IMG/VR virus record: IMGVR_UViG_3300034389_000010
Location: 33,935-97,934 of that record
Direction: 5' to 3' (one strand)
From: a virus
Length of the DNA stretch: 64,000 bases
Part shown: positions 1-64,000 of the stretch, in pieces
Layout of the letters: the number at the start of each line of letters is the position of its first letter
How positions within the stretch are numbered: position 1 is the first letter of the stretch
Program-made: the position numbers and the translations under genes
The notes under the pieces: model-generated
Told to the model about the DNA's origin: nothing
The model's input: only the letters and a program-made list of their open reading frames with translations
Databases searched by the model: none

Positions 1-1
1 C

Positions 2-1681
2 AAGGAGCGCACCAGCCAAGAGCTGGTCAGCTACCTCGCCACCGACCTGGACGCCCTGCCGCCGGCGCTGGTGCCCTTCGAGCGCAGCACCGTGGCGGAT
101 CTGGCCGCGAGCGCGCAGCTCAAGGACCTCGGCGAGCAGGCGCGAGCAGCAGCGCGCCAGGCGCTGGAGTCTACCGGGCGCGACCAGGCCTATCTGGACG
201 TGCTCGCCGAGCTGAGCCGGGGCGGCGTCACGCCCAGCTTCGAGGCGCAGGCCGTGCTGGACAAGCACGAGGAGGCCCTGCAGATCCAGCGCGAGAGCTA
301 CGCCAGTAGCCCGGCCTATCAGGCCCTGGTGGCCGAGTGGAGCGCCTACCACAAACAGACCAATGCGCTGATGATCGAACTGGACCAGCAGGCCAGCGCC
401 CTGCCAAAGGGTGACCCCCAGCGCGAAGCCCTGCTTGAGCGGGTCAATCTGCTGGCGGACGAGTACAAGGCGCGGCGCGATGAGGTGAACGCCCGCAACG
501 ATGAAATGAACCAGGCCTTCAACCGCGACCGGGCCACCCGTGTGCGCGAGCTGACCGAGACCGAGGGGCGCAGCGTGCTCGCGGCGATCATGGCCGCATC
601 CCCTGTGACCGAGGAGCAGGCGCAGGCCTGGGCGCAGTCCCAGGAGATCGATGCCAAGGCCCTGGCCAAGCTCACCAAGGGCGGCTATCCCGAGGCCGAC
701 CTGCGCCGGGACCTCGCTGAGTTCTACCGCCTCACCGGCGGCAAGGCATCGGTCGTGCGCCTGACCATGGACGGCGGCAAGCGCGCCAACGCCGTGGGCG
801 TCGATACCAAGACCGACGAAAAGCTGATCAACATCGGCGGCGGCTTCTCCAAGGCGATCCTGTTCCATGAGCTGGCGCACCACCTGGAGAACGACCCGAT
901 CGCTCGCGCCGGCGCCAATGGCTACCTGGTCGCCCGCCGGGAGAGCAGCGACACCCACAAGCTGCGCGACCTGACCGGCCACAAGGGCTATGACCCGCAC
1001 GAGATCGCCTACAAAGACAGCTTCCTCAACCCCTACATGGGCAAGGTCTACGAGGGCGGCATCACCGAGGTGTTTTCGATGGGCGTGGAATACCTGGCCA
1101 GCCCGCAGTCGGCGGCGCTCATGGCCGCGCGCGACCCGCAGCTGTTCGCCCTCATCACCGGGTACCTGACCCGCGAGCTGACCCCGGCCATGCAGGCCAA
1201 GCTCGATCTGCACAATGCGGCGATCGACGATATGGCCAGCGAGGAGGAGCGGCTGCAGGAGCAGTTCCTGCAGGCCCTGCGCGAATTGGTCGATCGCACG
1301 CCCCTTACCCCAGATAGCTGGTTCGACGACCTGGACGACTGGCGCCGGCGGCTGCTGATGGACACCTGTTTCCGCGCCGGCGACCCCCAGTACCTGGGTG
1401 CCTTCGGAAACTACCGGGTCTTTGCCGGGGTGTTTAAGAACAAAAATACCGGGCGCAACGCCAAGGGCCACCTGGTGGTGCAGTGGGGTGAGGAGTACGC
1501 GCCCGAGTACGCCACGATCCACGGCGGGCTCGATCTGGCCAAGGCCTTCATCGCCCTGCACCAGACGCAAGGCCTGAGCTTTTCCAGCCTCTGGTACGCC
1601 TACTTTTTCGAGAAGGCAGGGCGGTCCCCGCGTCGCGCCATCATCAGCACCGCCCAGGCCATCCAGGAGGCCCGCACTTGA
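2..1681 (+). CDS. C-terminal part of a large polyvalent/virion protein with a zincin-like metallopeptidase domain (DdrB-like position); 5'-truncated
   Basis: Frame is open from base 2 (KERTSQELV...); motif ILFHELAHHLE plus downstream TEVFSMG; coiled-coil N-part. Confidence 0.7.
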   Translation, partial: KERTSQELVSYLATDLDALPPALVPFERSTVADLAASAQLKDLGEQARAAARQALESTGRDQAYLDVLAELSRGGVTPSFEAQAVLDKHEEALQIQRESYASSPAYQALVAEWSAYHKQTNALMIELDQQASALPKGDPQREALLERVNLLADEYKARRDEVNARNDEMNQAFNRDRATRVRELTETEGRSVLAAIMAASPVTEEQAQAWAQSQEIDAKALAKLTKGGYPEADLRRDLAEFYRLTGGKASVVRLTMDGGKRANAVGVDTKTDEKLINIGGGFSKAILFHELAHHLENDPIARAGANGYLVARRESSDTHKLRDLTGHKGYDPHEIAYKDSFLNPYMGKVYEGGITEVFSMGVEYLASPQSAALMAARDPQLFALITGYLTRELTPAMQAKLDLHNAAIDDMASEEERLQEQFLQALRELVDRTPLTPDSWFDDLDDWRRRLLMDTCFRAGDPQYLGAFGNYRVFAGVFKNKNTGRNAKGHLVVQWGEEYAPEYATIHGGLDLAKAFIALHQTQGLSFSSLWYAYFFEKAGRSPRRAIISTAQAIQEART

Positions 1682-2004
1682 TCGCAACCCAATACACCGT
1701 GCTGACCCCTTGCGGCAGCTTCCTGGCCCAGTGGGACGCCGATGCGGAGGTGCCGGTGCAGTACGCAGGCAACCCGGACGGCATCGAATTTTTCCGCCTG
1801 AATCTGAGCCTCAATCTCGTCTCCGGGCGCGACGGCCGCCTGCTCAACGCCGACAGCCTTGAGCCCGACGATCTGTATGGCTTCTGCCAGGACGAGGCGA
1901 GCGGCATCGTCGTCATGCCCGGCGCCCAGGATCTGCTCGACATTGCTCAGGCCGAGGCCGAGCGCGCTCACGAGCACCGCGAGGAGGTGCTGGGCGATGA
2001 GTAA
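1678..2004 (+). CDS. Small acidic protein coupled to the metallopeptidase gene (possibly P1 Hxr-like)
   Basis: TTGA overlap with upstream stop; 108 aa; family call from gene position only. Confidence 0.55.
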   Translation: MIATQYTVLTPCGSFLAQWDADAEVPVQYAGNPDGIEFFRLNLSLNLVSGRDGRLLNADSLEPDDLYGFCQDEASGIVVMPGAQDLLDIAQAEAERAHEHREEVLGDE

Positions 2005-5000
2005 GCCTGTCATGACGGCGCTGCTGCGCGTCCAGCTATCGAATGACCTGGCGGCCGAGGTGGCCGCCTTGCCGGCAACCAGCCCCCTGGGGCGAGTGCA
2101 GGCCACGGGGCGCATCGTCGCCCTGCTGCAGCGCCTGGAAGGCCTGACCATCACCCCCGAGCAGGCCGCGTTCGACAAGGCCAAGGCGTTCTATCAGGGC
2201 ACCCTGCAGGGGCAGATCGTGCAATCCGTGGTTGGCCCGGTACGACTGACCGGCAAGGGCTGGCGCAAGGCGAAATTCGGCCTCAAGGAGGACCTGCTCA
2301 AGGCCCGCCTCATCGAGCACATCGTGGAGATCCTGCAGGGCGGTACCGCTGGCCAGCGCCGCGAGCCCTACAAAGAGCGCGATGACGGCATGGTCGCGTT
2401 CTACTTCATCCAGAAGGATGTCCAGATCGACCAGGAGCTGGTCACCGCCGGCGTCACCGTGGGCGAGGATGCCCAGGGCAATCTGTTCTACAACGTCTCG
2501 CATGCCGGGGCCAAGGGCTGGACCGCAAACGAAAACGAAAACGGCACCCTTGATTCCACATGGATAGAGCCACGCTTCGTCTTGGATGCCGTCAATGACA
2601 GCGTAGCAGAGGACGATCTCAATATCACTATCCTGGCAGTGCGTCCTGTCGGCGGCCGCCAGGCCTTCGCCACGGTGGTGCCGGACAAGGGCGGCGCCGT
2701 GCTGATCCTGGGCGATGCCGATGCGATCGCCATGCGGGTCCGCGAGCAGTTCGGCAAGCCGCAGATCGTCGAAGGTGGCGTGCGCCTGACCAAGGGCGAC
2801 GCGCGCCTGGCCGAGTTCATCCCGCGCGAGATCGAGACGCTGGCCAGCGGCGCGGTGCTTGAGCACTACGCCTCGGGCGGCGTCGCCGTGCGCGGGGACT
2901 TCCGGGGCGGCCTGGAGGGCATCGCCCAGGACCTGCCGCACCTGGAGTCGGCTTTCGTGTACAGCCACGGGCCGGAGGTGTTCGCCCAGGTGTTCGGCAA
3001 GGAGGCTGACCCAGCGGATGCTCAAGCCTATTTCGAGCAGCAGGACGAGATCGCCCAGCGCCACGCGGACAACGAAGCCCGCGAGACGGCGGAACGCATC
3101 GAGTACGCCCGGCGCACCGACGACTGGAGCAAGGTCACCGCTGAGGAGCGCGCCCAGCTCCAGGCCGAGCGGGATGCCGCCATGCGTGCCTATGCCGAGC
3201 GCGACCTGGCCAATTGGATGGCCACCATCGGCACCGGTACCTCGGATAACCCGCGCCTGCAAGCCTATCTGGACACCGTCGAGGATCTGTCGCCAGAAAA
3301 CCGCACCATGATCCAGGTCGGTTATATGGGCTGGATCCCTAAGCGCATTGCCGAGTACGAGCCCACCGCCGGCCGTATGCCCTACCTGCCGGGCTCGCCC
3401 ACATACATCGCCTGGCAGGCGGGCTTTACCGCCCTTTGCCGCGCCTGGGCTGATGCGCACCTGTCCGAACGGGTCAAATCTACCGCCTCCGCTGAGCAGG
3501 CGCCGCTGTACCAGGTGACCGAGCTGTATCACGGCACGGCCCTGCCCTTCGATACGTTCGCCGAGGGCCAGCGCCGTGGCGCCGGCTTCGATCACCAGGG
3601 CGCCGGCTGGTACCTGACCAACGATCGCCAGGGCCTGGCCCGCTACTTCGCCAGCATGGCCGCCGTCAAGCTGTCGGGTCGCCCAGGCTTCACCCCCGAG
3701 GAGCAGGAGCTGCTGGAAGAGGGCGTGATTCTGCGCGTCTCGATCGCGGGCACCAGGGTGCTGGATCTGACCCGAGTGGACGCCGATCCCGAGCTGGTGG
3801 CCATGGTGAGCGACATCGTCAACGGCAACGCCCTGCGCGAGCGTGTGCTGGCCATGGGGCTCGATGGCGTCGCCTTCGTCGAGCCCAACCCGCCCGAGGG
3901 CGTGGTAACGCTGCCTGACGCCGTCACTGTGGTCATGTACCACCCGGAAAAGGGCAAAGTCCTGGGCTACGAGGCCGCCGAAAGCGTGCCGGAGCTGCCT
4001 TTCCCCTCGGAGGATCCCCAGCCCGTGCCCCCTACCGGCCGCGCCAAGCCGGGCGGCGAAGTGGGCGTTAATGGCTTCTTCTACAAGGGCGGCACCTTCC
4101 TGCCGACCACCCAGCTGCCGCTACAGGGCAGCCAAGGCCGTACCGCGACCCGCGTCCGTACCTTGCTGATCGAACCCGGCGTGCGCGCTGAGGCGCCCGA
4201 TGGCTATGCGGCCATTTTCGGCAGCTACCTGGAGTTCATCCAAGTCGGCGCCGATGGCGTGGCCAGCCTCCTGGTGCGTCCAGACGAGGCGATCGCCGCC
4301 TATGTGAACGATGACGTGGCCGAAGGGCGTGCGTTCCTGCGCGCGGCCGTGGATGCCTACAACGGCGGCATGCGCTGGTACAAGGCGGGCGACATCGAGG
4401 TCACCGAGGAGCACCGGGAGGAGCCGGCCGCCCCTGAGTACGAGATCATCGAGCACGAGACCGGCCGGAAAAAGATCCTGCGCGGCATCGTCCGGACCGA
4501 CCTCACCTATGCCCAGGCCAAGGCGATCGATGAGTACACGTTCAAGAAGAACGGCGGCTACTTCATCCGCGAGAAGCACCTGGAGAGCATGGGTCTTGCT
4601 CCGGCCGGCGGTGGCGAGCCCGCACCGGAGCCGGCTCTGGACCCCGAGGCCGAGGCCCTGCGCCAGCAGCAGCGCGAGATCGAACGCCAGCAGCGCGAGG
4701 CCGATCGCCTGGCCAATGAGCAGGAGCGTGAGCGCCGCCGGGTGACCGAGCAGGTCGCGACCCTGCGCAAGGTCGCCGCCAGCAGCCTGGAAAAGGCCAC
4801 CGAGGAGCTGAATCGCGACCGCCAGACCAATACCGCCCGCCGCGCCGGCATGGCGGCCAGCATCCTGGAGCGCGCCGAGAAAGATCGCGCCCTGTCGGTG
4901 ACCCTGGGCAACCTCGCCGATGCCATCGAGCAGGGCAAGGCGACGCACCTGGCGGGCCTCACCAGCAAGGCCCAGCTGGACACCCTGCATAACGCCCTGG

Positions 5001-5965
5001 TCGGCGGCCGGCACCGGGCGCAGACCGGCCTGAGCTATGCCCAGCAGCAGGAACTCAAATACTCGCCGCTGTCGGGCAAGGACGCAGGCTATGCCCAGCT
5101 GCCGCGCCTGTTCATGAACCATGACTATGACGCCGTGCAGCGCGCCCTGGAGACCGGCAAGCCCAAGGGCTGGCAGGCCCTTTCCCGGCAGCTCAAGCAG
5201 CAGGACCGGGACAACATCGACCCCGTGCTCTACAACGCCGTGTGGAAGGCCCTGGAGAGCGTCGGCAAGACGGACGCCTTCAACTGGTACGGCCGCGAGC
5301 AGCTGGCCAAGCGGAACCGCCTGACCCGCATGGGCCTCACCACCGACGATGAACTACGCATCGCCCTGGGCGAGTACCTGCAGTTCAAGGAGGGCGTGCG
5401 CGACGATCCGATCGCCAGGGCGGAGCTGGCCATCGTCGGCGAGAAGGTTGGCCTCGATTTCTTCCCAACGCCCAAGGGCGAGGCCAGCAACATGGCAAGC
5501 CTGGCGCAGATCACCAAGGGCATGCGAGTGCTGGAACCGTCCGCCGGCAACGGCAACCTGGCCGACGCGGCCCGCGCCGCCGGCGCCGACGTGGACGTGA
5601 TCGAGATCAGCAGCAGCCTGCGCAAGATCCTGGACGCCAAGGGCTACAACCTGGTGGCGCACGACTTCATGGAGTTCGCGCCCGAGCAGCCCTATGACGC
5701 GATCCTGATGAACCCGCCTTTCTCGAACCGCCGCGACGCCGACCACATCCGACACGCCTTCGGGATGCTCAAGCCCGGTGGCCACCTGGTGGCGATCGCA
5801 GGCGAAAGCGTGTTCAACGGATCGGACGCCAAGGCGGTGGCCTTCCGCGACTGGCTGGACCAGCACGGCGCCGAGGTCGAGCGGCTGGCCAAGGGGACGT
5901 TCGAGGACAAGAAACTGCTGGCCACCACCAGCGCCAATGCCCGGCGGATCGTCCTGGTCCGCTGA
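1997..5965 (+). CDS. Polyvalent protein: N-terminal helical leader, BECR/LPD3-like domain, ADP-ribosyltransferase-like domain, coiled coil, C-terminal N6-adenine DNA methyltransferase
   Basis: ATG 1997 with GAGGAGG upstream; YHGT..F..F...GAGWYLT (ART); DFFPTP, VLEPSAGNG (motif I), ILMNPPF (motif IV). Confidence 0.8.
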   Translation: MSKPVMTALLRVQLSNDLAAEVAALPATSPLGRVQATGRIVALLQRLEGLTITPEQAAFDKAKAFYQGTLQGQIVQSVVGPVRLTGKGWRKAKFGLKEDLLKARLIEHIVEILQGGTAGQRREPYKERDDGMVAFYFIQKDVQIDQELVTAGVTVGEDAQGNLFYNVSHAGAKGWTANENENGTLDSTWIEPRFVLDAVNDSVAEDDLNITILAVRPVGGRQAFATVVPDKGGAVLILGDADAIAMRVREQFGKPQIVEGGVRLTKGDARLAEFIPREIETLASGAVLEHYASGGVAVRGDFRGGLEGIAQDLPHLESAFVYSHGPEVFAQVFGKEADPADAQAYFEQQDEIAQRHADNEARETAERIEYARRTDDWSKVTAEERAQLQAERDAAMRAYAERDLANWMATIGTGTSDNPRLQAYLDTVEDLSPENRTMIQVGYMGWIPKRIAEYEPTAGRMPYLPGSPTYIAWQAGFTALCRAWADAHLSERVKSTASAEQAPLYQVTELYHGTALPFDTFAEGQRRGAGFDHQGAGWYLTNDRQGLARYFASMAAVKLSGRPGFTPEEQELLEEGVILRVSIAGTRVLDLTRVDADPELVAMVSDIVNGNALRERVLAMGLDGVAFVEPNPPEGVVTLPDAVTVVMYHPEKGKVLGYEAAESVPELPFPSEDPQPVPPTGRAKPGGEVGVNGFFYKGGTFLPTTQLPLQGSQGRTATRVRTLLIEPGVRAEAPDGYAAIFGSYLEFIQVGADGVASLLVRPDEAIAAYVNDDVAEGRAFLRAAVDAYNGGMRWYKAGDIEVTEEHREEPAAPEYEIIEHETGRKKILRGIVRTDLTYAQAKAIDEYTFKKNGGYFIREKHLESMGLAPAGGGEPAPEPALDPEAEALRQQQREIERQQREADRLANEQERERRRVTEQVATLRKVAASSLEKATEELNRDRQTNTARRAGMAASILERAEKDRALSVTLGNLADAIEQGKATHLAGLTSKAQLDTLHNALVGGRHRAQTGLSYAQQQELKYSPLSGKDAGYAQLPRLFMNHDYDAVQRALETGKPKGWQALSRQLKQQDRDNIDPVLYNAVWKALESVGKTDAFNWYGREQLAKRNRLTRMGLTTDDELRIALGEYLQFKEGVRDDPIARAELAIVGEKVGLDFFPTPKGEASNMASLAQITKGMRVLEPSAGNGNLADAARAAGADVDVIEISSSLRKILDAKGYNLVAHDFMEFAPEQPYDAILMNPPFSNRRDADHIRHAFGMLKPGGHLVAIAGESVFNGSDAKAVAFRDWLDQHGAEVERLAKGTFEDKKLLATTSANARRIVLVR

Positions 5966-5968
5966 ATC

Positions 5969-6009
5969 GGAAAGTCCCGAAAATGGGGTGTCCGTCACGC
6001 TTTTATCGT
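5969..6009 (+). promoter_or_regulatory. Putative late promoter GGAAAG-N29-TATCGT
   Basis: One of 8 copies with identical spacing; precedes the capsid gene. Confidence 0.7.
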
Positions 6010-6064
6010 TGAAGCCAGCCCGCCCAGCCGTGGGCGACTCATTTCAGCGAGAGACGGACACCCT

Positions 6065-7729
6065 ATGACTCGTCACACCTACGACAACCTGGACCACGCG
6101 AAGACCGAACGGGCTTTCGATGGTCTGTACCACGAAACCAAAGGCGGCGAACTGCTGCTGGACAGCGCCGGCGATGGCCCTGTGCAGAGCTTCCTCAAGT
6201 CCGAGCAGCTGCCCGAGTGCCTGACCGTCGCCCTGGACCGCGTCTCCGGCATCGCCGACGTCAGCCGCAAGATGATCGTGGACTCCGTGCTGCAAGGCAT
6301 GCGCATCCACGAGCAAAAGCACGGCGTCCTGCCGAGTGCTGACCTGATCGCGTCCGCCCTGGACCAGGTCAAGGCTCACACCTCCACCGGCAAGGAACTG
6401 CTGCAGATCGACGGCGTCGGCAGCACCGAGCACCACGACCCGCTGGGCACCCAGCCCGAGCGCATCCAGCTCGGCATCCTGGCGCAGATCGCCGAAGGCT
6501 TCCCGGCCGCGACCTACCTGCCTTGCGACATCGGTTCCAACAAGGCGCTGCTGGGCATCGTCGGCCACCGCGCGCTGACCTCTACCGGCGAGTACAACGC
6601 CAAGGACTCGCTGGACGGCATCGCCCTGGGCGGTACCTTCCTGAACTCCGAGCGTCGCGTGACCATGACCATCGGCGCCGATCGCCTGAGCGCCACCGGC
6701 GCCCTGAGCCTCAACAAGGCCGGCGGTTCGGTCAAGCTGTTGCGCAATCGCACCATGGTGTACGTCAACGGCTTCCCCATGGCCGAGGAAAACACCAACT
6801 ACAACACCACCCCGACTCAAAGCCCGATCAGCGGCATGGTCACCCTGGCCGGTGTCGAGATCGGCATCACTGGTTGGGTCAAGCCGGACACCGGCGAGAT
6901 CAGCCTGACCTTCACCTCTGCGCTGCCGGCGGGCACCAAGGTCGTCGGTGAGGGCTTCCTGGACTACGAGGCCGATCCGAGCATCACCCCGGAGCTGTCC
7001 AGCAACGTCCAGACCTACTCGCTGTACGCCCATGCCTGGCGCGGCGTGATGCGTCAGACCATCGACTCCAAGACCCAGTACCAGAACGAGCTGGGTATCG
7101 ACCTGCTGAGCGAGTCGATGATGTCGGCCCGTAACCAGCAGACCGTCGAGCGTCACCGTTCGATCCTGCGCAAGGCGATCGACCTGGGTGCTGCCAACCA
7201 GGATACGTTCGACTTCGACTACGACGGCATGATGCAGCAGAAGACCCGCGCCCAAATCTGGCAGGACTTCACTGCCATCCTGGGCAACGTCGATCAGCAG
7301 ATGGCGATCGACACCATGGATCGCGGCATCACCCACCTGTATGTCACCAAGCTGGTGAAGGCGCAGTGGGAGGCCCTGCCCTCGGACCTGTTCGAGAAGT
7401 CGGGTCTGCCGTCGCAGCCGGGTATCTACCGCCTGGGCCGCCTGTTCGGTCGCTTCGAGGTGTACTACACCCCGTGGGAGCTGAAAGAGGACGAGGCCGC
7501 CGGTACCGCGCAGATCCTGTGCCTGGGCCGTTCCGCGACTCCGGCCCGCAACAGCTTCGTGCTGGGCGACGCCGTGCCGCTGATCATGCTGCCGCTGGCT
7601 GTGAACTCCGACCTGCGCTACGGCCAGGCGCTGTACGCCCGGAACTTCACCGCCGTGAACCCGCACCAGCCCAGCGCCAAGGGCGCCGCGCTGATCACCG
7701 TCACCGGTCTGTTCAAGAAGGCCGCGTAA
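6065..7729 (+). CDS. Major capsid protein precursor (P1 gp23-like)
   Basis: 554 aa, highly biased codon usage, first gene after the late motif, P1-like order with sheath. Confidence 0.8.
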   Translation: MTRHTYDNLDHAKTERAFDGLYHETKGGELLLDSAGDGPVQSFLKSEQLPECLTVALDRVSGIADVSRKMIVDSVLQGMRIHEQKHGVLPSADLIASALDQVKAHTSTGKELLQIDGVGSTEHHDPLGTQPERIQLGILAQIAEGFPAATYLPCDIGSNKALLGIVGHRALTSTGEYNAKDSLDGIALGGTFLNSERRVTMTIGADRLSATGALSLNKAGGSVKLLRNRTMVYVNGFPMAEENTNYNTTPTQSPISGMVTLAGVEIGITGWVKPDTGEISLTFTSALPAGTKVVGEGFLDYEADPSITPELSSNVQTYSLYAHAWRGVMRQTIDSKTQYQNELGIDLLSESMMSARNQQTVERHRSILRKAIDLGAANQDTFDFDYDGMMQQKTRAQIWQDFTAILGNVDQQMAIDTMDRGITHLYVTKLVKAQWEALPSDLFEKSGLPSQPGIYRLGRLFGRFEVYYTPWELKEDEAAGTAQILCLGRSATPARNSFVLGDAVPLIMLPLAVNSDLRYGQALYARNFTAVNPHQPSAKGAALITVTGLFKKAA

Positions 7730-7740
7730 GGGGGTAGATC

Positions 7741-8367
7741 ATGGGACGGCGGACTAGCTCCAAAGCAACCTCCGCTGCCGTTGCGAAGCCTGCCGCCACT
7801 ACCTCGGTAGTGGCGGACACCGCCGCCCTGGATCCCCTCGCGGGGGCTCAGGGCGGTTCCGCATCTGCAGCAGACCAAACCCCTCCCACCCTGACCGGCG
7901 AGCTTCTGCCGCCCGAGGGTGGCCCTTCCACCGGTACCGAGCCGCCGGCCAGCGCCGACGCGCCGCCTTCGAGCGAGGCGTTTGCCCCGCAGAGCGAAGG
8001 CCCGGCAGACGATGAGCCCCCGGCTGACCCTGAGACGCCGCCCGCCGGAGACGACACCCCGCCCGTGCCTACGCCCGAGACGCCGAAGCCGGACGAGCAG
8101 GAGCAGGACCAGGACGGCGACGGCGACGGCGAGACCGACCAGGACGACGACGAGCCCGCCGAGATCCTGCAGGCCGAGCTGGCCAACCACACCCCGACCC
8201 GTCAGGTGCTGCGCCCGCTGGCGCTGGTGCTGGAGCCGGCCGAATCGAAAACCGTGACCTTCCGCGATGCCGAGCACGAGACCAAGTGCCGTGAGCACAT
8301 CGCTGCCCTCGCCCGCCTCAATGGCTGGGGTGAAGGCGAAGGCCTGCACTGGAGCACCCAGGAATGA
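7741..8367 (+). CDS. Pro/acidic low-complexity hypothetical virion-region protein
   Basis: 208 aa ORF with RBS; disordered N-part, small globular C-terminus. Confidence 0.6.
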   Translation: MGRRTSSKATSAAVAKPAATTSVVADTAALDPLAGAQGGSASAADQTPPTLTGELLPPEGGPSTGTEPPASADAPPSSEAFAPQSEGPADDEPPADPETPPAGDDTPPVPTPETPKPDEQEQDQDGDGDGETDQDDDEPAEILQAELANHTPTRQVLRPLALVLEPAESKTVTFRDAEHETKCREHIAALARLNGWGEGEGLHWSTQE

Positions 8368-8717
8368 CCACCCGTAAGAGCAAGGCCGACGTGGCCACCG
8401 ACGCCCCGGCCGACACCGCCGATGCTGTGGCGGTCACCGAGCCCAAGGTGCTGGTGATCGGCGCCGGCATGGACGTGGGCGTGCTGATCGAGCGGTTCGG
8501 CGAGGGCCTTGTGTACCCCGCCGACCTGACCATCAGCAACAGCCATCACAAGGCGCTGGTGCTGTCGCAGGCCCAGCCGATCCGCGTGATCGACGCCGGC
8601 GAGAGCGTGCAGCACACCGTGAACAACCCGGCCCAGCTGCACGACGTGATTTTCGGAATGGTGGCCGTGGGGGACCGTTTGGAGCGGGACACCATAGGCA
8701 CCATCACCCAGGCCTAA
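8364..8717 (+). CDS. Hypothetical virion-region protein
   Basis: ATGA overlap, 117 aa. Confidence 0.6.
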   Translation: MTTRKSKADVATDAPADTADAVAVTEPKVLVIGAGMDVGVLIERFGEGLVYPADLTISNSHHKALVLSQAQPIRVIDAGESVQHTVNNPAQLHDVIFGMVAVGDRLERDTIGTITQA

Positions 8718-8730
8718 AGGGGCTCTATTC

Positions 8731-10353
8731 ATGACTCAAATCGCATTCATCCGAGGCGCGCCGGTGGCGCGTTCGGCTGTCCAGCTGCAGTACCTGCGCG
8801 ACAACACCGGTCGCGGCGTGGTGACCGACAGCGACCAGGTGGTGGCCACCCTCGGCCGCTTCGAGCGCGGCCCGATCGATCGTGCTTTCGACGTCGATTC
8901 GAGCAACCGCACCCGTCGCCTGGGCGCCTCTGGATCCCTGCTGGCCAGCGCGCTCAACGAGCCGCACCTGCAGGCCTATGAAATGCTCGACCGTGGCGCC
9001 GCTGCCCTGGTCGTCTCGCGCCTGGTGCCGGCCGCTGCCGTCAACAAGTACCTGATCGCCACCCAGGATGCGGCCACCAAGGCCATCACCTGGAGCACCG
9101 CCGCCGCCCTGCCCGCTGACTTCCTGGTCGCCATCAAGCACCTGGAATGCTTCAACGATGGCGTGCGCGTGTCGATCAACGCCGTGGCCGCACTGGCTGC
9201 CGATGGCGTCACCGCCGCCGACGCCACCGTGATCAAGCTGCGCCTGATCGACATCGCCACCGGCGATGCGCTGTTCGACGACTTCGTGGGTTCGCTGGTG
9301 GCCACCGCCAAGGACGAGTTCGGCCAGTCCTATTTCCTGCCGTCGCGCGTCTCCAGCCTGACCGACCTGGTCGAAGTGACCGTCAAGGGCACCAGCGTGG
9401 GCGCCGCCTCGAACGCCTACGGCGTGGACGCGAGCGAAGCCGACAAGTGGGTCACCGCCGACCTCAACTACTTCTCCGAGGGCGGCACCACCTACGCGAT
9501 GACCGACTACGACGCGGCGATCAGCCGGCTGTTCCACAGCAACGTCACCTTCGGCTACCTGCACGCCGGCGGTACCGCCAACGTCGCCTTGATCGGCAAG
9601 CTCGGCACCCTGGCCAAGCGCATGAACAAGAAGTGGGCCTTCGACGTGCCCAGCAGCCTGACCACCGTCGCGGCCGCTGTCGCCTTCATGGCGAACCTGG
9701 GCCTGGACGACCACTACGCCGACGCCTACTGGGCGCCACTGGTCTGCGATGATCCGCTCAACGGCGGCAAGGCCTCCTGGGGCGCCTCCGGCGTGAACCT
9801 GGGCCTGCGCTGCCAGCGCAACGCACAGACCAACGGTGACGGCGTCGCACCCAAGCACTTCGCCGTGGCTGGCTCCGACTGGAGCCTTGGCCGTACCGGC
9901 GTGCGCCAGCTGCTGAACTTCGAAGACACCGATATGGAGAAGTTGGCCAAGGCCAAGATCAACCTGGTGGCCTACGAAAACTACGCCAGCGGCGGCAAGT
10001 ACGCCTTCCTCGACTCGCTGACCTGCTCCAAGAGCAGCGGCGACAAGCAGCTGTCCACCGTCTCGGAAATGGCCACCGCCGTGGATGACGCGGTGACCCG
10101 CTACGCCAAGGAATGCCTGCAGAAGCCGATCGACGTGGCGATCGCCAACCTGACCACCTACCTCGAACAGCTGTTCAAGGCGCTACAGCGCGCCGGCTGG
10201 CTGGTGGCTTCCGACGCCCTCAAGGGCGCCGCCTGGCGTTTCAGCGTGACCCCCAACAGCGCCAGCCCCAAGCAAAAGATCGACGTCAGCTACGACCTGA
10301 GCTACCAGGGCACCGCGCGCGTCATCACCGTTGCTCAGACCCTGAGCAAGTAA
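8731..10353 (+). CDS. Contractile tail sheath protein (P1 gp22-like)
   Basis: 540 aa; N-terminal GRFERGPIDRAF; C-terminal sheath-like helices and strand; position after capsid. Confidence 0.8.
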   Translation: MTQIAFIRGAPVARSAVQLQYLRDNTGRGVVTDSDQVVATLGRFERGPIDRAFDVDSSNRTRRLGASGSLLASALNEPHLQAYEMLDRGAAALVVSRLVPAAAVNKYLIATQDAATKAITWSTAAALPADFLVAIKHLECFNDGVRVSINAVAALAADGVTAADATVIKLRLIDIATGDALFDDFVGSLVATAKDEFGQSYFLPSRVSSLTDLVEVTVKGTSVGAASNAYGVDASEADKWVTADLNYFSEGGTTYAMTDYDAAISRLFHSNVTFGYLHAGGTANVALIGKLGTLAKRMNKKWAFDVPSSLTTVAAAVAFMANLGLDDHYADAYWAPLVCDDPLNGGKASWGASGVNLGLRCQRNAQTNGDGVAPKHFAVAGSDWSLGRTGVRQLLNFEDTDMEKLAKAKINLVAYENYASGGKYAFLDSLTCSKSSGDKQLSTVSEMATAVDDAVTRYAKECLQKPIDVAIANLTTYLEQLFKALQRAGWLVASDALKGAAWRFSVTPNSASPKQKIDVSYDLSYQGTARVITVAQTLSK

Positions 10354-10362
10354 GGAGCCCTC

Positions 10363-11262
10363 ATGATCGATTACCGCATGATGCTGCACGACATCCGTTC
10401 CAAGGGGGTGGCGCCGCAAGGCGCCACCCTGGACGCGGTCAAGCCTGCAGCCACTCCGGAGGTGCCCGAGGTGCCCCTGGCTGAGCCGGTCGTTACCGAG
10501 CCTGTGACGACCCTGGACAACGCGGCCGAGCCGACCCCTACCGAGCCCACGCCGGCGGCTGATCCTGCTGCTGGCGCCCCCGCAGGCGATCCTGCGCCGG
10601 TGCTGGATGGTGTCGTGGTCGAGCCCGAGCCTGCGCCTACCCCGGAAGGCAAGCCGATCTATGACGCGGCCGGTACCGCCCTGTTCGTCGATGACGTGGT
10701 CGGCACCGATCTGGACATCACCGCCGCCGCCATCGTCCAGGAGTGGGCGGAAACCCTGCCCGAGGATCTGGACGACGGCGAAGGCCCGGCCGACCGCCTG
10801 CTGGCCCTGATGATCGGCGCCATGCCCGAGGACGAGTTCCCGGACGTGATCAGCGACGATGCGGCCGACGACCTGATGGACCTGGGCGACGCCGTGGGCG
10901 ACGTGCTGGCCGACCTGGGCGTGGCCGATGAGGACCTGGACATCCTGCTCAACGACTTCGACAACGATGTCGGCGAGCGCGTCCAGGAGCTGATCGCCGG
11001 CAGCCTCGCCGAGGGCGCAGATCCTGTGACCTTCGTGCTGGGCGATGGCAGCGATGAACCGGCCTTCGACGCCGTCTACCGCCGCCGCATCGCGGTCCGT
11101 GGTGGCAAGAAGGTGCGCATCAACAAGCGCGTCTCCGGTCGCGTGGTGCTGTCCGGCGCGCAAAAGGCATCGGTACGCAAGATGCAGCTCAAGGCCCGCA
11201 CCAGCATGGCCAAGCTGCGCCGCGCCAAGTCGATGCGTGTCCGCCAGCGGATGGGCCTGTAA
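10363..11262 (+). CDS. P1 gp21-like morphogenesis protein (acidic body, very basic C-terminus)
   Basis: Follows sheath as in P1 23-22-21; C-terminus VRGGKKVRINKR...LSGAQKASVRKM..RRAKSMRVR. Confidence 0.6.
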   Translation: MIDYRMMLHDIRSKGVAPQGATLDAVKPAATPEVPEVPLAEPVVTEPVTTLDNAAEPTPTEPTPAADPAAGAPAGDPAPVLDGVVVEPEPAPTPEGKPIYDAAGTALFVDDVVGTDLDITAAAIVQEWAETLPEDLDDGEGPADRLLALMIGAMPEDEFPDVISDDAADDLMDLGDAVGDVLADLGVADEDLDILLNDFDNDVGERVQELIAGSLAEGADPVTFVLGDGSDEPAFDAVYRRRIAVRGGKKVRINKRVSGRVVLSGAQKASVRKMQLKARTSMAKLRRAKSMRVRQRMGL

Positions 11263-11265
11263 GCC

Positions 11266-12198
11266 ATGAGCGTCTTTGACGGACTGAGTTCGACACTGTC
11301 GAGCGCCGCCAAAGGCGCAGGCTCGGTGCTTTCGGGCGCCACCAGTGGCCTGGTACATGACATCGGCGGCGAGGTCCTGGGATCTGTCGGGGACTCCGGC
11401 AGCATCCTGGGCACCCTTGCCGGCGCCCTGGGCGGGGTGTTCGACACCTTCGGCGCCCGCCAGACCTGGGGCCGCCTCAATCCCAAGTTGCTCGCCCAGC
11501 TCTACGCCTGCGACAAGGAGGGCAACATGGTCGAAACCGGCTATGTGGCCGGTCCGATCAGCGACGACAACATGGAGATTGGCCTCAACTGGCAGAGCCC
11601 GTTCGAGAACTCGGGTCCCGAGACCAAGGTGCCCTCGATCATGGCGCTGCTGCAGAGCGGCCAGGCGGCCACGGTGATCAACGCCCTGCAGGTGTCCGGC
11701 GTGCTCGGTACCAGCGAGGAGCTGAACACCATCGCCGACAACGCCAAGAAAGCAGCCGCTGCCTTGGAAGGCCGCACCGGCATCACCAAGGTGAACAGCC
11801 GGCAGGTATTTTCGGGCATGCCGCCGATCAAGGTGTCGATGACCCTGCACATGCGGGCGCTGGTGGATGCGCAGCGCGAGCTGATGGAGCAGTACAACCG
11901 CCTGCTGTCCTGGTCCCTGCCCCAGCAGCTGGCCGAGGACAGCTACCTGACCGGCATCATCCGCCAGGGTGGTGACGTGACGGAAATGGTCAAGGCGCTG
12001 TTCCCCTCCGAGGCGCCGCGCATGGTGTCGTTCCACTACGGGCCGCTGGCCTTTCCGCCCATGGTCATCGAGCACGTCGGCCACCCGCTGAGCGCGCCGC
12101 AGAACAAGGACGGCAACTGGATCCAGCTACCGGTGCAGATCACCCTGGCGACGCTCACAGCGATGGACCGGCAGGACCTGGTCTATTTCTTCCGCTGA
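11266..12198 (+). CDS. Putative tail tube initiator / baseplate-tube junction protein
   Basis: 310 aa; NWQSPFE and tube-fold-like beta pattern; tail gene context. Confidence 0.5.
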   Translation: MSVFDGLSSTLSSAAKGAGSVLSGATSGLVHDIGGEVLGSVGDSGSILGTLAGALGGVFDTFGARQTWGRLNPKLLAQLYACDKEGNMVETGYVAGPISDDNMEIGLNWQSPFENSGPETKVPSIMALLQSGQAATVINALQVSGVLGTSEELNTIADNAKKAAAALEGRTGITKVNSRQVFSGMPPIKVSMTLHMRALVDAQRELMEQYNRLLSWSLPQQLAEDSYLTGIIRQGGDVTEMVKALFPSEAPRMVSFHYGPLAFPPMVIEHVGHPLSAPQNKDGNWIQLPVQITLATLTAMDRQDLVYFFR

Positions 12199-12208
12199 TC
12201 GAAAGCTA

Positions 12209-12238
12209 CGACGCCGGCACCTGAGCGGGCCGGCGTCG
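12209..12238. terminator. Hairpin between convergent genes
   Basis: CGACGCCGGC-N10-GCCGGCGTCG 10-bp stem. Confidence 0.5.
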
Positions 12239-12247
12239 CTGGCATCT

Positions 12248-13228
12248 CTACTTGAACGCCTTTCCCGCCACCGAGGTGCGTAGGTGCCGCCACAGTGGAC
12301 GTTCCAGGATGAAATGGAAGGCAACAGCCAGCGCCAGCGCGAGGCCAAAGACCAGCAAGAACTGCCACCCCTTCTCCAGGTGCAAAGGCTCGGTGAGCCA
12401 TATCATCGGGAAATGAAACACAAATAGTCCGTAAGACGTAGCCCCTGCGTATTGCTGCAATGTGTGCATTGCCGGTGAAAGTCTGGCTTTGCTGGTCAGC
12501 AGGATCAGGGGAATGCCCAGTAAGATACCGGCGCTTACTTCCAAGTCAGGCACTTGCCGCGTCCCTGTGATTAGCAGTGCTGCCACATGCAGCAATGCCA
12601 GCACGCAGATGGCAGCCAGTAGGCATCTGCTCGCGAGTGTTCGCCGCTCTATCAAAACGCCGATCATGAATACAAAAAGCACACCAAAAAGCAGTCGGTA
12701 TCCATACCAATCGGCATGCAGCACGCCAATATGCGCGCAAATAAATACGACGAAACTTCCCGCTGCACACAGCGCCCCTACCCTGGGGTATGTGAGAAGC
12801 AGAGGCATGATCAGATAGAACTGCAATTCGGCCCCTAGCGACCATGCCGGCGGTATCAGCGTGAATCTATCAATACCGTTATACATATAGTAGTTAAGAG
12901 GTACGATGGTCAGATTGCCTAGCCATGACGCTATGTTGCTGGCCTCTGATAGGTAGTAAGACTTTGCACCTGATAGCCAAATCCCTGTCGCCACCAGTAG
13001 TGCAGCAAAATAAAGTGGATATATCCTTAATAGCCTGTCGGTATAAAACCACTTTATAGATGGTAGCAGGTCAGCGTGGGGGCGTTTCGCCCACAACTTC
13101 GTTACTACATGACCAGCCAGCATATAGAAAATTATGACTGCCCATACCCCGACGTTGTAACCCAGCGGCTCAATGCCTACATGGCTGACCACCACCAGGG
13201 TGGCGAGAAGAAAACGTAGAAACCCCAT
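12248..13228 (-). CDS. Acyltransferase-3 (OafA/Oac-like) membrane O-acetyltransferase moron
   Basis: Start MGFLRFLLATLVVVSH; R..RIYP, PPAWSLGAELQFY and SYGLFVFHFP motifs; multi-TM; low GC; opposite strand. Confidence 0.85.
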   Translation of the reverse strand: MGFLRFLLATLVVVSHVGIEPLGYNVGVWAVIIFYMLAGHVVTKLWAKRPHADLLPSIKWFYTDRLLRIYPLYFAALLVATGIWLSGAKSYYLSEASNIASWLGNLTIVPLNYYMYNGIDRFTLIPPAWSLGAELQFYLIMPLLLTYPRVGALCAAGSFVVFICAHIGVLHADWYGYRLLFGVLFVFMIGVLIERRTLASRCLLAAICVLALLHVAALLITGTRQVPDLEVSAGILLGIPLILLTSKARLSPAMHTLQQYAGATSYGLFVFHFPMIWLTEPLHLEKGWQFLLVFGLALALAVAFHFILERPLWRHLRTSVAGKAFK

Positions 13229-13310
13229 TTCGTTGCAGTGCCTTGTCCTAAAGGCGCGAATACTAACGTGGCACAGCCTTGCCTGTACCAAATGAGGCTG
13301 TGTTCCTTTC

Positions 13311-13351
13311 GGAAAGTCTCCCCGAGAGGCCCCAGGCCTGCGCCCCACACT
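13311..13351 (+). promoter_or_regulatory. Putative late promoter GGAAAG-N29-CACACT
   Basis: Conserved motif and spacing; restarts the tail operon after the moron. Confidence 0.7.
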
Positions 13352-13380
13352 CTGCCCATTACTCGCATTGGGAGAGCCCC

Positions 13381-13854
13381 ATGACTGTATCCACCGAGGC
13401 CTACATGGCCCAAATGATCAACGAAACCCTCGCCCTGGGCGACAAGACCCTCAGTTCCGACGCGCACTTCGTGATCGACGGTTTCGAGAACCTGACCGTG
13501 CTGGCCAAGCAGTTTCCCTGGCCCGTGCTGACCCCCGAGGGCGAGATCGAAACCCCCGCCCCCATGGGCATCAAGATCGGCCAGCCGCAGCAGATCAATG
13601 CGTTCCAGCGCAGCCCGATCGCCTTCATGGAAACCCGCGCGGGCCACATCGAAAAGATGATCCGCGAGATCAACGAGAAGGGCGGCCGCTTCAATGCCCG
13701 GATCTACGAAGGCACCCGCGAAAACCCGCTGCGCACCGCGCGGATCTTCAACTGCTGGGTGCAGATGGAGCCGATCGATCGCGACATCGAGAACCGCGCG
13801 CAGATCGTGCTGTGGTCCGGCACCCTCTTCTACCACTACACCGGCGAGGCCTAA
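13381..13854 (+). CDS. Tail tube protein (P1 BplB-like)
   Basis: ATG 13381 with GGGAG RBS; 157 aa, KQFPWP, ends SGTLFYHY; tube-like size. Confidence 0.6.
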   Translation: MTVSTEAYMAQMINETLALGDKTLSSDAHFVIDGFENLTVLAKQFPWPVLTPEGEIETPAPMGIKIGQPQQINAFQRSPIAFMETRAGHIEKMIREINEKGGRFNARIYEGTRENPLRTARIFNCWVQMEPIDRDIENRAQIVLWSGTLFYHYTGEA

Positions 13855-13857
13855 GCC

Positions 13858-14403
13858 ATGCGCTGCTCGGTGCTGCTGGCCAGTTACGTCGCCGTCCGCC
13901 CGCTCGGCATCATCCTTGAGGATGACCAGCTGGCGCGCAGCCTGAAACGGTCCATCCGGTTCTATTGCGGCTATGCCACGCTGACCCATGCGCCGAGCGC
14001 CTTCGAGATCCTGCTGCAGGACGCCGAGGCGGCGCGCATCGCGGCCGAGCGCCAGCAGATCGACCTGCTGGGTATCGGCGGCGTGCTCACGCCCTGGGAA
14101 CGCGCCGCGCTGCCGAAGGTGCCGCTGTACGCCCCGCGCGGGGTGGACGTGCATTCCCCGGTCGATGCCAGCAACGGCTTCATCGGCGACCAGGACTTCG
14201 ACCTGACGCCGAGCGAATACGCACTGATCTGGCCGCTGTTCGAGCTGTATGTGGAGTTGGAGAACGCCGAGGCCCTGGAAGCCTCGCGCGCCAGCGGCAT
14301 GGACGGCTGGGGCCGCAGCACCGACACCATCCGCGCCGAGATCGAGCAGACCGAGGAGCGGATGAGCAAGGCCGCCTTCGAGTTCGAGTGCATCACCCTA
14401 TGA
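13858..14403 (+). CDS. Putative head-tail connector / neck protein
   Basis: 181 aa helical protein in the structural operon. Confidence 0.45.
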   Translation: MRCSVLLASYVAVRPLGIILEDDQLARSLKRSIRFYCGYATLTHAPSAFEILLQDAEAARIAAERQQIDLLGIGGVLTPWERAALPKVPLYAPRGVDVHSPVDASNGFIGDQDFDLTPSEYALIWPLFELYVELENAEALEASRASGMDGWGRSTDTIRAEIEQTEERMSKAAFEFECITL

Positions 14404-15074
14404 GCGTGTTCGATCGCATCGCCAACCAGGTCGGACAGAACTACCTGTCCGCCCTGGGCCAGGCCTCCCCGCTGATCAAGTTCGGTACCGACCTGCTGAG
14501 CCAAAAGCTCACCAGCCGGGTCAAGCTCGGCAAGCGGGCGCTATTCGGCGGCCTGTCGGAGAGCAACTGGCGCGGGATGATCGAGGACTTCATTTCGATC
14601 GACCGCAGCAAGGCCAACCTCTTCCACTTCAACGCCACCAACCTGCAGACCGGCACCGCGCCGGATCTGAATATGTTCGTGATCGGCTTCCAGGCCTCGC
14701 CCATGACGGTGCGCGGCGAGTCGGTACCGATCGGCGCCAGCTTCTACGACAAGGTCGAGGGGATGGACGCCGTCCAGCTGCGCGTCACCACCATGGACGA
14801 CGCCGGCGGCTCGGTGAAGACCTGGTTCAAGAACATGCACCGGGCGATGGCCCCCGGCGACGGCACGGTCGGCATGCCGCTGTCCTACCTGGTCCGGATC
14901 ACCATCACCCACGCCTTCCCCAGCCAGAAGTCGGACGGCGCCGGCGGCGCCTTCGTCGATAGCTGGGTCATGCGCCCCGGCTCGATCGAGTACGAGGGCG
15001 ATCGCCGCAATGACGGCCTGCAGGAGCTGCAGCTGTCGTTCGTTCAATTCGACGGTTTTTCCAACCTGATCTAG
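14400..15074 (+). CDS. Tail tube-fold protein (P1 PmgG-like)
   Basis: ATGA overlap start at 14400; ends ELQLSFVQF, tube-like. Confidence 0.5.
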   Translation: MSVFDRIANQVGQNYLSALGQASPLIKFGTDLLSQKLTSRVKLGKRALFGGLSESNWRGMIEDFISIDRSKANLFHFNATNLQTGTAPDLNMFVIGFQASPMTVRGESVPIGASFYDKVEGMDAVQLRVTTMDDAGGSVKTWFKNMHRAMAPGDGTVGMPLSYLVRITITHAFPSQKSDGAGGAFVDSWVMRPGSIEYEGDRRNDGLQELQLSFVQFDGFSNLI

Positions 15075-15081
15075 GTGGTTC

Positions 15082-15867
15082 ATGCGCCATATCGCCCCGT
15101 ACCGCACGCCCCGCATCGGCGTGGATCTCAAAGAGCTGACCTTGGGCGCCGCCATCGTGCTGACCGCCCGGCCCTTTACCACCTACGAGGCCAACCAGGG
15201 CGCGTGCCTGGCGGCGATCGTGGAGCGCCACGAGGATCGGGATGGCCAGGTGACCGATCTGCGTCTGTGGACCGTCCAGGAGCGGCACGCGGTGATCTCG
15301 CACTACCTGGCGCACACCTTCGACAGCTTCGACTTCCCGGTCGGCGAGAATGCCCGCTTCTCGAACTACCTGCTGATGGAGCGGCCCATGGCCGAGCCGG
15401 TCGCGCTGGGGCCGATCGCCGATGACGAGTGGACCCTGCTGCCGCTGCTGGGCCTCTACGCCGAGTCGATCGAGCGCCTGATGGCCCAGCAGCGCATCCC
15501 CGCAAAGCGCCACGGCTGGGTGATCGCCTGCATGGCCGCGCAGATGCGTTCCACCGACGCCCGCGAGTCCGAGTTCCTGGCCAAGTGCAACCTGCCCAAT
15601 GCCGCGCACCAGGACCTGCCCGAGGCCCTGGTGGACGACTGGCTGGAGCGCCGCGTGCAGATGCTGCTCAACACCGCCGAAAGCGACTTCGCCGACCTGA
15701 TGGGCGCCTACCTTGCCGGCTTCGAGCAGCAACAGCACCTGGTGCGCATGGCGCATCACGACGATGGCCTGGTACTGGTCGGGGAGGCGCCGGGGCTGCC
15801 CCCGGCCCGATTTCCAGTTTCCGACCTGTTTGGACGCCAAACGCAACGACTTCTTGGTATCGCTTGA
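15082..15867 (+). CDS. Putative baseplate hub assembly chaperone
   Basis: 261 aa; WTVQER motif; tail operon context. Confidence 0.45.
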   Translation: MRHIAPYRTPRIGVDLKELTLGAAIVLTARPFTTYEANQGACLAAIVERHEDRDGQVTDLRLWTVQERHAVISHYLAHTFDSFDFPVGENARFSNYLLMERPMAEPVALGPIADDEWTLLPLLGLYAESIERLMAQQRIPAKRHGWVIACMAAQMRSTDARESEFLAKCNLPNAAHQDLPEALVDDWLERRVQMLLNTAESDFADLMGAYLAGFEQQQHLVRMAHHDDGLVLVGEAPGLPPARFPVSDLFGRQTQRLLGIA

Positions 15868-16087
15868 GAACCGGCGCAACGAGCTGATGCTGCACTTCGG
15901 CCAGCCCTTCGGCCACGCCGGCCAGATCCCGCTGAGCGCGGCCGATCGCATGATCGAGTCCAAGGCCTTCGAGCTGTGGCGCAAGATGGACGAGAACAAG
16001 GACGAGCTGATGATTCACCTGATGAAGCGGGTGGACACCGTCACCAAGGCCGTCGTCAGCCTGGGCAATGCCCTGGCCAGCCGGTAG
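15810..16087 (+). CDS. Overlapping +1-frame ORF, possible frameshift extension or small tail assembly protein (start uncertain; in-frame ATG at 15887)
   Basis: Phage-like codon usage in the +1 frame after about 15810; weak RBS. Confidence 0.45.
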
Positions 16088-16101
16088 CGCTTAGCGCAAT
16101 C

Positions 16102-16142
16102 GGAAAGCCCCCGGTGGGGCGCTGCTCCGGCGCCCCCACACT
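16102..16142 (+). promoter_or_regulatory. Putative late promoter GGAAAG-N29-CACACT
   Basis: Conserved motif; precedes the lysis cassette. Confidence 0.7.
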
Positions 16143-16171
16143 CTGGCCATCACCTGACGCCGGAGTCTTCC

Positions 16172-16486
16172 ATGACCCCCAACACTCACACCCGCCTCAA
16201 GTCCCTGTTCGACAAGGGTGCCTGGCTGCTCATGCTGCCCGCTGCCCTGCTGCTGTTCTTCATCGACCCCGCCATGCTCCTGACCATCCTGCAGTGGCTG
16301 CTGGTGGGCCTGGTCATCGCCGGCGTGACCATCATCGTCAGCCGCATCATGTTCCCGCAGGTCAGCATGCCCTGGCTGGTGGCCGAGATCGCCAAGGGCA
16401 ACATAGCCGCAGGCCTCACGGCCGCCGCGCTGATCCTGTTCGTGGGCATCATCTTCCTGGGGCTGGTGCTATGGGCCAAAGCATGA
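16172..16486 (+). CDS. Putative holin
   Basis: 104 aa with about 3 TM segments, directly upstream of the endolysin. Confidence 0.7.
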   Translation: MTPNTHTRLKSLFDKGAWLLMLPAALLLFFIDPAMLLTILQWLLVGLVIAGVTIIVSRIMFPQVSMPWLVAEIAKGNIAAGLTAAALILFVGIIFLGLVLWAKA

Positions 16487-17247
16487 CGGGCGTGGGCGCT
16501 GGCAGCGCCCTGGTACGCGGCCTGCTCGCCCTGCTGGTGGCCATCTTCCTCGCCGCCATGGTGGCGATCGGCCTGACCCTGCCGGGCTCGGCCTTCGCCG
16601 CCGAGGTGCCGGCCGCCGCCAAGCCGCTGCTGCCGATCCTGGCGCAGCAGCAGCGCACCACCTGGCCGGACCTGGTGGCGCCCGAGTTCCTGGCCGGGCA
16701 GATCGAGCAGGAGTCCTGCCTGTCGCTGACCCACTCCAAGTGCTGGAACCCGCGCGCCGAGCTGAAAACCAAGCGCGAGAACGGCATCGGCCTGGGCCAG
16801 TTCACCCGCGCCTATAGGGCTGATGGCTCGATCCGCTTCGACAAGATCGGCGAGCTGGCGGCCGCCTACCCCTCCCTCAAGGGCTGGGGCTGGGCGAACC
16901 GCTACGACGCCCGGTACCAGCTGACCGCCCTGGTGGAAATGGATCACGGCCTGTACCGCCAGGTGCGCGACGCGGCGACCGAGCGCGATCGCAAGGCCTT
17001 CACCCTGTCGGGCTACAACGGCGGCGCCGGCGGCGTGCTGCAGGACCGGCGCCTGTGCGGAAACACCCGAGGCTGTGACCCTGGGCGCTGGGCGGGCCAC
17101 GTCGAGCGCACCAGCCTCAAGTCCCGCGTGCCGGTACCGGGCTACAAGCAGTCCTTTTTCGCGATCAATCGCGAGTACGTCCACAACATCCTGGACGTGC
17201 GCAGCGCTAAGTACCGCGCCTATTTCGTGGAGCCTCCCCATGGGTGA
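16483..17247 (+). CDS. Endolysin, lytic transglycosylase (SLT-like) with N-terminal signal/anchor
   Basis: ATGA start 16483; QIEQES catalytic Glu, GLGQF, YNGG; hydrophobic N-terminus ending AFA. Confidence 0.85.
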   Translation: MTGVGAGSALVRGLLALLVAIFLAAMVAIGLTLPGSAFAAEVPAAAKPLLPILAQQQRTTWPDLVAPEFLAGQIEQESCLSLTHSKCWNPRAELKTKRENGIGLGQFTRAYRADGSIRFDKIGELAAAYPSLKGWGWANRYDARYQLTALVEMDHGLYRQVRDAATERDRKAFTLSGYNGGAGGVLQDRRLCGNTRGCDPGRWAGHVERTSLKSRVPVPGYKQSFFAINREYVHNILDVRSAKYRAYFVEPPHG

Positions 17248-17452
17248 TGACAACAAGATCCCCGAGGTTCGTTTGGCGCTGCTGGAGCATCGCCTGGGGA
17301 AAATTGAGGAAGACATCAAGGGACTGCCAGAGAAATTCGCCTCGATAAAGGAATTTCTGATCGTCCGAAACCTGGTGTTCACCGGGGTCGGGTCCGTTCT
17401 TCTGTCCGTCCTGGGCGGCCTGCTCGCCCTGGTGAAGAGTCTCCCATCATGA
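17240..17452 (+). CDS. Small coiled-coil + C-terminal TM protein (holin/XhlA-like)
   Basis: 70 aa MGDDNKIPEVRL...; single C-terminal TM. Confidence 0.55.
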   Translation: MGDDNKIPEVRLALLEHRLGKIEEDIKGLPEKFASIKEFLIVRNLVFTGVGSVLLSVLGGLLALVKSLPS

Positions 17453-17922
17453 AAAACCTACTCAACAAGCACGTTCCGCCCCACATTTTCTGGCCGTCCT
17501 TTCTGCTGCTGATCTTTGGCGGCATGGCGGGCGCGATCCTGAGCATCATGGTGGTGGGCAGTAATCCGTTCCAGGTGACGAACCTGGGCACGATCAACGT
17601 CGCCGGCGAGGCGCAGACCCAGTTCCATCCCGGCGACGTCGTGGTGGTCCGCCGGCAGGTCTGCACCGACAAGGGCGTCACCCTGACGTTCTATCCGGGG
17701 ATGCGCAGCGGCCAGGGCGTGCTGTTCGCGCTGCCCGTGGGCGCCTCCCGCTTCGCCCAGGGCTGTCGCGAGACGCTGTATGGCTTCGTGCTGCCCGCGC
17801 AGATCCTGCCCGGCACCTACACCTACCAGAACCTGGTCCAGTACCAGACCAACTGGATCGGCCGGGATGAGGCAAACGTCTACCCGCCCCTGACCTTCGA
17901 GGTGGTGGCCAATGATCACTGA
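17449..17922 (+). CDS. N-terminally anchored periplasmic protein in the lysis cassette
   Basis: One TM then a beta-rich domain with 2 Cys. Confidence 0.55.
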   Translation: MKNLLNKHVPPHIFWPSFLLLIFGGMAGAILSIMVVGSNPFQVTNLGTINVAGEAQTQFHPGDVVVVRRQVCTDKGVTLTFYPGMRSGQGVLFALPVGASRFAQGCRETLYGFVLPAQILPGTYTYQNLVQYQTNWIGRDEANVYPPLTFEVVANDH

Positions 17923-18325
17923 CACCCTGATGAAACCCCTGTACGTCGCCCTCGCCCTGCTGGCGGCGCTGGGCTTCGGCGTCGGGACCTACGTCGTGGT
18001 CGGCTGGCAGATGGAGAACACCTATCTGCACCAGCTCAACGACAGCAAGACCACCATCATCAACCAGAACACCAGCATTCTGACCCTAACGCAGAATCAG
18101 ACGACACTGCAGGCGGCGATCCAGCGGCAGAATCAGGCGGTGGAGCTGGCCGAGGAGCGCACCCGGCACGCCGAGCAGCAGCAGGCCCTGGCCAAGGCGG
18201 CGCTGGCCAGCCAGGCCAAGCAGAGCGATGCACGCATTGTCGGCCTGCAGAAGGATCTGGCGAACGTCCAGGTGACGCTGGCCACCCTGCTGCGCAAGAA
18301 CTGGGAGGCGAGCCGCCATGAGTGA
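17912..18325 (+). CDS. i-spanin (Rz-like)
   Basis: N-terminal TM plus long coiled coil, upstream of a lipoprotein. Confidence 0.7.
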   Translation: MITDTLMKPLYVALALLAALGFGVGTYVVVGWQMENTYLHQLNDSKTTIINQNTSILTLTQNQTTLQAAIQRQNQAVELAEERTRHAEQQQALAKAALASQAKQSDARIVGLQKDLANVQVTLATLLRKNWEASRHE

Positions 18326-18641
18326 TCTTGCGAAGTTGTTGCTGCTGTTCCTGTTCGTGCTGGCGCTGTCGGCCTGCGGATCCTCGCCCACGGCCCCGCT
18401 GGTGCCCAAGATCGAGACGGTCGAGGTCAAGGTGCCGGTTTCCACGCCGTGCATCGTCGAGGCCCCCGCCCGGCCGTTGTACGCCTGGGGCAAGGGCGAC
18501 TATCCAGGCGACAAGGCCGCCGTGGGCATCCTGCTGATCGACCATGAGCGGTCCGTGCAGTACGGCAAGGCCTGGGAGGCGGCCAGCACGGGGTGCGTCC
18601 GGAGCGTTTCGGAAAGTGCCAGCGTAACGCCATCACCCTGA
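18318..18641 (+). CDS. o-spanin lipoprotein (Rz1-like)
   Basis: Lipobox LSAC, Pro-rich, VEVKVPV..PC. Confidence 0.75.
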   Translation: MSDLAKLLLLFLFVLALSACGSSPTAPLVPKIETVEVKVPVSTPCIVEAPARPLYAWGKGDYPGDKAAVGILLIDHERSVQYGKAWEAASTGCVRSVSESASVTPSP

Positions 18642-18651
18642 GCCCTACCCT
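18611..18651 (+). promoter_or_regulatory. Putative late promoter GGAAAG-N29-TACCCT
   Basis: Conserved motif and spacing. Confidence 0.65.
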
Positions 18652-18685
18652 AGCGGCATCACTCCCCTGCCCCGCCGGTGCCGCT

Positions 18686-19021
18686 ATGATCTCCCCCGCC
18701 TACGCTCTGCTACCCCTGATCGCTATCCTGGCCCTGCTGCTGTGGCTGCAGATGCGTCGCGGTGATCGCCTGGTGCAGGAGAACCATCGTCATCAGTTCG
18801 AGGTGATGAGCGCGACTGAGGAGGCCTTGCGCTGGCGCCAGCTGGCCGAACGGGCCATCGGCACAACCTCCGAAATGGCAGGCACCGCCGCCGAGGGCAA
18901 CCTGGATCCCGGCCTGCTGATCCAAGCTGCTGGTGCGCTCCAGCGCGCTCACCGCCTGGTCGCAAGCCCCGTGGCTGATGAGGGCATGGGTAATGACCAC
19001 GCAGCATTGAGCGTGGCGTAG
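18686..19021 (+). CDS. Membrane-anchored hypothetical protein
   Basis: MISPAYALLPLIAILALLLWL TM; downstream of a late motif. Confidence 0.5.
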   Translation: MISPAYALLPLIAILALLLWLQMRRGDRLVQENHRHQFEVMSATEEALRWRQLAERAIGTTSEMAGTAAEGNLDPGLLIQAAGALQRAHRLVASPVADEGMGNDHAALSVA

Positions 19022-19031
19022 GAGTCAGGAC

Positions 19032-19192
19032 GTCATGGCCACGGCCTCATGGTCGTGAGGTCCTGGCCATTCCCTCACGCCAATTAGCTATTTCCTATTT
19101 CTTCATGGGAATTAGGGAATAGCCATTTCCTGACACCTCATGGGTCACGGCTCATGCCCGTGGCGCCATGGTTATGATGTCCTGCCTACTGG
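19032..19192. repeat. Degenerate 7-bp-periodic array (about 23 units), parS-like
   Basis: gtcatgg ccacggc ctcatgg tcgtgag ... in strict 7-nt register. Confidence 0.65.
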
Positions 19193-19301
19193 CCGGCATG
19201 ATCTGAAAGACACAGAAGACAGTCTTGACAGCCCCTCCCTTGCTGGTCGGCAGCTCCCTGGGCGGCTACATTGGTCGCCTCGAAGTGGAAGGCGTGCGGT
19301 G

Positions 19302-19841
19302 ATGGGTAGTCGAGACCGAGGCAACAGCCTCAAGTATTCTGTTTGGAAGAGCACGGCGCGCAGCCTCGGCGAGGATGCGGCCCGAGCCAGGCCCGAGGTT
19401 CTAAAGCGCGGCCTGTCGCCGGAGCTGGTCCGCTTCGATACGATCGATGCCGTCGCAATAGACGCCTATGGCGAGTGGCCGAGCCCAGTCGCTGGTTACC
19501 CCTGGGAGAGCGTTCACGACTGGAAGCAAGACGACGTCAAGGGGCTGGATCTATCGCTCTGGTACGACGCCCAGCTATGCGGTATGTGCTACGCCACGCC
19601 TCGCGGCAGCAGACTGACCATCACCATCATTCTCCTGGAGCGCTCAGCGGGGCCGGGTAATCCACTCCAAGGCCTGGTGATGGCCATGATGGTGTTCACC
19701 ATCATCACCTATGCCGAGATCATTAAGTGCCTGGAGATCGAGGTAGAGAAACCAGATCCAGGGGCGGTGAAGCATTACCGCGATCAGGGTTTCGAGTTCA
19801 AAGGTACCGGCAAGCAGGCGCGGCTTGTCTTGGAGGTCTAG
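19302..19841 (+). CDS. GNAT-like acetyltransferase
   Basis: DLSLWYDAQLCG, NPLQG and P.PGAVKHYRDQGF (GNAT C-terminal Y...GF). Confidence 0.6.
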   Translation: MGSRDRGNSLKYSVWKSTARSLGEDAARARPEVLKRGLSPELVRFDTIDAVAIDAYGEWPSPVAGYPWESVHDWKQDDVKGLDLSLWYDAQLCGMCYATPRGSRLTITIILLERSAGPGNPLQGLVMAMMVFTIITYAEIIKCLEIEVEKPDPGAVKHYRDQGFEFKGTGKQARLVLEV

Positions 19842-19856
19842 CAGGGGTAGTGTGGC

Positions 19857-19875
19857 AGTATACGATTCGTATACT
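19857..19875. promoter_or_regulatory. Perfect 19-bp palindrome, putative operator
   Basis: AGTATACGA-T-TCGTATACT just upstream of the 63-aa ORF. Confidence 0.5.
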
Positions 19876-19886
19876 CCGAGACCGAA

Positions 19887-20078
19887 ATGGCGCAGCCTAA
19901 GCGCAAGCCCAAGACCAACCTGGTGACTCTGTATCGCGCAGAGGCACTTAGTCGCGTCTCGAAAACGTCCAAGGCCAAGCAGCGCATCCAGTCGCTCGAA
20001 CTGGACGAGAACTCGGATCCGGACGGCCCAATGGCTGGCCCCTCGCTCTCCGCGCGCTCACCTCGCACCCGCCGCTGA
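19887..20078 (+). CDS. Small basic protein, possible partner of the GNAT
   Basis: 63 aa, Lys/Arg-rich. Confidence 0.45.
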   Translation: MAQPKRKPKTNLVTLYRAEALSRVSKTSKAKQRIQSLELDENSDPDGPMAGPSLSARSPRTRR

Positions 20079-20123
20079 TCCCGACTCAGTCATTCTGCTG
20101 CACCCGCCTGCATTGCCCAGGCC

Positions 20124-20333
20124 TTCATGCGTCACGCCTATTCGCTACCGCCTAATACAACATGGCCCATGGGGATTACCCCACGGGCCATGCCTATTTT
20201 CCGGGCTGCAATGGCTACTGCTCAATCTGAATTAGGAATTATCCATTGGGTAATTCGTCATGCGCATGGCGGCGTGCCTATTTGCCGATGCCTAATGGGG
20301 ATTTCGGAATGCCTATTAGGCCCTGAATCGTGG
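20124..20333. repeat. Degenerate 7-bp-periodic array (about 30 units), parS-like
   Basis: ttcatgc gtcacgc ctattcg ctaccgc ctaatac aacatgg cccatgg ... in 7-nt register. Confidence 0.7.
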
Positions 20334-20969
20334 CTGTGATTCATGGAAGCCCTCTAGAATCGCGTCTCCAGCGGGCGCCAGCTCCAGCGACTCTTTGGTC
20401 TGCGCTTGCAGGGCAACGGTGAAGCCGGCCAGCTTCTGCAGCGATTCCTTGAGATCCGCCGCAGGTGGCTCCTTGGCAATCGAGACGAGCATGTGCGCCA
20501 GCGGGGCTATGGGCAAGGGGAGGGCGTGCAGATTGAGCGACTGCAGGTTGCTCAGGCTTTCCTCGGCAAGGCCGCCATCGATCAGGCTGCGCGTCATGTT
20601 GCAGGTGGTGATCTGCAGGAGGCCTACGCCCTTGGCCTTGCAGAAGTCTTTGACTTGCGTCGCCAGCCGCTGGAGTTCGGCCTGGTCGTCCTCGCTCAGC
20701 TCGGCGCAGCGGTAGCTCTTGGCTTCCGGGGCCGGCTCGCTGGCGTTCGTCAGCGGCACCTCGATGCCGAGCATAGCCGCGACCTTGGCCGCGAACTCGG
20801 GATGCGCAGGTGTCTCTCCGCGCTCGAAGCGTGCCCAGTCTTCGGGCCGGATCTTGGTGGAGTAGGGTGGATGGCCGATCTTTTCGGCGCACTCGCGTAT
20901 GGTCACGCCGAGGCGGGCGCGGGCTTCCTGGACGCGCTGGATCAGCGCGGGGGTGTCGATCGTCTGCAT
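20316..20969 (-). CDS. XRE-type HTH protein
   Basis: RVQEARARLGVTIRECAEKIG...WARFERG..P. Confidence 0.65.
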   Translation of the reverse strand: MQTIDTPALIQRVQEARARLGVTIRECAEKIGHPPYSTKIRPEDWARFERGETPAHPEFAAKVAAMLGIEVPLTNASEPAPEAKSYRCAELSEDDQAELQRLATQVKDFCKAKGVGLLQITTCNMTRSLIDGGLAEESLSNLQSLNLHALPLPIAPLAHMLVSIAKEPPAADLKESLQKLAGFTVALQAQTKESLELAPAGDAILEGFHESQPRFRA

Positions 20970-21005
20970 GGTGATGTCCTGGTGTTTCTATTTATGGGGG
21001 TGGTG

Positions 21006-21461
21006 CTATCGGGTGTAGACAGGTACCGGCTCGCCGTCTCGCTCGCGGCTGCGCCAATGGGTGCCCTGGTCCTTGGTGATGACCAGGTCGTTGCGGCCGC
21101 CGGCGGCGGCGCCTAGTTGGAAGTGTCGCAGCTCCTTGGCATTGGCATAGCCGAGCAGGGTAGGGGCGTCGGCCAGGGGTAGAGGGTAGATAGCGAAGCC
21201 CATGCCGCCGGCTGCAATCTCGCCACCAGGGTGCGCCTTTCGCCAGGCATCAAGCCGCTCATAGGCTGCATCACGCTCGGCATCCGTCGCATCGTCGCCC
21301 CACCAGCCGGGATGAGTGGCATGGTAGGCCTGCAGCTCGGCGTGCCACTTCTTGGCACGATCCTCATCCAGGAACGCCTGCAGCAGATCCGGCGTCTCGT
21401 AGTCGGTGGTGGTCATCACCAGGTAGACGCTGGCCAGCGCGGGGGAGGGTAGGGTGCTCAT
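21006..21461 (-). CDS. Hypothetical protein, W-x3-HP-x-G domain (1 copy)
   Basis: ATGA overlap; paralogous to the two neighbouring genes. Confidence 0.65.
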   Translation of the reverse strand: MSTLPSPALASVYLVMTTTDYETPDLLQAFLDEDRAKKWHAELQAYHATHPGWWGDDATDAERDAAYERLDAWRKAHPGGEIAAGGMGFAIYPLPLADAPTLLGYANAKELRHFQLGAAAGGRNDLVITKDQGTHWRSRERDGEPVPVYTR

Positions 21462-22069
21462 GCGGGCGTCCCCCAAGCCGAGACATCCAGCCACTCGATC
21501 GGCGCGACCACAAAGCCCCGGCAGCGGGCGGCATCGATGCCGCAGGGATGCTTGGCCACCCAATCCGTCAGCGCCGTGCGAGCGGCCTGCAGCTCGATTG
21601 GTCCCAAGCTCTGCCAGTCAGGCTCCTCGGGCTTCTGGTCGTGGTGCGCCTGCATGGCCGCGCAGATCCGGGCGGCCTCGGCCTGGTCCGGATGCCAGCC
21701 AACCAGCTGCAGGTGGGTGTCGAACTCGGCGGACACCACATAGACCGGTTTGCCCGGCTCGACGTCGGCGCTGCTCGCGGGTGGCGTAGTCTGCTCATTC
21801 TGCGGGAAAGGCTCGACCTTGAAGCCGTCGTAGTTGGCCGCCAGGCTCCCGCCCGGATGCTGTAATGCCCAATTCTGCAGCCTGGCCCGAGCCGTGGTAT
21901 CGCCTGGCTCGGCCGCCGGCGGCCTGGCGCGCTGATAGGCATTCAGCTCCTCGCAGTGCTCGATCGCTCGGGCTTCGGTGCCGATCAGCAGCGCGTACTT
22001 GAAGTCATCGCCGCCGTGGCCGACCACCACATAGAGCGGATCATCCGGTAACTCGCTGGCGGCGTTCAT
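21458..22069 (-). CDS. Hypothetical protein, W-x3-HP-x-G domain (2 copies)
   Basis: Internal duplication: NWALQHPGG..GF and DWVAKHPCG..GF. Confidence 0.65.
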   Translation of the reverse strand: MNAASELPDDPLYVVVGHGGDDFKYALLIGTEARAIEHCEELNAYQRARPPAAEPGDTTARARLQNWALQHPGGSLAANYDGFKVEPFPQNEQTTPPASSADVEPGKPVYVVSAEFDTHLQLVGWHPDQAEAARICAAMQAHHDQKPEEPDWQSLGPIELQAARTALTDWVAKHPCGIDAARCRGFVVAPIEWLDVSAWGTPA

Positions 22070-22416
22070 GGCAGCTTGTCCAGGGTGGCGAGCTTGGTGC
22101 TATCCAGGAACGGCCGCGACAGCGTCTCGAAGCCGGCCACGTTGTAGGATCGGTTTTCGCCTACCGGATGGAGCAGCCGCCATTTATTCAAGGCGTCCCG
22201 CCGCTTGAAGCCTTCGTCAGGGCTGTGGTCGCGCGAATTGCCCAGCTCGGGCTGCTGCTCGTGGTAGCGCTGCAGCTTGGCCACCGCCTCGTCGGCGATC
22301 TCTTCGCTGTCGGCAAACCAGAGCACGATCAGATGGCCATCCGTGTGTCGCATGCACACGGCATGGCCGTAGCGCGGCCCGTTGCCTGATCCGTTGTCTT
22401 GTGGCATCGTTTGCAT
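22066..22416 (-). CDS. Hypothetical protein, W-x3-HP-x-G domain (1 copy)
   Basis: KWRLLHPVG..GF; GAGGGG RBS. Confidence 0.6.
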   Translation of the reverse strand: MQTMPQDNGSGNGPRYGHAVCMRHTDGHLIVLWFADSEEIADEAVAKLQRYHEQQPELGNSRDHSPDEGFKRRDALNKWRLLHPVGENRSYNVAGFETLSRPFLDSTKLATLDKLP

Positions 22417-22506
22417 CCCCTCTGTTGTACCTCTTGATTCACCCATCCGCGTGACCCTCCCGAAAAACTGACCCGAAAGCCAAGCGGGACAGGTACGAAT
22501 GGGCTC

Positions 22507-22534
22507 CTTTAACATAATCGGTATTATGCGAAGT
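22507..22534 (-). other. XerC/XerD dif-like recombination site
   Basis: Minus strand reads ACTTCGCATAA-TACCGA-TTATGTTAAAG (11-6-11), matching gammaproteobacterial dif arms. Confidence 0.85.
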
Positions 22535-22606
22535 CAAGCCAAAGCCGGGCAGGGCGACCGGACGCAGATTCCACGTCAGGCCGCGCACTATGGACGGCTT
22601 CCCGGC

Positions 22607-22834
22607 CTAGCTGCTTGCCCAGTCCAGCACCGACTGTTCGTAGGGTTGGAGTGAGCCGTTAACTTCCCGGATCTCTTCGGCAGCCTGGCGGCAGTTCGCT
22701 TTCAGCTGCTCCACAGTGATGCCGTGGAGCGCCGCCACGCTGTTGGCGTTCTTGGGGCCGCCGCCGTCGCGGATTCCCAGGAACTGCATGTGATGTACTG
22801 GCGCGCCTTCAAAGGGATTTTTGCTATCGCTCAT
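22607..22834 (-). CDS. Hypothetical protein
   Basis: 75 aa with GGAG RBS. Confidence 0.55.
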   Translation of the reverse strand: MSDSKNPFEGAPVHHMQFLGIRDGGGPKNANSVAALHGITVEQLKANCRQAAEEIREVNGSLQPYEQSVLDWASS

Positions 22835-22881
22835 AGGTGAATCTCCATGCTGCCGGCAGCACCGGCGGTTTCGTTACGTTG

Positions 22882-23088
22882 CTATTCTGCCAAGTAGTCG
22901 TCGGGCAGGTACCGTAGGGATTTCAGCGCCTGACCGTGGCCATCGGTCCAGTCGATCGCCTCGGCACTGTTCGGCTTGTGCGGGCACTCTTCGCCCAGGC
23001 CATCCATCTGCGCCAGGTAGCCAGCCACCCAAGCGCGCGTGCGGTACCGGCCTGCACCGGTACGCTGGGCGTCCAGGTGGCTTGGCAT
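22882..23088 (-). CDS. Ribosome modulation factor (RMF)-like protein
   Basis: RAW.AGY.A...G...CP.......W..G...A pattern. Confidence 0.55.
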   Translation of the reverse strand: MPSHLDAQRTGAGRYRTRAWVAGYLAQMDGLGEECPHKPNSAEAIDWTDGHGQALKSLRYLPDDYLAE

Positions 23089-23354
23089 CAGTATTCGCCT
23101 CGCATCAGGCCGTCATCGTCCGGACCGTAGGCGCCATCGCCACCGTCGTACATGCCGTCCAGGGACGCCACCACCAGGCGGCCCAAGGTGCTGCGATCAT
23201 GCTCCGCGCGCAGCGAGCCGGAGCCGCTACCCCCGAACACCTCAAGGCCCAGCTTTTGCGCCTCTTTGGCGTAGCGCGAGAGTCCCCGAGCGATCCGGGC
23301 GACCTCTTTAGGGTCCACGCCCGCAGCGTGGCACTCATCCTCGTAAACGTGCAT
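23088..23354 (-). CDS. Hypothetical phage protein
   Basis: 88 aa, coupled to the RMF-like gene. Confidence 0.6.
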   Translation of the reverse strand: MHVYEDECHAAGVDPKEVARIARGLSRYAKEAQKLGLEVFGGSGSGSLRAEHDRSTLGRLVVASLDGMYDGGDGAYGPDDDGLMRGEY

Positions 23355-23391
23355 CCGTCTGTCTCCCCATGGCCGAACTTCTGGCCTAAAC

Positions 23392-23411
23392 TACTGTTTA
23401 TAGATACAGCA
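23392..23411. promoter_or_regulatory. LexA (SOS) box
   Basis: TACTGTTTATAGATACAGCA = CTGT-N8-ACAG in a divergent intergenic region. Confidence 0.8.
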
Positions 23412-23428
23412 CTTTACGGACAATTCCC

Positions 23429-23815
23429 ATGTATCTCTGTCACACGCTGATCGAACAGATCGACGGCCAGAACGACATGCTCGGCGAGGGACCCGCTGAT
23501 GAGGTCGAGCGCCTGCGCATCGCTCTGCTCAATCGCACCGCCCTGGCCGCGCACCTGTCGCGCGAGTGCGAGGATGCCCAGCTCAAGGCCAACGACCTGC
23601 TGGCCTGGGTGAAGCGCCTCATCGCCGAAAACCGCCAGTACCGCCAGGCGCTGGGCCTGGAATCGCTCGATCCGCCGCACCTGCCACCGCGCTATCCGGA
23701 TAGCGCCCTGGCCAAGGCCCTAGGCGCCACCCGGTCCCCGATCGCGTTCGATCCGAACGACGACTACCCGGTGCGCAGCACCTACCAGCTGCCGCTGCTA
23801 CCAACGGTAAAGTAG
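23429..23815 (+). CDS. SOS-box-controlled coiled-coil protein
   Basis: 128 aa, 17 bp downstream of the LexA box. Confidence 0.55.
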   Translation: MYLCHTLIEQIDGQNDMLGEGPADEVERLRIALLNRTALAAHLSRECEDAQLKANDLLAWVKRLIAENRQYRQALGLESLDPPHLPPRYPDSALAKALGATRSPIAFDPNDDYPVRSTYQLPLLPTVK

Positions 23816-23968
23816 CCGGGGCGCATGCCCTGGCCAGGCCTATACTGTCGCCGAGGCCCTGGGGCGGCGCAGGGTTGGTGCCTACTAGCAGCGGGCAGGC
23901 GATACAGCGAACCGATCTGATCAACCGGGACGCCGTGCCGCTGGAACCGCTGCACTGCCGCTTCCCTC

Positions 23969-24454
23969 CTAACTCCGGCGGCGCTGCTCGATTTTGAACG
24001 CCACCGTTCCTCGCGCCGGCTCCAAGCCCAGGATGTGTTCGATGATGTCCCTCCTGGTCGGCATGCCCATCTTGCGCCGTTCTTCCTCATCGGCCACCAG
24101 TTCCTGATTGACCGCTTCCAATGCCGCAGCGGCTTCCCCTTCGGTGTAACCGGCGAGGCCGATCGGGATCTTGTTGATGCTATTGATGGCGGCGCCGATC
24201 AAGCGACTACGCAGGTCAATGGCGCCCTTATCGCTTGCTGACGGCGCCTGGCTGTACGCCTCGGCGAGCCATTCATAGTCGATCACCAGTGTGCGGCTGC
24301 TATCGCGACCACGAATGATCCTGTAGGTCAGCTGATCCGGGACAAGCGCCTGTAGATCCCAGCGCGCGGACAGCCACTCCGGGAACATCTGCTCGACAGA
24401 CGCATAGGGTGGGAGATCCAGAGTCTGCAGATTGAAGGGGTTGTGCTTGGTCAT
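23969..24454 (-). CDS. Hypothetical protein
   Basis: ATGA-overlap start MTKHNPF. Confidence 0.55.
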   Translation of the reverse strand: MTKHNPFNLQTLDLPPYASVEQMFPEWLSARWDLQALVPDQLTYRIIRGRDSSRTLVIDYEWLAEAYSQAPSASDKGAIDLRSRLIGAAINSINKIPIGLAGYTEGEAAAALEAVNQELVADEEERRKMGMPTRRDIIEHILGLEPARGTVAFKIEQRRRS

Positions 24455-25089
24455 GGTCGGTTGTCCTGGCCACAGTGGTGGCAATCCGCGAGGTACTGCT
24501 GGGGGTAATAGATGAAGCGGCCGCAGCCGGTGCAGTTCATGCGATCGGGCTTTGGCTTGCGCGCCTTCTGCAGCTCGATGCCGGTACCGCGCAGCGCCTG
24601 GGCGAGCTGTACGTTCTGCCGGTGGACCAGGCGCCGTGCCTTGCTCTCTATATAAAGGAGGGGCCAGGCGGTGCATCCCTCGCCCAGGGCGATCTCCAGA
24701 TCCTCCTCGCTCCAGGCCTTGCGCGCGAGATCCAGCACCGGGCCGCGCTGGCCGTGGCTGGTGAGCCAGATCAGATCGTTCCCGTTCCAGTCCTTTGGTA
24801 CCTGGAGCACTACCGGGCCGCCCTGAGTGCGGAGCGGTTCCGCCTCCTGCGGCCGGACGTACTGGCAGTCAACGCCCCGGTGCGCGCGCTGCTCGATGTA
24901 GGTCGCCGGCCAGGGCACGTCCGTCTCGCGGCAGTCGTGCTGGCCCTGCGCCTGGTCCTGGGTGAAGCGCTCGGCCCGGTCGATGTTGGTGGTGTAGCCG
25001 CCGCCGAGTGCCCAAAACATGAGCCCGTCGCCGGTGTGTGATCGCGAGTCCTGCAGGAGGAACGCCTGCTCGATGCGTGGTTGCTGCAC
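24451..25089 (-). CDS. Conserved phage protein with C-terminal Zn ribbon
   Basis: LQDSRSH.GD.L.FW..GGYTT; CxxC...CxxC. Confidence 0.65.
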   Translation of the reverse strand: MQQPRIEQAFLLQDSRSHTGDGLMFWALGGGYTTNIDRAERFTQDQAQGQHDCRETDVPWPATYIEQRAHRGVDCQYVRPQEAEPLRTQGGPVVLQVPKDWNGNDLIWLTSHGQRGPVLDLARKAWSEEDLEIALGEGCTAWPLLYIESKARRLVHRQNVQLAQALRGTGIELQKARKPKPDRMNCTGCGRFIYYPQQYLADCHHCGQDNRP

Positions 25090-25133
25090 GATGATGTCCT
25101 TGGTGTGCAGCTCTATGGCCGCATCGATGAGTG

Positions 25134-25568
25134 TTACTGGGTGTGGCGCTGTTGGCCCTTATTAGGCCCACTCCACGGGGTCTCTACCAAAACGGTCATA
25201 CCGACTTTGTCATTTTCCAGGTAGCTGACGACCTGGCTGCAGCCGGCGCTTTCCGCTTGCTCGACGGTCAGGCAGTCGAAGAACTCCCCTTCCGTTGCCT
25301 TCATCCGGCGTATGGCCCGGTGGACTACTTCGGCGTCCTGAATAACGACTTCGCGACTGCGCAATAGCCCTTCAATGACAGTAATCGGGGCGTCGGGACT
25401 TACCTTTTCATCAAGGGCAAGCGTCGTGTACAGGTCCAGCATCACCGAGGTGGAAATATAGATGCTCGCCTCGCCTAACGAGCCTATTAGGCCATTTGCG
25501 TGAGCCGACTGCTGCAGGTCGTCTTGCAGTAGATAGCGCAGCAGGACATCTGTATTGAGGGCGATCAT
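25134..25568 (-). CDS. vapC: VapC/PIN-domain toxin (atypical active site)
   Basis: MIALNTDVLLRYL.QDD..Q; F.DC; downstream of an AbrB-type antitoxin. Confidence 0.75.
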   Translation of the reverse strand: MIALNTDVLLRYLLQDDLQQSAHANGLIGSLGEASIYISTSVMLDLYTTLALDEKVSPDAPITVIEGLLRSREVVIQDAEVVHRAIRRMKATEGEFFDCLTVEQAESAGCSQVVSYLENDKVGMTVLVETPWSGPNKGQQRHTQ

Positions 25569-25765
25569 TGGCTGGCTCCGCCTTTCGTTGCGACTTTGAG
25601 CAGCCCGCACAGCTCCTTGATCGAGCGCGTGGCGGGGATGAAAGAAAACTCATTGGGGCCAATCTGGACGAACTCGATGCGGTCACCGGCCTGTAGGCCA
25701 AGCCGCTCGCGGACGTCGGCCGGGATGGTGATCTGCCCTTTGCTGGTGATCGTTGCGGTACTCAT
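25565..25765 (-). CDS. vapB: AbrB/MazE-type antitoxin
   Basis: ATITSKGQITIPADVRERLGL.AGD.IEF. Confidence 0.85.
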   Translation of the reverse strand: MSTATITSKGQITIPADVRERLGLQAGDRIEFVQIGPNEFSFIPATRSIKELCGLLKVATKGGASQ

Positions 25766-25877
25766 TGAATTTCGCCTTACCTTGAAGTCAGGTTTCAATA
25801 TATCTGACAGGAACGACGTCGGATAGTCCCGGCCAGCGCCGGTTTTCTGTGCTCCGCATCACGCTCGATCGCCCTGG

Positions 25878-25989
25878 GCAATGGCCAATATTGATTGCCC
25901 CATGGGCATGGCGCCATGATCACGACCCCATCTATAATGGGCATGGCTAATTTCCTCATGCTTAATTAGCCATGCCAAATAACTAATAG
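25878..25989. repeat. Degenerate 7-bp-periodic array (16 units) overlapping the parA promoter (TATAAT 25933-25938)
   Basis: gcaatgg ccaatat tgattgc cccatgg gcatggc ... Confidence 0.7.
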
Positions 25990-26005
25990 ATCGCAAGGAA
26001 TCACC

Positions 26006-26665
26006 ATGGGCCAAATCATCATCATCGGCGGCAACAAAGGCGGCAGCGCCAAGACCGCTACCTGCATCCAGCTAGCCGTCCAGCTCGCCCACATTGGCGC
26101 TGACTTCCTGGTCGTGAACGCCGACCCGCAGAAGTCGATGGCCAACTTCGTGCGCTATCGCCAGCAGCATGGCGTGACCCCGGCCATTCCCTTGGCCGAG
26201 GCCTACGGTGACATCTCCACCCAGCTGCATACGCATGCCAAGAAGTACGACATCGTGCTGGTGGACGTTGCCGGCCGTAACAGCGCCGAGCTGGTCACCG
26301 GCCTGCTGGTGGCTGATCAGGTCATCGCGCCGCATCAATCCACCCAGGTGGATCTCGATACGCTGGAAGAGCTGGCCACCCAGGTCCGTGTGGCCCGGAT
26401 GCGCGGTAATAACCCGGATCTGCGCGCTCGCGCATACCAGACCATCACCAGCACCCATCGCCACAAGGGGCCGATCGAGCGTCAGGAGTTCCTGACCTTT
26501 GTGAAAGAGTTTCCCGAGTTGGAAGCCATGGAGTCAGCGAGTAACTACCGGTCCGTCTACCGTTCGAGCTTTGGCGAGGGCAAGGGTGTGACCGAGTGCG
26601 ACGACGAGAAAGCAGCGGCCGAAGCGGTCGCTCTGTTCAATGAGGTATTTCCCCAATGGTCATGA
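26006..26665 (+). CDS. parA: ParA partition ATPase (type Ib, no N-terminal HTH)
   Basis: Deviant Walker A KGGSAKT, ADPQ, VLVDVAG. Confidence 0.9.
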   Translation: MGQIIIIGGNKGGSAKTATCIQLAVQLAHIGADFLVVNADPQKSMANFVRYRQQHGVTPAIPLAEAYGDISTQLHTHAKKYDIVLVDVAGRNSAELVTGLLVADQVIAPHQSTQVDLDTLEELATQVRVARMRGNNPDLRARAYQTITSTHRHKGPIERQEFLTFVKEFPELEAMESASNYRSVYRSSFGEGKGVTECDDEKAAAEAVALFNEVFPQWS

Positions 26666-27021
26666 CCCCAAGCCAAAAACGCGCCCTGGCTGAAAGAGCT
26701 GAGCGCCCTGCGCCAGACCCCAAGGTCGCGCAGGAGATCGCCGAGGAGTTCGCGGGCCGTACCTACGGCGAGTCCAAGCCGCCCGTTGCCGCGCCTGAGC
26801 CCGCCCAGGCCGCGCCTGCTGCATCGCCAGGCCGTGGCCGCCCCGCTGCAGCGGTACCGCGCCGATCGATCACCCTGAGCCTTCCTGAGCCTATGGTGGA
26901 AGCGCTGGAGCTGGCAGCGTTCCAGAACAAGCGCGCCAAGACGGGCGAGAAGACGTCAAGCGGCCTGGTCGAAAAGGCGCTGGCGGAAGCGGGATGGCCG
27001 GTGGACGTGCCGCAGGAATGA
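26656..27021 (+). CDS. Type Ib centromere-binding protein (RHH-like)
   Basis: Disordered N-terminus; C-terminal RSITLSLP...L...A...SSGLVEKAL. Confidence 0.7.
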   Translation: MVMTPSQKRALAERAERPAPDPKVAQEIAEEFAGRTYGESKPPVAAPEPAQAAPAASPGRGRPAAAVPRRSITLSLPEPMVEALELAAFQNKRAKTGEKTSSGLVEKALAEAGWPVDVPQE

Positions 27022-27045
27022 AAAGGGGCGCTAAGGCGCCCCTTT
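27022..27045. terminator. Bidirectional intrinsic terminator
   Basis: AAAGGGGCGC-TAAG-GCGCCCCTTT between convergent operons. Confidence 0.7.
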
Positions 27046-27336
27046 CGCTTTGAGGTATTCGATGTACCCCTGGGGGCCACCCAGTACCTGGGACATCGTC
27101 AGCGCCTCATCAGCGGCCGCATGGGTGCGGATCCGCTGCTGCTCGATCTGCACCTGGATGGCCACGGTGTCGAAGTGGCTCCAGGTCAGCTGGCCGGCGA
27201 GGATGGAGATCGCCCCAGCCACGCCCAGGGCGAGCATGGTGAGGCGATTGCCGAGCGTGGGTGTCATGCGATACCAGCGGTAGCTGAATAGGCCCAGCAG
27301 CAGGCCGAGGGCGGTGAAGGCAAGCATGACGTTCAC
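27031..27336 (-). CDS. Small membrane protein
   Basis: Two TM segments, 101 aa. Confidence 0.55.
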   Translation of the reverse strand: MNVMLAFTALGLLLGLFSYRWYRMTPTLGNRLTMLALGVAGAISILAGQLTWSHFDTVAIQVQIEQQRIRTHAAADEALTMSQVLGGPQGYIEYLKAKGAP

Positions 27337-27339
27337 GGG

Positions 27340-27699
27340 TCAGGACTCCAGGCGAAACTCGATTCGCCAGCACAGGGGGTTCATGATGGCCTGCCCGTGC
27401 GTGCGCCCGTGCCGGTCATCCCAGGCGTTCGAGAATAGAGCCCAGCTGTCGTACCCCTCGCGGGTGATTTCCGACTCATCGATGTCCTCCAGGGGCACGA
27501 TGCTCGCGGCCTGGATTCTCGCCATGATCAGTGGCCCGACCTTGCCGAAAGGCAGGCCCTCGATCAGCTCCAGCCGCTGGCCCGCGTAGAACTGCGGATC
27601 TCCCAGGCTCTTGGCCTGCTCGAAGGGCACCCGGTGGACCGTCTTGCGTCCCTCGCGCACCGCCTGGGCGAGCGCTGGGGTCAGGGTGATGCCGCTCAC
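27340..27699 (-). CDS. ASCH-domain protein
   Basis: AV.EGRKT..R ... REGY ... NP.CW.IEF. Confidence 0.7.
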   Translation of the reverse strand: MSGITLTPALAQAVREGRKTVHRVPFEQAKSLGDPQFYAGQRLELIEGLPFGKVGPLIMARIQAASIVPLEDIDESEITREGYDSWALFSNAWDDRHGRTHGQAIMNPLCWRIEFRLES

Positions 27700-28529
27700 T
27701 GAGCGGCTTCCTTGGCGGCAGACAGGGCCGACTCGGCGCGATCAAGCCGGGCGCAGGCCTCTACCACCTGTTTTTCAGCCTCGGCGATGGCGGCCTTGTG
27801 CAGGGCCTCGCGGGCGCTCGTGGGTACCGGTGCGCCGAACTTCTCCAGATAGCCGATAAAGGATTCGAGCGCCCGCGCGGTGGGCGTCTTTTCCTGATTG
27901 AGGTAGTTGGCCAGCATCTGTTCGACCATTTCCACAGCCTTGGCGGTGGCCTCCTCCAGAGAGAAGCATGGCCAGGCCTCATGGCTGCTGCCCGAGCCGT
28001 CCGAGTAGCTGTTCAGTCGGTACTCCAGGTCTCCCATGGCATTCCCGAACAGCGACAGCAGGCGCGCCTTGCCATTCCAGCCTGTGTCCGACAGGTCATC
28101 CGCTGCTCTGATGCCGACCACGCCGTACTCGACACTGACCACATGCGTGACCCGGCCAGCCAGCACGTCATCGATGCGCTGCAGCACCTGGTGCTGCTTG
28201 AGGCGGTCCAGGAGAGCGCCATGGTCGATCTTGGCGGCGCTGAGCTGGCTATTGAGGTCTGCCAGTTCCTTGCGCCGGCTGGCCAGCTGCTCGTCCAGGG
28301 TGGCGATCTGCTGCGCCCGGCGGCCGATCGGCGGCTCAGCATGCAGAGGGCCGTGGTGGATGATGTCCGGGCCTTCGTGGGTCACTTCGTTGCCGGCGCC
28401 GTCGAAGGTGTCGAATCGGGCCGAGACGACGTGGCCATGACCGGGGACCGTGGTGGCGTAGGTGTATTCGTGGCCCTCGCCGTCATAGACGGTCTGGCCC
28501 TGCTCGAACTGCTGGGATTGTGCTTGCAT
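27696..28529 (-). CDS. Hypothetical phage protein with coiled coil
   Basis: Start at the AGGACATCACCATG leader. Confidence 0.6.
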   Translation of the reverse strand: MQAQSQQFEQGQTVYDGEGHEYTYATTVPGHGHVVSARFDTFDGAGNEVTHEGPDIIHHGPLHAEPPIGRRAQQIATLDEQLASRRKELADLNSQLSAAKIDHGALLDRLKQHQVLQRIDDVLAGRVTHVVSVEYGVVGIRAADDLSDTGWNGKARLLSLFGNAMGDLEYRLNSYSDGSGSSHEAWPCFSLEEATAKAVEMVEQMLANYLNQEKTPTARALESFIGYLEKFGAPVPTSAREALHKAAIAEAEKQVVEACARLDRAESALSAAKEAAQ

Positions 28530-28584
28530 GGTGATGTCCTGGTCGATCTCGTTATGGGATGCCCGGCGAACCGGGCTATGTGGG

Positions 28585-28797
28585 TCAGGCGTTAACGCGC
28601 GTGAGGTAATTGCAGATGTCGCGGGCGGTGCTGGTGCCGCATCCGTACACCTGGGCCAGGGCGACATAACCGCCCTTGCCGGCGGCGTACTGCCTGCGCA
28701 TCGCCTGTACCTGGTCGAAGGTCAGTCGCGCCTTGGGATGGCTGGCGCCACAGCGGTGACCGCTGGGCGCTCGCGTGATGCGGCTGCTGGTCTTCAC
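28585..28797 (-). CDS. Small HTH protein
   Basis: HPKARLT..QV..MR...LAQ.YG...ST.RDI. Confidence 0.6.
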
Positions 28798-30071
28798 AGG
28801 GCGGCTGCCTTGGCGACCACCTCACGGGCTCCATTGGAGTCCATCGGCGTGATGATCCCCTCCAGCTCCATCCGCTCGATCATCCGGGCGGCGCGGTTGT
28901 AGCCGATCAGCAGGCCGCGCTGCACGACACTGATGGATGCCCGGCCGGTCTTGCGAACCACGGCTACGGCCTGGGCATACATGGGGTCGTTCTCGTCGCC
29001 GGTCTCCAGGGCGGGCTCGGTCTGGCCCTGGTCGGCGAAGGCATCCAGCTGCTCCTCGCGCACCTCACGGCGTGGCTTGGTGACCAGCTCGACGGTGACG
29101 CGCTCGGCGGTGGCGCGCTGAGTGGTCGTCAGCGGCACCAGCTCGACCGCGTCGCCATCCAGGCCTTGCGGCAGCTCCTCGCCACCCAGGGCCTCGACCA
29201 GCTGGGGCAGGAACTCCAGCAGGGTCATGCACATGAGCACGAAGCTTGCGTCGAACTGAGCGGCCGCATCCTCGCCGCCATCGGCCTCGGCCTGGTCCTG
29301 CAGCAGATCCTCGAAGCGCAGGCGGGTCACCTGGGCCTTGTCATTCAGAACGAACGACAGCTTGTCCTGCCAGGCCAGGGACAGCTTGCTGACCAGCTTG
29401 CCGGCGCCCAGGTGGTTCTGGATCTCGTCGCTGGTGAGGTCTTGGCCGGTGGCCACCACCTTGCCGCCCTCGTCACCTGCATCGACCAGGCTGGCCTGAT
29501 CCAGGATGTACAGCCCGTGGGTGGCGTCGCCGGCCTTGACCCAGTCGGTCATGGTGGCGGTCGGCGCCTGCTTCACGCCCAGCGGCCGCACCGGTAGCGA
29601 GCCCAGGGCGTCGCGCAGGGTGGACAGCAGATCCTCGGCCACCTTGGGGCTGCTCGCGTCCACCAGGATCAGACCAGCCTGGGGCAGGATCGCGGCGAAG
29701 GTGGTGCGGCGCTTGATGAAAGCGCGCGGCAGGAAGGCCTGCACGATCTCGTCTTTGATCTGCTCCTTTTCCTTCTTGTAGACCTTGCGCATCTGCTGGG
29801 TCTCGATCTCGTCCACCTTCTCCTGGACGGCTTCCTTGACCACGTTGCTCGGCAGGATGCGCTCCTCCTTGCGGGCGGCGATCAGGGTGTAGCCGTGGGC
29901 GTGGTGCGCCAGGGTCTCGCCACCCTTGAGCGGGGAAACGAACCCATAGGTGGACAGCTCCTGGCTGGCGCAGGGGCGCGCGGGCTTCGCCTGCAGAGCG
30001 GCCTCCAGGGTGTCGATGGTCAGGTCGATGGATTGGGTCAGGCGGAAAACCAGCAGATTCTTAAACCACAT
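28794..30071 (-). CDS. rdgC: RdgC fused to a C-terminal FtsK gamma domain
   Basis: [11 protein letters not shown]...; C-terminal [22 protein letters not shown]. Confidence 0.9.
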
Positions 30072-30546
30072 GGGGCACGTCCATTTTGAAGGCGCGGAGC
30101 TTGTCGGCGAGCAGGGTCTTGTTGAGTTTCAGGGTGGCCGCGACGTGGGCCAGGCTGTAGGCCTTGCGCAGCAGGTCGCGGGCCTGCACCAGGGTTGGCC
30201 ACTCGCGCATCAGTTCGCGCAGGTAGGCGGTGTGAACGTCGGGTACCCAGTTGTCCCAGTTGTCTTGGGTATGCGAGGGGTGGGAGAAGCCCAGGATGCG
30301 GCTCACCTCCTCGACCGGGACGACGCGAAACAGCTCATCAGCCGGCAGGCGTCGGCAGCGGCTGGGCGCCTTGCGCCGCGCCGGGCTGGGGTGCCGCCGA
30401 GTGGGCAGCGGCACATACTCGAAGGGCTGGCCAACCTGGACCAGGCCGGGGAAGTCGGCGGCCAGGGCCGCGATGACTTGCTCTGCCTGGCGGTGGGCTT
30501 CCCAGGATTTCAGGTGGATCAGGCTATCGATGGACTGCGCACTCAT
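30061..30546 (-). CDS. Hypothetical protein
   Basis: 161 aa in the recombination operon. Confidence 0.5.
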
Positions 30547-30557
30547 CGTTAGCGACC

Positions 30558-31148
30558 TCAGACCAGCAGCAGCGCCGCACGGGCGATCGGGGCGAAGGGA
30601 ATGTCATCGTCATAGTGGCCACCGTCCTGGCCCTGCGGCTGCTGCTGGGGCTGGCGCTGGTTCTGCGGCTGGCGCTGACCGTTCTGCGGACGCGGGTTGC
30701 CCTGCTGGCCGTTCTGCTGGCGCGGCTGGCGCTGGCCGGCGCCGCCCTGCGACTGGTCGTACTGGTCGTAACCACCCTGCCCGCCCTGGTTGCCGCCCTG
30801 GGACGCGCCGCCCAGCAGCTGCATGTTGCCGTTGATGTCCACGACGATCTCAGTGGTGTAGCGATCCTGCCCGTCCTGGCCCTGCCATTTGCGCGTGCGC
30901 AGCTGGCCCTCGACGTAGACCTGCGAGCCCTTGCGGATGTACTCGCCAGCGATCTCGGCCAGGCGGCCAAAGAACACCACGCGGTGCCACTCGGTGCGGT
31001 CCTGCTGCTGGCCGGTCTGCTTGTCCTTCCAGGACTCGCTGGTAGCCAGGGTGATGGTGGTAACGGCATTGCCATTGGGCATGTACCGCACTTCGGGATC
31101 CGCGCCAGCATTGCCGACCAGGATGACCTTGTTAACGCCTCTTGCCAT
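30558..31148 (-). CDS. ssb: Single-stranded DNA-binding protein
   Basis: [13 protein letters not shown]...TEWHRVV...DDDIPF. Confidence 0.95.
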
Positions 31149-31214
31149 GGGTAAGGACTTCCAAGAGTGTGACCCCCAGCACGTCGTTAGGGGGTGGTAT
31201 TGTTGGGAAAGTGG

Positions 31215-32060
31215 TTACTTGGCGCGGGCGGCCAGGCTGTCGGTTTTCACCAGGCGCACGCCGGGCATTACGAAAGTTTCCTTGAGGGCCTTGGCCTGGG
31301 TGTTCAGGTACTTGCTGTCGGCGGCCAGAGCGGCCAGCGGCGGGGCCTTGCGGGCACCCTTGAGCATGGCCATGTACAGCGCGTCGGCGTCCTCGAATTT
31401 GTCGGCCAGGATGCCGAAGGCAACGGCCAGGACCAGGTCCTGCAGGTTGTCTACTTCGGCGCTGTAGTTGGTGACGTTGGTGACGCCGGCCAGCTTGGGC
31501 GTGGCGACTACGGCGCTGGGCATGGCCACGGTCATGGTGGCCTGCTCGCGCAGGGCATCGGCCTGCTCGACGCGGCCGCTTTCCTCGTGCTTCTCGGCGC
31601 GCGCTTCCAAGTCCTCGCGGGCCTTACGGGCGCGCTGCTCCTCGCGGGCCTCTTCCAGGCGGCGCTCGTCGTCCAGATGCTTCTGGCAGGCCAGGATGCC
31701 GTCCTTGAGCGCGGTCTCTACCTGGGTCAGGGCGTCCAAGGGCTTCTTGACGTAGTCCATGACGGACTTCTTGGCGTCGTCCAGCGGCTTGGTGATCGCC
31801 TTGCGCTGATCCTCGATCTGCCTGGCGATACCCTTGAGGCGCTGCAGCTGGTCGGAGGCAATGACCATATCGCCGGCGGTGCGGATTTCCAGCGTCTTGG
31901 CGGTCCCGGTTTCGGTGGCTGCCTGCTGCAGCAGCTGGATCGTCTCGGGGCGCAGGGCAGCAACCACGGTGATCGGGGCAAAGTCGCCTTTCAGGCCCAG
32001 GGCCTCGGCGGCGGACACTTCAACGGCGGTGGCGGTGTTCAGGGATACGACGTCGTTCAT
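31215..32060 (-). CDS. Coiled-coil protein of the recombination operon
   Basis: Start MNDVVSL with AGGAG RBS; ends PGVRLV. Confidence 0.6.
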   Translation of the reverse strand: MNDVVSLNTATAVEVSAAEALGLKGDFAPITVVAALRPETIQLLQQAATETGTAKTLEIRTAGDMVIASDQLQRLKGIARQIEDQRKAITKPLDDAKKSVMDYVKKPLDALTQVETALKDGILACQKHLDDERRLEEAREEQRARKAREDLEARAEKHEESGRVEQADALREQATMTVAMPSAVVATPKLAGVTNVTNYSAEVDNLQDLVLAVAFGILADKFEDADALYMAMLKGARKAPPLAALAADSKYLNTQAKALKETFVMPGVRLVKTDSLAARAK

Positions 32061-32089
32061 GATGGTGAATCTCCTTGGTGTAGGCCGTT

Positions 32090-32722
32090 CTATGCGGCCA
32101 ATTCTTGGTAAAAGCGGTGGTGCTGTTGCTGAAAGCGGTACAGGCGCAGGCAGGCCATGAAGTCGTTCCAATCGCTGGCCGGGTTCGCGGCATACGGGAT
32201 CAGGTCGAACGTCGCGTCTTTGCCCAGGCGCAGCGCATAGCGCTCCTTGATCTGGTCGGCGGCCTTCTTGCGGGTGGCGTTTTCGGCGGCCTGGTAGGCG
32301 GCGGTCTGCGGCCCCGTGGTTGGCATGACCTGGACACAGCTTTTCACGTCCAGGACGGCCAGCTTTGCCTTGGCTTTCCCATGCAGGACCAGTTCGAGGT
32401 CTAGGGTGCCGGCGTACTTGGCAGTCGGGTGGAAGGTGCGCTTTTCGTTGGCGATGAACTCCGGGCGCATCGCATCGCAAAAGGCGAGCCAACCCTGCAG
32501 GTAGCCAATTAGCTCGTCATCCACTGTCGTCCAGTCCAGGCGGTCCTGGCACAGCAGCTCCACGGCGCGGTGGACGCGGGTCCCCCGCTCAGCTGCCGCT
32601 TCCAGGATCGGCATGGGTACGTCGCCGTAGGTCGATAGCGGTTTCAGGATCGTGGTCACGCCGGGCAGGATCTCGTCGCCCAGGCGATAGGTATGAGTGC
32701 GCTCGTCGAAGGTCAGCATCAC
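32090..32722 (-). CDS. PD-(D/E)XK exonuclease (partner of Bet)
   Basis: HTY, GVT.IL, RGT.VH, YAGTLD, VLDVKS, Q..AY. Confidence 0.8.
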   Translation of the reverse strand: MMLTFDERTHTYRLGDEILPGVTTILKPLSTYGDVPMPILEAAAERGTRVHRAVELLCQDRLDWTTVDDELIGYLQGWLAFCDAMRPEFIANEKRTFHPTAKYAGTLDLELVLHGKAKAKLAVLDVKSCVQVMPTTGPQTAAYQAAENATRKKAADQIKERYALRLGKDATFDLIPYAANPASDWNDFMACLRLYRFQQQHHRFYQELAA

Positions 32723-33714
32723 GCGGACTTCCGTTCGGCATAGGCCAGGATCTCGTTGATCTGCGAGGCGGGCAGCTTGCCGAAGTCATCCACCTTGAAG
32801 TGCTGCAGCAGATCCTCATTGCTGACCTGATGGATCGCGGTCCGGCTCTTGATCAGTCTGATCTGGACCTCGCTCACGCGCGCACCTTCGGTGTCGGCGG
32901 CTGGCGCCTGGGCTGGGGCCTTCTTGCGGCTGTTCGGCTTCTTGGCCGGCTGCTCGTCGGCGACCTGATACTCGCCTTCGATCGGCGCCTGGGCGTCGCC
33001 CTTCTCCAGCGGCTGCGGGCCGTTGGCCTTGCGGTCGTCGGGGGCTGGGGTCACGTCCCGCTCATCCAGGACAATCTCCTTGCCTTCCATTTCCTCGGCA
33101 GTCGGGCCGGCATCGATCTCTGGCCAGGCCTTGCGCAGGGCCTGCGCCTCGGCGCACTTCGCCAGCTGGCCATGCGGGCGTTTCTTCCACATGGCGTTCG
33201 GCTCCTCAGTCCAGCCGCCTGCCGTCGCGTAGTTCTCTTTCCAGAACTCTTTCACGGTGAAGGCGCAGCGCTGGCCGCCGACGATCTTGTAGACGGTGAC
33301 CTTGCACCAGAGCGGATAGGTCAGGGTGCAGGTGCGATCCGCGTGCTGCCTGCCGTAGCTGTCGGTATTGCCCGGCGTGGTGAAGGTTTCCGTCTGCTCA
33401 GGCCCGAACTCGGGTTCATCGGCGCCGGCATAGCTGCCTGAGCGGGCGGCCTGGATGCGGTACAGGCCAATGCCAGGCATGACTTGGTCGCGCTTGACGG
33501 TGGCGCTCCCGATCTTGATCTGCATCGGCACGATGTGAACCGGCTTCTGCAAGACGTCCAGGCCGCGCGCCTGGCAGTAATCGATCGCTGCGATAACGGA
33601 GTCAGGATGGGCGCCCGGAAAAACCGAGGTCGTCAGGGTGTTCCAGATGGCCTGGGAGACGCTGCGTTCTACCAGTGCGGGGTTCTTCTGTTGCCAGGGG
33701 GTGAGGGTCGTCAT
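32719..33714 (-). CDS. bet: Bet/RecT-family single-strand annealing recombinase
   Basis: YC.ARGLD..QKPVHIVP, GIGLYRIQA.RSG, MWKKRP.GQLAKCAEAQALRKAWP. Confidence 0.9.
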   Translation of the reverse strand: MTTLTPWQQKNPALVERSVSQAIWNTLTTSVFPGAHPDSVIAAIDYCQARGLDVLQKPVHIVPMQIKIGSATVKRDQVMPGIGLYRIQAARSGSYAGADEPEFGPEQTETFTTPGNTDSYGRQHADRTCTLTYPLWCKVTVYKIVGGQRCAFTVKEFWKENYATAGGWTEEPNAMWKKRPHGQLAKCAEAQALRKAWPEIDAGPTAEEMEGKEIVLDERDVTPAPDDRKANGPQPLEKGDAQAPIEGEYQVADEQPAKKPNSRKKAPAQAPAADTEGARVSEVQIRLIKSRTAIHQVSNEDLLQHFKVDDFGKLPASQINEILAYAERKSA

Positions 33715-34006
33715 GTTCGTCTCTGGTGCTGCTGTGCCCAACAAAAAGGTATCTCCTGATTCCAAATAACGCAACTAAATAATCGTATTTGATTCCGATT
33801 TTTGGATATGCCATGCTTTGGCCATCGCAACGATCAGCGTCAGTGATAGGGATCGCCTCCCTGTGCAAGCAGTGGGCCATTGCTAGAATTGCCGGTGATC
33901 GGCGCGCCGGAATACACTCCACCCAATACGGGTGCTTTCGGTTCCCGTTATCAGGAGCCAAAAACGGCGTATTCCACTGAGTCACTACGATGACGAGTCA
34001 CAAGAA

Positions 34007-34390
34007 ATGAGCGACGAAACAGCAGATCGCCAGGAAATGCGCGAGCAGCGAAAGCAGCGCCCAGGCCTGGTGGCCTTGCGCGAATACCTGAAAAAAATGA
34101 AGAAGGCCGAGCGCGAGAAATTCGCGGAGAGGTGCAAGACCACCACCGGCCACCTCAAGCAGGTAGCGCTGGCAGGCCGGCTGATTCAGCCGTGGCTTGC
34201 TATCAATCTGGACAGGGAAAGTGGGGGTGTACTGAATTTTGAGGAGCTGGTGGACGACGCGGACGACGATCGGGCGATCGATTGGGAGTACGTCATGGCG
34301 CGCAAGCAGCTACGAATGGGAAACAAGATCCCGGACCTCTATCGCAAGCAGATCAAGCTAGAACTCCTACAGGAGATAGCGAAAGACTGA
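34007..34390 (+). CDS. Cro/YdaS-like HTH regulator
   Basis: LREYLK...FAERC.TT.GHLKQV...LAI.LDRESGG; first gene of the divergent operon. Confidence 0.7.
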   Translation: MSDETADRQEMREQRKQRPGLVALREYLKKMKKAEREKFAERCKTTTGHLKQVALAGRLIQPWLAINLDRESGGVLNFEELVDDADDDRAIDWEYVMARKQLRMGNKIPDLYRKQIKLELLQEIAKD

Positions 34391-34393
34391 GCG

Positions 34394-34669
34394 ATGGCCA
34401 CCAGCCAGAAAGCGAGAGTTCTAGCGGTTTTAGCGGCTTCCGACGTGCCTTTGGCGCTGTTCGAGATCCGCGACAAAATTGAGGCACAGTTCATGCAATT
34501 GGACTCGGACGCAGCAATTAGCGCCCGTATTCGAGATATAAGGCATGAGCTTGAGATTGAAAGCTGTGGTACGGTTGGGAGAGTACCGGTACCTGGTCGC
34601 TCCTGGTGTCGATACCAGCTCGTCCGCAATGGCAGCACACAGAGTACGACGTTCGCCGCTGACGCATAG
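34394..34669 (+). CDS. Small winged-helix protein
   Basis: 91 aa; AAISARIRDIR. Confidence 0.55.
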   Translation: MATSQKARVLAVLAASDVPLALFEIRDKIEAQFMQLDSDAAISARIRDIRHELEIESCGTVGRVPVPGRSWCRYQLVRNGSTQSTTFAADA

Positions 34670-34676
34670 TGGCAAC

Positions 34677-34826
34677 CGGATGGATAGGTGGGGAGTAGCT
34701 ACCCCGCCGAGAAGGCCTAAACACCCCCGTGCATGGGGCCTTCCATCCGTTTCTAACGGGGGTGAAACCGGTGGCCTGCCTTGGGGAGCCACCACCAGAA
34801 AATTCATGCACGGGGAAACGCATGAA
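34677..34826 (+). promoter_or_regulatory. Structured RNA leader with alternative pairings upstream of the replication genes
   Basis: Several complementary segments, detailed in findings. Confidence 0.5.
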
Positions 34827-35097
34827 CACTAAAAATAGGGCCAAACGGCTCAGGGCACCCCTTTGCCTGAAAAAAGAGGGACAGGACAAAAGCAAGTCGT
34901 TTGCATGTGACGCAGTTGGCACACAGCATGTGACGCAATCCGTCAGCACAATGCAAACGACTTGCATAGATGGTCTTTTATCCAGTGGTGGCGATCGGAA
35001 CGCGGAGCCTTGCGAAGGTTCCTGGTTGGCGCAGCTGAGACTTGCCTATCATGCCAACAGCATCGCTCTGAAAGGTTACGCGGAGGTTTCCGCGTGA
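34822..35097 (+). CDS. Putative leader ORF translationally coupled to the rep gene
   Basis: GGGGA RBS; its TGA overlaps the rep GTG (GTGA). Confidence 0.4.
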   Translation: MNTKNRAKRLRAPLCLKKEGQDKSKSFACDAVGTQHVTQSVSTMQTTCIDGLLSSGGDRNAEPCEGSWLAQLRLAYHANSIALKGYAEVSA

Positions 35098-36080
35098 GTA
35101 TTCGCCGTGCCCCACGCCCCGACACGGGGTTCTACATTCTCGATCGCAAGATCGCAGAGGACGAGCGAATGTCCTGGGCGGCGCGCGGGATGCTGATCTT
35201 TCTGCTCAGCAAGCCGGACAACTGGGAAGTGTCGGTCAAGCACCTCATCAACCAGACGAAAAACGCAGTGGGCAAAAGCTCATCGCGCGACGCCGTGCGG
35301 GTGATTCTCAAGGAGCTGGAAACAATCGGCTACCTGCAGATCGACCAGGCGCGGCAGTCCACTGGCCGGTTTGAAGGCATCGCCTACATCGTTCACGAGT
35401 CGCCGGTACCGGCCAAACTTTGTGACGCAGTTCCGGGGCCGGAAAATCCGGCTGCGGAGGATAATTCACCGGAGACGGATTTTCCGGCGCCGGTGGCTCC
35501 GGCGTCGGCCAAACCGGCAGCGGAAAATCCTGACCTAATAAGTATTGAAAAAACAAAGAGAAACCAGGAAGAGCACCAAGATTCTTGTCCGCCTATCGAC
35601 GGACCCGTATCGGCTGACGACTACTCGAAATTGGCTAAGCCGATTCAGGCCCGCCTGATCGAGTCGGTGTTCGCTCACTGGCAGACCACCATGAAATCCC
35701 CCCGCGCTCGCCTCGACGAGAAGCGGCGCAAGATCCTGCACAAGGCCCTGGGCGAATACGGCCTGCAGGACGTGCTCAACGCCATCACCGGTTGCTCGCG
35801 CTCGCACTATCACATGGGGCGTAACGAAGACGGTTCGCCGAAGCCAGGCGCGACGAAGTACAACGACGTCGAACTGATCTTCCGCGAGGCGTCGAAGACT
35901 GAGCGGTTCCTGGGTTTCTTCGATGAGCCGCAGGCGTACACCCGCCAGGTGGAGCGACCTGAAAGCCAGGCCGGCAAGTTCGACGCTCGGGTGTTCATGC
36001 AGCACAAAACGCAAATGGGAGGCGGCTATGGCTCAGGTTTTGACGATCACATCGATGGTCACGCCCAGCGTCTGGACTGA
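35094..36080 (+). CDS. Replication initiator (lambdoid O-like, N-terminal wHTH)
   Basis: GTG with GGAGG; D.RMSW.ARG.L..LLSKPDNW; internal iterons. Confidence 0.75.
   Translation: MSIRRAPRPDTGFYILDRKIAEDERMSWAARGMLIFLLSKPDNWEVSVKHLINQTKNAVGKSSSRDAVRVILKELETIGYLQIDQARQSTGRFEGIAYIVHESPVPAKLCDAVPGPENPAAEDNSPETDFPAPVAPASAKPAAENPDLISIEKTKRNQEEHQDSCPPIDGPVSADDYSKLAKPIQARLIESVFAHWQTTMKSPRARLDEKRRKILHKALGEYGLQDVLNAITGCSRSHYHMGRNEDGSPKPGATKYNDVELIFREASKTERFLGFFDEPQAYTRQVERPESQAGKFDARVFMQHKTQMGGGYGSGFDDHIDGHAQRLD
35403..35560. repeat. Iteron-like 15-bp repeats CCGGnnnCGGnnnnn (7 copies) plus A-rich tract: putative origin
   Basis: Copies at 35403, 35433, 35448, 35469, 35484, 35499 and 35514, then TAATAAGTATTGAAAAAACAAAG. 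Confidence 0.65.
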
Positions 36081-36801
36081 CCCCCGACCGCAAGCTGATG
36101 GCAGCACCAAGCCGGGCATCCTGGACGAGCTGTGGAACCGGTTTGACGGCCGCTGGATGGATGCCTGGTCGCGCAAGTTCCCGAACCCGGCCGCGATCGA
36201 GAACTGGAAGCTGACGCTGTCCGAGGATCTGGCCGCCGAGCGCATCACCGGCAAGGAGTTCGCGCGGGGCTGCGAGGCCCTTCGTACCTGCAAGTTTCCG
36301 CCCAATCCGGCCGAGTTCATCATGCTCTGCCGGCCGACGCTTGACCCCTATGTCGCCTACCAGGAGGCGATGACCGAAATGCCCAAGCGGCACTTCCCGG
36401 CGGTCAAGGAGGGGAAGCTGGTGAGCGAGGATCAGTGGTCAGAGCCCGCGATCTTTTGGGCCGCCGCGCGCATGTGGCACGACCTGCAGCACTGCTCCTG
36501 GAAGCAGATCCAGGCCCGCTGGGAGCGAGAGCTGGCCAAGGCTCGGAAAGAGCATCTGACCATGCCTCCGAAAGCGACGCATGCTATCGAGCACAAGCCC
36601 GAGCCCACGATCAAGCCGGACGAGCAGCGACGCATGATCGCCGACATGATCGGCCAGCTGAATGTCCGCAAGCCGCCCAAGCCAGTTCGCGAGGGTGGTC
36701 CGGAGCTGGATCGGGACCTTGAGGAGCGCAAGCGTCGCGCCGAGGCCGAGGTCCAGCTGGCGATGATGCAGCGCGCAAAGAGAAAAACCGAGGGCGCATA
36801 A
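36028..36801 (+). CDS. Lambda P-like helicase loader
   Basis: W...F....ENW..L..., FPPNPAEFI.LC, W..PAIFWAA; follows the O-like gene. Confidence 0.65.
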   Translation: MAQVLTITSMVTPSVWTDPRPQADGSTKPGILDELWNRFDGRWMDAWSRKFPNPAAIENWKLTLSEDLAAERITGKEFARGCEALRTCKFPPNPAEFIMLCRPTLDPYVAYQEAMTEMPKRHFPAVKEGKLVSEDQWSEPAIFWAAARMWHDLQHCSWKQIQARWERELAKARKEHLTMPPKATHAIEHKPEPTIKPDEQRRMIADMIGQLNVRKPPKPVREGGPELDRDLEERKRRAEAEVQLAMMQRAKRKTEGA

Positions 36802-36823
36802 GCGCCGAAGTACGGTACCCCCT

Positions 36824-37171
36824 ATGCAAGGCACAACCCCCAGCGCTGCTCAGAAGCGCTGGCACGACCTGCTCGTGCGCGAAATTGGCTGTCCGTGCTG
36901 TGTCGCGGACGGTCGCGGCTTCAACGACTACTGCAGCGTCCACCACATCGACGGCCGTACCAAGCCCGACGCCCATTGGCTGGTGATCCCGCTGTGTGGC
37001 GAGCACCACCAGAACTCGCCTTTGGCGGTCCACGTCAACAAGGCCCAGTGGGAGCGCCGCTACGGCACCCAACTGATAGTGATGAAGCGCTGCGCCGAGC
37101 AGCTGCTGGATAACTTCTACGCGGTGCCTGAGCGGGTGCTGCAGCTGACCAATCTGGAGTTCGCGGCATGA
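36824..37171 (+). CDS. Ref-like HNH nuclease
   Basis: GC.CC, VHHIDGRTKP.AH..VIPLC..HHQ, AVH. Confidence 0.7.
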   Translation: MQGTTPSAAQKRWHDLLVREIGCPCCVADGRGFNDYCSVHHIDGRTKPDAHWLVIPLCGEHHQNSPLAVHVNKAQWERRYGTQLIVMKRCAEQLLDNFYAVPERVLQLTNLEFAA

Positions 37172-37281
37172 GCCAGTACCTGTGCCCCGAGTTCCTGATG
37201 GTCGTGACCTTGGCCGCCGCGTACCTGTCGATCGCGGTCCTGGTGCTGATCGACAGTTTCCGCAAGGAGCCCCGGCCGTGA
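37168..37281 (+). CDS. 37-aa single-TM peptide
   Basis: ATGA/GTGA overlaps on both sides; MSQYLCPEFLMVVTLAAAYLSIAVLVLIDSFRKEPRP. Confidence 0.45.
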   Translation: MSQYLCPEFLMVVTLAAAYLSIAVLVLIDSFRKEPRP

Positions 37282-37580
37282 CCGAAGCTCAAACCATCCT
37301 GGGCGCCCTGATCCTGGGCGTCTTCCTGATCGCCGCTGGCCAGCTGATCGATCACCTGTACCAGCGCCGGCTGCGCACGCTCAGGGCGCGCGACATCGCC
37401 CGCGAGGTCGAGGCCGGTAAGCGTTGCCCGGAGTGTTTCGGAAAGTGCCTCATTCGGCTGCCGTCCATGAACGCCAAGCTATGTGCAGATTGCCACGCGG
37501 AGATCCCGTGGCACCTGTCCGAGGGCCAGGTCCAGACCCTCGCGCCCAGTCGCGCACATCGCAAGGTGAAGCCCCAGTGA
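37278..37580 (+). CDS. TM + Zn-ribbon protein
   Basis: N-terminal TM; CPEC...CADC. Confidence 0.55.
   Translation: MTEAQTILGALILGVFLIAAGQLIDHLYQRRLRTLRARDIAREVEAGKRCPECFGKCLIRLPSMNAKLCADCHAEIPWHLSEGQVQTLAPSRAHRKVKPQ
37440..37480 (+). promoter_or_regulatory. Intragenic copy of the late promoter, GGAAAG-N29-CAAGCT
   Basis: Same spacing; upstream of dut and the terminase-like gene. Confidence 0.5.
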
Positions 37581-38059
37581 GTGAGCCAACCCCCGTACTC
37601 CATTTCTATACCCGTCCTGTGCTGAGCTTCGTGCGCATGGGTGGTCACCAGCTGCCCCTGCCTCGCCAAGCCACTGCCGGCGCCGCTGGCTACGACCTGT
37701 CCGCCGTGGGCGAGCACGTCGTGCTGCCGGGTGAGCGCAAGATGATCCCCACCGGCTGGGGCCTCCGCGTGCGGACCGGCATGCACGGCCAAATCTGGCC
37801 GCGCTCTGGCCTGGCCAACAAGCACGGCATCGACACCCTGGCCGGCATGATCGACAGCGACTATCAGGGCGAGATCAAGGTGATCCTGCTCAACACCGGC
37901 GATCTACCTTTCCGCATCGAGCACGGAGACCGCATCGCCCAGCTGGTGATCTGCGGCCACCTGGTGGCAGAGCCCTGCGAGACCGAGGACCTGGGCGAGG
38001 TTGCGACCGAGCGCGGTACCGGCGGCTTCGGTTCCACCGGCATGGGGGTGTCGCACTGA
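37577..38059 (+). CDS. dut: Trimeric dUTPase
   Basis: AGYDL, PRSGLA, G.IDSDYQGE, GDRIAQL, RG.GGFGSTG. Confidence 0.95.
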   Translation: MSEPTPVLHFYTRPVLSFVRMGGHQLPLPRQATAGAAGYDLSAVGEHVVLPGERKMIPTGWGLRVRTGMHGQIWPRSGLANKHGIDTLAGMIDSDYQGEIKVILLNTGDLPFRIEHGDRIAQLVICGHLVAEPCETEDLGEVATERGTGGFGSTGMGVSH

Positions 38060-39096
38060 TGGGCATTCGCAATCTGTTCGCCAGCCTGCTGCGCTCCAAG
38101 GACTCCGACTACGTCTTCGGTCTGATCGATCGTGGCCACATCGGCGCCAGCCACGAGCGCACCCCGCTGGTCCGCGAGAATGCCGGCGACCTGATCCTGG
38201 TGGCCGTCGCCGGCGGCTGCTACCGGGCGCAGACTGTCCTGGTGCATGCCCGTATCGGTCGCAGCGCATCGGGCGATCCGCTGCACAACCTGGACGTGAT
38301 GCAGGTCGAGAGCCTGGGTGTGCCTGATCCGGCCGAGGTCGCCGAGCATATCGCCGACAGGCGCAATGCTCTGCCGGGCGCCCAGGTGCTGATCCACGTC
38401 GGCGGCCAGGGCATCACCGTCGCCCGCCTGCTGACGCATGTGGGCATCCCACATCGCCGGATCAACTGGGGCGATCAATCCTCTGACCCCACGTTGCGCA
38501 AGACCTACCGCAATGTGAAGGCCCAGGCCTACGAAAGCCTGGTCACCGCCTTCCACCGGCACGCCATCACCTTCCAGTGCGAGCCGCCGCTGTACCTGTA
38601 CCAGGATGCCGCGCGCATCGGCCGCCGCGTCCATGACGACCGTATCGAGTACGCATCGGCAAACCTGGTGGGCCAGTTCGAGGGTATTGATCTGCTCGAC
38701 TGCCTGGCGGCCGCCTACCTGGACGGCCTGACCTGGACTGTCGCCCCGGCCAAGGTGCCGCCGGTGGTGGCTGCCCTGCGCGCCGAAGCCCAGCGGGCCG
38801 CCCCGGCCAGCTCCTCGCGCTTCGACAGCTCGCCGGCGCCGGTGGACTCGATGGGACTGGGCAGCACGCTGCACCCGCTCAACCCGCTGTCGCCGTATAA
38901 CTCGCTCAACCAGCAGGCCGCCCTGGCGGATGAGCCTCGCCGCCATGAGCCCGAGCCGGTGCGCTGCATGCCGTCGTCGCACTCCTCCTCGGACTACGGC
39001 AGCAGCTACTCCAGCTACGACTCCGGGTCGAGCGGCTACAGCAGCTACAGCAGCGATTCGGGCAGCAGCTGCTCCGGCAGCTCGGGCTGCGACTGA
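38059..39096 (+). CDS. Stand-alone terminase large-subunit nuclease-like domain (degenerate) with Ser/Gly-rich tail
   Basis: VAVAGG..RA.TV, VLIHVGGQG, RRINWG, Y.N.KAQAY, D..DC.A.AYL resemble the PacB-type C-terminus; no Walker motifs. Confidence 0.6.
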   Translation: MGIRNLFASLLRSKDSDYVFGLIDRGHIGASHERTPLVRENAGDLILVAVAGGCYRAQTVLVHARIGRSASGDPLHNLDVMQVESLGVPDPAEVAEHIADRRNALPGAQVLIHVGGQGITVARLLTHVGIPHRRINWGDQSSDPTLRKTYRNVKAQAYESLVTAFHRHAITFQCEPPLYLYQDAARIGRRVHDDRIEYASANLVGQFEGIDLLDCLAAAYLDGLTWTVAPAKVPPVVAALRAEAQRAAPASSSRFDSSPAPVDSMGLGSTLHPLNPLSPYNSLNQQAALADEPRRHEPEPVRCMPSSHSSSDYGSSYSSYDSGSSGYSSYSSDSGSSCSGSSGCD

Positions 39097-39560
39097 TGGC
39101 CGGCTTGCGCATGACCGAGGCCGAGCTGCTGGCGCGCCAGCAGAAACAGGCCGACCAGGTCGCCCAGGTCAAAGCCAAGGTGCTCGCCGAGGTGCCTGCC
39201 GCGAAGCTCAAGGACTCGCAGCAGCGCCTGCGCGCCCTGGGCCACCTCAAGCCCGGCGAAATGAACAAGACCGAGCAGCGCTACCACGACCACCTGCAGC
39301 TGCAGAAGCAGGCGGGGCTGGTGCTCTGGTTCGAGTTCGAGAGCATCAAGCTCAAGCTCTGCGACAACACCCACTTCACCCCGGACTTCGCCCTGATGGG
39401 CGCCGATGGGGTGCTGGAGCTGCACGACGTGAAGGGCTCGCGCGCCATCATCAAGGACGACGCCCATCTCAAGATGAAATGGGCGGCCGATCGCTATCCC
39501 TTCCGGATCTGCTACGTCTTCCCGGTGAAGGGCGGCGGCTGGGAGATCGAGGAGGTATGA
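39096..39560 (+). CDS. DUF1064-like PD-(D/E)XK endonuclease
   Basis: MNKTE..Y, FTPDF, HDVKG. Confidence 0.75.
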   Translation: MAGLRMTEAELLARQQKQADQVAQVKAKVLAEVPAAKLKDSQQRLRALGHLKPGEMNKTEQRYHDHLQLQKQAGLVLWFEFESIKLKLCDNTHFTPDFALMGADGVLELHDVKGSRAIIKDDAHLKMKWAADRYPFRICYVFPVKGGGWEIEEV

Positions 39561-39796
39561 AGACCCCGATCAAGCGACCCCGCGCGCCCCAGGGCACCTA
39601 CATCGTCGGGCGCAGCTTTCACCGCATGACCCTGGTCGAGCAGCGCGGCCCGCAACCGAGCGGCCTGTGGCTGGCGCGCTGCGTCTGCGGTACCGAGAAG
39701 GTGGTGGCGGCCAATGACTGCCGGCGCGGCCGGGTCAAGTCCTGCGGCTGCCTGATGGTCGAACTGCTCAAGGCCCGCGCTAAGGTCCCCGCATGA
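39557..39796 (+). CDS. Small Cys-containing protein (HNH/AP2-associated N-domain-like)
   Basis: W..RC.CG....V....R.G..KSCGC. Confidence 0.55.
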   Translation: MKTPIKRPRAPQGTYIVGRSFHRMTLVEQRGPQPSGLWLARCVCGTEKVVAANDCRRGRVKSCGCLMVELLKARAKVPA

Positions 39797-40047
39797 CCGA
39801 GCGCGACCCCGCCAAGCACAAGGCCTACATCAGCCACTGCATGGGCAAGGCCGGGTGCTGCTACGCGCCGAAGCACCGTTACTGCGAGATCGGAAAGGCC
39901 TTGTGGGTCGAGTATCGGCTGGACGACATCATGGCCATGCCTGACCGCTACTCGCGTCGCACCGCGATGGCCAACGAGAAGCGGCAGAACCCTCACCTGT
40001 ATCCCGATCTACTGGAGCGGGCGCGCGCTGTCCTCGGCACTGAGTAG
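39793..40047 (+). CDS. Hypothetical protein
   Basis: 84 aa, ATGA overlap. Confidence 0.55.
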   Translation: MTERDPAKHKAYISHCMGKAGCCYAPKHRYCEIGKALWVEYRLDDIMAMPDRYSRRTAMANEKRQNPHLYPDLLERARAVLGTE

Positions 40048-40070
40048 CGCGCTCGCTGGAGTGCGCCGCC

Positions 40071-40541
40071 TTGGAAATCATTCTCGTCAAAACCATGGAC
40101 GGCTCGCTGCGCCCTGCCACCGAGGAGGGCATCGAGCAGCTGCGCAAGCTCAAGGTGGGCGCGGGGGTGCGCTGCGAGGTCAAGCAGATCCGCAACTACA
40201 AGTTCCTGCAGAAGACCATGGTGCTGTTCCGGGTGGCCTATGACCACTGGATCGAGAACAGCCTGCAGGACCTGGAGTACAAGGGCGAGAAGGTGCTGCC
40301 TTGCATCGAGCGCTTCCGCAAGGACCTGACCATCGTCGCCGGCCACTACAACGCGACATTCGATCTCAACGGCAAGGTGCGCCTGACCGCCAAGTCGCTC
40401 AGCTATGCCAGCTGCAGCGAGGAAGAGGCCCAGGCGATCTATTCCAGCGTGATCGACGCCATCCTGGCGCGGGTCTACCAGGGGCAGATGGATGAGCAGC
40501 GCCTGCAGCAGCAGGTGGATCAAATCATCCGCTTCACTTAA
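40071..40541 (+). CDS. DUF1367 (NinB-like) protein
   Basis: LRPAT, RNYKF, FRK.LTI.AGHY, AKSLSYA. Confidence 0.75.
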   Translation: MEIILVKTMDGSLRPATEEGIEQLRKLKVGAGVRCEVKQIRNYKFLQKTMVLFRVAYDHWIENSLQDLEYKGEKVLPCIERFRKDLTIVAGHYNATFDLNGKVRLTAKSLSYASCSEEEAQAIYSSVIDAILARVYQGQMDEQRLQQQVDQIIRFT

Positions 40542-40688
40542 CGAATCGCTAAGGTTCGGCTGTTAGAACGCGCGCGATTACCACGTCAACCGGCAAAAGT
40601 TCACTATTTTTCTGTGACGCATGTTGCACTTGGGGCGGCGTAACGGGACCATAAGCTCACTCTTTTGGGCATCCCGAGATACCGATTC

Positions 40689-41378
40689 ATGGCCATCCCA
40701 ACCTCCGCAAAGAACATGCGCTCGCTCAAGCCGATCCTGGCTAAGCGGCTCAGTGCTGCGCGTCGGGCTGCCAAGCTGAATCAGATCCAGGTCGCTAATC
40801 ACCTGGGCCAAAAGCAGTGCTCGCAAGTCTCCCAGTGGGAAGACGTCGAGAACGAGCGGATGCCCAAGCTCGCCGACCTGATCGCCATGGCCCAGCTCTA
40901 CGCCGTGCCGATGGATTACCTGTGCAACCTGTCGAACGACCCGATCGCGGACGTCACCGAGAACAACCAGGCTTTCCTGGCTCGCATGATGAGCAACGCC
41001 ATCGCCGATGCCCAGGAGCAGTTCACCAAGGCAATGGGCCAGAAGCTCGCCATCACCATCGACAGCCATGGCCAGGACCGCAAGGACCTGCAGTCCATTG
41101 CCCTCGCGGTGCGCGACCTCAAGCAGCGCATCGCCAAGATGCAGGAAATGAACCCCGGTTATGAAGAGGACTGGCGCGGCTACAACCCCGTCAGCCTGTC
41201 CCTGGATCGTCTGGAAGCCCTGGTGCGTGGCGCGGATCAGCGCATCGCCCAGGAGACCCGTCACTGCGCCATCATCGAGAAGGAAATGGCCATTCTCGAC
41301 GGCGAGTTCGAGCGCCGCCAGCGTGCCGATATTGGCCGGACTGTGGCGCAGATGACGCTCGATATGCAGCCCCTCTGA
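40689..41378 (+). CDS. XRE-family HTH transcriptional regulator
   Basis: RL.AAR....LNQ.QVA..LG....VSQWE....P....L...A.LY.V..DYL. Confidence 0.8.
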   Translation: MAIPTSAKNMRSLKPILAKRLSAARRAAKLNQIQVANHLGQKQCSQVSQWEDVENERMPKLADLIAMAQLYAVPMDYLCNLSNDPIADVTENNQAFLARMMSNAIADAQEQFTKAMGQKLAITIDSHGQDRKDLQSIALAVRDLKQRIAKMQEMNPGYEEDWRGYNPVSLSLDRLEALVRGADQRIAQETRHCAIIEKEMAILDGEFERRQRADIGRTVAQMTLDMQPL

Positions 41379-41379
41379 A

Positions 41380-41990
41380 TGTACCCCGAGCCGGGCGGGC
41401 CGCGATGCGGATGCCCCGGACAGCCAGGGTGTGGAGAGCGCTGATTGCAAAGATCCCACACAACCGACACAGGCGAGATTACTCCTCGCGCCCATACGAC
41501 CCTGCAGGCCTCAACCCTGCTAAGTGGGCAAGCCTGGGAATCGGTCGATCGCCCCGCGTGAAGGGGCATGAACAGCAGGACCTCGATCGCCGGCAATGGC
41601 CTGGCGCTCGTGAAGCCGATCCGGCGCCCCGACGCTTAACCGCTCCAGGGGCAAGAGCCAGGATCGCCGGGAGTGGCAACCGGCCCGAGTCATCCACGGA
41701 TGGCATCGGCAAGGTCGGCCGAGGCTATAGCCTCACGTTTTGGGGAGGCCGACCTTGACCAATGCCAGTTCGATGCGGGAGGCGTGGTAGATCGCCGATG
41801 CGTGAGAGCAGTGAAGGGCACCCCTCGCCCAGGCTCACGCTGAAATCTACAAGCCGGGTTGGGGGAGGTTACCCCCCGCGTTTGGCCCTCCGGAGGAGTT
41901 CACCGCGCCTTGGCGATAGGCGGTGCCGATAGCCCGAAAGGGCTGCATCGGAGAGTGCGCCCAACCGCGCACTGCCCCATGCAGCCACCC
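41380..41990 (+). ncRNA. About 600-nt highly structured non-coding region
   Basis: No credible ORF; consecutive and multibranch stems. Confidence 0.5.
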
Positions 41991-42010
41991 CATACCCAGT
42001 GAGACCCGCC

Positions 42011-42430
42011 ATGCAGATCAATCCCCAGCTCGTACAGGCCGCGATGGCCGACAAGGCCGTAGGCCCTGCGATCGCCAGCCTGATCAAGACCTACGCCGAA
42101 GGCCTGCCCGTTCCCGAGCACGTCCCGTTCGCGTTCGCCATTCGTACCGACCTGATTCCCGAGCACTTCGTGGGTGGCGTCCTGCCCCAGGCCGGCGACC
42201 AGCTGTCCCTGCAGGTGTACGACTGCCAGCCCATCACTGCCCAGGATGAGGCCGGCGCCGAAGTATCTGCCCATGGCGTGAAGGCCCGCTATCTGGTGAT
42301 CGCCCCCTGCGGCACCCCGCGCCATCTGCTGATTCCGAAGCCTGCCGACGAAGTGCCTGCCGCTGACGTCGCCAAGACCGAAGCCAAGAAGCCGCGCGCC
42401 ACCCGCAAGCCGCGCGAGGGTAGTAAGTAA
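42011..42430 (+). CDS. Hypothetical protein with basic tail
   Basis: 139 aa, phage-like codon usage. Confidence 0.6.
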   Translation: MQINPQLVQAAMADKAVGPAIASLIKTYAEGLPVPEHVPFAFAIRTDLIPEHFVGGVLPQAGDQLSLQVYDCQPITAQDEAGAEVSAHGVKARYLVIAPCGTPRHLLIPKPADEVPAADVAKTEAKKPRATRKPREGSK

Positions 42431-42446
42431 TACCACCCCTCTGCAT

Positions 42447-42606
42447 CCTGGTGGGGCTCCCCACTAGGCTGCATCGCAGAACCCCCAGCGAACAAGGTCG
42501 GGGGTTGTGCGATGCAGGTAGGCGCAGGACGCGCCCAGGGTATCCAGGCACAGCAATGCGGTAAGTCCTGGTGTTACCCGTCCACCGGCCCGGTGCCTGC
42601 ACCCCA
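42447..42606 (+). ncRNA. Structured RNA module (hairpin + CTGCATCG stem + tRNA-like domain)
   Basis: Complementary segments listed in findings. Confidence 0.45.
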
Positions 42607-42628
42607 TTCCCCTGTCTGTGAGCCTCCA

Positions 42629-43441
42629 ATGACGCCAGCAGCTATCACCAGCGTGCTCAACCTGAGCAGTGCCATCTACGATCTGGCCCAAGCGAGCGAG
42701 AAGGTAGAGTGGGATGTTCGCCACCAGGTAGGCGCCACCATCACTCGCCTGCTCATGGTCATCGACGCCCAAACAGGCCTGCCTGCCGTTGTGGCCAGCC
42801 TCTCCCCTGCTGTCATGGATGAGCTGGTCGAGACGTGTACCCTCGGCCAAGAGCGCGTGTACCGGCATGTTCACCGGGACGCGCCAATGGCGGACGTCGC
42901 GACCCCTGAGCCTCAGCCCGAGGCCGCTGCCTCGGACATCGATGCCGAGCTGACTGCCCTGCTGGCGGCTGTGAATGAGCGCGAGGATGCCGCTCCGGCC
43001 CAGGGCGACGAGCCTGCGTCCGAACCCGAGCTGCGCGCCCTCGGCATTCCCCAGGGCCAGCGTATCGCCTTGCGTGATTCCGGGATCTGCGATCGCAACC
43101 AGCTGCTGGCGCTGACCTGGCGTGAGCTGTCTGACCTGCCCGGTGTGGGTCTGGCTGGCGCCTCGATCATCCGTCGCAAGGTGGCCAGTGCCGGCTATGC
43201 GCTGGCAACCGAGGTCCAGGACCAGGACGACCTGGTGCGCCATGAGCCCAACTGCAGCACTGTGGGCCTGCGGATCCACCCCGACCTGCGCATGCGCCTG
43301 AATGACCTGCGGATCTACGATCTGGACGACCTGTGCCGGGTAGGCCATGCGGCCCTGGCCAGTGACCTGGTGATCGGTGACATAGGTGCTGCCTGCCTGG
43401 CGCAGAAGGCCCGCAACTTCGGCCGCGAGCTGGCGGCCTGA
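42629..43441 (+). CDS. Protein with tandem RNA polymerase alpha-CTD-like (HhH) domains
   Basis: L..LGI......L.DSGI....QLL.LT..EL..LPGVG; second, weaker copy. Confidence 0.6.
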   Translation: MTPAAITSVLNLSSAIYDLAQASEKVEWDVRHQVGATITRLLMVIDAQTGLPAVVASLSPAVMDELVETCTLGQERVYRHVHRDAPMADVATPEPQPEAAASDIDAELTALLAAVNEREDAAPAQGDEPASEPELRALGIPQGQRIALRDSGICDRNQLLALTWRELSDLPGVGLAGASIIRRKVASAGYALATEVQDQDDLVRHEPNCSTVGLRIHPDLRMRLNDLRIYDLDDLCRVGHAALASDLVIGDIGAACLAQKARNFGRELAA

Positions 43442-43578
43442 TCAAAGCGGCCCGCCGGCGTACTGGTGGGCTGTATCGGAGAGCGTCATGGTGGTCGCTT
43501 GCGACCTAACTCAGGGAAGCCGGTCGGTGTCATGACCTCAGTACCTGGGCGCCGTGGAAGACCATGACGCTCCCCGAT

Positions 43579-43729
43579 GCAGGTGAATGCGCAGGCTGAT
43601 GCGCTACACGGTCGCGAGAAGAGAAGGTTTTGGCGGATGAACGTGCTAGGCCGTGATTAGGTTCGCGGCTGCTATGCAAAACCACCGGATCGCCATCTAT
43701 GCCGGGATCAGCTCCGGCCACCTGCACCA
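43579..43729 (+). ncRNA. tRNA-like RNA ending in ACCA
   Basis: 7-bp acceptor-like stem, D-like and T-like arms, discriminator A plus CCA. Confidence 0.55.
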
Positions 43730-43851
43730 CGCGCCCAGGATTGGGCGTCGCGACCACAAGTCGCTTGCCGCGCATGGCCCAGGCCACCAGAAGCGCGCCG
43801 GAGGGGGTAACCGGCACCCATACCTATTAGATCGAACGGATAATCACCATC

Positions 43852-44727
43852 ATGACCGCATTGCAGAAACCGACCCAGGAGAGCGTCATCGCCTCGATCG
43901 TCCGCGTGCAGTTCCACCACTGGGAAGACACCCAGTTCGTGAGCTGCCTGGTCGAGCGCGATGACGGTTTCCGTGCCCACGGGTTCCACAACCCTATCGA
44001 CCCCGCTGACTTCGACCTGGAAGAGTCCCAGCGGCTGGCCTACGCCGGCGCCGTCGCCACGCTGTACGGCCTCGCCGTGTCCGGGTTCTTCGAGCGTCGC
44101 GCCATGCTGGCCGGCGCCCATGACGTGCTCGATCGCTGTGGGGTGGGTAACGAGGACGTGAGCGCGCTGAGGTTCGGCGCAGTCATGCCGGATGCCGGCA
44201 CGCAGGAGCTGTACGACAGATTGGCCGCTGTGCTGGACAAGAGGCAGCCCCTCCCCGAATGGCCGCCAGCCACCCAGGAGCAGCGCGACGCGATCCAGCA
44301 ACTCCTGGGTGCTCACCTGGTGGGCGAGGTGGAGCCTGCTGGCCCCTTCGAGTATCCCGAGACGCCTTATATCCAGGTCAAGAACCCCACGCTCACCGTA
44401 AACAGTTACTTCGGCGGGAAGCCATCCACCGAGGTAGGCCCTGCAGCTGGATCTGCCGTGATCGTTCGTATGCCTGAGTCGTTTAAGTACCCCCATGGTG
44501 CCGAGGTGATCGGCGTCGTGAAGCGTGGCCCCCAGTGCCCTGGGTCCATGGGTGTCGAGATCGCTATTGATTCGCCAGGGCGCTTCTCTGCCACCACCTC
44601 GATCTATGCCCACCGCTGGAACCAGCTCGACCTGGTAGAGCGGCCTTTCACCGAGGATGAGGCCAGACAGCTTGGCGTCATTCGCGGGCACCTGGAAGCC
44701 GAGGGGGTTTATCGTGCGACCCCCTGA
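43852..44727 (+). CDS. N-terminal phage gp49/66 (Acb4-like) domain fused to unknown domains
   Basis: SC.V...DGF...G....DPADFD.E....LA...A...L..L pattern. Confidence 0.55.
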   Translation: MTALQKPTQESVIASIVRVQFHHWEDTQFVSCLVERDDGFRAHGFHNPIDPADFDLEESQRLAYAGAVATLYGLAVSGFFERRAMLAGAHDVLDRCGVGNEDVSALRFGAVMPDAGTQELYDRLAAVLDKRQPLPEWPPATQEQRDAIQQLLGAHLVGEVEPAGPFEYPETPYIQVKNPTLTVNSYFGGKPSTEVGPAAGSAVIVRMPESFKYPHGAEVIGVVKRGPQCPGSMGVEIAIDSPGRFSATTSIYAHRWNQLDLVERPFTEDEARQLGVIRGHLEAEGVYRATP

Positions 44728-45238
44728 GACCTGCGAGTGCCGCTATAGCGCCGATACCGAGGATCTGACCTGGTGCCTGGGGTGTCGGGAAGCCGAGGAG
44801 GCCCGCAAGGTCACTCCGCGTCCTGGTCGCCTCGCCCGGTTGCGTGCTTGGCTGACTGAGCGCCAGCCCGAACAGGCCCGGATCGCCGTAGGACCTGCAC
44901 AGGTCATGGTTGCAGCGGGGAGCCCGATTACTGTCCTGGGCGTCCGTGCTCACCTGGTCGAGTCCGCCCAGCTGTTCGCCCATCCGAGTGAGGCCCAGGC
45001 GCTCCAGGCCATGGGAACGGGTAGACCGCGCTGGAAGGTGCTCGCTGCTCGCCTGGCCTATGGCGCAATCGCCCTGGGGTTGGCTGCCAACATTGCCATC
45101 TACGCTTATGAGGCCTGGCAGACCCACCACATCGCGAGCACCGTGATCCCTGCTACCTGGTTCTACGCCACCCTCACCTACGCCACGCTCCGCAAAGCCC
45201 GCCACCCCTTCCGCCCGGTACTGCTCCGGGTCTGGTAA
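44714..45238 (+). CDS. Membrane protein with N-terminal Cys cluster
   Basis: GTG with GAGGGG; two C-terminal TMs. Confidence 0.5.
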   Translation: MRPPETCECRYSADTEDLTWCLGCREAEEARKVTPRPGRLARLRAWLTERQPEQARIAVGPAQVMVAAGSPITVLGVRAHLVESAQLFAHPSEAQALQAMGTGRPRWKVLAARLAYGAIALGLAANIAIYAYEAWQTHHIASTVIPATWFYATLTYATLRKARHPFRPVLLRVW

Positions 45239-45259
45239 TCCCCCAGGGGCTCGCCATTC

Positions 45260-45300
45260 GGAAAGCCCCGCATTCTCCTGCCCCTGTGGCGCCCTACTCT
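45260..45300 (+). promoter_or_regulatory. Putative late promoter GGAAAG-N29-TACTCT
   Basis: Conserved motif; upstream of TerS. Confidence 0.7.
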
Positions 45301-45497
45301 GACCCTGCGCACCTGCTCGCCTCCTGAGTGTTAGCCGGGGGTCACTCCCCGAAACGTCGTGTGTCGCCAATGGCTCGATCCATGAGGGCGCACAAGGGAC
45401 GAATAAGCAGGGAATGCCGGGACGGGCATCGTCTCCCCAGTAGGGCCACGCTACGGCGATCCAGTGGCACCAATTCCCTCCCTATCTAGGAATCGCC

Positions 45498-46457
45498 ATG
45501 GCTCCGCCCAAGACCACGGCCAGTAAGCCAGCCACCAAGCGCAAGGCCCCGGCCAAGAAGCCCGCCACCCCCAAGGCCAAGACGGCCAGTAAGCCCAAGG
45601 CCGCAAAGCCTGATCCGGTACCTGCCACTCCCCTCACCCCCGAGGAGGAGCTACTGGCGTCCATGGATCCTCGTCACGTCCGGTTCGTGGAGAGCTACCT
45701 GGGTTCGTACAACCAGACCAGCGCCTACCGTGCAGCCTTCGACACCAAGGGGGACATGAGCGACAACAGCTGCGCCGCCAACGCCTCACGCCTGCTAAGA
45801 ACTGATAAGGTCGCCCGGCTCATGGCCCTGCGCGTCCGTCAGGCATTCGACGATATGGACGGGGACATCAAGACCCGCGCCCTTGAGCGTCTGATGGGCA
45901 TGGCCTTCGGCGATCCGAACGAGCTGACCGAGATCCGCCGGGAGTGCTGCCGCTTCTGCTACGGCATCGATAACGAATACCAGTACAAGCCCAGCGAGTG
46001 GCGCGAGAAGCTGGACGAGTACGCTCGCGACCTGGCCGAGGCGACCAAGAACGAAAGCAAGCCGCCGGCAGAGCCCAAGCCGGCAGGCGGTACCGGCTTT
46101 GATCCGCGCCTGGAGCCCAATGCCGAATGCCCCGAGTGCTTTGGTGAAGGCGTAGAGCGCCAAGTGCTCAAGGACACCCGTCACCTGTCTCCTGCCGGCC
46201 GCGCCCTGTACGCCGGGTCGAAGTGGACCAAGGACGGCCTGCAGATCCTGCAGCACGACCAGCTCAAGGCCTTCGATATGCTGACCAGGGTCATCAAGAT
46301 GCTGGACGACCGCCCCGAGGCGATCATCAACGTCGTCGCCGCCGAGGTCCTGGACGAGATTTACACCAAGGCCATGCAGAACGCGGCAGAAGGCAAGGAA
46401 CGGCTGGGCGCAAGGCTCGGCGTGCCCCCGCCGGTGCGGCCAGGGCTCACGGGCTGA
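45498..46457 (+). CDS. Terminase small subunit with Zn-finger insertion
   Basis: RFVESYL..YNQT.AYRAA...NASRLL...KV; CC.FC.G...CPEC.GEG; HDQ.KA. Confidence 0.75.
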   Translation: MAPPKTTASKPATKRKAPAKKPATPKAKTASKPKAAKPDPVPATPLTPEEELLASMDPRHVRFVESYLGSYNQTSAYRAAFDTKGDMSDNSCAANASRLLRTDKVARLMALRVRQAFDDMDGDIKTRALERLMGMAFGDPNELTEIRRECCRFCYGIDNEYQYKPSEWREKLDEYARDLAEATKNESKPPAEPKPAGGTGFDPRLEPNAECPECFGEGVERQVLKDTRHLSPAGRALYAGSKWTKDGLQILQHDQLKAFDMLTRVIKMLDDRPEAIINVVAAEVLDEIYTKAMQNAAEGKERLGARLGVPPPVRPGLTG

Positions 46458-46732
46458 CCTGTAGGCGCTGTGATCCCCTATTACCCCTATGGGTGGTAGC
46501 GGGTCCGGGTAGATCGTGCGCTATACGCGCTCCTTGGCGATCTGCCCTTTCAATCTTTCCTCTCGCCCTGGGCGTGCAGCTCATCGCTCAAGGTGCCCGC
46601 TTGGCTGCTATCACCATCGACTGATACCAAATACGGCTATCAAAAGTGTAGACTTAGCACTTTCCTAATGTGAAAATAGTTCAATACAGACTGCGGTTCT
46701 GTAGCGAATATTAGGTGAGTGAGGTGTGCCAG

Positions 46733-47107
46733 ATGTCCGTCCCCGATCCTGGGCGAGTGGCTGCGCTCCTGCAGCGCTACCGCTACCGCTATTCCACCGA
46801 GGCGCAGCTGCAAGAGCGCCTGTCCGCCGTGCTGGCCAGCCAGGGCATCGCCCACCAGCGTGAATACCGCTATGACGCCGACAACCGCTTCGACTTCCTG
46901 CTGGCCGATGGGCTGGTGATCGAGGTGAAGATCAAGGGCACGGCTGCTGATGCGCTGCGCCAGGTGGACCGGTACCAACGCCTGCCGCTGGTCACGGGCG
47001 TCATCCTCGCCGGCACGCCCCGCTGGGCCGCCGATTCCCTGCCCGATCGCCCTGAGTGGGGCGGCAAGGGCTTCCGCATGATCAAACTGGAGCGCCAGGC
47101 GCTATGA
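46733..47107 (+). CDS. PD-(D/E)XK-like small endonuclease
   Basis: E..LQ, REY, RFDFL, IEVK. Confidence 0.65.
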   Translation: MSVPDPGRVAALLQRYRYRYSTEAQLQERLSAVLASQGIAHQREYRYDADNRFDFLLADGLVIEVKIKGTAADALRQVDRYQRLPLVTGVILAGTPRWAADSLPDRPEWGGKGFRMIKLERQAL

Positions 47108-48048
47108 GTATCGAGAAAGAGCAGTTCGAGAAGGTGATGGCGGAGCTGCGCCGGGCGTGCCTGCCCGCCGGTGGCGCCGATGCCGTGCAGGCCTATGTGG
47201 ATAGCCTGGCTGGTGGCCTGGCGCGGGTGGAAGCGAGCGCTGCAACACTGGCCACCGCTGGCCGTGGTGCCTGGGCCAGAGCCGATGCCGTCCAGGCACT
47301 GCTGGCGACGGCTGTAGGGCTGCTACGGTTCGCCTATGACCATGCCGAGCAGCACCGGCCTGGGTCGCTTCCGAATGAGCAAAGAGTCCGCGCCTTCCTC
47401 GCCGAGGCCGAGCAGCAGGAGACCCCGGCGCCACTGACGTGCGAGGCACAGAGAGCAATCTGCGGTAACTGCGGAGGGAGTGGCGACGTTCACCGCCCTG
47501 ACGGCGAGTGGTTAGGAACCTGCCCATGCCCCGCTGGACAGCAGGTGCGCCTTGCTGAAATTGGCCGTGAGTCTCTTCTGCCAGAGAGCCAGCGCATCAA
47601 GCCGGTTGAGCAGCTGCGCGTGCCGCGCCCTCTGGAAGCCCAGGACGCGCAGGCTGGGGGTGGGCTGGATGCAATAGCAGAGGCCATTTTCAACGCCGAC
47701 AAGGACAACTGGTTTTCAGTGGGGCCATACCCCCAGCTTCACGCCAACGATAGGGCCAGGCTGCGCGCTATGGCCCGCGCCGCCCTCGCCACCCAGCCCG
47801 CCGCTACAGACGGCGTTGTCTATGTGGAAGTGTCTGGCCTGACCGGTACAGGTAAAAGCGCAGTGGCGGGCGAGATCGAAGTGGCCATGCTGGCGCTCGG
47901 TCTGGAAGTGCAATGGACCGAAGGTGACAGTGAAATGCGCCTGAACCATGCCGACTTCGCGGGAGAACTGGAGCTATACAAGCCCCGAGTCGAGATCCGG
48001 GAAAGGAATATCGCTAGGCCCGCCGTGCGAGGTGCTGAGCATGAGTAA
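47104..48048 (+). CDS. Mosaic Ead/Ea22-like phage protein
   Basis: ATGA overlap; CxxC motif; C-terminal SG.TG.GKS. Confidence 0.55.
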   Translation: MSIEKEQFEKVMAELRRACLPAGGADAVQAYVDSLAGGLARVEASAATLATAGRGAWARADAVQALLATAVGLLRFAYDHAEQHRPGSLPNEQRVRAFLAEAEQQETPAPLTCEAQRAICGNCGGSGDVHRPDGEWLGTCPCPAGQQVRLAEIGRESLLPESQRIKPVEQLRVPRPLEAQDAQAGGGLDAIAEAIFNADKDNWFSVGPYPQLHANDRARLRAMARAALATQPAATDGVVYVEVSGLTGTGKSAVAGEIEVAMLALGLEVQWTEGDSEMRLNHADFAGELELYKPRVEIRERNIARPAVRGAEHE

Positions 48049-48745
48049 TGTCATCCTGACCGGCGATTACACCACTGACGTCCGCGCGCTCCTGGAGCTG
48101 CTGCGCGACGGCACTGAGTCCCTGGTGGTCAGCTGCCAGCTGCTGGAATCGTCCGAAAGCGTGCTCGATCGGCATCACGCCAAGCAGAACCTGGAGCGCT
48201 GGACGCCGATCTGGCGCGAACTGGATCGGAATCGCGGGCGCGACGTGCAGCCCGCCGCTGGTGAGCGGGAGCAGCAAACAGCTATCAACGCTGACGATTT
48301 GCCGACGAAGAAGTACCCCCTCGGCGCGCTCGACTTGGACAGCCCTGCCGCCGCGCCTGTGGCAGCTGGTAAGCCGGTAGCGCTCTCCGAAGAAGCCATG
48401 AGCACCATCGTGGGCATGGTTGAACTTTGCCTTGAGCGGCGCTACTGCATGGGGATGGATGAAGGGTTTAAGTCCTTTGAGCCCGAAGTAGAGCACGACT
48501 TCGTTAAGGAGCTTCGCGCCTTTGTCGATGGTGCCGGTAAGTTTCCCGCCGCCCCGCCTGCCGCCGCGCATGGGGATGAGGCAGCGGCCACTCTGGCGAA
48601 GGCTCTAAGCCTCCTATGGAAGACCACCAACTTCCTTCCGCGAGGAGGAAGCCTGGACGGTAGGGTGAGCGCATTCCTGGCGCAGCACGCGCCTGAGCCA
48701 GTGGCTTCGGCTGCCGCCATGCGCACCCAGGGTGAGCAGTCGTGA
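48041..48745 (+). CDS. Mosaic hypothetical phage protein
   Basis: GAGG RBS; Ala/Pro linkers. Confidence 0.55.
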   Translation: MSNVILTGDYTTDVRALLELLRDGTESLVVSCQLLESSESVLDRHHAKQNLERWTPIWRELDRNRGRDVQPAAGEREQQTAINADDLPTKKYPLGALDLDSPAAAPVAAGKPVALSEEAMSTIVGMVELCLERRYCMGMDEGFKSFEPEVEHDFVKELRAFVDGAGKFPAAPPAAAHGDEAAATLAKALSLLWKTTNFLPRGGSLDGRVSAFLAQHAPEPVASAAAMRTQGEQS

Positions 48746-49044
48746 GCCCTGCCCAACGCCGGGACTGGATAGAGGCCCGAATGACGGCGGGCGGCCCTGG
48801 CTGCTCGGTCGATGTCCTGAATAGCGACTTCGTGACCGCGTATATCGAGGCGACTGGCGCCCCTTTCGTAGCCCAGCCTTTCGGTGCTGATACCTGCCGA
48901 CAGCTGGGGCGGGACCTGTCGTCAATGTGCAAGTCCGGGGTTCTCGTGCGTGGCCGCGTCGGCCTGGTCGAGCATTACCAGGGCATGCCGAACTGGGTCT
49001 ACGTCTACCGACTGGCGCTAGGGCATGACGGAGGTGCCGCCTGA
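48742..49044 (+). CDS. Hypothetical (winged-helix-like) protein
   Basis: VDVLN..FV..Y; W..VYRL. Confidence 0.55.
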   Translation: MSPAQRRDWIEARMTAGGPGCSVDVLNSDFVTAYIEATGAPFVAQPFGADTCRQLGRDLSSMCKSGVLVRGRVGLVEHYQGMPNWVYVYRLALGHDGGAA

Positions 49045-49208
49045 TGGCCTGCAGCGACGGCTGGTCCACCCACGACGCCGAGGGCGAGCCCGGCGAGTGC
49101 CCGACCTGCGGTGAGCCCACCGTGGACGGTACCGCCAAGACCGGGTGCAACTACTCCCCAACCACCTGTGACACCTGCGGGGCGCGGCCCTGCGATGAGA
49201 GCTGCTGA
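49044..49208 (+). CDS. 54-aa Cys-rich Zn-finger peptide (not in the ORF track)
   Basis: TGATG overlaps at both ends, GGAGG RBS; CPTCG...C.....CDTCG..PC...C. Confidence 0.6.
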   Translation: MACSDGWSTHDAEGEPGECPTCGEPTVDGTAKTGCNYSPTTCDTCGARPCDESC

Positions 49209-49909
49209 TGACCAAGCTGACCAAGATCGACAAATGCCGCGAGTGCGGCAGCACCTCCCTGAACTGGTTCACCACCATTGAGGTCATCAACGACGTGCAG
49301 CAGAACCGCCTCAACACCCGCGACGTGGCGTGCCGCTTCGTGCTGGGCTGCGACGACTGCTCGGAGACCCTGGTGGTCACCAGCGCCGACAGGGTGGCCG
49401 ACTGGCTGAATCGTGAGGAGCCGGCCGCGCCGGTGGCCAGTAACGACCCTGCCCTGGTTGGCGCCCTATCTGGTATCGCCGAGCTGTCCCGCGCCCTGCG
49501 CCAGGGTGGCCCCGCCCCCGAGGATCTGCAGGAGCTGTCCGACGCCCTGGAAGAGGCGGTGGCCATCGCCCAGGACGCCGTTGCAGGCCTGCCCGATCCG
49601 GACGCGGCTATTCGTAGCATCGCCCACGAGCGACAGCGCCAGATCGAAGGCGAAGGCTGGACGCCCGAGCGTGATGACCAGTACCAGCAGGGCGAGCTGG
49701 CCAAGGCCGCCGCCGGGTATGTGCTGCACGCCCACGCGGATCAGTCCTGGAAGAACCATCACCTGCCCAACTTCTGGCCGTTCGCGCCCCAGTGGTTCAA
49801 GCCGGCGGACCCGCGCCGCATGCTGGTGAAGGCTGGCGCCCTGGTGGTGGCCGAGATCCAGCGCATTGACCGGGCCGAGGCGCGCGCCCAGGAGGCTGGC
49901 CATGAGTAA
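49208..49909 (+). CDS. Zn-ribbon plus conserved all-alpha phage domain
   Basis: CRECG; ERQRQ...EGWTPE.DD...GELA.AA...WP...W.KP...RR.LVKAGAL..AEI.R.DR. Confidence 0.65.
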   Translation: MTKLTKIDKCRECGSTSLNWFTTIEVINDVQQNRLNTRDVACRFVLGCDDCSETLVVTSADRVADWLNREEPAAPVASNDPALVGALSGIAELSRALRQGGPAPEDLQELSDALEEAVAIAQDAVAGLPDPDAAIRSIAHERQRQIEGEGWTPERDDQYQQGELAKAAAGYVLHAHADQSWKNHHLPNFWPFAPQWFKPADPRRMLVKAGALVVAEIQRIDRAEARAQEAGHE

Positions 49910-50315
49910 CCTCACCACCAAGCGCCAGCGCTGCGACGTGGTCAATCAGGCCATCCGGATCATCGCCGCCCACGGGCGCCGGTTCTTCCATCACAAGGGC
50001 AACTTCGCCCGGATGGTGGTCGCCGACAATGGCCGGATCTGGTTCCTTGACGACTACAGCTGGAAAGCCATCTACACCCACACCGCGCCATATGCCCGCT
50101 GGCGCGGCTTCACACACGGCGGCACGCTGCGCAACCTGGTGGAGAAGTTCCGGGACTACATCCGCACTGGCCAGCCGCTGCACCCCGGCTACCTGGGTCA
50201 CGATCGCGAGGACGGATCGAACATATGGGGCTATGAGCCCGAGGCGATGAAAGCCGTCCGCGCCGAGGCTGGCGCGCTGCCGGTGTTTCGCCAGCCGGCG
50301 GAGATACAGCCGTGA
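49902..50315 (+). CDS. Conserved phage protein
   Basis: I..HGRRFF, WF.DDY, W.GFTHGG. Confidence 0.65.
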   Translation: MSNLTTKRQRCDVVNQAIRIIAAHGRRFFHHKGNFARMVVADNGRIWFLDDYSWKAIYTHTAPYARWRGFTHGGTLRNLVEKFRDYIRTGQPLHPGYLGHDREDGSNIWGYEPEAMKAVRAEAGALPVFRQPAEIQP

Positions 50316-50800
50316 GCGCCATCATCAGTGAGTGCCTTCGATACCGCTACCGTTTGGAACGCTACGTCCAGGCCGAAGGTCAGGTGTTCGCGTTCTTTGG
50401 GATAAACCCCAGTACGGCCGACGCCACCCTAGACGATCAAACCGTCAAGAAGTGGCGCGGCTTCTCGCAGCGCCATGGGGCGCGCCGTTTCATCGTCGGC
50501 AATGTATTTGCCTTTCGGTCGGCAAATCCCCGCGTACTGGAATTGGTCGCCGACCCCTTCGGCCCCGAATGCCAGCAGCACCTGCAGGAGATTATCCAGG
50601 AGGCGGACGTCCTGGTGCCGTGCTGGGGCGCCTTGGGCAAGATGCCGACGAGTCTAAGGGGAGCGCCGGCTGAATTGCTGGCCTTGTTGGTCGCCAGCGG
50701 CAAGCCGGTGCTGCACTTCGGTCGGACTGCCTGCGGCCAGCCTAAGCACCCGATGCTGCTGCCCTACAGCACGCCCCTGCTGCCGTGGGGTGCGCAATGA
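50312..50800 (+). CDS. DUF1643 family protein
   Basis: YRY.L.R, NPSTAD...DD.T, N.FA.R, WG, PKHP. Confidence 0.8.
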   Translation: MSAIISECLRYRYRLERYVQAEGQVFAFFGINPSTADATLDDQTVKKWRGFSQRHGARRFIVGNVFAFRSANPRVLELVADPFGPECQQHLQEIIQEADVLVPCWGALGKMPTSLRGAPAELLALLVASGKPVLHFGRTACGQPKHPMLLPYSTPLLPWGAQ

Positions 50801-51198
50801 CCATCGGCCTCTTGCCCTGCCCCTTCTGCAATGCCGTCATGCGCGTCGAAAGCAACCACGACTGGCACCGCGTCGTCGGCGACCACGATGCCCAATGCCT
50901 ACTGACCGATCGCGATACCTTGATGGTCCCCGCCACCGACGAGCAGCTGGCGCTGGCTGTGCGCGACTGGAATCGCCGCGCGCCAGCGACTGAGGGTGCC
51001 CTGCTCGATGCCGAGCGCTATCGCTTCGTGAGGGGTCTGGCCTGGTATGTGGACCGGGGCGCAAGCGTCTACAACATCAACAATGCCGATTCGATCTGGC
51101 GCAGTGAGCGCGGATCGGTCGATGCGGACGAGGTAGAGGCCGCGATCGACCGAGTCCGGCTTGGTCTGGAGCCCGAGGAGGACGGCGAATATGACTAG
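50797..51198 (+). CDS. Lar-like (restriction alleviation) Zn-binding protein
   Basis: LLPCPFC...WNRRA. Confidence 0.55.
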   Translation: MTIGLLPCPFCNAVMRVESNHDWHRVVGDHDAQCLLTDRDTLMVPATDEQLALAVRDWNRRAPATEGALLDAERYRFVRGLAWYVDRGASVYNINNADSIWRSERGSVDADEVEAAIDRVRLGLEPEEDGEYD

Positions 51199-51433
51199 CG
51201 AAGGCCAGGCCAGCGCCCTGACCGCCCTGACGTTCCAGCAGGATGCCCACTACAACGGCGGCAAGGCGTTCTTCGCCTATGGCTACACCTGCGTCCAACA
51301 CCCTCGGATCACCCTGTTTCGCCGCTACGACAAGAAGACCCGCCAGGTTACCGACCACTGGCGCCTGTATGGCTTCGAAGTTGCATCGCTCCAGGTGGCC
51401 TATGCGGCCATGACGGGCGCCGACCGCGTTTAG
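51191..51433 (+). CDS. Hypothetical protein
   Basis: 80 aa with RBS. Confidence 0.5.
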   Translation: MTSEGQASALTALTFQQDAHYNGGKAFFAYGYTCVQHPRITLFRRYDKKTRQVTDHWRLYGFEVASLQVAYAAMTGADRV

Positions 51434-51473
51434 GAAAGTGCCCCGCTTTTCGCTTCACTGATACCCATACGAT
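51433..51473 (+). promoter_or_regulatory. Putative late promoter GGAAAG-N29-TACGAT
   Basis: Conserved motif and spacing. Confidence 0.65.
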
Positions 51474-51500
51474 CGGCACAGCCGACACCAGGACATCACC

Positions 51501-52343
51501 ATGACTACTGTTTCCCGCGAGGCGCCCCAGGCGCTTCCCCGCATCGTTTGCCAATTCAGCTGCGGCGCTGCCTCGGCTGTGGCCACCAAGCTGGCGCTGG
51601 CTGAGTACGGCGCTACCCATGACGTCCAGATCGTCAACGCCTTCCTGCTCAATGAGCACCAGGACAACCGCCGTTTTCTGGCCGACTGTGAAGCCTGGTT
51701 CGGCCGCGAAATCGTCCAGCTGCGTGACGAGAAGTACGGCGCCGATGCCCTTGAGGTGTTCCGGCGTGAGCGTTTCATGAAAAACCGCTATGGCGCCTCC
51801 TGTACCAAGCTGCTCAAGCGCCGTCTGCTCGATACCTGGAAGCAGCCCGGCGACATCATGGTGTTTGGCTTCACCGCTGAAGAGGCCGACCGCCTGGACG
51901 ACTTCCGCGACCGCAATCCGGACCGGCCGGCGATCGCGCCCTTGATCGAGCGCGGCATCGGCAAGGAGGACTGCAAGGCGATGGTCCAGCGCGCCGGTAT
52001 TGAGCTGCCGTTCATGTACCGACTGGGCTACGAAAACGCGAACTGCATCGGCTGTGTGAAGGGCGGAGAGGGCTACTTTCGCGCCATCCGTGAGGACTTC
52101 CCTGAGCAGTTCGAGGCGCTGTGCAAGATCCAGGACGACCTGGGCGCGGGCTCCTACCTGTTCCGCGATCGCGAAACGAACGTGCGCTACTCCCTGCGCG
52201 ACATTCCGCCCGGCCCCGTCCGTCGTAACGAAAAAATTCCCTCCTGCTCTTTCTTCTGCGAGCTGGCTGAGGCGGACTACCAGGTGATCGCCAGTGATGC
52301 CGCCCGTACCCCTGCAGCTGGCCTGCAAGGCGGTGCTGCATGA
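51501..52343 (+). CDS. PAPS-reductase/PP-loop-like protein
   Basis: QFSCGAASA, CT..LK, GF..EE..R, Y.LGY..ANCIGCVKGG, C.FFC. Confidence 0.7.
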   Translation: MTTVSREAPQALPRIVCQFSCGAASAVATKLALAEYGATHDVQIVNAFLLNEHQDNRRFLADCEAWFGREIVQLRDEKYGADALEVFRRERFMKNRYGASCTKLLKRRLLDTWKQPGDIMVFGFTAEEADRLDDFRDRNPDRPAIAPLIERGIGKEDCKAMVQRAGIELPFMYRLGYENANCIGCVKGGEGYFRAIREDFPEQFEALCKIQDDLGAGSYLFRDRETNVRYSLRDIPPGPVRRNEKIPSCSFFCELAEADYQVIASDAARTPAAGLQGGAA

Positions 52344-52618
52344 CCTGCACCATTACCCACCACCTCAGCACCGGCAAGACCATCCGTAAAGGCACCCCCT
52401 CGCCCCGGCCAGGCCGTTGGGACGTGAGTGTCTGGTTCCTGCTGCCCTCGGGCGAGAAGTCCACCCACAGCGTCACCATCAACGGCGTCACGCTGACGGA
52501 CCTGGTGCCCGCCGTGGCTGAGCGCCTGGACGAGATGATCGCCGAGATGGGAAACGATGTCCGGGAAGCCGGCTGGCAAGCCCACGGGCGCGGCCCGGTA
52601 AAGCGCCGCAAGCACTGA
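52340..52618 (+). CDS. Hypothetical protein
   Basis: 92 aa, ATGA overlap. Confidence 0.55.
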   Translation: MTCTITHHLSTGKTIRKGTPSPRPGRWDVSVWFLLPSGEKSTHSVTINGVTLTDLVPAVAERLDEMIAEMGNDVREAGWQAHGRGPVKRRKH

Positions 52619-52665
52619 TTCGCAACACCCCAATCAGACCGGCCAAGCCGGCTAAGGACATCACC

Positions 52666-52902
52666 ATGCAATCTCGCGCCCTCATGGCCCTCATGATCGC
52701 CTCCGGCGCCTTCGGGCACACGGCCGGCTCTTTCTTCGGTACCGGCATGCCCAGGCCGACCCCGCCTCACGACCCCTACCAGGGTGAGCGTGACGCCCTG
52801 GGCCAGACCGCCGAGCAGCGCCGCCAGGGCGAGGAGCGCCAGGCCGCTGCCGATGCCAAGCGCGCGCGCCGCGCCGAGCGCAATCGACGCCTGTCGTCCT
52901 GA
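52666..52902 (+). CDS. Hypothetical protein
   Basis: AGGACATCACCATG leader; basic C-terminus. Confidence 0.55.
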   Translation: MQSRALMALMIASGAFGHTAGSFFGTGMPRPTPPHDPYQGERDALGQTAEQRRQGEERQAAADAKRARRAERNRRLSS

Positions 52903-52929
52903 CCCCTGGCCCGTCACAGGAGAGCATTC

Positions 52930-54774
52930 GTGACCGTCCTACCCCAATCCCCTGCCGTGCGCCTGTACGGCACCGTGAGCTACAGCGGGCGCTACTGGCG
53001 CATCGCGTGTGACCCCCAGGTGCGTGGCCGCCTGAAACGGGTCTTCCCCAAGATCAGCGATCGCGCGGCCGAGGTCCACGACCTGCTGGCCAGCGCCGAG
53101 AACAGCCGCGAGCTGCGCTGGTTCCTGCAGCGCTACCCCATGACGATGGACGCCGAGGCGCTGGCGCTGCTCGATCAGCTGGCCGACCAGCACGTCGAGA
53201 ACGAGAAGAGCCTGGCGGATCTGCTGGCGGGTCGCCGTGAGCAGGTCATTCATAGCCTGGCCAAGCCCGAGCGCCTGTATCAGCGCCTGCCGACCCGCAT
53301 GATGGAGATCAAGGGCGGCCTGCTGCTGGCGGACGACCTGGGCCTGGGCAAGACCGTGAGCGCTATCCTCGCCATGGTCCAGCCCGGCAGCCTGCCGGCG
53401 GTGGTGGTCTACCCGGCGTCGCTGCCCAACCACTGGCCCGAGAAGCTGGCGGAGTTCGCCCCGCACCTGCGGGTGCATGTGATCAACGCGGGATCCCCCT
53501 ATCCGCTGATCAAGCAGCCCCGCCAGCGGCGCACCGACCTGTGGGACACCCTCCCCGACGTCATCCTGGTGACCTATCACCGCCTGCGCGGCTGGGCCGA
53601 GGTGCTGGGTGAGATTGCCCAGTTCGTGGTGTTCGAGGAGTGCCAGCAGCTGCGCAACTCGGGCAGCAACATCTATGTGGCCTGCGAGTACCTGGCCAGC
53701 CGCTGCCGGCTGCGCATGGGCCTGTCCGCTACGCCCATCTTCAACTACGGCGCCGAGTTCTGGACCGTCATCAACGTCCTGCTGCCCGACGCCCTGGGCG
53801 ACTATCACGAGTTCGTGCGCGAGTGGTGTACGGGTGGCTATGAGGACGGCAAGCACCGCCTGAAAGACCCCGAGGCCTTCGGCGAGCACCTGCGCCGCGA
53901 GGGCATCATGCTGCGCCGCACCCGCGCCGAGGTCGGCCGCGAGCTGCCCGCCCTGACCAAGATCACCGTCGAGATCGAGCACGACCAGAAGGTGCTCGAT
54001 CGCTACAAGGGCGACGCCCTGCGCCTGGCGCAGACCATCCTGCAGAAGAACCAGGCCTACAAGACCCAGCGCATGGAGGCCGCCGGCGAGTTCGATCGCC
54101 TGATGCGCCAGGCCTGCGGCATCGCCAAGGCGCCCTATGTCGCCGACTTCGTGCGCATGCTGCTGGAAGAGGGTCGGCAGGTGCTGCTGTTCGGCTGGCA
54201 CCGTGACGTCTACCGGATCTGGCAGGACGCCCTCGCCGACTTCAACCCGGTCATGTACACCGGCACCGAGAACGCCCGCGAGAAGCAGGCCGCCAAGGAG
54301 GCCTTCATGGCCGGTACCGCGCGCGTGATCATCATCAGCGTGCGCGCTGGCGCCGGCGTGGACGGCCTACAGGCGGCCAGCTCGACCACGGTCCACGGCG
54401 AGCTGGACTGGTCGCCGGGCGTCATCGAGCAGAACATCGGCCGCGTCCACCGCGACGGCCAGCCGGACCCGGTCCAGGCCTACTTCCCGGTCTCATCCGA
54501 TGACTTCGACCAGGAAATGCTCGATGTCCTGGGCGTGAAGCGCGAGCAGATCGAGGGCGTCATCAACCCCGATGACAACCTGGTGGAGCGCCTGGACGTG
54601 GGACAGCGCCAGCTGCGCGACATGGCCCGCAACTACCTGCGCTCGCAGGGCCAGGAGGTGCCCGAGGAGACGGAAGACGACGACCTGCTGTCGGCGCCTG
54701 ACCTGGTCGCCCTTCCCCCCGAGGCCGCGCCCGCTATAGTGGAATCAACTGATCGCCAAACGGTCCTATTCTAG
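52930..54774 (+). CDS. SNF2-family helicase
   Basis: LADDLGLGKT, FEECQ, LSATP, DW.P...EQ..GR.HR.GQ. Confidence 0.9.
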   Translation: MTVLPQSPAVRLYGTVSYSGRYWRIACDPQVRGRLKRVFPKISDRAAEVHDLLASAENSRELRWFLQRYPMTMDAEALALLDQLADQHVENEKSLADLLAGRREQVIHSLAKPERLYQRLPTRMMEIKGGLLLADDLGLGKTVSAILAMVQPGSLPAVVVYPASLPNHWPEKLAEFAPHLRVHVINAGSPYPLIKQPRQRRTDLWDTLPDVILVTYHRLRGWAEVLGEIAQFVVFEECQQLRNSGSNIYVACEYLASRCRLRMGLSATPIFNYGAEFWTVINVLLPDALGDYHEFVREWCTGGYEDGKHRLKDPEAFGEHLRREGIMLRRTRAEVGRELPALTKITVEIEHDQKVLDRYKGDALRLAQTILQKNQAYKTQRMEAAGEFDRLMRQACGIAKAPYVADFVRMLLEEGRQVLLFGWHRDVYRIWQDALADFNPVMYTGTENAREKQAAKEAFMAGTARVIIISVRAGAGVDGLQAASSTTVHGELDWSPGVIEQNIGRVHRDGQPDPVQAYFPVSSDDFDQEMLDVLGVKREQIEGVINPDDNLVERLDVGQRQLRDMARNYLRSQGQEVPEETEDDDLLSAPDLVALPPEAAPAIVESTDRQTVLF

Positions 54775-54867
54775 GAATCAAAACGCTTGCCTTCTGGTCG
54801 CCTTAGTGTGAATATTATTCCTACTAAGGCGTCACTTACTCGGAAGTGGCCAGGCGAGGACCAAGGC

Positions 54868-55506
54868 ATGAACACCACCACAACCACCCGATTCCAGAAG
54901 TATGTCGGCGCCGCCGCCGATGCCTTTGAGGCCGGTTTCACCAGCAAGGCCGCACAGAAGCGCGCCTTCGACAGCCTGAACCGCGCCGCCAGCCTGGTCC
55001 GCGAAGACGTGCATCAGCTGTGCTGGGACCTGGCCAAGCAGGACGCGGCGAACACTGAGCGCACCGATGGCGCCTACTGGATGAACTTCGACCTGCACGT
55101 CTGGAGCGCCAAGCGCCGCGCCGAGCTGCTGGGCTACCTGCCCGAGGCCGAGGCGATCGCCAACCAGTTCGACGACCTAGCCGCCCTGCGCAAGTCGATC
55201 AAGGCCGCCCCGATCGTGCCGGTCGAGCGCAAGGAGTGCGATGCCAGCGCCAAGGCCATGACCACCCTGCGCGAGCTGATGGAGAAGCGCGGCGAGCAGT
55301 ACGCCCGTGGCGTGAAACTCACCGAGGTGTTCGGTCGCCTGCCGGTCTACGCCAATGCGCACATGGTGACCAACCAGCACGGCACCACCTTCGTCCGGGT
55401 GTTCTGGTACATGCTCGACGAGCTGACCCCGCTCAACATGATCATGGCCGTCCTGCAGAGCCCGGAAGCCAAGGCCGCCATGGAAGCCAAGGCCGCCCAG
55501 GCGTAA
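54868..55506 (+). CDS. Hypothetical phage protein
   Basis: GAGGA RBS; follows an AT-rich promoter region. Confidence 0.6.
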   Translation: MNTTTTTRFQKYVGAAADAFEAGFTSKAAQKRAFDSLNRAASLVREDVHQLCWDLAKQDAANTERTDGAYWMNFDLHVWSAKRRAELLGYLPEAEAIANQFDDLAALRKSIKAAPIVPVERKECDASAKAMTTLRELMEKRGEQYARGVKLTEVFGRLPVYANAHMVTNQHGTTFVRVFWYMLDELTPLNMIMAVLQSPEAKAAMEAKAAQA

Positions 55507-55558
55507 CCCTTTCGCCCGGCAGGTGATGCCGGGCAACACAGTTACAGAGGAGAGCGGC

Positions 55559-55774
55559 ATGACCGCACAAAGCAAGATCATCGAGGAGCTGGAAGCGGTG
55601 GCCAAGCAGAACGCGACGCCGACCGAAGCTGGTTTCGCCTTCCGCAACGTGTACGCCTCCCAGTTCGAGTGCAGGCACAGCAAAGGGCGGTCCCTCTTCT
55701 ATCGCAATAGCGTGCGGATTGCGCGGGCCACTGCGATCGCGCAGATAGCACAACTGCTCAACACGAAGCCCTGA
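55559..55774 (+). CDS. Hypothetical protein
   Basis: GAGGAG RBS, 71 aa. Confidence 0.5.
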   Translation: MTAQSKIIEELEAVAKQNATPTEAGFAFRNVYASQFECRHSKGRSLFYRNSVRIARATAIAQIAQLLNTKP

Positions 55775-55863
55775 CGCATCGCCCGGATCGCCGGGCTCAC
55801 GAGAGGGCATTCCATGGAGTGCCCTGCCTTGAGCCAAAAAACTAGAAACACCAGGACATCACC

Positions 55864-56319
55864 ATGACCGATCCGCAGACCCCCGCCGCCGAATGGCGCG
55901 AACAGGGCGAGCCCGACCCGCACGGCACCCGCTACGCCTGTGAGCGCGCCGCCCTGGCGATGGGCGATATGACCGACGACCAGTTGGCCAACGCCGTCTA
56001 CACGCACGGCGACATCCGCCCCAGCCTGAATGACGTGCTCCAAGGCAAGGCCCGGATGCCTATCGAGTACCTGACCGCCGCCAAGGACCGCATCCGCTGG
56101 CTGTCGCGCGCCCTGGAGGCATCCCTGGCCGAGGCCGACCGCCTGCGCGAGCAGGTGCGCGCCCTGCAGGAGCCCCGGCCGATCGGCTGGCACCTCATGG
56201 AGGGCGGCAAGGTCGTCGCCATCCTGGTGAGCCGCTTCCAGGTCGAGCACAAGCAATCGCGCCTGGCGCCGGGTGAGCGCATCGTGCCGGTCTATGCCGG
56301 CCAGGACGGTGCCGCATGA
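55864..56319 (+). CDS. Conserved phage protein
   Basis: W...GE.DPHG..Y..ERA.L..G..TDD.LAN. Confidence 0.65.
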   Translation: MTDPQTPAAEWREQGEPDPHGTRYACERAALAMGDMTDDQLANAVYTHGDIRPSLNDVLQGKARMPIEYLTAAKDRIRWLSRALEASLAEADRLREQVRALQEPRPIGWHLMEGGKVVAILVSRFQVEHKQSRLAPGERIVPVYAGQDGAA

Positions 56320-56549
56320 GGCCCAAGACCATCGCCCAGCTGGAGCGCCAGTGCGCCGATTGGAATGCCGCCCACAAGCCCGGCACCCTGGTGCAGTACC
56401 GTGAAGTCCTGGGCACCGGCCAGCCGGTCAAGTCCACCACCCGCAGCGAAGCCCAGGTACTGGGCGGCCACACGGCCGTCGTCTGGCTGGTCGGCAAGGT
56501 TGGCTGCGTGGCGCTCGATCACTGCGACCCTCACTTCGACCAGGAATAG
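56316..56549 (+). CDS. Hypothetical protein
   Basis: WNA.H..GT.V; TRSEA..LGGHTAVVW. Confidence 0.6.
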   Translation: MRPKTIAQLERQCADWNAAHKPGTLVQYREVLGTGQPVKSTTRSEAQVLGGHTAVVWLVGKVGCVALDHCDPHFDQE

Positions 56550-56551
56550 CC

Positions 56552-56764
56552 ATGGCCACCACCCTGACCATCAGCGTCAACGCCTGCCCCTTCTGTGGCG
56601 GCAAGAGCAAGATCACCGGCGTGCGCCGGGGCAACTATCGCCGCGAGGGCACCAACTACCAGGCGCTTTGCAACAGCTGCAAGGCCCGTGGCCCCCTGGT
56701 GCAGGACGACCCCAACGAAGCCGCCCGCCGCTGGAACCGTGCGCCGGCCTGGATCGGTATCTGA
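56552..56764 (+). CDS. Lar family protein
   Basis: CPFCGG...C..C.ARGP....A...WNR. Confidence 0.7.
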   Translation: MATTLTISVNACPFCGGKSKITGVRRGNYRREGTNYQALCNSCKARGPLVQDDPNEAARRWNRAPAWIGI

Positions 56765-57336
56765 TGGGGCGCCGCAAGCTGGCAGACGGCGGGCCGTTCA
56801 AGGCCGCCATCATGGAGCAGTTCGGCAAGGGGCTCACGGATGCCGAGATTGGGCGTCTCGTGGGCTGCTCGTCCCGGACTGTCCAGTACGTCCGCCAGCT
56901 CGCCGGCGAGCCTTCCAGCCTGCCGCGCTACGAGATCCACGGGCAGCTGCTGACCATCCAGGAGGTCCGGCATCACTACGGCCCCTCGGTGGCCGACAAG
57001 CTCAAACGAGGCCTCACCGGGCCGGCGCTGTTCGAGTCGGCCGACCGCATCGACGCCCAGGGCCGCGCCCTGCTCGATCGCGTCCACCAGCAGACCGGGC
57101 TGGACTATGACCTGCTGCGCCGCCGGTACCGCGACGGCAAGCGTGGCGAGGAGCTGGCCGCCCCCAGGGTGCGCCGGGCGAGCATCGAGGACCAGGCCAT
57201 GCTGCAGGCCGCGCACGAGCGCACCGGGCTGAGCATGACCCTGCTACAGCAGCGGTACCGGGCAGGCCTGCGTGGCCAGGACCTGACCGCGCCCCTGATC
57301 CCCAGGGGCAAATACATAAGAAAACCCAAGGAGTAA
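56764..57336 (+). CDS. HTH-repeat DNA-binding protein
   Basis: N-terminal HTH; repeated TGL...LL..RYR.G.RG..L.AP. Confidence 0.6.
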   Translation: MGRRKLADGGPFKAAIMEQFGKGLTDAEIGRLVGCSSRTVQYVRQLAGEPSSLPRYEIHGQLLTIQEVRHHYGPSVADKLKRGLTGPALFESADRIDAQGRALLDRVHQQTGLDYDLLRRRYRDGKRGEELAAPRVRRASIEDQAMLQAAHERTGLSMTLLQQRYRAGLRGQDLTAPLIPRGKYIRKPKE

Positions 57337-57342
57337 TTCACC

Positions 57343-57594
57343 ATGATCAACCGCATCCAGGGCGCCCTGCTGGCGCTCATCATCCTGCTCGACAAGCTGC
57401 GTGTGGAGCCGTCCAACCTCAAGACCGGCGCCGGCCGATTCCGTGTCATCTACCCGGACGGCGGGCGCTCGATCCGCATGAACTGGCGCGATGCCCGCGA
57501 TTACAGCCTGCTGTTCGGCGGCCAGGTGCTGCACGTCCGCTCGGGCACTACGCTGCAGGTCACTGGCGCCCCCGAGGTGGCCACCCATGCGTAA
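57343..57594 (+). CDS. Hypothetical protein
   Basis: AAGGAG RBS, 83 aa. Confidence 0.55.
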   Translation: MINRIQGALLALIILLDKLRVEPSNLKTGAGRFRVIYPDGGRSIRMNWRDARDYSLLFGGQVLHVRSGTTLQVTGAPEVATHA

Positions 57595-58138
57595 CGGCAA
57601 GGCGGATCGACACATGAAGGCCATGGTGATGATGGAGCGGGCGCGGACCTTTGCCACGGCCGCCCACGCCGGCCAGGTTCGCAAGTACACCGGTGAGCCG
57701 TACATCACCCATTGCGAGGAGGTCGCCGACCTGATCGCCGAGCACGGCGGCACCGTGGCGCAGGTCGCTGCTGCCCTTCTGCACGACACTGTCGAGGACA
57801 CCCCGGTGACCATCGAGCTGATCCGTGAGGAGTTCGGCGAGCATGTGGCCGCCCTGGTGGACGGCCTGACCGACGTGTCGAAGCCCGAGGACGGCAACCG
57901 CGCCGCGCGTAAGGCCCTGGACCGCGCGCACACCGCCGCCCAATCGCCAGAGTGCAAGCTGATCAAGCTGTGCGACCTCATCAGCAACACCCGCAGCATC
58001 GCCGCCCACGACCCCGACTTCGCCAGGGTCTACCTGCAGGAGAAGCGCCTGCTGCTGGTAGAGGGCAATTTCCCCGCGTCTGCCCTGCTGGGCGAGGCCT
58101 GGGACATCCTCAACGCCTCCCAGGACGCTCTGGCGTGA
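57587..58138 (+). CDS. HD-domain small alarmone hydrolase (SpoT/Mesh1-like)
   Basis: AH.GQ.RK..GEPY..H, AALLHDTVEDT, LV..LTD, IKL.D...N. Confidence 0.85.
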   Translation: MRNGKADRHMKAMVMMERARTFATAAHAGQVRKYTGEPYITHCEEVADLIAEHGGTVAQVAAALLHDTVEDTPVTIELIREEFGEHVAALVDGLTDVSKPEDGNRAARKALDRAHTAAQSPECKLIKLCDLISNTRSIAAHDPDFARVYLQEKRLLLVEGNFPASALLGEAWDILNASQDALA

Positions 58139-58189
58139 TCGTCAGCGCCCCGGCGGGCGCATGACGCAATACGAATTACCCATGGAGTA

Positions 58190-58774
58190 ATGCGCATGGC
58201 GCGAGAGAAAACCCCCTTTGAGCGCGAGGTGGCGAAGCTGATCAATCCGCTGCGCACCGCGCGCTGGTCTGCCGACTATTCGTGGGGTCGCCTGGAGTCT
58301 GCCCTGGCTGGCCTGGGCAGGGACTGGGGCGGCCTGGAGCTGTGCCCTGACTTCCAGCGCGGGCACGTCTGGACCGCGCAGCAGCAACAGCACTACATCG
58401 AAAACTGCCTGCGCGGCATCGTCCCGGTCAGCGGCCTGCTGATCCAGTTCAACTGCTCGACCTGGTCGGACTTTCGCGAGAGCGAGAGCGATCTGCCGCC
58501 CGGCCTGCAGTGCCTTGACGGCCTGCAGCGCTACACCGCCATCACCGAGTATGTGAAAGGCAACGTGCGCCCCTTCGGCTTCACCGCTGATGACCTGGTC
58601 ACCACCGAGTTCGGCCACAAGAAACTGCACGTCAAGGTAGCCATCCACGACTTCACCAGCCGCGCCGAGCTGCTGCACCAGTACCTGTCCCTCAACGCCG
58701 GCGGCACACCGCATAGCGCCGAGGAGATCGAGCGCGTGCGCGGCCTGCTGGCACAAGCCCGAGGTGAGGCATGA
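58190..58774 (+). CDS. Stand-alone DUF262 (ParB-like) protein
   Basis: PDFQRGHVW, DGLQR.T, LN.GG. Confidence 0.8.
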   Translation: MRMAREKTPFEREVAKLINPLRTARWSADYSWGRLESALAGLGRDWGGLELCPDFQRGHVWTAQQQQHYIENCLRGIVPVSGLLIQFNCSTWSDFRESESDLPPGLQCLDGLQRYTAITEYVKGNVRPFGFTADDLVTTEFGHKKLHVKVAIHDFTSRAELLHQYLSLNAGGTPHSAEEIERVRGLLAQARGEA

Positions 58775-59148
58775 AAGCCCTGTCCATTCGCCAGCCCTGG
58801 GCCTGGCTGATCATCCATGCCGGCAAGGACATCGAGAACCGGACGTGGCACACCAAGCATCGCGGCCGCTTCCTGGTCCACGCCGCCAGCGGCATGACCC
58901 GGCGCGAGTACCACCTTGTCCAAGGCTGGGCGCGCCAGCATGCGGGCGTCATCAACCTGCCCGCCTTCGAGGAGCTGCAGCGCGGCGGCATCATCGGGTC
59001 CGTCGAGCTGGTGGACTCCGTCGATACCAGCGCCTCGCCCTGGTACATGGGGCACAAGGGCTTCGTGCTGCGTGATCCGGTCGCCCTTCCCTTCGTGCCG
59101 ATCAAGGGCCGCCTCGGTTTTTTTGAAGTCGAAATGCCCCACAACTAG
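58771..59148 (+). CDS. ASCH-domain protein
   Basis: KALSIRQPWAWLI...GKDIENRTW, GGIIG.V.L, G.LGFF. Confidence 0.85.
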   Translation: MKALSIRQPWAWLIIHAGKDIENRTWHTKHRGRFLVHAASGMTRREYHLVQGWARQHAGVINLPAFEELQRGGIIGSVELVDSVDTSASPWYMGHKGFVLRDPVALPFVPIKGRLGFFEVEMPHN

Positions 59149-59166
59149 AAACACCAGGACATCACC

Positions 59167-59931
59167 ATGCAGGAACCAAAAGACAAGGCTCACGCCAGCA
59201 TTCTGCGCAAGATCAAGCGCTGCCTAGCGCTATCCGAAAGCTCCAATGAGCAGGAGGCGGCGACAGCGCTACGTCAGGCGCAGGCGCTGATGACCAAATA
59301 CCGCATCACTGAGCAGGACGTGGCCCAGGCCTCGATCGGCGAGGCGATGGCGGCGGATCCAAAGCTGCGGCTCAAGCCCTGGGAGCGAGCCCTGGGCGGC
59401 GCCGTCTGCGACGTCTTCAACTGCCGCAGTGTCATCAACACTCGATCGCGCGGCCGCCGGGTGGTAGCCACCTACATGACATTCGTGGGGGTGACGCCTG
59501 CGCCCGAGATCGCCCAGTATGCCTATCAAGCGCTCCATGCCAAGGCTGCCCATGATCGGCTGATCTACGTTCGCTGGGCGCGGGTCAATCGGCGCGACGC
59601 CAAGGTGACAGCTGAGACGCTGGGTGATCACTTCGCCCAGGCCTGGGTGGAGGAGGTCCATACCAAGTTGGAAGCGCTGGTGCCGAAAGAGGATGCGCCC
59701 GATGAGGCCGGAAGCGACGGCCGTGCCCTGGTGCTGGTGAAGGGTGCCGAGCTGGCGCTGGTCAATCAGTACCTGAGCGAGAAGGGTATCAAGTCAGGCA
59801 AGGGCGGCCGCAAGGTTGAGCTGGATCTGCACGCTATCCGCTGTGGTCTGGCCATGGGCGCCGAGGCGCAGCTGCATCACGGCGTCGCCAGGGGTGGCCA
59901 GCAGCAGCCTATGCTGGGGAGTGGCGCCTAA
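59167..59931 (+). CDS. DUF2786-domain protein
   Basis: KIK.CLALS.SSNE.EAA.AL.QA..LM.KY. Confidence 0.75.
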   Translation: MQEPKDKAHASILRKIKRCLALSESSNEQEAATALRQAQALMTKYRITEQDVAQASIGEAMAADPKLRLKPWERALGGAVCDVFNCRSVINTRSRGRRVVATYMTFVGVTPAPEIAQYAYQALHAKAAHDRLIYVRWARVNRRDAKVTAETLGDHFAQAWVEEVHTKLEALVPKEDAPDEAGSDGRALVLVKGAELALVNQYLSEKGIKSGKGGRKVELDLHAIRCGLAMGAEAQLHHGVARGGQQQPMLGSGA

Positions 59932-59933
59932 GC

Positions 59934-60428
59934 ATGCCAAGCCACCGCAGGAGACCGCCCTTGTCCGTTGACGCCTATATCGCCACCGAGCGCCGCCAGA
60001 TCGAGGGCATGACCCTTGCCGATGCGGCGCGCTACTGCTGCAAGGAGGGCATGAGCAAGGCGCAGGCCTGCCAGGTGATGCAGATCCATCACGAGCACCT
60101 GCAGAGCGTCCTGGCCGGCATGGAGCGGCTGTATTGGCCGAGCCATGGCAAGTCCAATGCCTACCGCGACGCCCAGGACCGGCAGCGCCACGTCTGCACC
60201 CCCGCCCAGGCCGAAAGCCTCGCCCGCGCCCGCAAGCAGCGCCTGGCCGACCAGGTTTACACGGTCCGAGGTGTTACCGCCTCGCTGCCCGAGCTGTACA
60301 AGCGCTTTGAATGCCCCTGCAGCCTGCGCCAGGTCCAGCGGCGTGTCGCCGAGGGCATGGGCGCCGAGGAGGCCCTATTCACCCCCACCACCCGGAGTAA
60401 CCAGCACCGCTCTACCCGTACCGCCTAG
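59934..60428 (+). CDS. Putative DNA-binding protein
   Basis: C-terminal YTVRG...SL.EL...V.RR...GM..EEAL..P. Confidence 0.55.
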   Translation: MPSHRRRPPLSVDAYIATERRQIEGMTLADAARYCCKEGMSKAQACQVMQIHHEHLQSVLAGMERLYWPSHGKSNAYRDAQDRQRHVCTPAQAESLARARKQRLADQVYTVRGVTASLPELYKRFECPCSLRQVQRRVAEGMGAEEALFTPTTRSNQHRSTRTA

Positions 60429-60472
60429 CCCTACCCCAACCAGAGCGCCACAGGCGCCATAAGGACCTCACC

Positions 60473-60760
60473 ATGACCCAATCCACAGACGTCACCGACG
60501 CCCAGTCCCTGGCCAGCGCGCTCAGGCCCCTGGTCGGCCAATGGAAACCCCGCTCCAACAAGGAGCTGGATGCCCTCAACCAAGCCCGCACCCTGATCGA
60601 TCTCGCCATCAATGCCGCTCCGCGCGACCAGGCGCCCGGCCGGATCTCCGCCGGTGATGCCACCCTGCGCACCCTGACCGTCCAGATCGACGGCGAGATC
60701 CCGGAAATGCTGCGCACCATGGGCGAGCCCGTGGTGATCACCCACGCGGTGGCGCTATGA
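60473..60760 (+). CDS. Hypothetical protein
   Basis: AGGACCTCACCATG leader. Confidence 0.55.
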   Translation: MTQSTDVTDAQSLASALRPLVGQWKPRSNKELDALNQARTLIDLAINAAPRDQAPGRISAGDATLRTLTVQIDGEIPEMLRTMGEPVVITHAVAL

Positions 60761-61302
60761 GTGCTCATCCCGTGGTGAACCGGCGCCTGCTGGTCGATGC
60801 CGTGTATGGGCTGACCCGTTCGGTCAATCCCGCCCCTGAGCTGATCGGCGAGACGATCGCCGCCCTGAGCCGGGTCTTGAACGACCTCACCGAGGAGCCG
60901 TGCCAGCTGGCGCTGCTGCTGGCCGGCGACGTGGTCGAGTTCGGCCAGGCGCCCCAGCAGGGATGCACCGTTCTGCCCAAGGGCAATGTCCCGGTACCGA
61001 CGACCGCCATGGAGGCGGCCGCGATGATCAGCCTGGGGCAGCACTGGTTTGCCAGCCATCCGGAGCAAGCGCCCAGGGCGCGCAACGTCGAGCGCTTCAC
61101 CTGCGCCGGCAAGGGTGGCGCCTATGAGCGCCTGGGCATGGCCAAGCCTGCTGGCGCCATCAAGGCGGTCCAGGGCGACAGCGGCCTGATCGTCTACCGC
61201 GATGAGGCGACCGGGCAGCTGTATTTCCGGGACCCGGCGGACTTCACCCGGCGGATGGAGCGTATCGAGGCGGAGCCAGCGGACTCAGGGTTTACTGCAT
61301 AG
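60757..61302 (+). CDS. Hypothetical protein (DUF1653-like C-terminus)
   Basis: KGG.Y..LG.A...VYRD...G.L..R...F. Confidence 0.55.
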   Translation: MSAHPVVNRRLLVDAVYGLTRSVNPAPELIGETIAALSRVLNDLTEEPCQLALLLAGDVVEFGQAPQQGCTVLPKGNVPVPTTAMEAAAMISLGQHWFASHPEQAPRARNVERFTCAGKGGAYERLGMAKPAGAIKAVQGDSGLIVYRDEATGQLYFRDPADFTRRMERIEAEPADSGFTA

Positions 61303-61413
61303 CACTAGGAATATAGTTCCTATCAAGTGATACTATAAGGCGACCTTTGTTCAACATAGGTGGGTGCCCTGATGACTCCGGTGATCACCCACCTCGCCCG
61401 GAGATACCCATGA

Positions 61414-61677
61414 ATGACCTTTCCCTGGATCGCGCCAATGAGTGATGCGCCGATCCCCCGAAAGAAAGCCCGGCCGCCCGTGGTCTTCCCCAGCCCCACC
61501 GCCGAGCAGGTCAAGACCGCCCGCAGTATCGTCGGTATCTCCCTGGATGCCGCTGGAACGGCGGCCGGCGTCACTGGCCGCCAGTGGTCCTACTACGAGA
61601 AGGGCGAGCAAAAGATGAACGGGCGCGTCTGGATCAACTGGTGCTTCCGCTTCGACCTGGTCAAGCCGGACCTGTAA
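61414..61677 (+). CDS. Small XRE-like HTH protein
   Basis: PT.EQVK.AR...G.S...A....GV..RQW..YE.G. Confidence 0.6.
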   Translation: MTFPWIAPMSDAPIPRKKARPPVVFPSPTAEQVKTARSIVGISLDAAGTAAGVTGRQWSYYEKGEQKMNGRVWINWCFRFDLVKPDL

Positions 61678-61748
61678 CGCCGATCGCACGACGCTTGGCC
61701 ACGCCCTGGCCAGGCTGATCACTCTTTCTACCCTACGAGGCTATCCCC

Positions 61749-62786
61749 ATGACTATCCCTCGCATGCCCCAGCGCCTGGCGCGCTGGGAGGAGGACTATC
61801 TGCGCGTGCTCCAGCGGCTCGCGCGTCTGCCGGCCCTGGATGCCTGGCGCGGCAACCGCACCGGCGTGCGCACCGTCAGCGAGTTCGGCATCCAGCTGGA
61901 CGTGCCGCTGGCCGAGGGCACCCTGCCCGCCATGGTGACCAAGTCGGTCCACACGCGCAGCGTCTTCGCCGAGCTGCTGTGGTTCCTGAGTGGCGACACC
62001 AACACCAGCTATCTGCACCAGCACGGCTGCACGATATGGGACGAGTGGGCCGACGAGAACGGCAACCTCGGTCCGGTCTATGGCGCCCAGTGGCGCACCT
62101 GGGAGCTGGATGCCAATGGCGACGGCGACACCATCGACCAGCTTTACCACCTGGTGGAAACGCTGCGCGAGCGCCCGGACAGCCGCCGCATGATCGTGTC
62201 GGCCTGGAACCCGGCCGTCCTGCCCGATGAGTCGATCAGCCCGCAGGCCAACGTGGCCCTGGGCCGGCAGGCGCTGGCGCCCTGTCACATGCTGTTCCAG
62301 GTCTACACCCATCCGCTGGGCATCCGCGAGCGGGCAGAGATCGCCGAGGCGCGCGGCCTGGCGCTTCACCTGCAGCACGCAAGCGAGCGCGGCGCCGAGG
62401 TCCTGCACCAGGAGCTGGACGCCATGGGCATCCCGCGCCGTGGCCTGCAGCTGCGCGTGGACCAGCGCAGCGCGGACTGGGTGCTGGGCGTGCCCTTCAA
62501 CGTCCTGAGCTATGCGACCCTCGCCCACCTGCTCTGCCAGGTCGTGCCGGATCTTGCGCCCACGCGCCTGGTGATGCACTTCGGCGACTGCCACCTGTAC
62601 GAAAACCAGGTGGAGGCAGCTCTGGAGCAGCTGCGCCGCTGGCATGCCCTACCGCCCGAGGGCGAGCTGGCCTATCCCCTGGTGAAGCTGCCGCGCCGGC
62701 CGCACCTGGACGCCTACGAGCTGGCCGACATCGAGGTCACCGGCTACCAGCACATGGGCAAAATCAGCGCGCCCGTCGCGGTTTGA
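61749..62786 (+). CDS. thyA: Thymidylate synthase
   Basis: NRTG, ELLWFLSG, LGPVYG.QW, LAPCH, QRSAD..LGVPFN, GDCHLY. Confidence 0.95.
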   Translation: MTIPRMPQRLARWEEDYLRVLQRLARLPALDAWRGNRTGVRTVSEFGIQLDVPLAEGTLPAMVTKSVHTRSVFAELLWFLSGDTNTSYLHQHGCTIWDEWADENGNLGPVYGAQWRTWELDANGDGDTIDQLYHLVETLRERPDSRRMIVSAWNPAVLPDESISPQANVALGRQALAPCHMLFQVYTHPLGIRERAEIAEARGLALHLQHASERGAEVLHQELDAMGIPRRGLQLRVDQRSADWVLGVPFNVLSYATLAHLLCQVVPDLAPTRLVMHFGDCHLYENQVEAALEQLRRWHALPPEGELAYPLVKLPRRPHLDAYELADIEVTGYQHMGKISAPVAV

Positions 62787-62800
62787 AAAGTGGTATCACT

Positions 62801-62821
62801 TGATTCCAATTTATGGAATCA
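62801..62821. promoter_or_regulatory. Palindromic operator TGATTCC-N7-GGAATCA
   Basis: Perfect inverted arms in an AT-rich intergenic region; half-sites recur at 33757, 33790, 54741 and 54774. Confidence 0.55.
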
Positions 62822-62881
62822 TAATTCGGCAAACTGATTGGGCGCTTCGGCGCCCTTGCTGTTCACTTGCCGGAGATACCC

Positions 62882-63232
62882 ATGACCCAGTTCGCTCTGA
62901 TTCCTTCCCGCCCCGTTCACGACGTGCGCGCCCTTCTGCTGTCCGTCCCCCTCCTTGATTCCGCTGCACTGCGCGCCCTTACCGAAGCCCTGGACGCCGT
63001 CGAGGCGCGCGAACGGGCAATGCACTCCCTGCTCGTCGAGTGCTACGGCGTCATCCAAGGCGACGTCCAGTTCAGCGAAAAGCCCGCAGATCATCCCCAT
63101 GCCGTACTCGCCGAGCGGGTGCTGGCGGCCGCCTGCGGGCGACCTGCCGAGACGTTTCGGAAAGTGCCTGCGAGCGAGGTGTTTGCCCTGCCCCAAGCTG
63201 TGCAGATCCACCAGGAGCACGCTCATGCTTGA
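62882..63232 (+). CDS. Hypothetical protein
   Basis: GGAG RBS, 116 aa. Confidence 0.5.
   Translation: MTQFALIPSRPVHDVRALLLSVPLLDSAALRALTEALDAVEARERAMHSLLVECYGVIQGDVQFSEKPADHPHAVLAERVLAAACGRPAETFRKVPASEVFALPQAVQIHQEHAHA
63159..63199 (+). promoter_or_regulatory. Intragenic copy of the late promoter, GGAAAG-N29-CAAGCT
   Basis: Same spacing; 25 bp upstream of ATG 63225. Confidence 0.55.
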
Positions 63233-63500
63233 GACCAGCCAACCCCTTAGCGCCCGTGAGGCGCTGGCCTATGCCGATGGCCGCGCCTACCGCGAGGAGC
63301 TGGCCAGGCTCAATGCCGAGGACGCCCGCGCGGCGGCCCCGGTCGATGCCGTCCTGGTGGAGCACGGCGCCTTTGCCCGCGACTGTGAGGCCCAAGGCCT
63401 TGCGGCCCAGCGCAGCAGCGCCATCCGCATCCCCAAGGCGCTGGACGCTATGGCAGGCCTGCTGGCCGCCGGCAATCGCCAGCGCATCGTCATCGAGTGA
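63225..63500 (+). CDS. Hypothetical protein
   Basis: AGGAG RBS, 91 aa. Confidence 0.55.
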   Translation: MLETSQPLSAREALAYADGRAYREELARLNAEDARAAAPVDAVLVEHGAFARDCEAQGLAAQRSSAIRIPKALDAMAGLLAAGNRQRIVIE

Positions 63501-63505
63501 TCGCC

Positions 63506-64000
63506 ATGAACAACAGCACCCTGTCGCCTGACGTCTCCTACGAGCAGCTGGCCAAGCCCGCCCCGCTGCGCACCCGCACCGGTCCACGCCAGAGCAAGGC
63601 CGACAAGAAGGCCGCCAAACGTAGTCGTCACCAGACCAAGATGCTCAGCTTGCTGGCGCTGGCCGAAGCGCGCCGCCAGGTCCGCAACATCCTGCAGAAC
63701 GCCGATCGCTACCACTGGACCGTCTGCAGCGGCGGCAGCCTGTTTCTGCGGCTGGATGACGGTGCGCTGCTGCAGGTGTTCAGCCCGGCCTACGCGGTAC
63801 ACCAGCCGACCGACGTGCTAGGCCTGTCCAAGCGGCGCACCAGCTACGTCGTCAATGGGCGCATCCAGCAGCAGGAATACCACGAGCGCACCGGCGGCGA
63901 GATCGTCATGAGCCAGACCTTTGTATCGGGTCGTGGCGCTATCGGTAGCCCGCAGCGCGCCTGCCTGGTCAAGGGTGAGCTGAGCATCACCGGCCCAGGG
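63506..64000 (+). CDS. Hypothetical protein, 3'-truncated by the window edge
   Basis: Open frame MNNSTLSPDV... to the end of the window. Confidence 0.5.
   Translation, partial: MNNSTLSPDVSYEQLAKPAPLRTRTGPRQSKADKKAAKRSRHQTKMLSLLALAEARRQVRNILQNADRYHWTVCSGGSLFLRLDDGALLQVFSPAYAVHQPTDVLGLSKRRTSYVVNGRIQQQEYHERTGGEIVMSQTFVSGRGAIGSPQRACLVKGELSITGPG

Follow-up and report, generated by a model that had tools for sequence, protein, structure and literature searches.

A divergent int-alpA-type three-way junction upstream of an O-like replication initiator gene is a candidate translational throttle acting through a leader ORF

The 64,000-nucleotide stretch of viral DNA analysed here (the window) carries, directly in front of the replication initiator gene rep, a structured leader that probably serves as a translational throttle of Rep and that would do so through a leader ORF. 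An RNA switch with a coupled leader ORF had been predicted for this place, and the picture is largely right, as two alternative partners of one loop, covarying pairings and an open frame whose peptide appears unconstrained were all recovered. The fold is evident from the sequence and its comparison with relatives, and so are the covarying complementarity of three partners, the upkeep of an open frame and the conservation of both overlap and hairpin at the rep start. On this basis we propose the following mechanism. The transcript that runs into rep would carry a three-way-junction leader of the int-alpA type (34676-34749), and the 19-nt loop of its P3 hairpin would be a private anti-ribosome-binding-site sequence. 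This loop would pair either with a decoy at 34756-64 or, more stably, with a box at 34805-15 that lies over the ribosome-binding site of the leader ORF and the 5' arm of a hairpin. We infer that the leader ORF is left untranslated while this second box is held by the loop, and that rep depends on translation of the leader. Since the ribosome-binding site and the GUG of rep are buried and the leader stop overlaps the GUG, Rep would be made mainly by termination and reinitiation, that is, by ribosomes that finish the leader ORF, open a 9-bp hairpin and restart at the GUGA. Competition between loop, decoy and ribosome-binding site would then set the share of translatable leaders and with it the amount of Rep per transcript. 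If the element acts only in cis, this would be one more case of a widespread phage device that keeps dose-sensitive proteins, such as initiators and nucleases, low.

The window was taken from a virus record of 97.9 kb that is rated complete. A recombination module (RecT-type annealing protein, SSB) reads leftward and faces the rightward operon with rep, in which the order is a 152-aa gene with a weak match to a repressor PHROG, a 91-aa gene, a region of 425 nt, the O-like initiator, a P-like loader and a Ref-like nuclease. The replicon is indeed O/P-like as had been claimed, because Rep (gene at 35094-36080, GTG start) matches O-like PHROGs and the product of the next gene matches a P-like loader. 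The assignment of rep draws on PHROG 4707, 16167, 270 and 345 and on homologues; Rep also matches HTH replication-initiator PHROGs, and the same start is annotated in CP018759.1. As in the lambda-type O/P replicon, the O-like initiator is followed by the P-like loader and the initiator gene contains iterons, here three of 17 bp, and an AT-rich stretch. The difference lies ahead of this gene, where to our knowledge lambda has neither a structured anti-ribosome-binding-site leader nor a leader ORF; the small RNA oop, which sits at a comparable place in lambda, is antisense to cII. Neither a tyrosine integrase nor a ParB N-terminal domain was found in the 97.9-kb record, and a ParA-like ATPase is encoded in it. 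The nearest public relative, CP018759.1 (L001) from Pseudomonas psychrotolerans, is filed as a circular plasmid of 114 kb. It is syntenic with the window, with 81% identity across 33900-36100, and since about 13 kb of genes are present at both of its ends its true size would be near 100 kb. Because an integrase is absent, a ParA-like gene is present and the syntenic record is a circular plasmid in a Pseudomonas isolate, it is plausible that the window comes from a Pseudomonas phage with a plasmid-like, non-integrated lifestyle.

The three-way junction (34676-34749; this, the other parts of the leader and rep are on the + strand) was confirmed by direct reading and a repeat search, and every pairing that had been listed for it is present. 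The window-type DNA that could be aligned consists of three sequences, namely, the window, L001 and a further locus, L037, to which two relatives known only as proteins (P0103 and P0104) are added. For P1 the predicted pairing stands but its length does not, since P1 has 8 bp and is formed by CGGATGG(A) at 34677-84 and (T)CCATCCG at 34742-49. Its 5' arm (CGGAUGGA, 34677-34684) is the same in L001 and L037, and the equivalent P1 covaries in short-type relatives; its 3' arm (UCCAUCCG, 34742-34749) is followed by a pyrimidine spacer, UUUCUA (34750-55). The strand J1/2 is UA (34685-34686) and is invariant across family members and in the Rfam int-alpA consensus. P2 is a hairpin of the form GGUGGGG-AGUAGCUA-CCCCGCC (34687-34708; arms 34687-93 and 34702-08) with one U.G pair, and it is identical in 12 loci. 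In another locus, L099, the stem of P2 covaries around an unchanged AGUAGCUA loop, and in contigs of a public run, X6, the change C34705>T turns a pair of P2 into G.U. J2/3 is GAGAA (34709-34713), for which the family consensus is GAAAA. The pairing of P3 (34714-34740) is also as predicted, but it was refined to a stem of 4-6 bp with a pyrimidine-rich specificity loop of 19 nt (34718-34736). The core of this stem is GGCC/GGCC, it can be extended to (AA)GGCC (34712-17) with GGCC(TT) (34737-42), and in L001 it is compensated to GCCC/GGGC. Taken by itself, the junction adopts the drawn fold at about -37 kcal/mol in the window, L001 and L037, and the RNA of the whole region 34670-35110 has a folding z-score of -4.3 against 100 shuffles. 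A long-range pairing of 34788-34802 with 34978-34992 was also considered and was dropped because it is absent in L001.

The core of the switch is the P3 loop, for which two partners had been predicted. Both pairings are complete: CACCCCCGT (34722-30) matches ACGGGGGTG (34756-64) at 9 of 9 positions and CCCCGTGCATG (34725-35) matches CATGCACGGGG (34805-15) at 11 of 11. The first partner, box 1 or the decoy (ACGGGGGUG, 34756-34764), forms 9 bp with the loop at -19.7 kcal/mol and co-changes with it in L001 and in run X6. The second, box 2 (CAUGCACGGGG, 34805-34815), forms 11 bp at -24.2 kcal/mol, covers the ribosome-binding site of the leader ORF and co-changes with the loop in L001. Between the boxes lies a spacer hairpin, GGUGGC...GCCACC (34770-34793, -13.4 kcal/mol), and L001 and L037 keep a hairpin at this place with a different sequence. 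Box 2 overlaps a hairpin at the start of the leader, UUCAUGC-N10-GCAUGAA (34803-34826, -7.1 kcal/mol), the stem of which is invariant in the three sequences. This hairpin had been predicted from TTCATGC (34803-09) and GCATGAA (34820-26) and it is present, with ATG 34822 in its 3' arm, but the GGGGA ribosome-binding site is in the loop and not in the stem. In the three window-type sequences the energy of the loop:decoy pairing is -18 to -21 kcal/mol and that of loop:box 2 is -25 to -26 kcal/mol, as against -7 kcal/mol for the hairpin that the latter displaces, and in all three the minimum-energy fold of the full leader has the loop strand paired with box 2. The parts of the loop that the two boxes contact overlap (34722-30 and 34725-35), so that each pairing would leave a free toehold for the other.

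The junction is not confined to this locus. Viral and metagenome collections contain eleven further loci with an identical 22-nt P2 hairpin, and L099, which has the same loop and a covarying stem, is the twelfth; the junction is thus common to thirteen loci including the window, and the P1 and P3 sequences of the 12 others differ from those of the window. The junction strands are UA/GAGAA/UU in the window, UA, GAAAA or GAAGA, and CU in short-type relatives with the same P2, and UA/GAAAA(G)/CU in the int-alpA family of Rfam (RF02996). With the RF02996 model three relatives scored 20.1, 29.4 and 32.3 bits (gathering threshold 35.8 bits). Even at E 10 the copy in the window is missed by this model, which counts against the proposed throttle, whereas a model built from nine short-type relatives only finds 34675-34752 of the window at full length with 49 bits and an E of 3e-13, and finds no second copy within the window. 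In the short-type relatives 91% of the P1 cells are paired and 5 pairs are changed on both sides; slid controls gave 43-61% and one of 500 shuffles reached the score. Nearly all members have two downstream boxes that match the P3 loop, and the second of these abuts the start codon of the next gene, although in L003 the second box is weak. When the 8 loop specificities were permuted against the boxes, the true assignment was the unique maximum of 40,320 permutations. On the + strand the pairings are held in places by G.U, namely, at the U.G of P2, at C34705>T in X6, at GGGGUGGGA in L039 and at UCAGGGGG in L099, which argues that the element is a sense-strand RNA and not a set of DNA repeats. 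These comparisons place the junction of the window in the int-alpA type, as a divergent member.

Different genes follow the element in unrelated phages, among them DUF1376-type replication genes, HNH-type genes, a phage-regulator-like gene and another HTH-type rep. Conversely, when Rep was used as the alignment query, 68 related loci were obtained and the junction was present in only one of them (L099), so this RNA is not tied to this Rep family; in the viral contig collection no related locus was found by Rep alone. As judged from these loci, the junction element is a portable, general phage leader cassette of the int-alpA type and not part of this replicon type. The int-alpA motif, which is catalogued for bacteria and phages, was reportedly listed as a candidate sRNA by Weinberg et al. 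2017 in their survey. A literature search found no functional study of the motif (RF02996), and the name int-alpA is also used in the literature for a gene order that is not the RNA motif. The window shares with int-alpA the three-way junction, its strands, a pyrimidine-rich P3 loop, a U/C-rich tail after P1 and its occurrence in phages. With 7 bp and an 8-nt loop the P2 of the window is longer, and its sequence does not vary; the P3 loop of the window has 19 nt where that of int-alpA has about 9. In the int-alpA consensus the loop has CCUU and a downstream purine box has AAGGG, for which the counterparts in the window are the 9-bp and 11-bp matches; the boxes of the window are 7 and 56 nt behind the junction with an extra hairpin between them, and the leader ORF that is targeted is probably coupled to rep. 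On present comparisons the features peculiar to this locus are the rep-coupled target, the long loop, the complementarity of 9 + 11 bp, the hairpin between the boxes and a host phage that is probably plasmid-like. The locus and its relatives give the int-alpA motif a concrete hypothesis, in which an anti-ribosome-binding-site loop would select either a decoy or the genuine site, and here this loop would be wired through a coupled leader ORF to a lambda-type initiator in an element that has a ParA-like gene and no integrase.

The original prediction had explained the leader differently, as plasmid-style copy control grafted onto a phage replicon and akin to tap/repA of R1 and repY/repZ of IncI/IncB. 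The copy control of R1 (CopA with tap-repA) and of IncI1/IncB (Inc RNA with repY-repZ) is summarised in PMC8053102. The window resembles these systems in that its initiator follows a leader ORF through which it would be translated, to judge by the GUGA overlap, the buried ribosome-binding site and the maintained frame, and in RNA pairing at the ribosome-binding region of the leader, and loop-loop contacts of the pseudoknot type are possible. It differs from them because there a counter-transcribed antisense RNA is at work, and none is evident in the window; because they have an activator pseudoknot for rep, and none was identified in the window; because the Rep of the window is O-like with a P-like loader and is not of the RepA(IncFII) or RepZ type; and because its RNA cassette also precedes phage genes without any role in replication. 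The minus-strand antisense RNA that had been suggested found no support, as a consensus scan of 33500-35500 saw no promoter-like site on either strand, although an unusual promoter could escape such a scan. On the minus strand of the same region a weak terminator-like hairpin at 34827-34802 was seen and nothing else that was terminator-like. Kinship with the plasmid systems is consequently not supported, since the regulator is on the sense strand, upstream and in the same transcript, the Rep is O-like and no antisense promoter was seen. The idea of a graft was given up as well, because the same cassette stands before DUF1376-type, HNH-type, regulator-like and other rep genes, which argues for a general phage leader and not for a grafted copy-control module.

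The close relatives show how the loop and its boxes change. Between the window and L001 the scaffold (34661-34713 and 34741-55) differs by 0-7%, whereas divergence reaches 47-56% in the P3 loop (47%), in box 1 and in the spacer hairpin, and the complementarity is fully kept. In L001 the loop is CUCUCCUGGCAUGA, box 1 is CCAGGAGAG and box 2 is CAUGCCAGGAG, and the spacer hairpin has a new sequence in which the pairing is retained. The contigs of run X6, when aligned to the window, have a further new loop with a matching box 1, and 33 changes fall within 34613-34851 as against 14 in 773 flanking bases. In L037 the loop and the boxes of the window are retained and the downstream gene is different. 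Thus the predicted loop pairings are supported by covariation in relatives, with loop and boxes changing together and staying complementary.

Action in cis is our default, and additional action in trans is possible though it is not what we expect. Hypervariable loops and targets in a conserved scaffold are the pattern expected of specificity determinants that can act in trans, and the figures for the window against L001 and for X6 fit this pattern. The junction RNA might even act mainly in trans, as a sense-encoded antisense regulator like the c4 RNA of P1/P7, the CI RNA of P4 or the CA RNA of N15, which we consider unlikely. In that case leader RNA that is set free by termination, by processing or as mRNA decays would become more abundant with gene dosage. 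By binding box 2 (and box 1) on other rep transcripts it would shut off translation of the leader and of Rep, and so set copy number, and immunity or incompatibility between related elements. In its favour, regulator and targets share a strand with the regulator placed upstream, an arrangement known from c4 and CI, and, much as in icd-ant, the sequence aimed at is a ribosome-binding site whose leader ORF is probably coupled to the next gene. In addition, a ParA-like gene is present and an integrase is absent, in the family members that were inspected a -10-like hexamer ends 4-7 nt before P1, and the window has a -10-like CATAGT. Against this, a terminator scan found no convincing terminator after P1, where there is only UUUCU, nor is a clear processing signal seen, and the Rfam C4 model gave no match in the region or in the window at E 10.

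These RNAs are nevertheless the closest systems in logic, by analogy and without similarity in sequence or model. The c4 RNA of P1/P7 (with icd-ant), CI of P4 and CA of N15 are sense-encoded regulator RNAs that lie upstream of their targets. As in the window, the regulator and its targets are on one transcript, a short loop sequence has more than one complementary site, and one of these sites lies over the ribosome-binding site of a small ORF on whose translation the next gene depends or, in the window, would depend. In both cases, too, close relatives have different specificities through joint changes of loop and target, and the host is a phage that lives as a plasmid, which for the window is probable. 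The window differs in that it has one loop and two downstream boxes and not two loops or flanking boxes, in that c4, CI and CA are processed, trans-acting RNAs while the RNA of the window is known from its sequence, and in that they control an antirepressor and the window element would control a replication initiator. References for the c4 RNA are among those listed in PMC8546580 (its refs 37-38). A stronger version, to which we give some credit but which we still think rather unlikely, is that the junction RNA is a programmable trans-acting dosage sensor that titrates the leader ribosome-binding site on all cognate rep transcripts and so sets the copy number and the incompatibility group of a lambda-type plasmid replicon. 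If so, new incompatibility groups would come about when one loop and two boxes change together, a second class of sense-encoded antisense regulators, structurally unrelated to c4/CI, would stand beside them, and the orphan int-alpA motif would have a function. Any action in trans would also explain how such phage-plasmids set their copy number and stay compatible with relatives, and the loop/box pair would be a naturally reprogrammable translational switch.

The proposed throttle requires that the leader ORF be translated and that rep be coupled to it. As predicted, the ORF from ATG 34822 has 91 codons (34822-35097) and its stop overlaps the GTG of rep at 35094 as GTGA. It is open in the window, L001, L037, P0103 and P0104, and in the last two, which come from other assemblies, it is called as a protein (93% and 81% identity). 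In L037 the leader frame runs in frame into a different gene, of HTH-HNH type. AUG 34822 is very probably a real start, since in L037 it opens a frame fused to a different gene and since box 2 lies on the ribosome-binding site family-wide. The other five frames have 1-6 stops, and the other two + frames 3-6; for one relative at 30% divergence, neutral change would leave the frame open with a chance of 0.13. The omega of the leader ORF is 0.5-1.0 as compared to 0.10-0.24 for rep and two upstream genes, its GC3 is 0.55 as compared to 0.58-0.85 in the neighbours (0.69-0.85 in three of the four measured), and its GC1, GC2 and GC3 are all near 0.5. The frame thus appears to be under selection and the peptide sequence does not, which is the pattern expected of a coupling ORF. 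The prediction that the GGAGG of rep is locked in a hairpin also holds: the hairpin has 9 bp (35076-35097, -14.5 kcal/mol) and encloses the GGAGG, the GUG start and the leader stop. L001 keeps the GUGA overlap and the buried ribosome-binding site, with an equivalent hairpin of -13.9 kcal/mol; the rep hairpin and the leader-start hairpin are invariant in the few relatives available, so that covariation gives no test of either pairing.

The same region could be read in another way, namely, that the junction controls only the 91-aa ORF, which would be a functional small protein, and that Rep is translated independently from its own GGAGG and GUG. We think this quite improbable. It is true that the ORF is kept open and is called as a gene in two other assemblies, that conservation is seen in the N-terminal 15 residues and in an internal LLSSGG block, and that the ribosome-binding site of rep is strong, with a good GGAGG at a spacing of 7 nt, which might work independently whenever the hairpin breathes; this last point also weighs against the throttle. 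But the omega and the lack of coding composition given above do not fit a functional protein, no Pfam or PHROG family matches the ORF, and the ribosome-binding site and start of rep are in a hairpin of about -14 kcal/mol with the GUGA overlap. Moreover, in the conserved stretches third codon positions are kept as well, which argues for constraint at the level of the nucleotides. The leader region also contains a 15-bp perfect inverted repeat and three copies of TGTGACGCA. A reservation about the throttle is that such DNA-type signals could explain part of the conservation of the leader.

Another possibility is that the junction and its pyrimidine tail are a transcription terminator or a processive-antitermination element (nut/put-like) between the early regulators and the replication genes, and that the matches of loop and boxes are secondary. 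In lambda nutR-tR1 follows cro, and likewise the element sits after a cro-like gene in L002, L038 and L043; the Rfam consensus has a U7 tract after P1, and L002 has two copies of the element. However, the tail in the subfamily is short and mixed (UUUCU, UCCUUUU, UUCUGG), and the family-wide location of box 2 on the ribosome-binding site would be left without an explanation. Since both boxes are transcribed after the tail, they cannot act on termination there, and we regard this possibility as more improbable still than that of a functional small protein. Least probable is that the repeats are DNA sites, operators or origin iterons, for a protein of differing specificity, because although the region adjoins a replication gene, has TGTGACGCA three times and a 15-bp inverted repeat nearby, and repeated sites also co-vary with the specificity of a binding protein, the pairing is kept through G.U on the + strand only, box 2 lies on the ribosome-binding site before unrelated genes, L037 keeps the loop and boxes of the window despite a different downstream gene, and a lambda-like origin with three iterons and an AT-rich stretch is already inside rep.

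Some matches that came up in these searches were set aside. A scan of genome contigs in which the P2 loop was left free gave 29 matches, which is about what is expected from 18 fixed bases; none was a true relative and all were taken as chance. L004, from the viral contigs, was also a chance match. Within the leader ORF, 34831-34883 is a weak match to the algC RNA of Rfam, with 21.3 bits as compared to a threshold of 33.8, and was likewise taken as chance. The same segment contains GGCAC...TTGC with the spacing GG-N9-GC, which we take to be one base short of a sigma-54 promoter.

The three-way-junction leader RNA upstream of rep (34676-34749, of the int-alpA type) is preceded by a -10-like hexamer. 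In every family member that was inspected, namely, the window (34665-34670) and the loci L002, L003, L038, L041, L043, L044, and L047, such a hexamer ends 4-7 nt 5' of the first base of the P1 stem. The hexamers are CATAGT, TATGAT, TATAAT, TAAGAT, TAAAAT, TAGGAT, and TAGACT, and those of L002 and L003 carry an extended TG. The same stretch is conserved, despite being non-coding, in L001, a plasmid relative, and in L037, a metagenome relative. Transcription may begin at the base of the junction. The P2 loop, AGUAGCUA (34694-34701), is invariant across all family loci, even in L099 where the stem covaries, and it includes the 6-nt palindrome UAGCUA, which could mediate kissing of two leaders or the binding of a conserved factor. 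A second int-alpA-type copy (32.3 bits) was observed in L002 at 5123-5189 on the minus strand; it shares this viral contig with the copy that lies 3' of a cro-like gene.

Near its start, the 91-codon leader ORF (34822-35097) has a 40-nt block (34829-34868) that hardly varies among three sequences, even at third codon positions. This block gives a weak match to the Rfam algC family (21.3 bits) and contains GGCAC-N4-TTGC, whose spacing, on our reading, lacks one base relative to that of sigma-54 promoters. Further into the ORF is a perfect 15-bp inverted repeat (34892-34906/34951-34965), calculated at -35.7 kcal/mol as RNA, that is retained in L001 and L037 with two positions compensated. In L037 (3840-4440), the leader ORF has the loop of the window and both downstream boxes that match it, and it continues without a stop into a different gene, one of HTH-plus-HNH type; similarity to the window ceases near 35050. 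The arrangement resembles the outcome of a module exchange directly 3' of the leader cassette. Since L037 keeps the inverted repeat and has another downstream gene, there is no tie between this repeat and the specificity of Rep.

The sequence TGTGACGCA occurs in four exact copies in the window, all on the plus strand (34906-14, 34929-37, 35421-29, and 40613-21), where about 0.5 were reckoned by chance. The first two, 23 bp apart within the leader ORF, are largely retained in L001 and L037, and the third is just 5' of the iterons in rep; TGTGACGCA may be a protein-binding site. These iterons are three copies of CCGGNNNCGGAAAATCC (35433-49 plus, 35477-93 minus, and 35514-30 plus) followed on the 3' side by an AT-rich stretch (35531-65). 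Together (35433-35565) they form a lambda-like origin within rep, located where this O-like gene has its low-GC linker.

In CP018759.1, a 114-kb Pseudomonas psychrotolerans 'plasmid' record carrying L048 and L049, the gene series at 5582-18393 recurs at 99824-112635. The probable cause is an assembly overlap that was left untrimmed; the length of the element would then be about 100 kb, similar to the 97.9-kb record of the window. Neither an integrase nor a ParB N-terminal domain was found in that viral record, which does carry a gene for a ParA-like ATPase (Pfam AAA_31) at 26012-26419 of the window (59946-60353 of the full record). Elsewhere in the window, 41385-41465 weakly matches the Rfam Proteo-phage-1 RNA (26.5 bits against a threshold of 42).

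Follow-up and report, generated by a model that had tools for sequence, protein, structure and literature searches.

A diverged, apparently inactivated copy of the terminase nuclease domain is inserted in a small serine-rich protein of a phage-plasmid lineage

What is the protein encoded at 38059-39096 of this viral DNA, and what could it do for its carrier? Few proteins of tailed phages are as conserved as the large terminase (TerL), which is also the target of several bacterial immune sensors. An earlier note on the window (the whole stretch of 64,000 nucleotides that was analysed) read this open reading frame as a stand-alone, apparently catalytically dead terminase nuclease domain, serving perhaps as a decoy against terminase-sensing defence or as a modulator of packaging. 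The open reading frame is a real gene, supported by seven intact homologues, and GC3 of its frame is 0.87. Two overlapping frames without homologues, the antisense frame 37864-38982 (GC3 0.74) and the plus-strand frame 38930-39796 (GC3 0.51), were rejected as high-GC artefacts. The encoded protein has three parts:

38059..39096, + strand: whole gene, 345 aa, three-part protein
38059..38100, + strand: N-terminal motif, aa 1-14, of the MG[IL]xNLF..LL..K type (alignment A4)
38101..38754, + strand: apparently inactivated TerL nuclease (RNase H-like) domain, aa ~15-232 (BLASTP, AF2, Foldseek/VIA, ESM Atlas)
38755..39093, + strand: helix, disordered linker and Ser/Tyr/Asp/Gly tail ending in Asp (PHROG matches, alignment A4)

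All motifs quoted in the earlier note were found in the frame, namely VAVAGG (aa 48-53), VLIHVGGQG (110-118), RRINWG (133-138), YRNVKAQAY (150-158) and IDLLDCLAAAYL (210-221). The low-complexity Ser/Gly/Tyr tail was also seen correctly, with 22 Ser, 5 Tyr and 6 Gly among the last 45 residues. The polypeptide has no P-loop and no ATPase region, in agreement with the claim that Walker A/B motifs are missing; the N-terminal packaging ATPase of a whole large terminase subunit is absent from it.

Pfam and NCBIfam gave no match for the whole protein, tblastn found none in 50,697 phage records, and neither the protein family nor TerL had a match in a PDB sequence search. The element's own 511-aa TerL did match: BLASTP aligned it with aa 40-245 at an E value of 5e-18 and 28% identity. 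This pairing of homologue and bona fide TerL was repeated in a related plasmid (CP018759, E 5e-16), and exhaustive phmmer also matched the protein with the C-termini of other TerLs. When AF2 was given the seven family members alone, the model was unusable (pLDDT 40); once TerL homologues were added, pLDDT exceeded 90 across aa 20-230, in a fold model whose alignment therefore included TerL sequences. The ESM Atlas model, which was built without that alignment, gave the same fold, with a TM of 0.7-0.8 to terminases. All of the top 14 Foldseek matches of the AF2 model were terminase nucleases (14/14). The nearest solved structures are the nuclease domains of E217 TerL (8dkr; Z 19.8, rmsd 2.4 A over 189 residues by VIA) and Sf6 gp2 (5c12, 4idh; Z 19.1), while the P1 PacB-type TerL of the element itself is nearest by sequence. 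The terminase-specific beta-hairpin is present in the predicted RNase H-like fold. RuvC-type Holliday junction resolvases belong to the same RNase H-like clade and have a similar core, but their Z was only about 8, while terminases reached about 20; the domain fits terminases much better and lacks the catalytic acids of a resolvase. The reading as a P1 PacB-type terminase nuclease domain without its ATPase half therefore stands on both BLASTP and fold, and the absence of an RNase H/TerL fold, named in the earlier note as the outcome that would overturn it, was not what the AlphaFold-Foldseek comparison gave. We conclude that the element's own P1 PacB-type TerL has here a second, diverged copy of its nuclease domain.

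The sequences on both sides of this domain have relatives of their own. Complete relatives (G001, G002) fill the same slot with insert-free proteins, which match only aa 1-8 and 226-345, and the motif of aa 1-14 is common to these slot proteins (alignment A4). Members of the slot family have an N-terminal MxxLF-type motif, the linker motifs PLHPLNPL and EPVRCEP (the latter with invariant Cys303 in our protein) and a Ser-rich tail with D or DW at its end. Their gene sits between dut and DUF1064, with synteny in loci L008 and L009, and related Pseudomonas phage-plasmids of ~90 kb encode the slot protein without insert between dUTPase and the DUF1064 resolvase. The tail module occurs separately as well, in proteins of 128-178 aa (P0008, P0009, P0013 and P0015), and the tail matched phrog_13684 / phrog_13005-like families; pattern scans for tail-only P0015 and P0013 returned no loci. 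The nuclease domain thus sits, in frame, inside an accessory protein that is small, disordered and rich in Ser and Tyr. The word "stand-alone" was only half right, because both flanks are part of another small protein family; it holds for the missing ATPase half. The insert nature of the domain is new; the earlier note had missed the conserved serine-rich protein that carries it.

Where is the functional terminase? A complete TerL gene was located elsewhere in the genome, outside the window (G000:C1:4291-5826). Its 511-aa product matches phrog_2, carries the ATPase motifs GHGTGKT and LLWLGDE together with its own intact nuclease domain, and shares 33.5% identity with P1 PacB across 94% of its length (E 4e-71). 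A gene without the ATPase half could come from a functional TerL that is split in two, of which it would be the C-terminal half. The chance of this is practically nil: it is not a split gene because the resident TerL is complete, and the genome holds no stand-alone ATPase half. The domain showed 28.1% identity to the resident TerL clade versus 24-25% to other TerLs. Grouping with that clade was the best tree found (lnL 10.8 above the free-search tree, p-AU 0.67), a result that allows an origin from the P1 PacB-type lineage without proving it, and the placement of the family in the TerL tree is uncertain because the stem branch is very long. The copy probably arose by duplication inside this phage-plasmid lineage.

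At four positions where 60/60 TerLs agree (three Asp, one Lys), 7/7 family members have another residue:

38203..38205, + strand: codon 49, Ala (Val in other members), beta-1; Asp in 60/60 TerLs, D296 in own TerL
38227..38229, + strand: codon 57, Ala/Ser; Asp in 60/60 TerLs, D304 of the YRD motif in own TerL
38395..38397, + strand: codon 113, His (Asn in 3 members), end of beta-4; Asp in 60/60 TerLs, D363 in own TerL
38659..38661, + strand: codon 201, Ala/Gly/Asn; Lys in 60/60 TerLs, K453 in own TerL
38689..38700, + strand: acidic pair D211 and D214, kept by every family member and every TerL, D465/D468 in own TerL
38566..38631, + strand: family-specific patch, aa 170-191, ITFQCEPPLYLYQDAARIGRRV, a strand-helix-hairpin beside the former active site

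The "A, A and H" reported at the first acidic positions fall exactly in columns that are Asp in every TerL compared, and the loss of the canonical metal-binding residues extends to the whole family. In the Sf6 TerL nuclease the triad D244/D296/D444 holds both metals (PMC4678813). By strand position, not by residue-level superposition, codon 49 would correspond to Sf6 D244 and codon 113 to D296, and codon 201 probably occupies the position of K428; the spacing of D211 and D214 agrees with Sf6 N441/D444. Two of the three TerL metal ligands are replaced in the family, the conserved Lys is gone, and D211 and D214 are all that is kept of the acidic sites. Judged from these residues, the nuclease domain is catalytically inactivated. 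It might instead be a still active nuclease whose active site was rebuilt from D211, D214, H/N113, E208 or further conserved acids, in line with the family-wide invariance of D211, D214, E208, D193, D79 and D222 and with the known drift of TerL active sites (PMC4678813). As read from the sequence this is very improbable: in Sf6 and in RNase H-like enzymes both metals are bridged by the beta-1 Asp, in place of which every member has Ala or Val; position 113 varies between His and Asn, and the Lys is lost.

Around the old active site, R56, T59, N152, Q156, R186, D211 and D214 are common to the family and TerLs. The domain thus shares with TerL nuclease domains the RNase H-like terminase fold, the hairpin, the D211/D214 pair and several structural residues. 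It differs from them in having no ATPase, in being embedded in another protein encoded in a replication/recombination module, and in its own near-invariant patch, where 20/22 positions are invariant in seven members and are variable or different in TerLs.

Does selection still act on such a domain? The seven intact members range down to 44% identity and contain no frameshifts or stops; pattern scans of viral contigs and genome contigs detected no further members. In the one genome pair from which it was calculated, dN/dS of the nuclease domain was 0.55 (bootstrap 0.38-0.79), and the value for the domain alone stayed below 1 in 500/500 resamples. A gene with this dN/dS is not decaying, and the homologues are intact, so a pseudogene was ruled out; the pseudogene-like decay raised in the earlier note as a counter-sign is not seen, and purifying selection is. 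At the same time, dN of the gene was 0.36, compared with 0.05-0.19 in the neighbours compared and 0.12 in the TerL nuclease domain. It is the fastest-evolving gene among those neighbours and is present or absent among close relatives. Such values would also suit a passenger without function, a piece of TerL that the accessory gene took up and that is tolerated there while selection maintains the flanks: dN of the domain is ~3 times that of the TerL nuclease domain, dN/dS is as high as given above, and complete relatives have insert-free versions. We hold this quite improbable, in view of the resampling result for the domain alone, the intact reading frames of distant members, the invariant patch of aa 170-191 and the confidently predicted fold.

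The gene lies in a tightly packed operon:

37439..37480, + strand: copy of the CGGAAAG-N29-NANNNT promoter-like motif (motif search)
37577..38059, + strand: dUTPase, probable start GTG 37577
39096..39560, + strand: DUF1064 / Holliday-junction-resolvase-like gene, directly downstream in 4/4 genomes compared
45498..46457, + strand: TerS-like gene (Terminase_2, phrog_51), 6.4 kb downstream

The GTG start of dUTPase overlaps the stop of a Zn-ribbon frame (37182-37580), its stop overlaps the start of our gene (TGATG, translationally coupled), and the stop of our gene overlaps the start of DUF1064. The replication/nin-like setting described before was confirmed by the neighbours (helicase loader, Ref nuclease, dUTPase, DUF1064 resolvase and NinB), and TerS was found at about the 6 kb given for it. 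The promoter-motif copy placed near 37440 is real as well: it starts at 37439, upstream of the dut operon that contains our gene, and is one of 9 copies in the window versus 0.72 expected, other copies lying upstream of the holin, tail tube, probable capsid and TerS genes.

This neighbourhood suits a non-catalytic adaptor of the recombination module, which would read branched or end structures of DNA with its RuvC-like fold, would partner the DUF1064 resolvase, NinB and Ref, and would perhaps couple branch resolution to packaging. The overlaps with dut and DUF1064, the position of the slot directly upstream of DUF1064 in 4/4 genomes and the residues kept in both the family and TerLs point in this direction, as does a basic RIGRR stretch within the terminase-specific hairpin, which cradles DNA in a RuvC-like binding model (PMC5389665). 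However, with a pI of 6.3 the domain is not basic, TerL nuclease domains on their own are poor DNA binders and not the main ones (PMC5389665), and relatives without the insert keep the same operon, so that we consider an adaptor rather unlikely. Complex prediction for the protein and its DUF1064 neighbour gave no answer (score 0.00), which speaks neither for nor against binding.

The reading that we prefer, though tentatively, is that the protein is a non-catalytic look-alike of TerL that occupies packaging sites and delays or poisons cutting and packaging. The domain would cut no DNA by the two-metal mechanism and would act through binding, taking the sites of the real TerL nuclease domain on the TerL ring, on the portal or on DNA at the cut site. 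Terminase cutting and packaging, of its own phage or of a related rival, would then be delayed or poisoned, while the serine-rich tail would supply the original activity of the accessory protein. A pI of 6.3 and the poor DNA binding cited above favour binding of this kind over gripping of DNA. Regarding timing, the operon of dut and our gene has upstream of it the same motif as the holin, tail tube and TerS genes; the late timing of this motif is assumed. The fastest dN among the neighbours compared and the patchy presence in close relatives speak for a role in conflict. Against packaging, the gene is in the replication/recombination module and not beside the TerL, TerS or portal gene, and a relaxed dN/dS of 0.55 also fits a weakly useful passenger. 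The insert is dispensable for packaging because relatives manage without it.

The decoy proposed in the earlier note would work differently: the dead domain would mimic TerL to STAND sensors of the Avs1-3 type and bind them without activation, making this fast-evolving accessory protein an anti-defence factor. Retention of the TerL nuclease fold with loss of the active site would suit this role, and rapid evolution with a presence/absence pattern is typical of conflict genes. SeAvs3 binds the natively folded terminase nuclease domain (PMC13601566), and the Avs3-bound terminase chain 8dgc_E matched our model with a Z of 10.9. A simple decoy is less obvious because the terminase ATPase domain, which is missing here, is the main or sole trigger of Avs2 and Upx, KpAvs2 can be activated by the nuclease domain alone, and SeAvs3 reads active-site residues that are replaced in our protein (PMC13601566). 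Since the nuclease domain alone can activate KpAvs2, an extra copy could even be a liability, and we regard the decoy as unlikely. Somewhat broader, and in our estimate also rather doubtful, is the idea of a conflict mimic, in which the copy of the phage's own terminase nuclease would blind host terminase sensors or poison rival packaging motors, being delivered through the graft into a fast-evolving disordered accessory protein.

Short terminase products with only the C-terminal part are known from T4 gp17, which yields internal-start polypeptides, and from herpesvirus UL15.5. They resemble our protein as nuclease-domain proteins beside a full-length terminase, but they are nested in the terminase gene and catalytically intact, whereas the present gene is separate, diverged and apparently inactivated. 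The P1 record MH422554.1 has a TerL ATPase-only gene between ssb and hxr, likewise a separate gene with one terminase half, though it belongs to a different phage lineage, to which no link by sequence was found, and is not described as sitting inside a serine-rich protein. No description of an inactive terminase nuclease paralogue turned up in our literature search, which is not proof of absence.

A conserved, apparently dead nuclease half means that a domain of a hallmark viral enzyme may have been re-used as a pseudo-enzyme, here as a graft that sits in an unrelated accessory protein and that some close relatives lack. Should it prove to regulate or sabotage packaging, or to hide the terminase from immune sensors, conflict between phages or between phage and host would gain a player of a new type. 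Identical copies of the region were present in two further leaf/plant metagenomes, together with ~90% relatives. Plasmid pPRS08-11306 of Pseudomonas psychrotolerans PRS08-11306 encodes a homologue (BJP27_24330), and this strain offers a culturable test system for the family.

The target and the large terminase (TerL) of the same element lie as follows, the first in window coordinates and the second in those of the whole record.

38059-39096, + strand: target ORF, 345 aa
G000:C1:4291-5826: resident TerL, 511 aa, phrog_2, E 1.9e-25

The target frame has a GC3 of 0.87, typical of real genes in the element, against 0.74 for the overlapping antisense and 0.51 for the +2 frame. The motifs quoted in the earlier note were all found in the protein where it had placed them, and, as it had claimed, Walker motifs are absent, with no P-loop. 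The whole protein had no match in Pfam, NCBIfam or phage tblastn, and full-length homologues numbered only seven among 5.8 billion clustered proteins (the family used below). Exhaustive phmmer against 1.8 billion representatives returned, beyond the family, only C-termini of TerL-like proteins of 520-860 aa and small proteins matching the tail.

The 97,934-bp IMG/VR record, whose bases 33935-97934 make up the window, is rated complete by CheckV and encodes a ParB-like partition protein, portal, tail genes and the 511-aa TerL. By sequence this TerL belongs to the P1 PacB type: an alignment spanning 94% of its length gave 33.5% identity to P1 pacB (E 4e-71), and the Xanthomonas phage Rb1 TerL is 39% identical to it. 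Among named relatives, the 114-kb Pseudomonas psychrotolerans plasmid pPRS08-11306 (CP018759.1) comes nearest to the element as a whole. Because of these genes, the PacB-type TerL and this relative, the element is a P1-like Pseudomonas phage-plasmid; near-identical copies are present in leaf and plant metagenomes. CP018759.1 carries two TerL copies of equal score (13969-15513 and 108211-109755; L004, L005), 94,242 bp apart, and its 114 kb probably include ~20 kb of assembly redundancy, the true unit then being ~94 kb. Hint/LAGLIDADG inteins interrupt many TerLs of this phage-plasmid group, bringing them to 650-880 aa against about 511 (homologues P0017, P0019, P0022, P0027, P0050, P0053 and others, and the TerLs of the related genomes G002 and G003); the resident TerL has no intein. 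The sole recognisable small terminase (TerS)-like gene (Terminase_2, window 45498-46457) would be ~22 kb away from TerL on a circular record; in P1 and Rb1 TerS adjoins TerL. Directly upstream of the resident TerL is a 170-aa gene (G000 3573-4085, phrog_1934). A 130-aa ORF 3' of TerS (window 46715-47107) gave a sub-threshold Pfam match to Pertussis_S1 (ADP-ribosyltransferase family; E 0.006, 16.9 bits against a cut-off of 21.3), too weak to call.

The reading of the target as a terminase nuclease domain was borne out. When the element's own genome was searched with the target protein, a second matching place emerged in the C-terminal part of the resident TerL (target aa 40-245 against aa 287-499; BLASTP 28% identity, E 5e-18), and the same pairing was found in CP018759.1. 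The AlphaFold model was built from A2, the family aligned to 60 TerLs which could bias it, and had pLDDT >90 across aa 20-230. Its top Foldseek matches were all terminase nuclease domains, and VIA-align gave Z 19.8 to the E217 TerL nuclease (rmsd 2.4 A, 189 residues), 19.1 to Sf6 gp2 and about 8 to RuvC. The single-sequence ESM Atlas model reached TM 0.7-0.8 to terminases.

Six residues invariant in the 60 TerLs of A2 compare with the seven family members as follows.

Column 366: Asp; resident TerL D296; family A/V49
Column 374: Asp; resident TerL D304; family A/S57
Column 441: Asp; resident TerL D363; family H/N113
Column 538: Lys; resident TerL K453; family A/G/N201
Column 552: Asp; resident TerL D465; family D211, kept
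Column 555: Asp; resident TerL D468; family D214, kept

In the target model A49 lies at the end of strand beta-1 and H113 at that of beta-4, and the C-terminal helix begins with D211/D214; these are the predicted canonical metal-ligand positions. In Sf6 gp2 both Mg ions are bound by the triad D244/D296/D444, with contributions of N441 and K428 (PMC4678813); residue-level equivalence to Sf6 is inferred from strand position and spacing, not from a superposition. Because the bridging beta-1 Asp is lost, canonical two-metal cleavage is very unlikely, and the alignment, with three Asp and one Lys replaced in 7/7 members, agrees with the earlier description of the domain as catalytically dead. A rebuilt active nuclease, set beside two kept Asp and four replaced residues, is highly improbable. 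Despite its homology to terminase nuclease domains, the target falls outside terminases in catalytic residues and architecture, and we regard it as a derived pseudo-enzyme, not a TerL. The firm part of our interpretation is that this pseudo-nuclease must act by binding.

It had been considered that the target could be half of a split functional TerL. The resident TerL is complete, with ATPase motifs GHGTGKT and LLWLGDE and its own intact nuclease domain, and no ATPase-only gene was found in the element's genome, so a split TerL was rejected and is practically impossible. A relic was also rejected, because the reading frame is undamaged in all seven members, even at identities as low as 44%, and dN/dS between the target and its plasmid homologue never reached 1 in 500 resamples; pseudogene-like decay was not seen. 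These values come from a single genome pair, since five of the members are represented by protein sequence alone: dN/dS was 0.55 in the domain (bootstrap 0.38-0.79), 0.27 in the tail and 0.46 over the gene as a whole. A family-specific patch (aa 170-191), covering a strand-helix-hairpin beside the old active site, has 20 of 22 positions invariant. A passenger without function is improbable beside these figures. The gene is fast-evolving: its dN of 0.36 exceeds those of the TerL nuclease domain (0.12) and of neighbouring genes (0.05-0.19), and its speed and patchy distribution resemble those of conflict genes.

The gene order helicase loader, Ref nuclease, Zn-ribbon ORF, dUTPase, slot, DUF1064 resolvase, orf84, NinB and repressor-like gene is kept in the window, in the plasmid and in L008/G001 and L009/G002, two complete viral contigs of ~90 kb that carry terminal repeats. 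Each of these contigs has one TerL and no second nuclease-like place, and the slot holds a 146-178-aa protein without the nuclease domain; neither form was found in G003, a third complete relative.

L008:6001-6441: short slot protein of G001
L009:5450-5986: short slot protein of G002
Window 38755-39093: corresponding tail of the target

In alignment A4 these proteins, with P0008, P0009, P0013 and P0015, align to the first ~8 residues of the target and to aa 226-345, and have in common PLHPLNPL, EPVRCEP (Cys invariant), SYDSGS and a Ser-rich end whose last residues are D or DW. TerL homology begins at about residue 15, where SDYVFGLIDRG matches the TerL consensus DKYLLGR..IER. Because the short proteins match only the two ends, with TerL homology between, the target reads as an N-motif, a TerL nuclease copy and a serine-rich tail. 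So "stand-alone" holds in that the ATPase half is absent, but the domain is an insert in a slot protein that is insert-free in G001 and G002. This distribution may reflect either gain of the insert or its later loss in some lineages. The family forms a single clade at the end of a very long stem, with highest identity to the resident TerL clade (28.1% vs 24-25%); a tree that grouped it with this clade exceeded the free-search tree by 10.8 lnL (p-AU 0.67), which is consistent with, though not proof of, duplication of the resident TerL gene. Slot proteins in general are small and disordered (128-178 aa), with a short N-terminal MxxLF-type motif and a Ser/Tyr/Asp tail, a possible target of phosphorylation or another modification; their gene always sits between dut and DUF1064 in ~90-kb Pseudomonas phage-plasmids.

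The target start codon overlaps the dUTPase stop, its stop overlaps the DUF1064 start, and dUTPase probably starts at GTG 37577, overlapping the Zn-ribbon ORF stop. Window 37182-39560 is thus a four-gene chain (Zn-ribbon ORF, dUTPase, target, DUF1064), and the overlapping codons suggest translational coupling. The motif CGGAAAG-N29-NANNNT occurs nine times on the + strand of the window, against 0.72 expected.

5968, 13310, 16101, 18610, 36544, 37439, 39891, 45259, 63158, + strand: motif copies

Copy 37439 is upstream of the four-gene string, which matches the promoter copy reported at 37440. Most copies precede virion, lysis or TerS genes (just upstream of holin, at the tail-tube ORF start, before the probable capsid gene and TerS), and those at 36544 and 39891 are within genes and look weaker. 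The late timing that had been attached to the motif is plausible from these positions, and the target may be co-expressed with late genes.

It is the nuclease part of TerL that is turned towards the portal, the site of cleavage and the control exerted through TerS (PMC5389665). The target keeps this shape, and by that likeness it would interfere with or tune packaging, which we rank first of six readings but hold only tentatively; the possible co-expression with late genes and the conflict-gene-like evolution are counted towards this reading. That the target serves the neighbouring resolvase and recombination genes as an adaptor on DNA or junctions is rather unlikely; at pI 6.3 the domain is not basic, a point against simple DNA binding. 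An immune decoy, somewhat less likely still, is weakened by published data (PMC13601566; PMC11564622): EcAvs2 and Upx respond to the terminase ATPase domain, some nuclease domains on their own can trigger KpAvs2, and SeAvs3, which does bind the nuclease domain in its native form, reads active-site residues that in the target are replaced.

Our literature search found no published description of an inactive terminase nuclease paralogue like the target. In the P1 record MH422554.1 a gene of 364 aa flanked by ssb and hxr (16006-17100, L041), annotated 'terminase large subunit', matches only the TerL ATPase half (aa 8-262, 29% identity, E 4e-27), so that this P1-type phage-plasmid has a TerL paralogue made of the ATPase half alone. 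The theme of a separate TerL half seems to recur, and what sets the target apart is the grafting of its nuclease domain into an accessory protein rich in serine.

Follow-up and report, generated by a model that had tools for sequence, protein, structure and literature searches.

The window analyzed here, a 64,000-nt stretch of a 97.9-kb phage genome, contains three copies of a two-part intergenic module, designated A, B and C, that are conserved, structure-constrained elements and may well act as RNA processing and end-protection signals for RNase III and/or RNase P, both the cut and the nuclease being what we infer from structure and position. Every copy has a common anatomy, in which a small hairpin of variable sequence with a GG end is abutted, with zero spacer, by a long stem. 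The modules and their neighbors are arranged as follows.

41931..41944, + strand: module A 5' hairpin, 5 bp, GAAA loop (from sequence and fold)
41941..41986, + strand: module A long stem, class I (from sequence and fold)
42011..42430, + strand: ORF139, gene 3' of module A, no family assigned, homologue in the related phage G002
42447..42468, + strand: module B 5' hairpin, 9 bp, GG end directly 5' of the long stem
42469..42517, + strand: module B long stem, class II, base CUGCAUCGCA / UGCGAUGCAG
42513..42601, + strand: domain B', cloverleaf-like, after module B; a homologous domain follows module 2 of the relative G001
42629..43441, + strand: ORF270, gene 3' of module B and domain B', ATG at 42629
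43450..43471, + strand: module C 5' hairpin, 9 bp, CGUA loop
43471..43582, + strand: module C long stem, class II, 112 nt
43579..43729, + strand: tRNA-like domain after module C, GCAG common to both
43852..44727, + strand: ORF291, gene 3' of module C and the tRNA-like domain

The initial annotation had located modules A and C correctly: the hairpin AGCCC-GAAA-GGGCT is read in the sequence at 41931–44, and the module C arms lie at 43471–92 and 43561–82, with the hairpin at 43450–71. For module B, the 3' arm TGCGATGCAG was also correctly placed (42508–17), but the 5' arm CTGCATCGCA occupies 42469–78 rather than 42468–77, a slip of 1 nt; the module B hairpin is CCTGGTGGG-GCTC-CCCACTAGG (42447–68). 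The arms of the module A stem, GGCTGCAT (41941–48) and ATGCAGCC (41979–86), belong to a helix in which GGCUGCAU pairs with AUGCAGCC, where pair 7 is C.C and pair 10 is A.C; next comes the tail ACCCCAUACCC, and the ORF139 ATG lies downstream at 42011. Because 4 nt of the hairpin 3' arm are common to the module A hairpin and long stem, the two compete. The module C stem contains U.G at pair 4 and A.C at pair 10, and its apical part is branched.

All three modules are predicted to fold stably, with RNA folding energies of -32, -52.9 and -74.7 kcal/mol for A, B and C, z scores against shuffles of -5.1, -7.1 and -4.5, respectively, and 0 of 200 shuffles as stable. The pattern GG-CTGYATCG-SAGA with a preceding hairpin occurs at only three sites in the 97.9-kb genome, which are modules A, B and C; the five other CTGYATCG matches are all in coding sequence without module context. 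At least 12 distinct copies are recognized: three each in the window, in a related 94-kb phage (G002) and in a Pseudomonas prophage (G355), two in an 85-kb relative (G001) and one in G003, plus a nested form in P. aeruginosa phages. The base of the long stem is a conserved 9-bp box, CUGYAU(C)GG / CC(S)AURCAG, with an irregularity above it at pair 7 and/or pairs 10–11. The apical part is unconstrained, ranging from 10 to ~170 nt, and whole modules range from 42 to ~200 nt. The early observation that the closing arms are conserved while the enclosed sequence differs holds across copies, the base box being constant and the apical parts variable. The 5' hairpins of these copies are unrelated in sequence, with GAAA, GCAA, UUCG, UGCG, CGUA and a 12-nt loop among their loops, and each places GG directly before CUG. 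Class I copies end in ...CAGCC and an A, to which CCA or CCC is added in roughly half of the distinct copies; judged by its sequence this 3' end resembles an acceptor end, and the ...CAGCC-A-CC(A/C) arrangement presumably also resembles the 3' end of 4.5S RNA. Class II copies do not themselves carry an ACCA tail.

Comparisons with the relatives reveal conservation of position and of pairing. First, G002 carries modules in the same three intergenic slots as the window, and the proteins of the two phages share 78% (NinB), 44% (HTH regulator) and 39% (ORF139) amino acid identity. Second, the upper stems of the G002 modules differ from those of the window, and the base box is unchanged. Third, variants are found at pair 4 (C-G, U.G, U-A), pair 7 (C-G, U-A, mismatch), pair 9 (G-C, C-G) and pair 10 (A.C, A-U, U-A), and in the upper stems compensation is complete among homologues. 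Compensatory changes, whose absence from homologues the initial annotation had named as evidence against its proposal, are thus present, and they indicate selection on pairing rather than on sequence identity.

By sequence comparison, the element matches no known RNA family. Rfam 15 has no match over the modules or tRNA-like domains of the window, the P. aeruginosa loci or the relatives; the sole weak match, ohsC on module B (E = 6.7), is at chance level. A covariance model built from four short copies recovers its seeds and the second G001 module (E = 0.0015) but module C only at E = 0.27, and since it scores copies with long interiors poorly it is no usable family detector. A NinB profile search yields 21 loci, with the module only in the already known relatives, and a single-protein search with the HTH regulator for related loci returned no match, as did BLAST of the region against GenBank phages in near and distant modes. 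A short two-arm pattern has 0 matches in the genome collection, and a 16-mer scan of that collection gave chance matches in unrelated taxa, none with a credible 3' arm among the matches listed; the scan carries no information on range. In the literature, no paper matched in an exact-sequence search that used two hairpin motifs from the tRNA-like domain, and keyword searches covering tRNA-like RNAs of phages and RNase III processing sites of temperate Pseudomonas phages turned up nothing that describes the element. Several candidate identities were also rejected. Host REP/REPIN sequences do not account for the modules, the both-arm pattern being confined, among 401 Pseudomonas species genomes, to a single one, where it lies within a prophage-like RNA array. 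Bacterial Y RNA (YrlA) with Rsr is not indicated either: the 97.9-kb phage has no TROVE or RtcB gene and there is no Rfam Y RNA match. For a sigma-54 promoter, a RegB-type GGAG site or an RNase E consensus, inspection by eye showed that spacing or motif is not conserved across copies.

The modules sit just 3' of stop codons, and downstream there is either a start codon 20–40 nt away or a directly adjoining tRNA-like RNA or real tRNA. Their orientation is always that of the flanking genes and of the oriented tRNA or tRNA-like genes. All window genes between 35.9 and 62.8 kb are on the + strand, and neither an intrinsic terminator nor a sigma-70-like promoter is predicted on that strand between 39 and 47 kb, which fits one long transcript needing internal punctuation. 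Pairing itself does not decide the strand, since the arms are near-palindromic and + versus - folding energies, like G.U counts, give no consistent winner; read on the - strand, the conserved A.C of pair 10 becomes G.U.

In the reading we favor, the module would be a cis-acting signal in a long + strand transcript extending from the NinB and HTH-regulator genes toward terminase, and a host endoribonuclease would cut at or within the lower stem. The cut would leave a stable hairpin as the end of the upstream RNA and would either separate off the gene downstream or liberate a tRNA-like RNA, which lies 3' of the stem or, in P. aeruginosa phages, inside it. The earlier suggestion that the modules tune the three downstream genes is too narrow: the window modules do precede genes, but those of G001, G355 and G003 precede non-coding RNAs only, and the P. 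aeruginosa stem encloses a tRNA-like RNA.

A first candidate nuclease is RNase III, which may act on the lower stem, internal loop and upper stem as at the T7 intercistronic sites. Those sites, such as R1.1, are hairpins between cistrons of a long phage transcript, and there, as at the modules, the upstream product would keep a protective 3' hairpin. The modules share the T7 site structure, a double-stranded stem some two turns long that is interrupted by an irregularity and lies between cistrons: the lower stem is 6–9 bp, pairs 7 and 10–11 are irregular and the upper stem is at least 7 bp, although the shortest copies, with only ~14–17 irregular pairs, are marginal in length. The nested module stem also flanks a structured RNA, as RNase III stems do in pre-rRNA. 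However, RNase III sites have neither a conserved 9-bp box nor an obligatory abutting 5' hairpin, both features of the modules, and, unlike T7 sites, the modules share nucleotides with a following tRNA-like helix; RNase III cleavage here is a prediction. Because RNase III needs no sequence box, it does not by itself explain the strict 9-bp box, whose constancy implies a specific, as yet putative, recognition partner. A second candidate is RNase P, which could cut wherever a tRNA-like domain or ACC tail follows, at the 5' boundary of the acceptor-like helix; against it, the nucleotide 5' of this putative cut would fall in the base-paired 5' hairpin, and class II copies lack their own ACCA tail. 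Comparable known cases are RNase P cleavage of polycistronic and phage RNAs and the tRNA punctuation of mitochondria. Mitochondrial t-elements are described in Forner et al. 2007 (PMC1920247) as tRNA-like folds and stem-loops at mRNA boundaries that signal RNase P or RNase Z. The modules similarly alternate with tRNA-like domains and, in the relatives, also with real tRNAs, but they lack both a T-loop and a D-arm. No tRNA is predicted in the window by ARAGORN.

The modules are coupled to the tRNA-like domains through shared nucleotides. Domain B' is closed by the helix UGCAGG/CCUGCA, pairing TGCAGG (42513–18) with CCTGCA (42596–601) and reusing the last nucleotides of module B; it appears to be a variant member of the tRNA-like family in which neither kissing loop has been kept. 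The domain after module C is closed by a 7-bp helix between GCAGGTG (43579–85) and CACCTGC (43719–25), followed by ACCA; it has a 5-bp hairpin and contains the near-invariant hairpins AUGCGCAGGCUGAUGCGCU and GCCGGGAUCAGCUCCGGC. Both closing helices bear out the proposal that TGCAG in B and C can pair downstream instead. Each of the eight tandem copies (window B, window C, G002_C, G001_2, G003 and G355 1–3) uses the last 4–6 nt of its stem (AUGCAG) as the 5' strand of the next closing helix. The folds had been called mutually exclusive; the overlap is present, but exclusivity was overstated, as the sharing is limited to 4–6 nt at a helix junction and a 4-bp branch migration lets the two domains coexist. 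The minimum-energy fold of module C with its tRNA-like domain contains both.

This overlap raises the possibility of a folding switch, in which AUGCAG, the end of the 3' arm, has a choice of partners, CUGCAU in the module's own 5' arm or a CUGCA farther downstream. Such a switch, which we regard as unlikely, would control whether the tRNA-like domain can form its closing helix and hence, with the same low probability, its maturation or translation of the next gene. The three-segment complementarity is found in all eight tandem copies, in five of them the registers differ by no more than 5 kcal/mol, and in module C the 5' nucleotides, once freed, can lengthen the 5' hairpin. However, the energy difference between registers ranges from -5 to +12 kcal/mol across the eight copies with no consistent sign of preference, only 4–6 of more than 17 stem pairs are shared and neither domain unfolds the other, and no ligand pocket or trigger is apparent. 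Moreover, class I copies (window A, G002 A and G002 B) and the nested form have no competing partner and yet keep the same box.

Many temperate phages of P. aeruginosa, Ab31 and PAJU2-like phages among them, carry the nested form; its stem encloses a tRNA-like domain with a hypervariable interior. Among near-identical P. aeruginosa prophages, at least five unrelated interiors lie between identical arms. Public RNA runs contain this form; the four examined consist of assembled contigs of 1–44 kb, which as assemblies neither show RNA ends nor prove transcription; three carry other interiors, adding three replacements with breakpoints in the arms. These exchanges are what would be expected if the arms were mainly DNA-level recombination anchors for swapping RNA or gene cassettes, the stem being the basal helix of the tRNA-like RNA or a remnant of it. 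The inter-module gene content also differs among the window, G002 and G001, and the G003 module looks inserted relative to L137, with flanks CCCCAATGCAG and CCCCGATGCAG. We nevertheless consider this decidedly unlikely to be the main role: copies with a 5' hairpin and without an enclosed RNA are kept at orthologous sites although neighboring proteins are only 39–44% identical, which indicates selection on the element itself.

Action on RNA polymerase, as a pause, attenuator or antitermination RNA, appears very unlikely. Its precedent, HK022 put, is a compact, triplex-containing, cis-acting RNA of ~70 nt with two long stem-loops found in early-operon leaders (PMC9378689). The location of the modules would fit, since the tRNA-like family sits in antiterminated-operon leaders, either 3' of a cI-like repressor (21 loci) or between Q/NinG and lysis genes, and the window modules follow the HTH regulator gene. 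However, put occurs once per early operon, whereas the modules are 42 to ~200 nt long, have unrelated apical parts and occur in two or three copies per region, up to three times in 1–2 kb; these features set them apart from the described put RNAs, and they were not assigned to that family. Nor are the modules intrinsic terminators, as the hairpins run into CUGYAUCGG, no U-tract follows any of them and the + strand has no terminator-like site between 39 and 47 kb.

A DNA-level site, whether a cruciform, a folded single-stranded recombination site, a protein-binding palindrome or a mimic of a CRISPR repeat hairpin, is highly improbable: the paired base box, fixed irregular positions, variable apex and location between cassette-like accessory genes recall attC, and the stem base CUGC/GCAG is, we assume, the same as that of the type I-F repeat hairpin, but the R''/R' boxes (RYYYAAC / GTTRRRY) of attC, the folded single-stranded DNA used by integron integrase, are absent from all module sequences examined, no integrase was noticed near the modules, the arm spacing of 42–200 nt rules out a simple operator, and the close physical link with oriented tRNA-like RNAs speaks for a function as RNA.

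The processing and end-protection reading can be extended, by analogy with CRISPR transcripts, to one in which the modules play the part of repeats in a phage RNA-cassette array, flanking or enclosing interchangeable tRNA-like cargo. The phage would then mature changing tRNA mimics, for example as decoys or antidotes against host tRNA-targeting defenses. This extension is speculative and probably incorrect in its full form. The variable core of the tRNA-like RNAs, which changes between near-identical prophages, hints at selection by host defenses. The tRNA-like domains are a widespread phage RNA family outside Rfam, and the modules flag this unannotated family. If the modules are processing signals, they would provide temperate Pseudomonas phages with a compact, sequence-defined rule for transcript cutting and release of tRNA-like RNAs, a rule that could help to annotate transcript units in phages and supply an insulator part for synthetic constructs.

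The window is the 3’-terminal 64 kb of an IMG/VR virus record with a length of 97.9 kb and 65.6% G+C, and all convincing genes between 35.9 and 62.8 kb lie on the plus strand. Modules A, B and C are located between the genes for NinB and an HTH regulator and the small terminase (TerS) gene, a region with the following features:

40071-40541, plus strand, NinB gene
40665-41378, plus strand, HTH regulator gene
42011-44727, plus strand, ORF139, ORF270 and ORF291 (no Pfam family, weak PHROG matches only)
43579-43729, plus strand, tRNA-like domain after module C, member of a large family
45498-46457, plus strand, TerS gene

The three ORFs are flanked by three long stretches in which codon-position G+C reveals no coding signal (41379-42010, 42431-42628 and 43442-43851). 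The labels “alpha-CTD mimic” and “Acb4-like” that the initial annotation gave to genes among them are putative. All three modules described in the initial annotation are found in the sequence, the sole correction being that the 5’ arm of module B starts at 42469. Folding energies for A, B and C are -32, -52.9 and -74.7 kcal/mol (z-scores -5.1, -7.1 and -4.5), and the context of a hairpin followed by GG-CUGYAUCG-SAGA is confined to these modules in the whole genome. The transcribed strand is probably that of the genes and tRNAs, whose orientation is used here because the pairing statistics are symmetric. A CTGCAT direct repeat (42441-42446 and 42469-42474) flanks the 5’ hairpin of module B.

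Each copy consists of a 5’ hairpin and a long stem. The hairpins are unrelated in sequence and length, with stems of 3–12 bp and loops that include GAAA, GCAA, UUCG, UGCG, CGUA and one of 12 nt; the terminal GG abuts the long stem. The lower stem reads CUGYAU(C)GG / CC(S)AURCAG, with irregularities at fixed places: pair 7 is C.C, C.A or G.G, otherwise C-G or U-A, and pairs 10–11 are A.C in most copies, otherwise A-U, U-A or a bulge. The upper stem can be of any sequence but is fully compensated, and its apical part is free. Compensatory changes among homologues, which the initial annotation had made a test of its proposal, occur at pair 4 (C-G, U.G, U-A), at pair 9 (G-C to C-G in module B) and in the upper stems.

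The copies fall into two classes. Class I (window A, modules A and B of the relative G002, and a nested form in P. aeruginosa temperate phages, where the stem encloses a tRNA-like RNA) is extended by GG/CC, then A, often CC(A/C), and lies 20–40 nt from the next start codon. Class II (window B and C, G002 C, both G001 modules, the G003 module and G355 modules 1–3) ends in ...GAUGCAG, and its last 4–6 nt also serve as 5’ strand in the helix that follows, where they pair with a 3’ strand ...CUGCA. This shared strand is present in all eight copies that have a tRNA-like domain after them; after the first G001 module the next helix is just a small hairpin.

Conservation was assessed in about 12 distinct copies, the independent copies being few. 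G002, a 93.8-kb genome syntenic with the window, carries modules in the same three slots, with amino acid identities of 78% (NinB), 44% (HTH), 39% (ORF139) and 48% (TerS). Retention of box, pairing and 5’ hairpin at orthologous sites, beside proteins only 39–44% identical, implies that the element itself is under selection. In G001 (85 kb) two modules remain, both within the 1 kb of non-coding sequence that separates an HU-like gene from TerS; the three accessory genes (ORF139, ORF270 and ORF291) are all missing. G355, a Pseudomonas species genome, has an RNA-only array with three modules, and G003, a 13-kb fragment, a single module ahead of a tRNA-like RNA and a tRNA. A 16-mer of the 5’ arm retrieved about 18 P. 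aeruginosa-type prophage contigs from IMG/VR; GenBank BLAST with one of them matched 70 Pseudomonas phage records in the module region, including Ab31, PAJU2-like, JBD88b and YMC11/02/R656. Their stem, GGGCUGUAUCGGAGAGUGGUCUG...CAGACCACUC(C/U)CC(C/G)AUACAGCC, encloses 100–170 nt, with a 9-bp hairpin before it and an RBS and gene after it.

Several further elements accompany the modules. Structured non-coding stretches between modules of G001 (L161 8906-9300, about 400 nt, with no Rfam match) and of the G355 prophage (L302 2040-2280, about 240 nt) have the motifs GAACAUGGCGAAAGCCG and GCGUAAUGGCC in common. Directly after the HTH regulator gene, the same syntenic position in both genomes, the window (41385-41465, 26.5 bits) and G002 (L160 9655-9734, minus strand, 26.3 bits) show matches to Proteo-phage-1 RNA (RF03044) below the gathering score of 42; the pair probably represents a divergent real member. 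G002 also has a tRNA-Met (CAT) at L018 4690-4757 (L160 9474-9539, minus strand), within a long non-coding region upstream of its module A equivalent, where the window has no tRNA. ORF139 begins ATGCAGATC, resembling AUGCAGAUGA, the leader of stand-alone tRNA-like genes.

The pattern AUGCGCAKGCUGAKGCGCU, shared by at least 120 IMG/VR contigs of widely differing G+C, places the domain after module C in a large family (loci L037-L151). Members have a covarying closing helix, GA, a near-invariant hairpin AUGCGCAGGCUGAUGCGCU, a variable middle with a canonical T-arm in many, a near-invariant hairpin GCCGGAGAUCAGCACCGGC and the closing 3’ strand, often with NCCA. The two hairpin loops are mutually complementary, and G002 shows a compensatory change there (GCUG/CAGC to GCCG/CGGC). 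Rfam lacks the family, and GenBank phages of Klebsiella, Erwinia and E. coli, Stx2c phages among them, carry no annotation for it. Members often adjoin tRNA genes and lie downstream of a cI-like repressor or in the Q/NinG-lysis gene interval. Domain B’, the cloverleaf-like domain after module B, has a homologue in G001 and looks like a variant with both loops lost.

The initial annotation proposed that module and next domain form mutually exclusive folds. For module C, the minimum-energy fold contains the full tRNA-like closing helix, with the module four pairs shorter and its 5’ hairpin longer; forcing the full module base costs 3.8–4.9 kcal/mol. For B the balance tips towards the module: the first test put its advantage at 7.6 kcal/mol, the 6-pair comparison between copies at 2.4 kcal/mol. 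Since the difference between registers ranges from -5 to +12 kcal/mol over eight copies, the overlap is a conserved junction feature and does not amount to a wholesale alternative fold.

Among other identities, a host repeat (pattern in 1 of 401 Pseudomonas genomes), an intrinsic terminator or sigma-70 promoter, a known RNA family, a Ro or RtcB association and attC, whose boxes are absent, were rejected for the modules. A put RNA is a poor fit; the modules vary in size and recur.

A protective hairpin, a lower stem that is conserved and irregular at set positions, and a free top would together make an endonucleolytic processing and end-protection signal. Such a design is expected of one, and so is the placement: the modules follow stop codons and precede genes or tRNA-like RNAs, or they surround an RNA of the latter kind. 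We hold this reading, with RNase III or RNase P as the candidate enzyme, to be about as likely as not; its nearest known parallels are the RNase III sites of T7, the processing stems of rRNA and tRNA/t-element punctuation. In an attractive, putative order, cutting of the module would free AUGCAG, the tRNA-like closing helix would then form, and RNase P would trim the domain. Neither enzyme explains the strict 9-bp box, which suggests a specific partner. Near-identical P. aeruginosa prophages carry at least five unrelated interiors between identical arms (L003 4863-5023; L005, L007, L011, L020), and contigs from three public RNA libraries add further variants of the enclosed tRNA-like RNA. Beside a processing signal, these hypervariable interiors leave room for a role of the module in cassette exchange and for reading the enclosed RNAs as an array of tRNA mimics.

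Follow-up and report, generated by a model that had tools for sequence, protein, structure and literature searches.

A predicted tRNA-shaped RNA with a covarying kissing-loop elbow and an exchangeable middle, in a phage-plasmid and in hundreds of other phages

Introduction

Phages P1 and P7 make the C4 antisense RNA, and satellite phage P4 makes the CI immunity RNA; both are small RNAs cut from longer transcripts by host RNase P, which recognizes them through an acceptor-like helix with a 3′ CCA. Bacterial RNase P favors two signals in its substrates, a U at position −1 and a CC(A) that follows the helix. The tRNA-like domain of tmRNA, YrlA, the species 1 and species 2 RNAs of phage T4, and engineered tRNA scaffolds all present a stack of acceptor and T arms to the enzymes that act on tRNA, and in these mimics the anticodon region is swapped for other RNA. 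Some phage tRNA genes are known to counter defenses that target tRNA. Among the phage RNAs, C4 is listed as an RNase P substrate (PMC11143913).

We analyzed a 64,000-nucleotide stretch of DNA (hereafter, the window) that makes up the latter portion of IMGVR_UViG_3300034389_000010, a 97.9-kb virus record in IMG/VR. A sequence-only reading of the window, made without database searches, had proposed a CCA-ending tRNA mimic in which the usual contact between the D and T loops is replaced by Watson-Crick pairing. Below, we describe the element, the comparative evidence for its structure, its relatives and their positions in phage genomes, and the modes of action that these data may support.

Results and Discussion

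The element and its setting

All of the sequence parts named in the sequence-only reading were found at 43579–43729; their positions are given in Table 1, together with those of neighboring features.

Table 1. Features of the 151-base element, its flanks and a second candidate element, in window coordinates.
Feature	Positions	Strand	Remarks
Closing ('acceptor') helix, 5′ strand GCAGGTG	43579–43585	+	pairs with 43719–43725
AAT linker from closing helix to D-like hairpin	43586–43588	+	AAU in 97 of 100 distinct family members
D-like hairpin GCGCA-GGCTGA-TGCGC	43589–43604	+	near-invariant in the family
GCTGA in D-like loop, 5′ half of loop-loop (kissing) helix	43595–43599	+	covaries with T-like loop
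Variable middle, at the place of the anticodon and variable arms	43605–43700	+	swapped in close relatives
T-like hairpin GCCGG-GATCAGCT-CCGGC	43701–43718	+	stem 43701–43705/43714–43718
TCAGC in T-like loop, 3′ half of kissing helix	43708–43712	+	complementary to 43595–43599
Closing helix, 3′ strand CACCTGC	43719–43725	+	directly abuts T-like stem
ACCA tail	43726–43729	+	also in L002, L004, L156 and L157; GCCA in HK620
Long upstream hairpin, 22-nt arms 43471–43492 and 43561–43582	43471–43582	+	arms 91% complementary
Conserved structured leader, from element to next gene (ATG at 43852)	43730–43851	+	absent from the wider family
Element B, cloverleaf-like	42513–42606	+	minimum free energy fold is a cloverleaf, z = −0.75

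The minimum free energy fold of the 151 nt retained all three helices, with a z-score of −1.94; the single sequence was thus by itself not beyond chance, and the reality of the element was settled by comparative data rather than by this fold. The last four bases of the long upstream hairpin are also the first four of the closing helix (43579–43582), such that the two pairings compete. The same arrangement occurred in L004 and L002 and was confined to the subgroup to which the window belongs. In three relatives (L165, L159 and L185), the same arms, CATCGG and CCGATG, lengthen the closing helix instead of forming an upstream hairpin.

The likely genes near the element all lie on the + strand. 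A resolvase-like gene and NinB are found upstream, the terminase small subunit (45498–46457) is found downstream, and the element itself sits in a 410-nt gap between the genes at 42629–43441 and 43852–44727. A consensus scan of 41000–45600 detected neither a sigma-70-like promoter nor a + strand terminator, so the window's element is probably transcribed within a longer message. Two assembled contigs from a soil metatranscriptome covered 43555–43782 without the flanks, which is at most a hint of transcription. Searches with the flanking proteins found no close relative in IMG/VR or in GTDB genomes. The downstream protein had five homologues.

Covariation and the kissing elbow

The sequence-only reading had named covariation among homologues as a way of checking the structure, and this evidence proved strong. 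We built a covariance model (R1) from 15 sequences. In an alignment of 100 distinct sequences that was fitted to the model and comprised 17 pairs, 99.0% of the cells formed standard pairs and 13 of the 17 pairs changed on both sides. None of 500 shuffles reached any of five measures, and pairing fell to 25–45% in controls where the partner was slid. The window itself contains every part of the R1 definition: a closing helix, AAU, GCGCA-GGCUGA-UGCGC, a variable middle, a GCCGG/CCGGC hairpin whose loop holds UCAGC, and the closing strand.

We also performed a test that was independent of the model. Using the D-like 20-mer and, separately, a T-like hairpin as anchors in 171 distinct elements, we scored pairing between the 7-nt segment that precedes AAT and the one that follows the T-like stem. 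Pairing was perfect in 134 of the 171 elements and held at six or more positions in 151; with swapped partners, the figure was 15 of 171. The closing helix was built from 69 different 5′ strands among the 171 elements, and six of its seven pairs changed on both sides. Changes on both sides were also seen at three of five pairs in the D-like stem and at four of five in the T-like stem, whose first pair was G-U in 13 rows. The T-like stem ran straight into the closing strand, with a spacer of zero nt, in 99 of 100 members, such that the closing helix (at least 7 bp) and the 5-bp T-like stem form a 12-bp stack. Both the stacked 7+5 acceptor/T helix and the order of D-like and T-like hairpins, as originally proposed from the letters of this one locus, were strongly supported by covariation in more than 100 relatives.

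The loop-loop pairing covaried as well. GCUGA in the D-like loop was matched by UCAGC in 79 rows and by UCAGU, which substitutes a G-U pair, in eight. A targeted scan for D-like loops altered at the middle U yielded the variant GCCGA, for which the partner was UCGGC, UCGGU or ACGGC in six of seven distinct cases; a single GGUGA had UCACC as its partner. The helix had been described as six pairs long (GCTGAT with ATCAGC). It is one pair shorter, because T43600 already belongs to the D-like stem. From these alignments, the D-like and T-like loops are predicted to hold the corner of the L by five Watson-Crick pairs, which replace the usual tertiary contacts.

We concluded from the comparative data that the element is a real and strongly covarying RNA of predicted tRNA shape. 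The G-U first pair of the T-like stem in 13 rows, and the excess of G-U (19) over A-C (8) in the closing helix, indicate that the + strand is the RNA strand.

Several single-stranded positions were nearly as constant as the hairpins. AA or AU immediately precedes the T-like stem in 148 of 171 elements, and together with AAU, GGCUGA and AGAUCAGCA these near-invariant junction and loop nucleotides might belong to a small self-cleaving ribozyme, with a compact pseudoknotted core that is conserved and peripheral stems that vary; a pseudoknot with optional variable stems is the usual signature of small ribozymes. We consider a ribozyme very improbable, as no Rfam ribozyme family matched even at E up to 10, no candidate cleavage site was evident, and nothing else supports it.

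The stems of the two hairpins hardly vary although they are free to do so, which suggests recognition of their sequence by a conserved cellular partner. That is, the near-invariant stems argue for a partner in the cell that reads them.

Comparison with known RNAs

The element shares with canonical tRNA the 7-bp acceptor helix that sits on a 5-bp T stem with no spacer. Canonical phage tRNA genes also occupy the same genomic positions and strand as the element, and are often directly adjacent to it. In contrast to tRNA, the element has no anticodon arm, its D-like stem of 5 bp closes a 6-nt loop, and its T-like loop of 8–10 nt lacks T-Psi-C. The canonical elbow is formed by the T-loop UUCRANY and a GG in the D loop, whereas the element's loops, AGAUCAGCA and GGCUGA, pair by Watson-Crick rules (the family consensus of the T-like hairpin is GCCGG-AGAUCAGCA-CCGGC). 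The expectation that no canonical RNA would be recognized here held true: ARAGORN found no tRNA or tmRNA in the window, Rfam 15 gave nothing at gathering scores, no family matched around the site even at E up to 10, and the tRNA model (RF00005) had no match at E up to 10 either on 41300–44000 or on an 82-nt family member.

C4 and the P4 CI RNA resemble the element in having a conserved frame, on which their short recognition loops vary. The C4 model (RF01695), however, gave no match, whether at its gathering score or with E relaxed to 10. The element differs from these RNAs in that two conserved hairpins are joined by a kissing helix and in that its middle is far larger and is swapped freely. 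The loops of C4 are complementary to targets in the same operon, whereas the middles of the element showed no such complementarity above controls. Phage P1 has c4 as well as two copies of the element, the latter at a different place.

The leaders between pR′ and tR′, such as the 6S RNA of phage lambda and StxS of the Stx2 phages, resemble the element by position, since the copies in HK620 and in one further phage locus (L199) sit in the equivalent short, promoter-proximal transcript. These leaders are defined by their position and have no shared fold, whereas the element is a portable module; unlike them, it is also found after cI, within tRNA clusters and in a virulent phage. Phage phi80 has the pR′-tR′ leader and does not have the element, no copy being found there with R1. 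The M3 RNA of phi80, an old orphan substrate of RNase P, was examined as a relative and rejected, because it is an annotated oop homologue and phi80 lacks the element.

The other tRNA mimics (tmRNA, YrlA, the T4 species RNAs and engineered scaffolds) keep a canonical T-loop and a tertiary elbow, whereas the elbow of the element is a covarying 5-bp kissing helix. The element belongs to none of these groups, neither C4 and P4 CI, nor tRNA, nor the pR′-tR′ leaders, nor the other mimics. Three traits set it apart among the tRNA-like phage RNAs: the kissing elbow, the exchangeable arm and a very broad distribution.

Relatives and distribution

The nearest public relative was a 114-kb plasmid of Pseudomonas psychrotolerans. 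The block of element and leader (window 43568–43855) was 95% identical in this plasmid and the flanking genes were 78–84% identical, with the upstream gene missing entirely. A complete 93.8-kb phage (L004) kept both ends of the element around an unrelated and shorter middle; in this phage, a leader hairpin (43797–43815) that is closed by GCCGG/CCGGC in the window reads CCCGG/CCGGG. Contigs from two further sequencing runs had near-identical ends, with 0–3 differences per aligned piece, and a middle swapped for 63 or 88 unrelated letters. BLAST searches in a sample of 401 Pseudomonadaceae genomes returned the two ends only; about 15 genomes carried them, in prophages, and the length of the middle differed widely among these copies.

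The exact 20-mer of the D-like hairpin was present in more than 120 IMG/VR contigs and in more than 119 metagenome contigs, both of which are lower bounds. It also occurred in 199 named phages, including 56 of Klebsiella, 52 of Pseudomonas and 37 of Escherichia, with Burkholderia, Salmonella, Erwinia and others as further hosts. Carriers include P1 (two copies), HK620, an Stx2 phage, PY54 and a virulent Klebsiella phage. According to R1, full-length copies exist in P1 (69.6 and 52.8 bits), HK620 (72.6), Pseudomonas phage YA3 (69.3), the Stx2 phage (60), the virulent Ackermannviridae phage UPM 2146 (67.5) and the N15-like phage PY54 (49.7); the window scored 122.5 bits.

Annotation at these sites was sparse. 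The HK620 copy was present in 108 of 5,426 RefSeq E. coli genomes, and 11 of the 12 RefSeq E. coli matches listed were without any annotation. Among the 40 phage matches listed, 27 had no annotation underneath, including those in P1 and HK620; the remaining listed matches overlapped protein-coding calls, mainly of hypothetical proteins. We found no family or annotation for this RNA in Rfam, GenBank or RefSeq, and searches of paper texts, a source that covers the literature incompletely, found neither its conserved sequence strings nor any account of it. We concluded that the element represents a large family of predicted, unannotated RNAs, copies of which are carried by hundreds of phages.

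The 3′ end and the variable middle

The CCA end, which gave the proposed mimic its name, occurs both in the window and in closely related copies, but did not hold family-wide: NCCA followed the 7-bp helix in only 14 of 171 elements. CCA was enriched at offsets 0–3 past the helix, with 9–17 cases per offset compared with about four further out. In the sequences at hand, a CCA end is thus a trait of the window's subgroup, enriched in the family without defining it. The closing helix extended beyond 7 bp in 109 of 171 elements and reached up to 21 bp.

Lengths of the middle ranged from 12 to 367 nt, and the 171 elements fell into 141 k-mer clusters. A single closing helix, TGTGGTG/CACCACA, was combined with 24 different middle clusters. 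It had been proposed that other structure, such as a GGTTTTG/CAAAACC stem, takes the place of the anticodon arm. Other sequence does indeed stand at that place, but the stem itself loses two pairs in the closest relative, and the whole middle is swapped in other relatives. Middles were weakly structured as a group (mean z −0.74), and the idea that structure is a group property of the middle was rejected on this basis. From its sequence patterns, the middle behaves as a hypervariable, exchangeable cassette on a fixed frame.

An antisense role for the middle was also rejected, because its complementarity to its own genome and flanks did not exceed controls. The longest run of complementarity between the window's middle and its own genome was 11–12 nt, compared with 10–13 nt in shuffles. 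Across the family, the longest run between a middle and its flanks (2.5 kb on each side) averaged 9.0 nt, compared with 8.9 nt for non-cognate flanks.

Positions in phage genomes

Copies of the element occupy three regulatory sites of temperate phages: after cI, after Q, and amid phage tRNA genes. Locus L199 shows the second of these most fully. A good sigma-70-like promoter overlaps the stop codon of its Q antiterminator gene (PF06530) and is followed by a leader of about 80 nt, the 82-nt element and a strong intrinsic terminator, beyond which lie a holin, an HNH endonuclease and the terminase. The HK620 copy lies between the annotated pR′/qut and the late terminator (tR′), ahead of S, R and Rz, and the YA3 copy lies between Q and the holin. 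In the Stx2 phage, the element is located 3′ of cI on the same strand. Among the neighbors of IMG/VR loci, the recurrent families were Q-like antiterminators and CI-like repressors upstream (81 neighbors) and endolysins and holins downstream (82 neighbors).

The YA3 element overlaps the annotated start of the holin, and this start may be mis-called.

These positions bear on a different reading, namely that the element is a cis-acting part of the leader, whose fold affects transcriptional read-through or translation of the next gene and from which no separate RNA is released; in one variant, it would be a put-like or antiterminator-assisting RNA of late leaders. The placement of the HK620 copy between pR′/qut and the late terminator, and of the L199 copy between promoter and terminator after Q, would be expected if this were so, as would the recurrence of Q-like antiterminators upstream and of holins and endolysins downstream. 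A Shine-Dalgarno sequence and start codon begin 20–59 nt past the element in 44 of 171 cases, and in the window the first four bases of the closing helix can pair instead within the upstream hairpin. On the other hand, the same core also precedes tRNA genes, follows cI, occurs in a virulent phage and stands directly ahead of terminators, and it follows from these varied sites that the core has no constant relation to a ribosome-binding site or to a terminator (a terminator-like hairpin comes next downstream in 17 of 171). Start codons were not found within the core, the competing hairpin is a feature of the window's subgroup, and no alternative pairing was seen family-wide. We therefore regard a purely cis-acting role as unlikely.

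The element was co-oriented with most of the called neighboring genes in 14 Pseudomonadaceae loci, and was also co-oriented in P1, HK620, YA3 and the Stx2 phage. No gene was a constant neighbor among the 81 upstream and 82 downstream neighbors in IMG/VR, recombinases included. Both results weigh on the notion that the element acts as DNA, either as an inverted-repeat site for a recombinase or as a fold of single-stranded DNA. Taken together, the closing helix and the two loop segments could pass for imperfect inverted repeats at the termini, and the middle behaves as an exchangeable cassette; but the G-U pairs would be A-C mismatches on the opposite strand, the two local hairpins covary, the orientation agrees with transcription throughout, and a recombinase is not a constant neighbor. 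Action at the DNA level is, in our judgment, extremely improbable.

About 10 of 60 IMG/VR loci had tRNA genes immediately beside the element and in the same orientation, and in one locus they flanked it on both sides. In P1, the two copies come after tRNA-Asn and tRNA-Thr and before tciA. This company with tRNA genes is consistent with a decoy or sponge, in which a tRNA look-alike would occupy a conserved host or defense factor that recognizes the shape of tRNA; candidates include a defense nuclease that cuts tRNA, an enzyme of modification or maturation, or a sensor that detects uncharged tRNA. The sequence-only reading had likewise suggested a decoy for tRNA-targeting toxins and defenses, or else a processing signal, and either would be compatible with the positions in tRNA clusters, after Q and after cI. 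Both hairpins, including their stems, are near-invariant across phages of Pseudomonas, Klebsiella, Escherichia, Burkholderia and other hosts while the closing helix and middle vary freely, a pattern that fits a conserved cellular partner better than the needs of folding alone. By analogy with phage lambda, the sites after cI and pR′ would be transcribed in lysogens. However, the known anticodon nucleases act on the anticodon arm, and the element has none; neither a partner nor a constantly co-occurring gene was found. We judge a decoy role to be quite unlikely as the explanation, although it and the excision described below are not mutually exclusive.

Proposed excision of a tRNA-like scaffold

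The reading that we tentatively favor, and would rate somewhat short of probable, is that host enzymes that mature tRNA, RNase P first among them, excise the element, which would both release a stable small RNA with a variable arm and cleave the transcript. The module would be transcribed within longer phage RNAs, whether late-operon leaders after Q, run-on transcripts from cI or tRNA clusters; in the present phage-plasmid, it would be transcribed in an operon upstream of the terminase genes. Its shape, as measured by tRNA enzymes, would direct an RNase P cut at the 5′ end of the element, and the other end would be finished by 3′ trimming, with or without the CCA-adding enzyme. Two results would follow. 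The first would be a stable small RNA, a natural counterpart of the engineered tRNA scaffold, that shows an exchangeable 'cargo' arm at the position of the anticodon arm. The second would be the parting of the upstream leader from the downstream message.

Excision is favored by the covarying structure and the fixed, tRNA-like geometry (no spacer in 99 of 100 members and AAU in 97 of 100), and by the tRNA genes that accompany the element in P1 and in about 10 of 60 IMG/VR loci. Further points in its favor are that 90 of 171 elements have U at −1 and that CC(A) is enriched just past the helix, the layout of a stand-alone RNA gene in some copies (L199, and the 17 of 171 with a terminator-like hairpin), and the cassette behavior of the middle. 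Several observations count against it. Most members lack CCA and the helix is longer than 7 bp in 109 of 171, which would make the element an atypical substrate for RNase P; there are no conserved nucleotides of the tRNA elbow, and ARAGORN and the Rfam tRNA model give no score; the middles are weakly structured and no target for a cargo was found. Moreover, the near-invariant stems of the hairpins point to sequence-specific recognition by a partner on which the scaffold idea is silent.

The full form of this proposal is that the family represents a previously undescribed and very widespread class of phage RNA, in which a scaffold with a kissing elbow and a swappable cargo arm is excised from immunity, late-leader and tRNA-cluster transcripts; taken as a whole, we hold this to be possible but doubtful. 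If it is true, the cargo would be a decoy, an aptamer or a regulator, and phages would swap arms much as they swap moron genes.

If the assignment of the family is true, then P1, HK620, the Stx2 phages and hundreds more carry an unannotated structured RNA, the covariation support for which equals that of curated Rfam families. The corner of a tRNA could, on this evidence, be rebuilt from a covarying kissing helix. The family offers a testable handle on why phages keep long late leaders and on what accompanies their tRNA clusters, and likewise on whether phages use a natural tRNA scaffold for variable small RNAs. A covariance model of the element would also improve the annotation of phage genomes, the YA3 holin start being a case in point.

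The second candidate element and neighboring motifs

The sequence-only reading had pointed to a related element upstream, listed as element B in Table 1. Its predicted fold is indeed a cloverleaf, but its membership in the family was not confirmed. Element B had no R1 match at E up to 1, its loops differ from those of the family, and its BLAST matches in Pseudomonadaceae fall within coding genes of the hosts. We thus rejected element B as a distant family member on the basis of the absent R1 match and of these matches to host coding genes. A single homologue was found, the plasmid copy, which ends in ...CCTGCACCA and contains one possible compensatory change.

In some genomes, uncharacterized Rfam motifs lie beside the 151-base element's relatives: Proteo-phage-1 occurs about 120 nt upstream, and DUF3800-VII abuts the 3′ end.

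Sequences flanking the element

In the window, the element is followed on its 3' side by a leader that contains several hairpins and forms part of a block 95% identical to the 114-kb P. psychrotolerans plasmid, the nearest public relative. The block was better conserved than the flanking genes in this comparison, and one of the hairpins carries a compensatory change, G-C to C-G, in the complete 93.8-kb phage L004. On the 5' side, between this element and the second cloverleaf-like element (element B, 42513-42606), lies a gene whose 270-aa product had no match in Pfam. The plasmid does not have this gene, and the two elements are 186 nt apart there; phage L004 carries a shorter form. The gene behaves as an insertable gene, placed between two RNA modules.

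Locations of features in the window and in other sequences (L-numbers)
Feature	Window	Elsewhere
Leader	43730-43851	
Leader hairpin with compensatory change	43797-815	
270-aa gene	42629-43441	
Long helices	43471-43492/43561-43582; 42469-42486/42500-42517	L165; L159; L185; L204:6775-6911
Proteo-phage-1 RNA (Rfam)	41385-41465 (+)	L161:1300-1379; L198:6775-6854
DUF3800-VII RNA (Rfam)		L166:1698-1782; L202:7180-7264
phrog_3412 gene		L193:7197-7784; L194:6230-6829; L202:5753-6295; L198:5983-6654
Family copies in P1		L446:2496-2630; L446:2925-3026
Family copy in YA3		L449:1997-2125

Long helices and a conserved middle

Helices of 18–22 bp with the closing arms CTG(C/T)ATCGG...CCGATGCAG recurred among these sequences. 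Those in the window lie immediately upstream of the elements, with GCAG common to helix and element, while in L165, L159 and L185 the same arms prolong the element's own closing helix. A 20-bp version in L204 surrounds a hairpin bearing a T-arm of the canonical GGGTTCGAATCCC type. Judged by their length, the helices are long enough to be candidate RNase III sites.

One middle of ~170 nt, starting with AAGTGTAAGACCTG or GAGTGTAAGACCTG, was conserved in L166, L172, L180, L209 and L259. Because these genomes have differing closing helices, conservation of the cassette suggests that it is a functional RNA in its own right. Rfam at gathering scores gave no match inside the three copies scanned (L166, L172, L180).

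Neighboring RNA motifs and genes

The window's match to Proteo-phage-1 RNA was weak (26.5 bits, E 0.055, under the gathering score); another genome has a full match (74.7 bits), with a family member ~120 nt downstream of it. The two RNAs may be a co-travelling pair. Several orphan RNA motifs cluster in the leader of L166 and L202, where DUF3800-VII RNA directly abuts the element's 3' end and int-alpA RNA lies ~600 nt upstream.

In four Pseudomonadaceae prophages the element's immediate upstream neighbor is the phrog_3412 gene (~190 aa, function unknown). Its protein is a candidate late regulator, since the gene occupies the place of the Q antiterminator in other genomes.

Both copies in phage P1 (OP279344.1) are unannotated and sit between tRNA-Thr and tciA, one on either side of a small hypothetical CDS. 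The copy in Pseudomonas phage YA3 overlaps the start of the annotated holin CDS (from 2070), and the holin start codon may therefore be mis-called.
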